Shown: one piece after another, positions 1 to 24,000 of the stretch
How positions within the stretch are numbered: position 1 is the first letter of the stretch
Layout of the letters: the number at the start of each line of letters is the position of its first letter
Assembly: GCA_031261705.1 (NCBI GenBank)
Contig: JAISJD010000044.1
Location: 1-24,000 of the forward strand
Origin: Lactobacillales bacterium
Lineage (GTDB): Bacteria; Bacillota; Bacilli; Lactobacillales; Streptococcaceae
Length of the DNA stretch: 24,000 nucleotides
Direction of reading: 5' to 3'
Made by a program: the position numbers and the translations under genes
Notes under the pieces: generated by a model
What the model was told of the DNA's origin: nothing
The model's input: the letters and a program-made list of their open reading frames with translations, nothing else
Databases searched by the model: none

Positions 1-20
1 CGGCTAAAGTAAGGACGGTC

Positions 21-137
21 TTATTTTTTTGTCTTCTGTTTTTCAGCTAACTTTGTCATGAGTTCAACCAGATGAAGAATAAGTTCTCCAAAGTTGAACA
101 TCAGGCAAAGTAACTCTATAACTTCTAACAAAGTCAT
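21..137 (-). CDS. 38-aa hydrophobic peptide resembling Firmicutes putative holin-like toxin (Hol-Tox) small proteins
   Basis: Below the ORF-track cutoff. Minus-strand ATG at 137, TAA at 21-23: MTLLEVIELLCLMFNFGELILHLVELMTKLAEKQKTKK. GGAAAG lies about 11 nt upstream. An acidic N-terminus, L-M-x-x-F-G-x-L-I-L core and Lys-rich tail fit the family pattern, but E18/H22/E25 interrupt the hydrophobic core. Confidence 0.35.
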   Translation of the reverse strand: MTLLEVIELLCLMFNFGELILHLVELMTKLAEKQKTKK

Positions 138-391
138 AAGTCGCCATTCTTTCCTTAAAAGCTACAATTTCCAACAACTTCTCAGCCGTGAAAATTGCGC
201 ACCAATCATGTTTTAAAACAATCATAAGCACCACACCCTTAAATAATTCTGGCTACCGTCTATTCACTTATGTACCCTACAACCCTATTTTAGAACAATT
301 GTTCTTAATTTCAAGCACATTTCTTCTTGTTTGTTGAAATTTTCACTTTCGTTAACGTTAGCGAAAATTGTTATTTACCTCCTCTATATTT

Positions 392-678
392 TTATCCCTT
401 AGTTTTCATTCTCTTAGGAAAAGACGTCAAAACAGCCAAAAGAAGAAGCGCAAAAATTGGCACAAAACTCCGCAAAAGCACCTACCGATTGCTAAAATAA
501 ATCAGGGCAATCATTGCGATATAAAATAACGAAGAAAGGATAATCAGTAGAACTATTCTCGAGTGATAAGCATTAATTTGGTTTGCCGCATTCCAATGAC
601 TTGGGATTTTTTTACGCCAATTACTGTAGGTCACCGCATTCAATAATAGTGAAAAAACGCAATCGTTCCCGCAAGCAT
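392..678 (-). pseudogene. degraded DUF1648-like membrane protein gene (one frameshift plus one in-frame TAG)
   Basis: The minus strand reads MLAGTIAFFHYY(stop). After a frame shift it reads LLNAVTYSNWRKKIPSHWNAANQINAYHSRIVLLIILSSLFYIAMIALIYFSNR, then TAG, then in the same frame VLLRSFVPIFALLLLAVLTSFPKRMKTKG(stop). A TM segment followed by IPxHWN...Y is the DUF1648 signature found N-terminal in SdpI-type proteins. Confidence 0.35.
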
Positions 679-698
679 TTTTTTCTCTGTACTTAGCT

Positions 699-1067
699 TC
701 ACTTCAGTTTTTTTACTGATTTTTCTTGATTTTCCGAAGAAATTTCAGCCGAAAATCGCTCTTTTAAATAACTATTTGCGAAAAGAAATAAAATGATTAG
801 TAATAAAGCTGCAACTAAAATCTCAAGCATGGTGACACTTGCCCCACGGTACCCAATCGAGTCAAGTAGCCAGTAGATAATGGATAATAAGCCGAAAACA
901 ACAAACAGCCAAATCGCAAATAGCACTTGTGAGTAATTCCAAATCTTTTGATTCGTATAGGCGACCTTCAAACGAAAGCCGAGTATCCCGTTTGGTGAAT
1001 TGTATGAAAAGGGCAACATGATCCAACCGAGCAACGCCAATGTCACTGCAAACCAAAATCCCATCAT
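699..1067 (-). CDS. SdpI-family small integral membrane protein
   Basis: 122-aa ORF with four hydrophobic segments and an NGILGFRLKVAYTNQKIW motif (SdpI-like N..GxR......W). GAGGAGG sits just upstream of tandem ATGs, so the second ATG at 1064 is an alternative start. Confidence 0.6.
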   Translation of the reverse strand: MMGFWFAVTLALLGWIMLPFSYNSPNGILGFRLKVAYTNQKIWNYSQVLFAIWLFVVFGLLSIIYWLLDSIGYRGASVTMLEILVAALLLIILFLFANSYLKERFSAEISSENQEKSVKKLK

Positions 1068-1565
1068 TCCTCCTCATTCCTTTCTTGCGAAGTTTAGAGA
1101 AATTGAACACTACTTTCTCCTCGTCCGACTTTGTTCCAGAACCAAGCTATCGACTTTAGTATACGCTGATTCTTGGACAAAAATGAGAAAGAGAAAGAAA
1201 TTTTATCTATCTTCACCAAAGACTTATTTCTTTCTCATGCTTATTTCAGATAGGGTAGTTTATTCATTCAAATATTTCCGTAAATTCGTTTGCTTTATTC
1301 CGTTAATCCCCCTAGCATCATCAAAACTAACAAAAAGAGAACTAGAATAGTGAATTTTTGTAATTTGCATTATACACTTCTGAAATGGTATAGTTCTTCG
1401 TGCTATCGCTATCATTCTTATCTTTCACAGCTAAATCTTTTTTTCCCAACCACCCTTTAAAGTCCTCATGATTTTCTTTCCTCAAAATCAAGACATCTGG
1501 AACCAAAATTTCATCGCTTTGGTCTAGCGGAAAGTTTTGTTTTCATTTATTAGAAATTTACCATT

Positions 1566-1593
1566 AAAAAAAGCCAGAGCCAAAGCTCCAGCT
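1566..1593 (-). terminator. rho-independent terminator downstream of the fused ABC gene
   Basis: Minus strand AGCTGGAGC-TTTG-GCTCTGGCT followed by a T-run. The 9-bp stem includes two G-U pairs that form only in the minus-strand transcript. It lies 23 nt after the stop at 1616. Confidence 0.6.
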
Positions 1594-1615
1594 TAATGCA
1601 CAATAAACATCAAAA

Positions 1616-3988
1616 TTATTCAGACCGTAATGCTTCTACAGGGTCTTTTTTCGCCGCCATGCGTGCGGGAATCATGCCACCAATCAGTGTTAAAATAACA
1701 CTGATAGTGACTAGAAGAAGGGCGTGAATTGGGTTTAATTGCGCCACATTGCTTAGTCCCGTCGCATTCTTGATGAGAATATTAGCAGGAATAGTTAGAA
1801 GATAGGCAATCGCAATCCCTAAAAGTCCTGAAAAAGCACCAATAATAAAGGTTTCTGCATTAAAGACACGAGTAATATCTTTCTTACGAGCCCCAAGCGC
1901 ACGGAGAATCCCAATTTCTTTTGTCCGTTCGAGCACTGAAATATAGGTGATAATACCCACCATAATGAGTGAAACCACGAGTGAGATAGAGGCGAACGCC
2001 ACAAGTACCAAGGTAATCGCATCCATAATACCGCCTGTCATGTCGGTGATAGTTTTCGCTAAGTCCGTATAAATGACCTTATCTTCTATTGCCTTTCCTT
2101 TGTTGTAGGCGTCCAGATAGTTGACCACTCTTTCCTTGGCTTCAAAATTCTTTGGATAGACGTAAATCATCATTGGCGTGCTGTCTCCACCAAGGTAAGT
2201 CAAGGTTTGTTGCTTAGTTGCCACATCCATTTTTTCTAACGTCATGACATTGAAGTCTGAATTTTTTTGCGCAGTCACGATAGCAGAATCCTGTTCTCGT
2301 GCCAAAATATCCTCTACTAGCTGGTCACTATACGCAATCCCAACTCCTAAAATGCCCACCTGCACGTCCTCTTTTTGACGAACAATCGCCACCACCTTTA
2401 ATGTCGTGTCATTTTCATCCTCATAGAGCGCATTCAAGTCGTTATTCGGGAGGAAGTTTCCAGTAGGTAGCTCTGCATAAAAAGAATCATTTGGAACAAG
2501 TTTCATTTCCATGCCAAGCACCTGTTCAAAACTCATTTCCCCCGTCTTGCCAGAGAAACCTAAATTTTCCATCGTTGTTTTATCGACTTGATTTTTTTCA
2601 TCGACCACTAGCACGACCTCGTTCGCATTTTCTGGGTAACGACCGTCTAGCACGTCATAATTTTTTTGAAGATAGTTTCCTTTTTCACCCTTTAACATCG
2701 CCGGGTAGCTCGACAAGCTCATGCCACTCATACTAGAAATTTGCGAAGTGTTATTATCCATGCCGACAAGCCCCGTAGCCACCTTAACTATCTGCACGTT
2801 TCCGTCCACCTTACGAAGCAGATTCATGCCGACAATCCGTGTAAAACCAACACTACTGGCATCTTCTGGATTGACCTTTTCAACATAATTCACATAATCC
2901 GTCGTCAATTTATTTTGGTGAAGTACGTTATTATTCGTCGGGTCATAGACGTTGATGACCTTTTTCTTGGTAAATTTCTGAGTCCCACTAGACATTCGCT
3001 CCTGCATGACCTTCGCCGCCTCTGCATTATTCGTCATCGCTTGTGGGGCAACGATAATCGGAAATTCTGACAGCGCATCCGTCTGAAAATTATCAATCTG
3101 CTTTTGAAAACCATTGGATAGGCTCAAAATCAAGGCAATCCCGATAATTCCAATACTTGCCGCAAAAGCTGTCAAGGCAGTCCGCCACTTCTTCGTCGCA
3201 ATATTCCGCCCTGAAAGATTCAAGGCGGTAAAAATACTCATGGAAGTTTTTTTCAAGGAATAATCCGAACTTGTCCTGACTTCCTCATCTGGATTGCTGT
3301 CATGTATGATTTTCCCGTCCAAAAAATTGACAATCCGATCCGCATAGCTTTCCGCAAGCTCAGGGTTATGTGTCACCATGATAACGAGCTTATCCTTAGC
3401 GATTTCTTTGATTAAATCCATAATCTGCTCACTGGTTTTTGTATCAAGCGCACCAGTCGGTTCATCGGCTAGAATAATATCAGGGTCATTGGCTAACGCC
3501 CGAGCAATCGCCACCCGCTGCATTTGCCCACCTGAAAGCTGATTTGGACGCTTATGTACATGTTCCTCTAAGCCCACACGTTTCAAGGCATCCATCGCTT
3601 TTTCCTTTTTCACGGAGGAGGAAACACCGCTTAACGTCATTCCCATTTCCACATTTTCTAAAATGCTTAAATGACTAATCAGATTATAGCTCTGGAAAAT
3701 AAAGCCGACACTGTTATTCCGATATGCGTCCCAGTCCTTATCCTTGAAATTTTTCGTTGATTTTCCGTTTATCAATAAATCCCCAGAATCGTAGGTATCT
3801 AATCCGCCAACAATGTTTAACAAAGTCGTCTTTCCTGAACCACTTGGCCCCAAAATCGCCACAAATTCACTTTCTCTAAAATTGATACTGACATCATTTA
3901 AGGCAATTTGTGTAAATGTGTTCGTGGTATAGCTTTTTTTGATATTCTTTAGTTGAAGCATACGTCTCACTACTTTCTTTCGACTCAT
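1616..3988 (-). CDS. fused ABC transporter ATP-binding protein / FtsX(MacB)-type permease
   Basis: 790-aa ORF. The N-terminus has Walker [10 protein letters not shown], signature [15 protein letters not shown] and Walker [16 protein letters not shown] helix, a large extracytoplasmic region and C-terminal FtsX-like helices follow. The start may be the ATG at 3961 ([11 protein letters not shown]), since neither ATG has a strong RBS. Confidence 0.9.
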
Positions 3989-4039
3989 TCATAGAAGTTC
4001 GGGTAATATTACAAATATGTGATTTTTACTATTCTACGC

Positions 4040-4068
4040 TTGTCGTTTCTTTTATAATAGCTTAGAAT
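4040..4068 (+). promoter_or_regulatory. candidate sigma-A promoter of the TetR gene
   Basis: TTGTCG (4040-4045), 17-nt spacer, TAGAAT (4063-4068), about 60 nt upstream of the ATG at 4131. It is bracketed by the inverted repeat ATTCTACGCT / AGCTTAGAAT. Confidence 0.4.
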
Positions 4069-4130
4069 AATAGACAATTCAACCAACTACTCCTTTGAGA
4101 AAACTTCTAATTTATTCTTATAACGGAGTG

Positions 4131-4763
4131 ATGAATTTTCAAAAGAATCCCCTGTTTTTATAAAAAAGAAAGAAGGTTTTAACGACGGCAGACCCTAGAT
4201 TTTCTAAAACTGAAAAAAGAATTCATAAAAGCTTTTTCGAGTTACTAAAGACAAAAACATTTCAAGAAATCACGGTAATCGAAATTACCAGTCAAGCCAA
4301 TGTGCATCGTAGCACGTTTTATGCGCACTATCTTGACAAATATGATCTCCTAAAAAAGATGACTAAGCAGGTAGCCAAAACGCATTTGATAAACTACTTG
4401 GACAGGGAGGAACAGTTAAGAGAGCAGGAGAGCTTTGCGTGGAGCTTACTCGTTGCTATGCGGAAATTATCCGATGAATGGACGCAAAAACAACGGCTGT
4501 ATCGAATCAAAGAAAAAGAAGAGGTCGTGGAACGCTATGCCCAGCAGGCACTCGCAGAAATTATTGAAGAACGCATACATGAAATGCCGAATCTTCAAAA
4601 CTCGAGCTTCTCGCACTATATCCCGCTCGCCCTCAGTTCCACGATATTTGCATTGGCACAGGAATCTTCAAAACTTGGCGAAAATCTCGAGGATATTCGC
4701 GGCTATTTTGAGCAGATGTCCGCCACCTTTAGCACTCAAGAAAAAGAAAAAGAACACGCCTAA
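4131..4763 (+). pseudogene. TetR/AcrR-family regulator (DhaS-like) interrupted by an in-frame TAA at codon 11
   Basis: GGAG then ATG at 4131 gives MNFQKNPLFL, TAA at 4161-4163, then in the same frame KRKKVLTTADPRFSKTEKRIHKSFFELLKTKTFQEITVIEITSQANVHRSTFYAHYLDKYDLL (the TetR HTH). This continues into the track ORF 4302-4763. No ATG/GTG/TTG lies between the stop and the HTH, and the first Met after it (4302) is inside the HTH. Confidence 0.7.
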
Positions 4764-4764
4764 A

Positions 4765-4800
4765 AATGCTGAGACAGTCCACCTAGATTGTCCCAGCATT
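4765..4800. terminator. bidirectional terminator between the convergent TetR and ABC ATPase genes
   Basis: AATGCTGAGACA (4765-4776) pairs with TGTCCCAGCATT (4789-4800). The 12-bp stem has one mismatch and is flanked by A-run and T-run on the two sides. Confidence 0.6.
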
Positions 4801-4806
4801 TTCTTT

Positions 4807-5610
4807 TTATCCTAATAAAAGCTTATCATCCGTCAGCGTTTCGCCGCTATTTTTATGGAAAAGCTCGAGTAAATCTGCCACCTTCAAGCGAGATTTTTCC
4901 TCACCCGACACATCCACCGCAATTTTCCCCTGATGAAGCATGATTAAGCGATTGCCATAACGAAGGGCATCCTCCATATCGTGCGTCACCATGAACGCCG
5001 TCAGCTTGTGCTCGCCAATTAATTTTTCCGTCAAATTCATCACCACGGCACTCGTTTTCGGGTCAAGAGCGGCGGTATGCTCATCTAAAAGAATCAACTG
5101 CGGCTTGATAATCGTTGCCATGAGAAGCGTGATTGCTTGGCGTTGCCCGCCTGAAAGTAGGCCAATTTCCGCCCCCAAGCGTTCCTCTAAGCCTAAGCCC
5201 AATGTTGCCAGCTGTTCCTTGAAAAATTGACGGTCACGTTTTTTCACCCCACTGGAAAGTCCACGAGATTGTCCACGTTTTAGCGCCAGAGCGAGATTTT
5301 CCTCTACTGTCAGCCGCACCGCCGTTCCCATTTTTGGATCTTGAAACACTCGACTGATATGTTTAGAGCGTTTTTCTACCTTTTGATTGGTAATATCTTC
5401 TTGATTGAGGAAAATTTTCCCTTCTTTTATCGGCAAGGTTCCAGCGATACTATTTAATAGGGTCGATTTTCCTGCTCCATTGCCTCCGATAATTGTCACA
5501 AAATCTTGCTCTTTCAGTTTTAAATCAATACCACGCAAGACGTGATTTTCATTAACCGTGCCTTTGCCAAAATATTGATGAAGCTGCTCAATTTTTAGAA
5601 TAGTATTCAT
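4807..5610 (-). CDS. ABC transporter ATP-binding protein (importer of the ABC_sub_bind / putative aromatic amino acid type)
   Basis: Walker A GGNGAGKST, signature LSGGQRQAITL, Walker B LILLDEHTAALD. GGAGGG RBS. ATGA overlap with the upstream permease gene. Confidence 0.9.
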   Translation of the reverse strand: MNTILKIEQLHQYFGKGTVNENHVLRGIDLKLKEQDFVTIIGGNGAGKSTLLNSIAGTLPIKEGKIFLNQEDITNQKVEKRSKHISRVFQDPKMGTAVRLTVEENLALALKRGQSRGLSSGVKKRDRQFFKEQLATLGLGLEERLGAEIGLLSGGQRQAITLLMATIIKPQLILLDEHTAALDPKTSAVVMNLTEKLIGEHKLTAFMVTHDMEDALRYGNRLIMLHQGKIAVDVSGEEKSRLKVADLLELFHKNSGETLTDDKLLLG

Positions 5611-6512
5611 GCTTTTTTCCCTCCTAACTTTTCTTTAAGGAGTGGGGTCGTCAAGCAAAGAATCAGTATCAATGCGGAAAATAGCTTGACGTCCTGTGCT
5701 TGAATTGGAAATTCCAAAATCACTGCCAGTAAGAAACGGTAAATCACGGCACCGAGTGCGACAGTTATCAGCCGAATCATGAGCGATTTATTGGGGAAAA
5801 GCACCTCTGCAATAATCACGGAAGCCAGTCCGACAACAATCGTCCCAACCCCAGAGTTTAAATCTGAGAACCCTAAATTTTGCGCAACCAAGGCACCCGC
5901 TAAGGCGATACAGCCATTGGATAACATGTATCCTAAAATTTTCATGACGTTTGTATTCACACCGTTTGCCTCACTCATTTCTTGATTATCCCCTGTCGCA
6001 CGCATGGCTAACCCGATTTCCGTCTTGAAAAAAACCACGAGGAGTGCCGTCACGACAAGTAAAAATAACAATCCTGCGACCATGACTGCATAGGTTTTTT
6101 CTAGCCCCAGCCCTTTGAAAAAGTCGAAAAACAGCTTTTCACCAAGGAGCGTGACCTGTGGCGAATTATTCATCACACGGGAGGTAATCGAGTACAGTCC
6201 CGTCATCGTGATAATCCCCGCTAATAAGGCTGGAATTTTCAGTTTTGTGTGCAAAAAACCGGTGAACAAGCCAGCTCCCGCCCCACCTAGAAAGGCAACA
6301 ATCGTCGCAAGTACAGGGTGCGACCCGCTCACAATCAGAACTGCTGCAATCGCTCCACCAAACGGAAAGGTGCCCTCACAAGTCATGTCGGGAATGTCCA
6401 AAATCCGAAAGGTGATATACACGCCAATCGCTAACAGCGCCCAGAGAATCCCCTGAGAGACCGAGGAGAGAAAAATATTTGGAAGAGAGAGTAGTAAATG
6501 ATAAAAATCCAT
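5607..6512 (-). CDS. ABC transporter permease
   Basis: 301-aa polytopic hydrophobic ORF, translationally coupled to the ATPase gene and sitting between the binding-protein and ATPase genes. Confidence 0.85.
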   Translation of the reverse strand: MDFYHLLLSLPNIFLSSVSQGILWALLAIGVYITFRILDIPDMTCEGTFPFGGAIAAVLIVSGSHPVLATIVAFLGGAGAGLFTGFLHTKLKIPALLAGIITMTGLYSITSRVMNNSPQVTLLGEKLFFDFFKGLGLEKTYAVMVAGLLFLLVVTALLVVFFKTEIGLAMRATGDNQEMSEANGVNTNVMKILGYMLSNGCIALAGALVAQNLGFSDLNSGVGTIVVGLASVIIAEVLFPNKSLMIRLITVALGAVIYRFLLAVILEFPIQAQDVKLFSALILILCLTTPLLKEKLGGKKA

Positions 6513-6539
6513 ATGATTTCCAACTTTCTATAATAACAC

Positions 6540-7508
6540 CTATTTTGGTGCTTGAATGCTTGTAGGGTCAATGCCGATTGCTTTTGCCATTTCCTCATTG
6601 ACGACTAATTTTAGCTCTTTTGCGGATTCAATCGGTAAATCTTGCGGTTTTTCGCCCTTTAAGACTTTTGCCGCCATGATGCCCGTTTGCTTACCTAAAG
6701 AAGTGTAGTCAATCCCAAAGGTCGCCAACGCCCCATTTTCCACCTGCTCCGTTGAACCGGTCACGACAACTGTTTTCTGTTCCTTTGCCACTTCTCCAAC
6801 AATCGGTGCCGCAGTCGCAAAGGTATTATCCGTTGGAATGTAAATCGCATCCGTATTTTTCGCTAGAGAGGTGATGACCGCTTGCACATCATTCGTTGAA
6901 TTCGCCGTCAAGACTTTCGCTGAAATCCCCGCTTTTTTCAAGGCTTTAATCGCTAAATCGGCTTGAATTTTCGAGTTGCTTTCGCCCGCATTATAGGCAA
7001 TCCCCACCGTTTTCGCCTTGGGTACAATGCTGATAAGTAAGTCAATTTGCTTCTCAATCGGCACCATATCGGTCGTTCCCGTCACATTTCCACCCGGCTT
7101 TTCTTCTGATTTCACCAATTTTGCTGCCACAGGATCCGTCACTGCTGTGATTAACAACGGAATATCGGTCGTTTCATTTAACAGCGCCGTTGCAGCTGGG
7201 GTCGCAATCCCAAGAAGTAAATCTGGCTTATCCTTCACCAATTTCTCACTCATAGATTTCAGATTATCCTGTGCGCCAGTCCCATATTGATAGTTGACCT
7301 TCAGATTTTTCCCCTCGGCAAAGCCTTCTTCTTTCAAGCCCTCAAGGAATCCCTTGTATGCTGAATCGAGTGAATCATGCTTCATCATCTGTAACACACC
7401 GACCGTTTTTTCTTTCGTATCTGACGTTTCTTTTTCACTATCTCCACAGGCAGTCAGCAACCCAATAGAAAGTAAGGCTAAACCTGCAACCAACATTCTT
7501 TTCTTCAT
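6540..7508 (-). CDS. ABC transporter substrate-binding lipoprotein (ABC_sub_bind family)
   Basis: Signal peptide with lipobox LLTAC. GGAGGA lies 7 nt before the ATG at 7508, and the track TTG at 7514 is probably spurious. Periplasmic-binding-fold-like sequence in first position of the operon. Confidence 0.85.
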   Translation of the reverse strand: MKKRMLVAGLALLSIGLLTACGDSEKETSDTKEKTVGVLQMMKHDSLDSAYKGFLEGLKEEGFAEGKNLKVNYQYGTGAQDNLKSMSEKLVKDKPDLLLGIATPAATALLNETTDIPLLITAVTDPVAAKLVKSEEKPGGNVTGTTDMVPIEKQIDLLISIVPKAKTVGIAYNAGESNSKIQADLAIKALKKAGISAKVLTANSTNDVQAVITSLAKNTDAIYIPTDNTFATAAPIVGEVAKEQKTVVVTGSTEQVENGALATFGIDYTSLGKQTGIMAAKVLKGEKPQDLPIESAKELKLVVNEEMAKAIGIDPTSIQAPK

Positions 7509-7562
7509 GAACAATTCCTCCCTTTATCTACTCTTCATTAGAAATTAATTAAAATTTATTCC

Positions 7563-7591
7563 ATTATACTTTGATTTCTTGGTTAGTTCAA
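7563..7591 (-). promoter_or_regulatory. sigma-A promoter of the ABC importer operon
   Basis: Minus strand TTGAAC (7591-7586), 17-nt spacer, TATAAT (7568-7563), about 55 nt upstream of the start at 7508. Confidence 0.55.
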
Positions 7592-7696
7592 TGATATTTA
7601 ACAGAATTTACTAAAAATTCTGAATTTATTTTTAAAAAAGAAACTCGTTATTTTTCCAAAAGTAGAAATCTTGGAAAACACGAATTTCTTATCTTT

Positions 7697-8659
7697 TTAT
7701 TTTTCTTCTAAAGGCGCCATTCGAGTGGTCATGTAATTTTTTAACCATTCTTCACTTGCTTTTTCGTGAACGCAGTGTCCGTCCACTCGATTGGTCAGAT
7801 AAACGGTTGGTGCTTGCGTGCTTGTTGCGACCACAAAAGAGAAATTCTCAATGTTGGTTGCACAGCCCCATTCCCCTTGAGCATTCATCGCCACCACCGA
7901 TAAATCACCCGCACTGCCTTTACGTTTAAGCAACTGTTTTTCTAAGTGATTGACCGCAGTTTCACAAGCTGCTTGCGGACTCAAGCCGGTATTCATCAAG
8001 TGAACAATTTCATAGGAGATACAACCCTTCATCAAGTCCTCTCCAAGACCCGTTGCCGTGGCTGCCCCCACTTCACTATCCGCATAAAAGCCAGAGCCTG
8101 CAATCGGAGAATCCCCGACACGACCCGCTTTCTTCATAAATAAACCACTTGTCGAAGTCGCTGAAACCATGCTTCCTTGGGTATCTATCCCCACCATGCC
8201 CACTGTGTCATGACCACGATAAGGTTTCATTTCTAGTTGTTCCTCTTCCATTTCCTTCAAGCGATTCTTATAATGAATCTTTGCTCGGTCGGTCAGCATA
8301 TTTTTTCGTTCAAAGCCTTGCTTATGCGCATACTTTTCAGCACCAGCACCGACTAGAATATTGTTCAGCATTTCACCACTTAATTTTTTGGCAATAGAAA
8401 CTGGATTGGCAAAATCATGAATGCCTGCCACTGCTCCAATATCTAAGGTATCTCCGTCCATATATCCAGCATCTAGCTCCACCTGCATTTCTTCATTCGG
8501 CAGACCTCCGTAGCCAACAGATTTATAAAATGGAAAATCCTCTACCGCGCAGATTGCTTTCTCCACTGCTTGCCCAATTTCTCCATTTTCTTGCAATAAT
8601 TGGCTTGCCAGAGTGACTCCTTCTAGTGCCATTGTCCATGTAGCAATCATTCCCCACAT
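7697..8659 (-). CDS. N4-(beta-N-acetylglucosaminyl)-L-asparaginase-like Ntn hydrolase (glycosylasparaginase / Asparaginase_2 family), cytosolic
   Basis: GHDTVGMVGID autoprocessing/nucleophile motif, GRVGDSPIAGSGFYAD and AATATGLGEDLM blocks, closely resembling human AGA as I recall it. GAGGTG lies 6 nt before the ATG at 8659, and the track TTG at 8683 is less likely. No signal peptide. Confidence 0.85.
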   Translation of the reverse strand: MWGMIATWTMALEGVTLASQLLQENGEIGQAVEKAICAVEDFPFYKSVGYGGLPNEEMQVELDAGYMDGDTLDIGAVAGIHDFANPVSIAKKLSGEMLNNILVGAGAEKYAHKQGFERKNMLTDRAKIHYKNRLKEMEEEQLEMKPYRGHDTVGMVGIDTQGSMVSATSTSGLFMKKAGRVGDSPIAGSGFYADSEVGAATATGLGEDLMKGCISYEIVHLMNTGLSPQAACETAVNHLEKQLLKRKGSAGDLSVVAMNAQGEWGCATNIENFSFVVATSTQAPTVYLTNRVDGHCVHEKASEEWLKNYMTTRMAPLEEK

Positions 8660-8689
8660 GCCTTTCACCTCGCTTCTTTCCAATTTCTA

Positions 8690-9208
8690 TTAATAGATAT
8701 ATTTTTCTTTGTGTGTCTGAGTTTGACTGTTTTCCAACACTTCCAATGTCTTACAAATATTTTCCAATGCTGAATTTAAGCCTGCTGCCCCTTTTTTCGG
8801 CATTTTGACAATCGTCACTTTGTCTTTATAGGCTTGAATGACTTCACTACGTTCCTCTGACATCGCACAAACGACCTTCGCTGTTCCATTTTCTTCAATA
8901 GACTCCGCAAGTTCCGCACACATCATGGAAAATTCTTTGTAATCGTATGATGGGCCACAAATCACTGCTTCGACATCTAGTCGTTTCAACATGCCGTTAA
9001 TTTTCCGTTGAACGACTTCTTTATTTTCTTCATAGGTTCCTGTGCCACAATAGATGGTCACAATTAATTGTTGTTGATATTTTTCTAAGAGAGGTTTCAT
9101 CATCACTCCCGGACCTAGTGCTTCTTTTGTTGCAGTCAAAGGGACATGAATATCTTCTTTTGTGCCAACTCCTGCTTGAATTTGATTTAAAATCATTACT
9201 ACTCGCAT
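8690..9208 (-). CDS. GrdB N-terminal-domain-like protein (copy 1), no selenocysteine region
   Basis: 172 aa. MRVVMILNQIQAGVGTKE..YCGTG..VICGPSYDYKEF..IVKMPKKG parallels the GrdB N-terminus (RVVHYINQFFAGIGGEE..ICGD..AGPAFNAGRYG, from memory). GGAGGG RBS, ends with TAA, lies directly downstream of EIIC-1. Confidence 0.75.
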   Translation of the reverse strand: MRVVMILNQIQAGVGTKEDIHVPLTATKEALGPGVMMKPLLEKYQQQLIVTIYCGTGTYEENKEVVQRKINGMLKRLDVEAVICGPSYDYKEFSMMCAELAESIEENGTAKVVCAMSEERSEVIQAYKDKVTIVKMPKKGAAGLNSALENICKTLEVLENSQTQTHKEKYIY

Positions 9209-9244
9209 TTTTTTCCCTCCACTTGTCAGCTTTTTTTGCAGATT

Positions 9245-10618
9245 CTATAAATCGTCAAATGAAAGCATCTCTTCTGTGATGTTATCCGCAAATTTTGCAT
9301 CATCCGCTGCTTTTTCTTCTTTCAGATATTGTTTATCCATGATTTTAATGAAAGGCATGTAGACAAAAACACCTAAAATCAGCAAAATGAACTGTAATAA
9401 AGCACCTGCCCAGTTTGTCGCTAAGAAACCTGAAATGACAATCGGTGTCGTCCATGGAATGTTTATTCCACTACAAATGGGTACAAGTTTCATAGACATC
9501 GCTGCATACGAGATGCCGATATTCATTGCTGGAACTAATACAAATGGGAGAGCAATTGTTGGGTTAAGTACGATAGGTAACCCAAAAATAATTGGTTCAT
9601 TAATCCCGAAAATTCCCGGAATCAATGCTAATTTTCCTAGCTCTGTCACACGTCTTGATTTGCAGAATAAAATCATTGCAATTAATAAGGATAACGTCGA
9701 CCCCGCACCACCAAATGTTGCAAATAAATCTTGGAATTGTTGACTAATAATATGTCCTTGACCTACACCTGTTTTGAAAAATTCAATATTTTCAAGGGAT
9801 AACGTTTGTAAAATGGGGTTAAATACTGCTCCAACTACGGATCCACCATTCACACCAAAGAACCAAAAAACATGTAAAAAGACATACGCAATTTCCATCG
9901 CACCCACTGTATCTCCTAAATGAAGCAGTGGTGTTTGTAAGAATTTAAAAATAAGGTCAAACGCATTGGTTCCAAAGAAACCAAGAATTAAGTTTACTGC
10001 AAAGAAAAATGCCATGGAAATCGTTGCTGGAATCAATGCCGCAAAGGAATCGACCACCATTTGAGGAACACCCGCAGGCATTTTAATGACCCAACCACGA
10101 CGCTCAACCCAAGCATATAAGCTAACGGATAGGAATGCACAGATAATGCCGATAAATATTCCTTTTGCACCAACCCAACCAAGAGAAATCCCAGAAATAT
10201 TGACATCTAGCGGGTCTTTCATGCCATCAACTGGGACACGCCCAGACACACGAAACGGCATTAATAAAAACCAGCTCATCAAGGTTACTGCCGCCCCAAA
10301 AATCGGGGTTGTCTTAATTTGACGCGCATAGGAATAACCTATCCCAACTACTGCAAAAATTGCCATGATTGAAAATGTCGCATCACTAGGTTTAGAAATA
10401 AACGCAGCTAACGTTTCTCCAGTATTTTTATTCACAACGGTATTTTCTAACCAATTCGTCCATGCTGGAATGGGGAAATTCCCAATCAGCAAGAAAATCG
10501 AACCAGCGATTAATAAAGGTGTCGATACCAAGAACCCATCACGTATAGACATTAAATATTTATTTCTCGCAACCTTTTCAGCAACTGGCAACATGACAGT
10601 TTCTAACTTTTCAAACAT
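9245..10618 (-). CDS. PTS EIIC permease, lactose/cellobiose/chitobiose (ChbC/CelB) family, copy 1
   Basis: 457 aa. RRGWVIKMPAGVP, FWFFGVNG, GGAGSTLSL and PGIFGINEPIIFGLPIVLNP match blocks of E. coli ChbC. GAGGGAG RBS before the ATG. Confidence 0.9.
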   Translation of the reverse strand: MFEKLETVMLPVAEKVARNKYLMSIRDGFLVSTPLLIAGSIFLLIGNFPIPAWTNWLENTVVNKNTGETLAAFISKPSDATFSIMAIFAVVGIGYSYARQIKTTPIFGAAVTLMSWFLLMPFRVSGRVPVDGMKDPLDVNISGISLGWVGAKGIFIGIICAFLSVSLYAWVERRGWVIKMPAGVPQMVVDSFAALIPATISMAFFFAVNLILGFFGTNAFDLIFKFLQTPLLHLGDTVGAMEIAYVFLHVFWFFGVNGGSVVGAVFNPILQTLSLENIEFFKTGVGQGHIISQQFQDLFATFGGAGSTLSLLIAMILFCKSRRVTELGKLALIPGIFGINEPIIFGLPIVLNPTIALPFVLVPAMNIGISYAAMSMKLVPICSGINIPWTTPIVISGFLATNWAGALLQFILLILGVFVYMPFIKIMDKQYLKEEKAADDAKFADNITEEMLSFDDL

Positions 10619-10725
10619 TGTAAATTCTCCCTCTTCATAACGCTAGTTCTGCTTATAACTTGCTCTAAGCAAAACTAGCATCTTTTTTGTAGATTTTTAG
10701 TTGTCGTGCTTTAATTCTTAAAATT

Positions 10726-11823
10726 TTATTCTTTTATTCCCATAGACTCTTTAAACAGGTCTACATCCTCCCAAGTTAAGCTTCTGCAAAACTCGGTTAA
10801 TAGATGAATGGTTTGCTTGTAGTCTTCTTGATGAACCAACAAACGAGACGAGTGCATATAGCGAGTAGGCAAGGATAAGGTCATCGTGACAATTCCGTCC
10901 ATTGCTTTATGGATATTACAAGCGTCGGTGCCCCCAACGGTCATAAAATCATAACGAATATTTAGGTTCAATTCCTTAATAATTTTTTCCATATGCTGCA
11001 ATAAACCACGATTGGCAATCGTTAAGGAATCCAGCACCGATAAAATACTGCCCCCGCCAAGTGTAATACCTCCTTGGTCAAACGGCGTATCTTGGGCAGT
11101 CGTGACATCTAAAGCAATTGCGACATCTGGTCGAATAAAATGAGCCGCCGTTCTAGCGCCACGTATGCCGACTTCCTCTTGCACAGAACCTGCAAAGTAA
11201 AGATCGGCTTCATGATTTTCCCCTTGAAGATTTCGCAAGACCTCCAATCCAACGCCGACACAAACACGGTCGTCCCACGCTTTTCCCATAAGGTAGTCTG
11301 GATTATTCATCTGACGGAATTTCACATGAGGGGTAATCATATCCCCGATTTGAATGCCCAACGCTTCAATTTCTTGCTGATTTTGTACCCCCATATCTAG
11401 GTAAAAATCAATCGGTTTCATGACTTTCGCTTTTTCATCTTCTGGCATGCCATGCGGCGCACGACTGCCAATCACTCCGATATATTTGTCTCCATTTGTT
11501 GTAGTAACGGTCATTTCTTGAGCGGGCATGACATGGCCCCACCAGCCACCGATTGGCAATAATTTTAAATAACCGTCTGAGGTCATTTGACGAACCATAA
11601 AACCAACCTCGTCCATGTGCGAGGAAAGCATGACTCTTGGCCCTCCTTGCCCTTTTTTATTCAGGAGGATAGAGCCTAGATTATCATACTGTATCTCATC
11701 AACTAGAGGCGCACCATATTCTTTAACAATCCTCGACACTTCACGCTCACAACCGCCAATTGCGTCTGCCTCACTTAATCTTTTCAGTAAATCTAAGTCC
11801 ACTTCTTTGATTGTTTTTATCAC
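10726..11823 (-). CDS. M42 family metallo-aminopeptidase (FrvX/PepA/YsdC type), canonical active site
   Basis: Motifs SSHMDEVG, AWDDRVCVG, VQEEVGIRG, ALDVTTA and RYMHSS are present. AAGGAGG lies 8 nt before the GTG at 11823. The track ATG at 11874 would overlap the upstream gene by 38 nt. Confidence 0.85.
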   Translation of the reverse strand: MIKTIKEVDLDLLKRLSEADAIGGCEREVSRIVKEYGAPLVDEIQYDNLGSILLNKKGQGGPRVMLSSHMDEVGFMVRQMTSDGYLKLLPIGGWWGHVMPAQEMTVTTTNGDKYIGVIGSRAPHGMPEDEKAKVMKPIDFYLDMGVQNQQEIEALGIQIGDMITPHVKFRQMNNPDYLMGKAWDDRVCVGVGLEVLRNLQGENHEADLYFAGSVQEEVGIRGARTAAHFIRPDVAIALDVTTAQDTPFDQGGITLGGGSILSVLDSLTIANRGLLQHMEKIIKELNLNIRYDFMTVGGTDACNIHKAMDGIVTMTLSLPTRYMHSSRLLVHQEDYKQTIHLLTEFCRSLTWEDVDLFKESMGIKE

Positions 11824-11836
11824 AGAACTTTCCTCC

Positions 11837-12904
11837 TTAGCGATTTTCACATTTGAATGCGTCAATCTGGTCATTGGTCAGTTGCAGGATGAATTTTACA
11901 AGAGCTGTTTGCACTGCTTGGTAATCTGCTAAAGCAATCGCTTGTAGTGGAGTATTCATGTTACGCACAGCCGTATTGAGAAATAAGGTCGGTGCTCCTG
12001 TCCGCAATTTGTTAATCCAACCGGCATCAGAATCTTCCATAGAATAGTAATATTGATAAGGAATTTCTTCCTTCTGGCACAATTCTTTTAGCGTATTGAC
12101 TAGCAAACGGTTAGGAAGAACGGTCGTGTCATAGTAAGTGATGAGTAACCCTTTGCCAAGTTCACCAATGACGTCCATCGCATCCTTTTGATAGTCCATT
12201 GCGCGTTCCGTATCAAGGACAAGCGCTAAATCAGGTTTAACCAAATTCGTTGCGGTTTGCGCTCCTCGCAAGCCCACATGCTCTTGAACGGCACAACCGA
12301 CATATAAATCAAAATCAAAACTTTCCTCTTTGACTGCTTCGAGAAGGTGAACCCCTAAAGCTGCACCTAGTCGACCGTTCCAATTATGCGCATAGATTTC
12401 TTTTCCGTTTGAAGAGGCGAAGAAAGGCGTATCAAACGTCACCATATCTCCAAAAGTAATGCCTGAATTTTCCGCTTCTTGCGCACTAGATAGTCCAATA
12501 TCCAGCAAGACGATGTTATTTTTATCAAGAGCAAGGTTGGCTTGATTGAAACCTAAAATCACCCCTTTAAAAGTATCGCCTGCTCGATTGGTTAATTTTA
12601 CCACTTGTCCTAGAAGAGCATTCGGTTCCACTTTTCCTAAAGCTAGCGCTTGTATCGTCCCATTTTCTTGAATTTTCTTAACGATAAAACCTAATTCATC
12701 CATATGTGCATGAACCATCACACGTGCGGCATCTGGATTGGTACTTTTCTTCACCGCATAAATTGAGCCTAAATTATCGTAAACAATTTCATCACACAAC
12801 GGTTCATATTTTTTTCGTAAATACTCTGAAATTTTCTTTTCATTTCCTGAAATACTTGGAATATCTGTTATTTCTGTCAATCGTTGGCTCATTGTTTCCA
12901 CCAT
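11837..12904 (-). CDS. M42-family paralog with substituted metal ligands (probable pseudo-peptidase or altered-function subunit)
   Basis: 355 aa with the M42 fold throughout (HAHMDELGF, VQEHVGLRGA, VLDTERA). WNGR replaces WDDR, QEH replaces QEE and NMNT replaces YMHS. GGGGGA RBS. Confidence 0.8.
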   Translation of the reverse strand: MVETMSQRLTEITDIPSISGNEKKISEYLRKKYEPLCDEIVYDNLGSIYAVKKSTNPDAARVMVHAHMDELGFIVKKIQENGTIQALALGKVEPNALLGQVVKLTNRAGDTFKGVILGFNQANLALDKNNIVLLDIGLSSAQEAENSGITFGDMVTFDTPFFASSNGKEIYAHNWNGRLGAALGVHLLEAVKEESFDFDLYVGCAVQEHVGLRGAQTATNLVKPDLALVLDTERAMDYQKDAMDVIGELGKGLLITYYDTTVLPNRLLVNTLKELCQKEEIPYQYYYSMEDSDAGWINKLRTGAPTLFLNTAVRNMNTPLQAIALADYQAVQTALVKFILQLTNDQIDAFKCENR

Positions 12905-12953
12905 TTCCCAGTCCCCCTATAAATCACAAGAAATCATTTTTTTATTTTTGCTT

Positions 12954-13484
12954 TTAGTAACAATACTGCTCTACAAATTCAGAAATATCTGCTTGTGTTG
13001 TTTTAAGCTGACACAATTGAAGCATTTTTTGGATTGATTCTGTTAAGCCAATGCCCCCTTTTTTGGGCATTTTCACAATGGTTACATCCTCTTTATGCTT
13101 TTCAATGCCCTCGACACATTCCACAGACATGGCTGCAACCGTTGGAATTTGTAGCTTTTGTTGAATCATTAAGGCAACATCTCCTGCCATGATTCCGTAT
13201 TTTTCATAATTAAAACAAGGACCACATAACACGACATCTGGTTTTAATTTTTTCACCATAGCGGTTAATTTCAAGGCAGTTTCTTCAGGGTTTGCTAGAT
13301 AAAAATCATCTCCACAATAAAGGGTTGCGAGAATACTTCCATCCACTTCTGAAAGATAGTTTTCAAACATTTTTGCCGAGCCTACTGGAAGCTTCTTTCC
13401 GCCTAGCGGTTGCATACCCTTTTCCTTTCCACCTAATCCCGCTTGAATTTGGTCTAAAATGACAATAATTTTCACACTGCTCAT
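12954..13484 (-). CDS. GrdB N-terminal-domain-like protein (copy 2), no selenocysteine region
   Basis: 176 aa. VKIIVILDQIQAGLGGKEKG..LYCGDDFY..VLCGPCFNYEKYG..IVKMPKKGGIGL. The ATG lies 3 nt after the EIIC-2 stop codon, suggesting translational coupling. Ends with TAA. Confidence 0.75.
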   Translation of the reverse strand: MSSVKIIVILDQIQAGLGGKEKGMQPLGGKKLPVGSAKMFENYLSEVDGSILATLYCGDDFYLANPEETALKLTAMVKKLKPDVVLCGPCFNYEKYGIMAGDVALMIQQKLQIPTVAAMSVECVEGIEKHKEDVTIVKMPKKGGIGLTESIQKMLQLCQLKTTQADISEFVEQYCY

Positions 13485-13487
13485 CTC

Positions 13488-14825
13488 CTACAAATCTTCT
13501 ATTATAAGGTCATCAAATGAAAGCTCTTCTTCTGCTTCTTCCGCTGCTTTTGCTTCATCTTTCAAATATTGATTATCTAACGCTTTAATGAATGGATAAT
13601 AAATGCCACAGCCTAAAATTAACAGAACAAATTGCCAAAGTGCTGCGACAATACTTCCTGTACTTAGATAACCTGAGAATCCAATTGGTGTTGTCCAAGG
13701 AAGTGAAACCCCTGTAGTATAAGGAATAATTCCTAAATTCGTCACCAAAGTAGATAATAGTAAATTAATCACTGGTGTTAAGATAAACGGAATAATAATA
13801 ATTGGATTTAAAACAACGGGTAGCCCAAAAATAATGGGTTCATTGATACCGAAAATTCCAGGAACAATTGACAGCTTTCCTAATTGTTTAATCCGTTGAG
13901 ATTTACAGAACAACATCATGATAATCACTAAGGATAACGTCGAACCGCCTCCTCCAAAGTTCGTAAAGAAATTAGAGAATGGGTCTGTAAAAATATTTGG
14001 TAAGGCGTGACCAGACTGGAACGCTTCCAAATTTTCCATGGTCAAAATTTTGGTAATTGGTGCAAACACAGAGTTGGCAACTGCTGGCCCATTAATCCCA
14101 AAGAACCAGAAAATTGTACAAGCCATACTGTAAACAATTTGTGCCCCTAGAGTATTCCCTACATTTTTCAATGGCGATTGTAAAAATTCAAAAATAAAAT
14201 TATGTGCGGTTTCAAAAGAGGTCAAACCAAAACCAATTCTAACAAAGAAGAACAAAACCATAACAATAGCACTAGGAACAAGTGCTTCAAATGATTTTGT
14301 GACTGCTGGCGGAACACCCGGTGGCATTTTTATCGTCCAGCCTTTTTTCGTGACGTAAGAATAGATTAAAACCGAGATAAGTGCGACAACCAATCCAACG
14401 AAAATGCCGTTTGTACCTAAATGTTCAAATCGTAAACCGCTCACAGGGTCTTTTACCCCTTCAATAAAAATCTTGTGGGGGGTTAAAATTAAGAACCCAA
14501 TCGCTGCAACTGCCGCTGCTTGAATCGAATCTACCTTAAGCTCACGACCGTAAGCATAGGCTGTTCCTAAACAAGAAAAGAAACCAACCGTGTTAAAGAC
14601 TGACCCTGAAACTGCGGTAAACCAAGATTCCCAGCCCTCACCAAAAATTCCAGCCCAAAATTCCGACCAATTGGGGATTGGAAAATTGGCAATCAATAAG
14701 AATATTGATGCGACAATAATGAGTGGTGTCGTAATCAGGAAACCATCCCGAATCGCAATTAGGACTTTATTCGTCCCCAGCTTTCCAGCAGCAGGCATCA
14801 ATACTTTTTCAAACTTTTCAAACAT
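13488..14825 (-). CDS. PTS EIIC permease, lactose/cellobiose/chitobiose (ChbC/CelB) family, copy 2
   Basis: Same conserved blocks as copy 1 (KKGWTIKMPPGVP, FWFFGINGP, GGGGSTLSL, PGIFGINEPIIFGLPVVLNP). Start placed at the ATG at 14825 (MFEKFEKV), preceded by GAGGGAGGA and matching the copy 1 start. The track start at 14963 adds 46 aa that copy 1 lacks. Confidence 0.85.
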   Translation of the reverse strand: MFEKFEKVLMPAAGKLGTNKVLIAIRDGFLITTPLIIVASIFLLIANFPIPNWSEFWAGIFGEGWESWFTAVSGSVFNTVGFFSCLGTAYAYGRELKVDSIQAAAVAAIGFLILTPHKIFIEGVKDPVSGLRFEHLGTNGIFVGLVVALISVLIYSYVTKKGWTIKMPPGVPPAVTKSFEALVPSAIVMVLFFFVRIGFGLTSFETAHNFIFEFLQSPLKNVGNTLGAQIVYSMACTIFWFFGINGPAVANSVFAPITKILTMENLEAFQSGHALPNIFTDPFSNFFTNFGGGGSTLSLVIIMMLFCKSQRIKQLGKLSIVPGIFGINEPIIFGLPVVLNPIIIIPFILTPVINLLLSTLVTNLGIIPYTTGVSLPWTTPIGFSGYLSTGSIVAALWQFVLLILGCGIYYPFIKALDNQYLKDEAKAAEEAEEELSFDDLIIEDL

Positions 14826-14870
14826 TGTAAATCCTCCCTCTTCACTAAGCGAAGACAACTTCCCAGAAAT

Positions 14871-14888
14871 GTTGTCGTGCTCGACTTC
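14871..14888 (-). promoter_or_regulatory. composite leader motif GAAGTCGAGCACGACAAC, with halves recurring in the EIIC-1 and yitT leaders
   Basis: Minus-strand GAAGTCGAGCAC (14888-14877) is identical to 18102-18091 in the yitT leader. Minus-strand AGCACGACAAC (14881-14871) is identical to 10710-10700 in the EIIC-1 leader. The core GTCGAGCACGAC is a GTCG-N4-CGAC inverted repeat. Confidence 0.35.
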
Positions 14889-14972
14889 TTTTCTGCTCCA
14901 TTTCACTTCGCATACAGTCGCTACTAAACAGCAAGCTGTAAGTAGGACTAGCAACTTTTTCATTCCTTTTAT

Positions 14973-16280
14973 TTATAAGCTCGCCAAGCGGTACATCGCC
15001 AGCGTATAAATCTCCATATTCTTCAGCAAATCGGCTTCGTTCATCCATTCATCTTCTTTGTGAGCAATCCCCTTTTGCCCAGGAAAAGATGGACCGAATG
15101 CAACGATATTTGGCATAAAGCGTGCATAGGTTGCGCCTGTTGTCGTGACAGGTGTGCCGTCTAGCCCTGTTTCCTCCTCATAAACCTCACTTAATAGGCG
15201 AATGAACGGCGTGTCTTTTGGCTGATTGGTACTCTTCAAACGACGCACTACTTCTAATGTAGAGTGAGGTGGCAGGTGTTGTTCCAAGGCATGAATCACC
15301 GTTTCTTCATTCACCGTTACAGGATAACGAATCGCTAGGTGAAGTAGCATACCCTCCTCCTCTTTTTCTAAAATGACGGGTGTCACGATAAGTTTGCCTG
15401 ACTCTTCGTCTTCAAAAGCAATCCCCAAGCCTTCGCCATAATGTTTTTCGTCTAATGAGTCTGCAAGCCATTCAAAATAGCTTTGTAACGCATTTTTCGG
15501 CAAGAGTTTTGCAAGCTGGTCGGCAAGCATTGTGATCGCATTGACGCCAAGCTCTGGTGCATTGGACGGAGAAGATTTCCCAGAAACCTCAATCGCTGCA
15601 CCGTTCACACTTGTCTTTACATAACTTGAAACATGGTCACGTGCCATGTCGCCCGTGATTTCCCCCAGTTCAGCGAGTTCATCCTTAGATAGAGAAGTCC
15701 GAATTTCAACATTGACAATGCCACGTTCCCCGTAAACCACCGGATATTTCCCGTCAGGCGTGAATCCGAAAATCGGTGGCTTTTCTTGTGCCAAATAAAG
15801 CGGAATATCATGAGAACCGCTCTCTTCATCACTTCCAAAGAGGACGCGAATCGGTGTTTTCGGCACGACACCCAATTCGTTTAGAATTTTCAGACCAAAC
15901 AGGCAAGAAATAATCGGCCCCTTATTGTCTAAAATTCCGCGAGCATAGAGCTTATCCCCTCTTTTCGTTAGAAGAAATGGATCGGATGTCCATTTTTGAT
16001 TGGTCACAGGAACCACGTCCAAATGTCCGAGCACACCGTAATAGTCCTTCGCATCCGCACCAAGCTGTGCATAGCCTACAGCATTCCCCACAATATCGGT
16101 GTCAAGACCATAACCTTGAGCGAGCTGTGTTGCCACTTCAATCGCCTGTTTCGATGCTTGCCCAAAAGGTGCGTCCGCTTGTGCCTCGCCAAGAACACTT
16201 GGCACTTCAATGACGGTCGCTAAATCCTTTAAATAATCGTTCCACTCCTCTCTGATTTTTTCCTTAATTCTTCTTTCCAT
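14973..16280 (-). CDS. M20 family dipeptidase (PepV/Sapep-like)
   Basis: 435 aa with GHLDVVP, ARGILDNKGP and FGSDEESGS metal/catalytic motifs. GGAGGA RBS. Confidence 0.85.
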   Translation of the reverse strand: MERRIKEKIREEWNDYLKDLATVIEVPSVLGEAQADAPFGQASKQAIEVATQLAQGYGLDTDIVGNAVGYAQLGADAKDYYGVLGHLDVVPVTNQKWTSDPFLLTKRGDKLYARGILDNKGPIISCLFGLKILNELGVVPKTPIRVLFGSDEESGSHDIPLYLAQEKPPIFGFTPDGKYPVVYGERGIVNVEIRTSLSKDELAELGEITGDMARDHVSSYVKTSVNGAAIEVSGKSSPSNAPELGVNAITMLADQLAKLLPKNALQSYFEWLADSLDEKHYGEGLGIAFEDEESGKLIVTPVILEKEEEGMLLHLAIRYPVTVNEETVIHALEQHLPPHSTLEVVRRLKSTNQPKDTPFIRLLSEVYEEETGLDGTPVTTTGATYARFMPNIVAFGPSFPGQKGIAHKEDEWMNEADLLKNMEIYTLAMYRLASL

Positions 16281-16332
16281 ACTCTTTCCTCCACTTCCTT
16301 TTGATAAAGCTTTTGTCTTGATAGTTAGAGTC

Positions 16333-22400: not shown

Positions 22401-24000
22401 CTATTTATCAATCGCTACTGCCATTCTATTGGGACTATAAGAAGTAGCTACTTGACCCTCAGACACCCAGAATTTTCCATAAACGGGGTCGGTCACATGG
22501 AAGCTATTGCCATCAAATCCCGTCACTAACCACACATGAAGATTCAACACCTTTAAAGCACCATAATAGTAGCCACCTATTCTTGGCGCAGCAATAGGCC
22601 CACTCGTTCCCCAGACCACCACTGGATTTCCTTTTAGCAGCTCTGTTTTAAAGGCGGCTGTGCTCGAACCGCTAATATCTCTTGAATTTGGCGCATATCT
22701 TTTTGCATACGGCGTGAATGCTCGTGGGAAAATGGTATGATACCCACTTGTATCAGTAGGATTTCCGTTAAATCCGTCCGCCGGGTTGCCCCATGCAGGA
22801 ACTCTTGGGACAGCATTGGTTACTTGATGAATATTCTGACCTCTCGTAGCGCCTAGATAGCTTAACGCCATGTATAGTGAAAATTCCTCGCAACCGTTCC
22901 AATACCCCATTTGATTTTGATTATAATAAGGAACGTTCATCAGCGTTTTTTCACCAGCAGCAGTAGCGCCAACCGTTCTTTTGTTTGCTGTAATATATCC
23001 GTAGGCAGTTTTTAGCACGGGATACCCGTTTTTAGTCATGACACGACCTTGAACATTAAGTACAGTTCCAGCAGATATTGGGTTGCCAACTGAAGTTAAG
23101 TCTGCATTGTTATAATAATTTGCGGAAGTTTTAAACATTACTCTCCCTGGTGCCTGCATATAATAATTTTGAATATCCGCAGGGGCTTTTTTATAGGAAG
23201 AAGAAAGACCCGGTGCGGGTGCCCCTTTTTTCACTAATCTCATTTCAATTGCTTCTAGACGAAAGCCATAGCCCGAGCTACCACTCACACCATCATTTTT
23301 CGTCCACCCTAACCATCCAAAGTCTTCAACATGACCTCGATAATATACATCGAAATAACGGGATAAATCACCGGTAAGTCGAACTTGAAGCGCTTCCAAT
23401 CGTTTCCCTTTACCAGTTGTTCCACTCAACGCTCCGTTTGCTACATAATTTTGCCAGCCATAATCTTCGACATGTGTTTTATACTGTACCCCACCAGAAA
23501 TAGTGGAAGTCTCAATTTTAACTTTCAATCCCTCTAAACGTTTGGCTTGACCGCTAGTCCCACTCAATTCTCCATTTTTTTTTGCCGCTTGCCAACCAAT
23601 ATCTTGAATGTGGCTCTGATAAGAAATAGCTAAGGCATTGTTATCAATAGATGGAAGTGTTGTTGGGCCGGGTGCTTTTTCACCTTTTTTTACTAAACTT
23701 ATTTGAATTGCTTCTAGTCTAAGAGCAAAACCGCAAGTTCCAGCATCTTTCCCATTGCTCGCCCAATCTAGCCAACCAAAATCTTCAACATGCACTCGAT
23801 AATAAATATCGTATTTTGAAGCGAACTCACCGGTAAGTTTCATTTGGATTGCTTCTAAACGTTTGGCTTGACCACTTGTCCCACTCATTTCACCATTGGC
23901 TACAAAGTTTTGCCAGCCATAATCTTCAACATGTGTTTTATATTCTATACCACCGTTACTATCTGTATCTGCAACTTTTATCTTAATCCCTTCTATGCGT
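22401..24000 (-). CDS. secreted/cell-wall-associated protein: ChW repeats + SH3-like segment + C-terminal C39-like cysteine peptidase domain (5' end outside the window)
   Basis: The frame stays open upstream of the track Met at 23888 to the window edge (RIEGIKIKVADTDSNGGIEYKTHVEDYGWQNFVANGE...). It has at least five Y.xHVxDxGWxxW..NGxxxGTxGxxxRLEAI units. The C-terminus NVPYYNQNQMGYWNGCEEFSLYMALSYLG ... NLHVWLVTGFDG resembles YvpB-like C39_2 domains. Confidence 0.85.
   Translation of the reverse strand, partial: RIEGIKIKVADTDSNGGIEYKTHVEDYGWQNFVANGEMSGTSGQAKRLEAIQMKLTGEFASKYDIYYRVHVEDFGWLDWASNGKDAGTCGFALRLEAIQISLVKKGEKAPGPTTLPSIDNNALAISYQSHIQDIGWQAAKKNGELSGTSGQAKRLEGLKVKIETSTISGGVQYKTHVEDYGWQNYVANGALSGTTGKGKRLEALQVRLTGDLSRYFDVYYRGHVEDFGWLGWTKNDGVSGSSGYGFRLEAIEMRLVKKGAPAPGLSSSYKKAPADIQNYYMQAPGRVMFKTSANYYNNADLTSVGNPISAGTVLNVQGRVMTKNGYPVLKTAYGYITANKRTVGATAAGEKTLMNVPYYNQNQMGYWNGCEEFSLYMALSYLGATRGQNIHQVTNAVPRVPAWGNPADGFNGNPTDTSGYHTIFPRAFTPYAKRYAPNSRDISGSSTAAFKTELLKGNPVVVWGTSGPIAAPRIGGYYYGALKVLNLHVWLVTGFDGNSFHVTDPVYGKFWVSEGQVATSYSPNRMAVAIDK
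23229..24000 (-). repeat. tandem ChW (clostridial hydrophobic W) coding repeats, alternating two subtypes
   Basis: Degenerate nucleotide repeats recur with a period of about 290-300 nt, for example ttttgccagccataatcttc(a/g)acatgtgttttata at about 23450-23485 and 23908-23943. Protein units alternate between a GTSGQAKRLE type and a G(F/Y)(A/G)(L/F)RLEAI type. Confidence 0.7.

Follow-up and report, generated by a model that had tools for sequence, protein, structure and literature searches.

Related systems

Enterococcus faecalis grows on GlcNAc-Asn by way of an ega-type locus. As described, ega comprises genes for a GntR regulator, a dipeptidase, EgaG, EIIB, EIIC and "a putative oxidoreductase", for which GrdB is cited; in strain OG1RF this GrdB-like gene is reported as a pseudogene (bioRxiv 10.1101/2024.05.30.596650). 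The EIIA of the GlcNAc-Asn PTS, CelA1, is encoded outside the ega locus, and in enterococci trans-encoded Lac-type EIIA and EIIB serve several EIICs (PMC11976118). The same work offers a precedent for small proteins on which a permease relies: CelGHI, always located downstream of celC2, without which this Lac-family EIIC does not function. The alf-2 locus of L. casei carries the trio GntR-PepV-AsnA2 (PMC6960285).

Organization of the locus

The window, that is, the whole 24-kb stretch of contig JAISJD010000044.1 (Lactobacillales bacterium) that was analyzed, displays the following gene order: GntR regulator, M20 dipeptidase, EIIC, GrdB-like protein (GrdBL), two M42 peptidases, a second EIIC, a second GrdBL and glycosylasparaginase. 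All elements described here lie on the minus strand.

The regulator (16333–17061) is of the GntR/HutC type, LSA1692 subfamily [Pfam GntR and UTRA; NCBIfam NF041547, 323 bits vs. a cut-off of 275], and occupies the same position as the GntR genes of ega and alf-2. It is followed by an M20 "Sapep"/PepV-like dipeptidase (14973–16280) [Pfam Peptidase_M20; TIGR01887, 393.6 bits vs. 207.95], a gene type which 107 of 151 GrdBL genes have within 10 kb. The M42 aminopeptidases form a tandem pair (11837–12904 and 10726–11874) [PF05343, 8.6e-63 and 2.1e-91, respectively] and are 30.6% identical to each other; in enterococcal-type loci such an M42-M42 pair also comes after the GrdBL gene. The glycosylasparaginase (7697–8683) is an EgaG/AsnA2-like Ntn hydrolase [PF01112, 5.5e-63] bearing the HDT autoprocessing motif. 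Among solved structures it comes closest to glycosylasparaginases [3.1e-56, 194 bits], with isoaspartyl peptidases [about 1e-32] behind them, and it is 71.6% identical to the enzyme of a Thomasclavelia-type locus (L024). A glycosylasparaginase gene is found no more than 10 kb from 123 of the 151 GrdBL genes.

Since the set of GntR (NF041547), Sapep M20, glycosylasparaginase, Lac-type EIIC and GrdBL matches the published description of ega, we read the window as an expanded "ega-type" locus for the PTS-dependent use of glycoprotein-derived glyco-amino acids and glycopeptides. Taken as one joint reading with the accessory-subunit role proposed below for GrdBL, we would give this a probability of roughly 55%. 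The alf-2 trio is likewise matched by the window gene set. Unlike ega, which has its own EIIB, the window has no EIIB in its 24 kb.

The EIIC permeases and their acidic tails

EIIC-2 (13488–14825, 445 aa, stop codon TAG) is a Lac/cellobiose-family PTS permease of the enterococcal module type [PF02378, 3.5e-60; TIGR00410, 396 bits vs. 236]. It matches Bacillus cereus ChbC [3.8e-97, 3QNQ], retains the GINEP motif, and is 82–84% identical to the EIICs of E. canis and Enterococcus sp. HY326. Its start at 14825 is correct; a longer ORF reaching to 14963 was rejected as a spurious extension. EIIC-1 (9245–10618, 457 aa, stop codon TAG) belongs to the same family [PF02378, 9.6e-62; TIGR00410, 398 bits vs. 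236] and is of the clostridial/erysipelotrichial type. It shares 45.3% identity with EIIC-2, and 72–75% with EIICs from loci ordered EIIA-EIIB-EIIC-GrdBL-ASNase2-M20-CutC.

What is new here is a conserved acidic tail of EIIC that is tied to the GrdBL gene. The motif [ILF]-S/D-[FL]-D-D-[LI], most often in two copies at the very C-terminus (…ISFDDLSFDDL), was found in 131 of 137 EIICs of related loci, and the last 35 residues of tail-bearing EIICs have a net charge of -9. EIIC-2 carries this subfamily hallmark as ELSFDDLIIEDL (13491–13526), and EIIC-1 has the motif in single copy, EEMLSFDDL (9248–9274). Neither ChbC 3QNQ nor the unpaired Lac-family EIICs of these loci have the tail. It is predicted to be disordered: in the AF2 model of EIIC-2, residues 433–445 form no secondary structure and their pLDDT is below 50. 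When, conversely, metagenomic EIICs were sought by the tail pattern alone, 63 of the 64 obtained had a GrdBL gene directly downstream; at the sole exception just 110 nt of contig remain.

The GrdB-like proteins

An earlier note on this DNA had reported that each EIIC gene is directly trailed by a small ORF, which is indeed how the genes (172 and 173 aa) lie. GrdBL-1 (8690–9208, 172 aa) begins with ATG 36 nt past the EIIC-1 stop, and the GGAGGG attributed to it is found 6 nt before this codon. For GrdBL-2 (12954–13475) the adjacency to EIIC-2 stands; the start claimed for it does not. The ATG at 13484, 3 nt past the EIIC-2 stop, would give 176 aa and was rejected as having no usable Shine-Dalgarno sequence. 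Because the GTG at 13475 is preceded by AGGAG 7 nt upstream and agrees with the starts of homologs (MKII...), GrdBL-2 is most likely a protein of 173 aa which begins 12 nt past the EIIC-2 stop. Both genes stop at TAA with zero in-frame TGA codons, as had been noted.

The proposed relationship to the N-terminus of GrdB is borne out by Pfam PF07355 (GRDB) matches [1.4e-22 for GrdBL-1, 2.3e-28 for GrdBL-2] spanning profile positions 2–170 of 347, and by scores of 211.6 and 240.9 bits against NCBIfam NF041545 ("GrdB_like_no_Se", cut-off 175 bits). The small proteins are true homologs of selenoprotein B over its N-terminal ~165 residues, the Sec-containing half being missing. NCBIfam already has a curated entry for the family (NF041545, "GrdB-related putative oxidoreductase"), and the gene is mentioned for the published ega locus; the statement in the earlier note that no function has been described therefore holds for biochemistry only.

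GrdBL-1 and GrdBL-2 are 35.7% identical, and the sequence blocks seen to be shared between them are real, being the family-wide motifs QAGxGxKE, YCG, CGPxxxY, AMSxE and MPKKGGxGL. Among 400 unique full-length GrdBLs of constant length (~173 aa) from three bacterial classes, 20 positions show at least 93% identity. Cys57 is invariant across GrdBL and GrdB in alignment A2 and occurs in 97% of the 400 sequences, being replaced by Ser in 6, while Cys87 is replaced by Ala in 18. E122, Y93 and D83, which sit at strand C-termini, are near-invariant. Lysines 72, 79, 141 and 142 are conserved in the 400 GrdBLs; in the 12 GrdB representatives of alignment A2 the corresponding positions show no such conservation. 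The AF2 model of GrdBL-2 (pLDDT 97.3) shows a three-layer alpha/beta fold, for which the best of the 50 listed PDB matches are CheY-like or flavodoxin-like domains with TM below 0.5 (≤0.49).

Conservation of the EIIC-GrdBL pair

The link between GrdBL and EIIC supposed in the earlier note is very strong. Of 151 GrdBL genes, 135 have EIIC as the gene directly upstream and 148 have one within 10 kb, and EIIC is present in all 59 fully flanked loci. Conservation of the pair extends over Bacilli, Clostridia and Erysipelotrichia; intergenic gaps are mostly under 150 nt and often 10–20 nt, and the pairwise identities of the two partners correlate (r=0.89). The accompanying hydrolases differ among loci (ASNase2, M42, M20, M81), none being as tightly linked to GrdBL as EIIC, and the locus regulators also differ (GntR, PRD/Mga-type, sigma-54/PRD) while GrdBL is constant.

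Module 1 (EIIC-1/GrdBL-1) and the glycosylasparaginase of the window group with the clostridial/erysipelotrichial type, and module 2 (EIIC-2/GrdBL-2) with the enterococcal type. The two are distinct ancient module types, which refines the "old duplication" suggested previously. GrdBL-1 evolves unusually fast: its identity to the partners of 72–75% identical EIICs is only 42–46%, where 61.6 ± 8.8% would be expected, that is, about 2 SD beyond the expected divergence.

Proposed function and alternatives

We suggest that both Lac-family EIICs would import their substrate and phosphorylate the sugar with the help of ordinary Lac-type EIIA and EIIB, whose genes would lie beyond the window. The substrates may be GlcNAc-Asn and probably also peptides containing it. 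Flanking residues would be trimmed by the M42 aminopeptidase pair and the M20 dipeptidase, after which GlcNAc(-6-P)-Asn would be split by the glycosylasparaginase into aspartate and sugar. GrdBL would be no phosphocarrier; it would serve as a dedicated cytoplasmic accessory subunit of the tail-bearing EIIC subfamily, most likely docking on the disordered acidic tail through a lysine-rich site peculiar to the family, which comprises K72, K79 and the MPKKGGxGL loop and lies where the strands of the beta-sheet have their C-terminal ends. Once docked it might take up or retain the charged end (amino acid or phosphate) of the substrate as it enters, and thereby aid transport or the passing on to the peptidases. 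For the simplest substrate GrdBL would be helpful, not essential. That its contribution can be dispensable is indicated by the reported OG1RF pseudogene together with the frequency of truncated or IS-disrupted copies, including one split by an IS in locus L191.

Several observations count against this reading. Because the tail is confounded with the EIIC subfamily, the partner of the tail could be EIIB or a peptidase instead; GrdBL is not basic overall (median pI 5.95), and GrdBL-1 evolves fast. Furthermore, the conserved Cys57, Glu122 and Tyr93 suit an enzyme equally well as a binding module.

Such an enzyme would be a soluble cofactor-independent or thiol-dependent oxidoreductase, lyase or hydrolase of the pathway, acting on a phosphorylated glyco-amino acid or on the glycosylamine-6-phosphate formed by glycosylasparaginase, and its proximity to EIIC would reflect operon economy only. 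The sole homolog of GrdBL, the N-terminal domain of GrdB, belongs to a catalytic selenoprotein, NCBI names GrdBL a "putative oxidoreductase", and E122, Y93 and D83 lie at what is usually the active-site edge of this fold; the near-constancy of Cys57 and the frequent vicinity of glycosylasparaginase point the same way. However, the half of GrdB that is missing is the catalytic one, grdA and grdE were not found nearby, no nucleotide- or flavin-binding family scored above threshold, and the close fold neighbors include no enzyme. Linkage to EIIC also exceeds that to any of the varying hydrolases, Cys57 and Cys87 are each replaced in some sequences, and OG1RF, with its reported pseudogene, is the strain in which PTS growth studies were made. 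We consider an enzyme a possible but rather unlikely explanation.

A regulatory or sensory protein, which might inform the transporter or the locus regulator of substrate flux or redox state, for example by gating EIIC via its tail, appears less probable still. C57 and C87 are conserved at the ends of neighboring strands and could form a redox switch, GrdBL is apparently dispensable for basic function, and CheY-like receiver domains are its best, if distant, PDB matches among those listed. Against this, the phospho-acceptor constellation of receiver domains is missing, no DNA-binding or signaling domain was matched, and GrdBL stays unchanged where the regulators vary.

That the genes are decaying relics of GrdB lacking a present function is quite improbable. 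The reported OG1RF pseudogene, the many truncated clusters, the IS-split copy and the divergence of GrdBL-1 could be so explained, but not the 400 full-length sequences with their conserved positions in three classes, nor the confident AF2 model (pLDDT 97), and both window GrdBLs retain all invariant residues and good ribosome-binding sites.

The earlier note had also placed the small proteins in the slot of an EIIB and considered them a non-canonical replacement, which would accept the phosphoryl group of EIIA and hand it on to the EIIC-bound sugar. Its remark that the 24 kb contain neither EIIA nor EIIB holds: HMMs built from 60 EIIB and 48 EIIA neighbors gave no match in the window at E≤10 (best tblastn E-value for a Lac-type EIIA or EIIB, 0.011). 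In 13 of the 59 fully flanked loci, too, EIIB is absent from the surrounding 8 kb. The EIIB motif is missing, as noted, with its P-loop cysteine, the first loop of GrdBL containing neither Cys nor His and the aligned Asp/Asn not being invariant. The replacement itself is hardly credible and was rejected, since a canonical PF02302 Lac-type EIIB (CxxGxSTS loop) stands beside the same pair in 45 of the 59 loci, sometimes between EIIC and GrdBL, the phosphocarrier cysteine is lacking, no EIIB occurs among the 50 listed PDB fold matches, E. faecalis combines a locus-encoded EIIB with CelA1 in trans, and enterococci share trans-encoded EIIA and EIIB among several EIICs. In favor of the replacement, GrdBL and EIIB are both small Rossmann-like alpha/beta proteins with a Gly-rich loop after strand 1, and a weak local profile match between them (hhalign probability 44%, P 2.3e-4, 44 columns) lies around PDVVxCGPxxxY of GrdBL and PDVIMLGPQVKY of EIIB.

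Gene array and start codons

The genes considered here form a co-directional array on the minus strand of the window (7697–17061). Read along that strand they specify a GntR/UTRA regulator of the LSA1692 subfamily [NCBIfam NF041547], an M20 "Sapep"/PepV-like dipeptidase, and then a Lac/cellobiose-family PTS permease, EIIC-2 (13488–14825), with a small GrdB-N-terminal-like protein, GrdBL-2 (12954–13475). These are followed by a tandem pair of M42 aminopeptidases (10726–12904), a second permease and small protein, EIIC-1 (9245–10618) and GrdBL-1 (8690–9208), and, at the end of the array, a protein of the Asparaginase_2 family. With 398 (EIIC-1) and 396 bits (EIIC-2) against the TIGR00410 cut-off of 236, both permeases are bona fide members of the Lac/cellobiose family; EIIC-2 matches Bacillus cereus ChbC [3.8e-97, 3QNQ], and the GINEP glutamate motif (I327-N328-E329-P330) is invariant in alignment A3. 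The Asparaginase_2 protein carries the HDT autoprocessing motif, and its nearest solved structures are glycosylasparaginases (3.1e-56, 194 bits), with isoaspartyl peptidases behind them (approximately 1e-32).

The description of two EIIC–small ORF pairs in the earlier note is accurate save for one start codon. For GrdBL-2 the GTG at 13475 is preferable to the ATG at 13484, because AGGAG lies 7 nt upstream of it, overlapping the EIIC-2 TAG stop, and because homologues begin there. Between the EIIC-1 stop and the start of GrdBL-1 are 36 nt, and GGAGGG precedes that start by 6 nt. Both small ORFs do end at TAA with no in-frame TGA, as had been claimed; their products, of 172 (GrdBL-1) and 173 aa (GrdBL-2), share 35.7% identity and have no counterpart of the GrdB C-terminal half. 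The genes next after them encode the glycosylasparaginase (GrdBL-1) and an M42 peptidase (GrdBL-2). The true start of EIIC-2 is the ATG at 14825, behind GAGGGAGG, in agreement with all homologues; a 46-codon N-terminal extension of this ORF (14826–14963) was rejected as spurious since no homologue has it. The extension (MKKLLVLLTACC...) resembles a lipoprotein signal.

Scans of the window for promoters and terminators yielded no more matches than shuffled sequence does, and matches to a generic HutC/GntR operator pattern stood at chance level. The two M42 aminopeptidases are 30.6% identical, their ORFs overlap by 38 nt, and the same diverged pair is kept in all enterococcal-type loci; the pair suggests a hetero-oligomeric TET-like peptidase.

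Relationship of GrdBL to GrdB

The likeness to the N-terminal part of GrdB that had been recognized by eye is borne out by profile searches and by alignment with GrdB itself. Pfam GRDB [PF07355] matches GrdBL-1 at 1.4e-22 and GrdBL-2 at 2.3e-28, over profile positions 2–170 of 347 only, and the full-length GrdB models TIGR01917 and NF040794 are matched over approximately positions 1–160 of 431–435 with 49–90 bits (cut-offs 602–800). By comparison NF041545 ("GrdB_like_no_Se"), a model of 171 positions with a curated equivalog cut-off of 175 bits, is covered almost completely by GrdBL-1 (211.6 bits, 1–169) and GrdBL-2 (240.9 bits, 1–171). In alignment A2, which includes 12 GrdB representatives, GrdBL corresponds to the first ~165 residues of GrdB. 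A profile search of 1.84 billion representatives returned 681 relatives, of which about 40 are very strong and roughly 173 aa long; the others are classical GrdB, many cut at ~350 aa because the selenocysteine TGA was read as a stop.

The GrdBL family is thus real, distinct and previously catalogued. In RefSeq the NF041545 name, "GrdB-related putative oxidoreductase," is attached to hundreds of equally long proteins, from Enterococcus, Vagococcus, Carnobacterium, Latilactobacillus, Clostridium baratii, C. difficile and others, and a GrdBL of the window is itself on record from a Lactobacillales MAG [MDR0922429.1]. The window proteins show no sequence-level difference from this family, though GrdBL-1 is unusually diverged. 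The "putative oxidoreductase" label is a guess based upon homology.

GrdBL shares with GrdB, GrdF and GrdH the Gly-rich loop after strand 1 (NQFFAGIGGEE in GrdB, DQIQAGLGGKE in GrdBL), the CGD motif and PDVVxxGPAFN. Unlike GrdB it has neither the Sec codon nor the C-terminal catalytic half, and while GrdB sits in a Stickland-reductase operon, GrdBL genes adjoin a PTS EIIC; the GrdB partners grdA, grdE, grdC/D and thioredoxin are absent from the window and from 190 related loci. The MPKKGGxGL loop and the conserved lysines are likewise features of GrdBL and not of GrdB. Among 400 unique GrdBL sequences, residues G16, G18, G35, C57, G58, K72, K79, D83, C87, G88, P89, Y93, E122 and the P140-K-K-G-G-x-G-L147 loop are kept in at least 93%, and the positions aligned with the four lysines are unconserved in the 12 GrdB representatives of A2. 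A family-profile search of the PDB found no solved relative (best E-value 0.09), and literature searches on GrdB with EIIC, on the family name and on the structure of the GrdB N-terminal domain found nothing directly relevant.

A third GrdBL subtype has motifs nearer to those of GrdB (LNHVxAGMGSDE, AMSEENPAV; loci L100, L125, L144, L194 and L195) and occurs in E. hirae, E. durans, E. villorum, Carnobacterium, Vagococcus, C. sardiniense and C. difficile. One family representative of 489 aa, P0242, is a putative fusion of the GrdB N-terminal domain with a phosphate acetyltransferase-like C-terminal part.

Association of GrdBL with a tail-bearing EIIC

Eighty genomic loci were fetched with the family profile and their genes classified; together with the window and 109 metagenomic loci they contain 151 GrdBL genes, for which neighbors within 10 kb were recorded. 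An EIIC was found near 148 of the 151, and immediately upstream of 135. Less constant are glycosylasparaginase (123/151), EIIB (109/151), M20 (107/151), EIIA (84/151) and M42 genes (50/151). Where at least 6 kb of flank was available on each side, an EIIC was present in 59 of 59 cases. The proposed partnership of EIIC and small protein is strongly supported. The commonest order in clostridia and Erysipelotrichia, C. difficile among them, is PRD/Mga regulator, RDD, EIIA, EIIB, EIIC, GrdBL, glycosylasparaginase, M20, CutC and YitT; in enterococci it is GntR, M20, glycosylasparaginase, (EIIB), EIIC, GrdBL, M42 and M42.

The EIICs paired with GrdBL end in an acidic-hydrophobic motif, mostly doubled, of the form ...EE(D/E)[ILF]S[FL]DD[LI]S[FL]DDL-COOH. 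It is present in 131 of the 137 EIICs of these loci, and the net charge over the last 35 residues is -9. In the window, EIIC-2 ends in ...EELSFDDLIIEDL (minus strand, 13491–13526) and EIIC-1 in ...EEMLSFDDL, a single copy of the motif (minus strand, 9248–9274). The tail is absent from the unpaired Lac-family EIICs of three related loci (L002, L009 and L021) and from ChbC (3QNQ).

In an independent reverse test, the back-translated tail was searched for in a metagenome collection. It matched at 110 places, 64 of them at the C-terminal end of an EIIC ORF; GrdBL followed directly in 63 of the 64, and in the remaining case only 110 nt of contig are left. The 46 matches outside EIIC ORFs comprise 5 in partial copies of the locus and 41 without these gene families, the latter as expected by chance. 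The tail is a newly recognized hallmark of the GrdBL-paired EIIC subfamily. The AF2 model of EIIC-2 (pLDDT 80) has its last helix reaching up to residue 434 and leaves residues 433–445 unstructured (pLDDT <50); in this the tail behaves as a short linear docking motif would.

Possible role of GrdBL

GrdBL is a soluble, well-folded and strongly conserved protein whose gene is tightly bound to that of one EIIC subfamily, the only one to carry the acidic, predicted-disordered C-terminal tail. This exclusive association yields a concrete, testable hypothesis. In the likeliest mechanism, GrdBL would dock on the tail through its lysine-rich strand-end site and serve as an accessory subunit, taking up the substrate by its charged end (amino acid or phosphate) or passing it on to the peptidases. 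A more far-reaching reading is that GrdBL and the SFDDL-type tail constitute a fourth, so far unrecognized component of a Lac-family PTS, a cytoplasmic subunit docked on the tail that would bind, or chemically modify, the non-sugar portion (amino acid or peptide) of glyco-amino acids and glycopeptides in transit. We hold this second reading tentatively, at a probability of roughly three in ten. A global electrostatic case for tail binding was dropped, the median pI of GrdBL being 5.95; the local lysine cluster is the sole remaining argument of that kind.

The concept of EIIC-specific accessory proteins in this PTS family has an experimental precedent in CelG, CelH and CelI of the E. faecalis CelB2C2 cellodextrin PTS: their genes always lie downstream of celC2, which cannot function without them (PMC11976118). 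Like GrdBL these are small proteins encoded systematically downstream of one Lac-family EIIC; they are unrelated to it in sequence (DUF3188, DUF3284), CelH is a membrane protein, and their requirement rests on experiment where that of GrdBL is putative. As an accessory subunit GrdBL would join CelGHI on a short list.

A serious rival is that GrdBL is an enzyme, for which the invariant Cys57, E122 and Y93 speak as does homology to a catalytic selenoprotein; the half of GrdB which is catalytic is the half that GrdBL lacks. GrdBL is universally conserved in these loci, and either function, tail-docked subunit or enzyme, would complete the pathway and give a first clue to the N-terminal domain of selenoprotein B. 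Should the tail-docked component be real, sugar PTS would extend to sugar–peptide conjugates, and the domain common with selenoprotein B would have its first function.

That GrdBL occupies the slot of EIIB and replaces it, as the earlier note had entertained, is not supported: the neighborhood census, the loop residues and profile–profile comparison all fail it.

GrdBL and EIIB

GrdBL resembles Lac/cellobiose EIIB (ChbB/CelB) in being a small alpha/beta protein that accompanies a Lac-family EIIC. It differs in that most loci encode a genuine EIIB as well, and in having no P-loop cysteine. Of the 59 GrdBL genes flanked on each side by 6 kb or more, 45 have a canonical EIIB nearby, and the 108-aa neighbors in related loci are textbook Lac-type EIIB (KIYLFCSQGMSTS; PF02302) and EIIA (PF02255). 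The loop after strand 1, (D/N)Q(I/T)QAGxGxKE or NHVxAGMGSDE, has neither the Cys nor a His where EIIB carries its phosphocysteine (xCxxGxSTS).

The PF02302 profile gave no match to GrdBL at E<=0.01, and hhalign against 60 neighboring EIIBs produced a local match of 44 columns with a probability of 44%. The GrdBL AF2 model (pLDDT 97.3) retrieves generic CheY-like and flavodoxin-like domains from the PDB by Foldseek (TM <=0.49). The 50 PDB fold matches listed include no EIIB. The local hhalign match pairs GrdBL residues 74–123 ("PDVVxCGPxxxY...IPV") with EIIB residues 51–94 ("PDVIMLGPQVKY...iPv"; P 2.3e-4), and could reflect a remote common origin of the two Rossmann-like domains, or convergence.

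HMMs from 48 EIIA and 60 EIIB genes of related loci found neither component in the 24-kb window, in accord with what had been noted from inspection. EIIB is also missing from 12 other fully flanked loci, for example that of E. canis (L001). The missing EIIB is most simply explained by EIIA and EIIB being encoded in trans; its absence from the window would then be a matter of ordinary trans-complementation and not of a novel type of phosphocarrier.

An expanded ega-type locus of mosaic origin

As described in citing papers, the ega locus of E. faecalis comprises GntR, a dipeptidase, the glycosylasparaginase EgaG, a Lac/cellobiose EIIB and EIIC, and, after the EIIC, a GrdB-like "putative oxidoreductase" gene, which is reported to be a pseudogene in strain OG1RF; Combret et al. 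(Res Microbiol 175:104169) state in their title that the locus is needed for use of glycoprotein-derived GlcNAc-L-Asn. It is also reported to matter in infection. CelA1, encoded in the cel locus, acts in trans as the EIIA for GlcNAc-L-Asn uptake by this PTS (PMC11976118). Growth on GlcNAc-L-Asn and its transport by a PTS are established in E. faecalis only, as related by citing papers.

All five hallmarks of ega, GntR, M20 dipeptidase, glycosylasparaginase, Lac-type EIIC and GrdB-like gene, are found on one strand of the window within 7697–17061. Unlike ega, with its single module and own EIIB, the window has two EIIC–GrdBL modules and two M42 genes but lacks an EIIB. E. faecalis was not among the best 120 EIIC matches; as an ega-like stand-in we used L194, an Enterococcus-like contig with the exact ega order, an intact GrdBL and the same EIIC tail. 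Enterococcal loci of the third GrdBL subtype follow the published ega order too.

Similar sets occur elsewhere. A Latilactobacillus curvatus record includes N(4)-(beta-N-acetylglucosaminyl)-L-asparaginase, GntR, a GrdB-family protein, PTS IIC and a Sapep dipeptidase, and L. sakei genes near LSA1692 carry consistent names (PMC3146418). In alf-2 of L. casei BL23, GntR, a PepV-type M20 peptidase and AsnA2 catabolize GlcNAc-Asn from core N-glycans, the peptidase being proposed as a glycopeptide trimmer (PMC6960285). This locus shares GntR, M20 and glycosylasparaginase with the window but relies on an MFS permease and a separate sugar kinase, with no PTS and no GrdB-like gene.

The window is an expanded ega-type locus of the GlcNAc-Asn PTS kind, duplicated and mosaic. 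The extra M42 pair, and the M81, M19 and M3 peptidases of other genomes, point to substrates that would include glycopeptides beyond the free glyco-amino acid. Loci of this type let gut and meat-associated Firmicutes (enterococci, Clostridioides difficile, Clostridium baratii, Erysipelotrichaceae, Latilactobacillus) eat GlcNAc-Asn stubs or glycopeptides from degraded host or food glycoproteins.

The two modules differ in ancestry. Enterococcal sequences, from E. canis and Enterococcus sp. HY326, come closest to EIIC-2 (82–84% identity), GrdBL-2 (66–69%), the M42 pair, M20 and GntR; EIIC-1 (72–75%) and the glycosylasparaginase (~71%) instead match best in Thomasclavelia/Clostridium-type loci. 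GrdBL-1 is 42–46% identical to the partners of those EIICs, where 61.6 +/- 8.8% is expected at that EIIC identity, and is evolving fast. The old duplication suggested for the pair is to be refined: the modules are two long-separated types set side by side, and not the outcome of a simple local duplication.

Decay of GrdBL and other observations

GrdBL copies show signs of recurrent decay by truncation, IS splitting and deletion fusion. Many fragments of 100–143 aa were seen, in E. gallinarum, L. curvatus and others, and locus L191 (5128–8432) has an IS (DDE_Tnp_1) inside GrdBL and a frameshifted EIIC tail. Members of odd length were considered as Rosetta-stone fusions and rejected, all being singletons which represent deletion chimeras, mis-started ORFs or IS-split genes; the chimeras include GrdBL–MupG and EIIC–GrdBL (P0148, P0171). 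The frequency of such copies, together with the OG1RF pseudogene, implies that the role of GrdBL is conditional or auxiliary.

A CutC-family gene [PF03932] follows glycosylasparaginase–M20 in 67 of the 151 loci, for example at 10693–11367 of the C. difficile locus L195, and subsets also carry MupG, YdjC/ChbG and GH4 genes. CutC may act in the catabolism of glyco-amino acids or amino sugars instead of in copper homeostasis.

In the window the glycosylasparaginase is followed on its own strand, after 182 nt, by an ABC uptake system (PF04392 binding protein, BPD_transp_2 permease and ATPase; 4807–7514) that is absent from all 189 related loci. Two further proteins are unconnected with GrdBL. That at 22401–23888 looks secreted and combines five ChW repeats with DUF5776 and a C39-like peptidase domain; that at 1616–3988 is a MacB-like fused ABC ATPase/FtsX protein of 790 aa.
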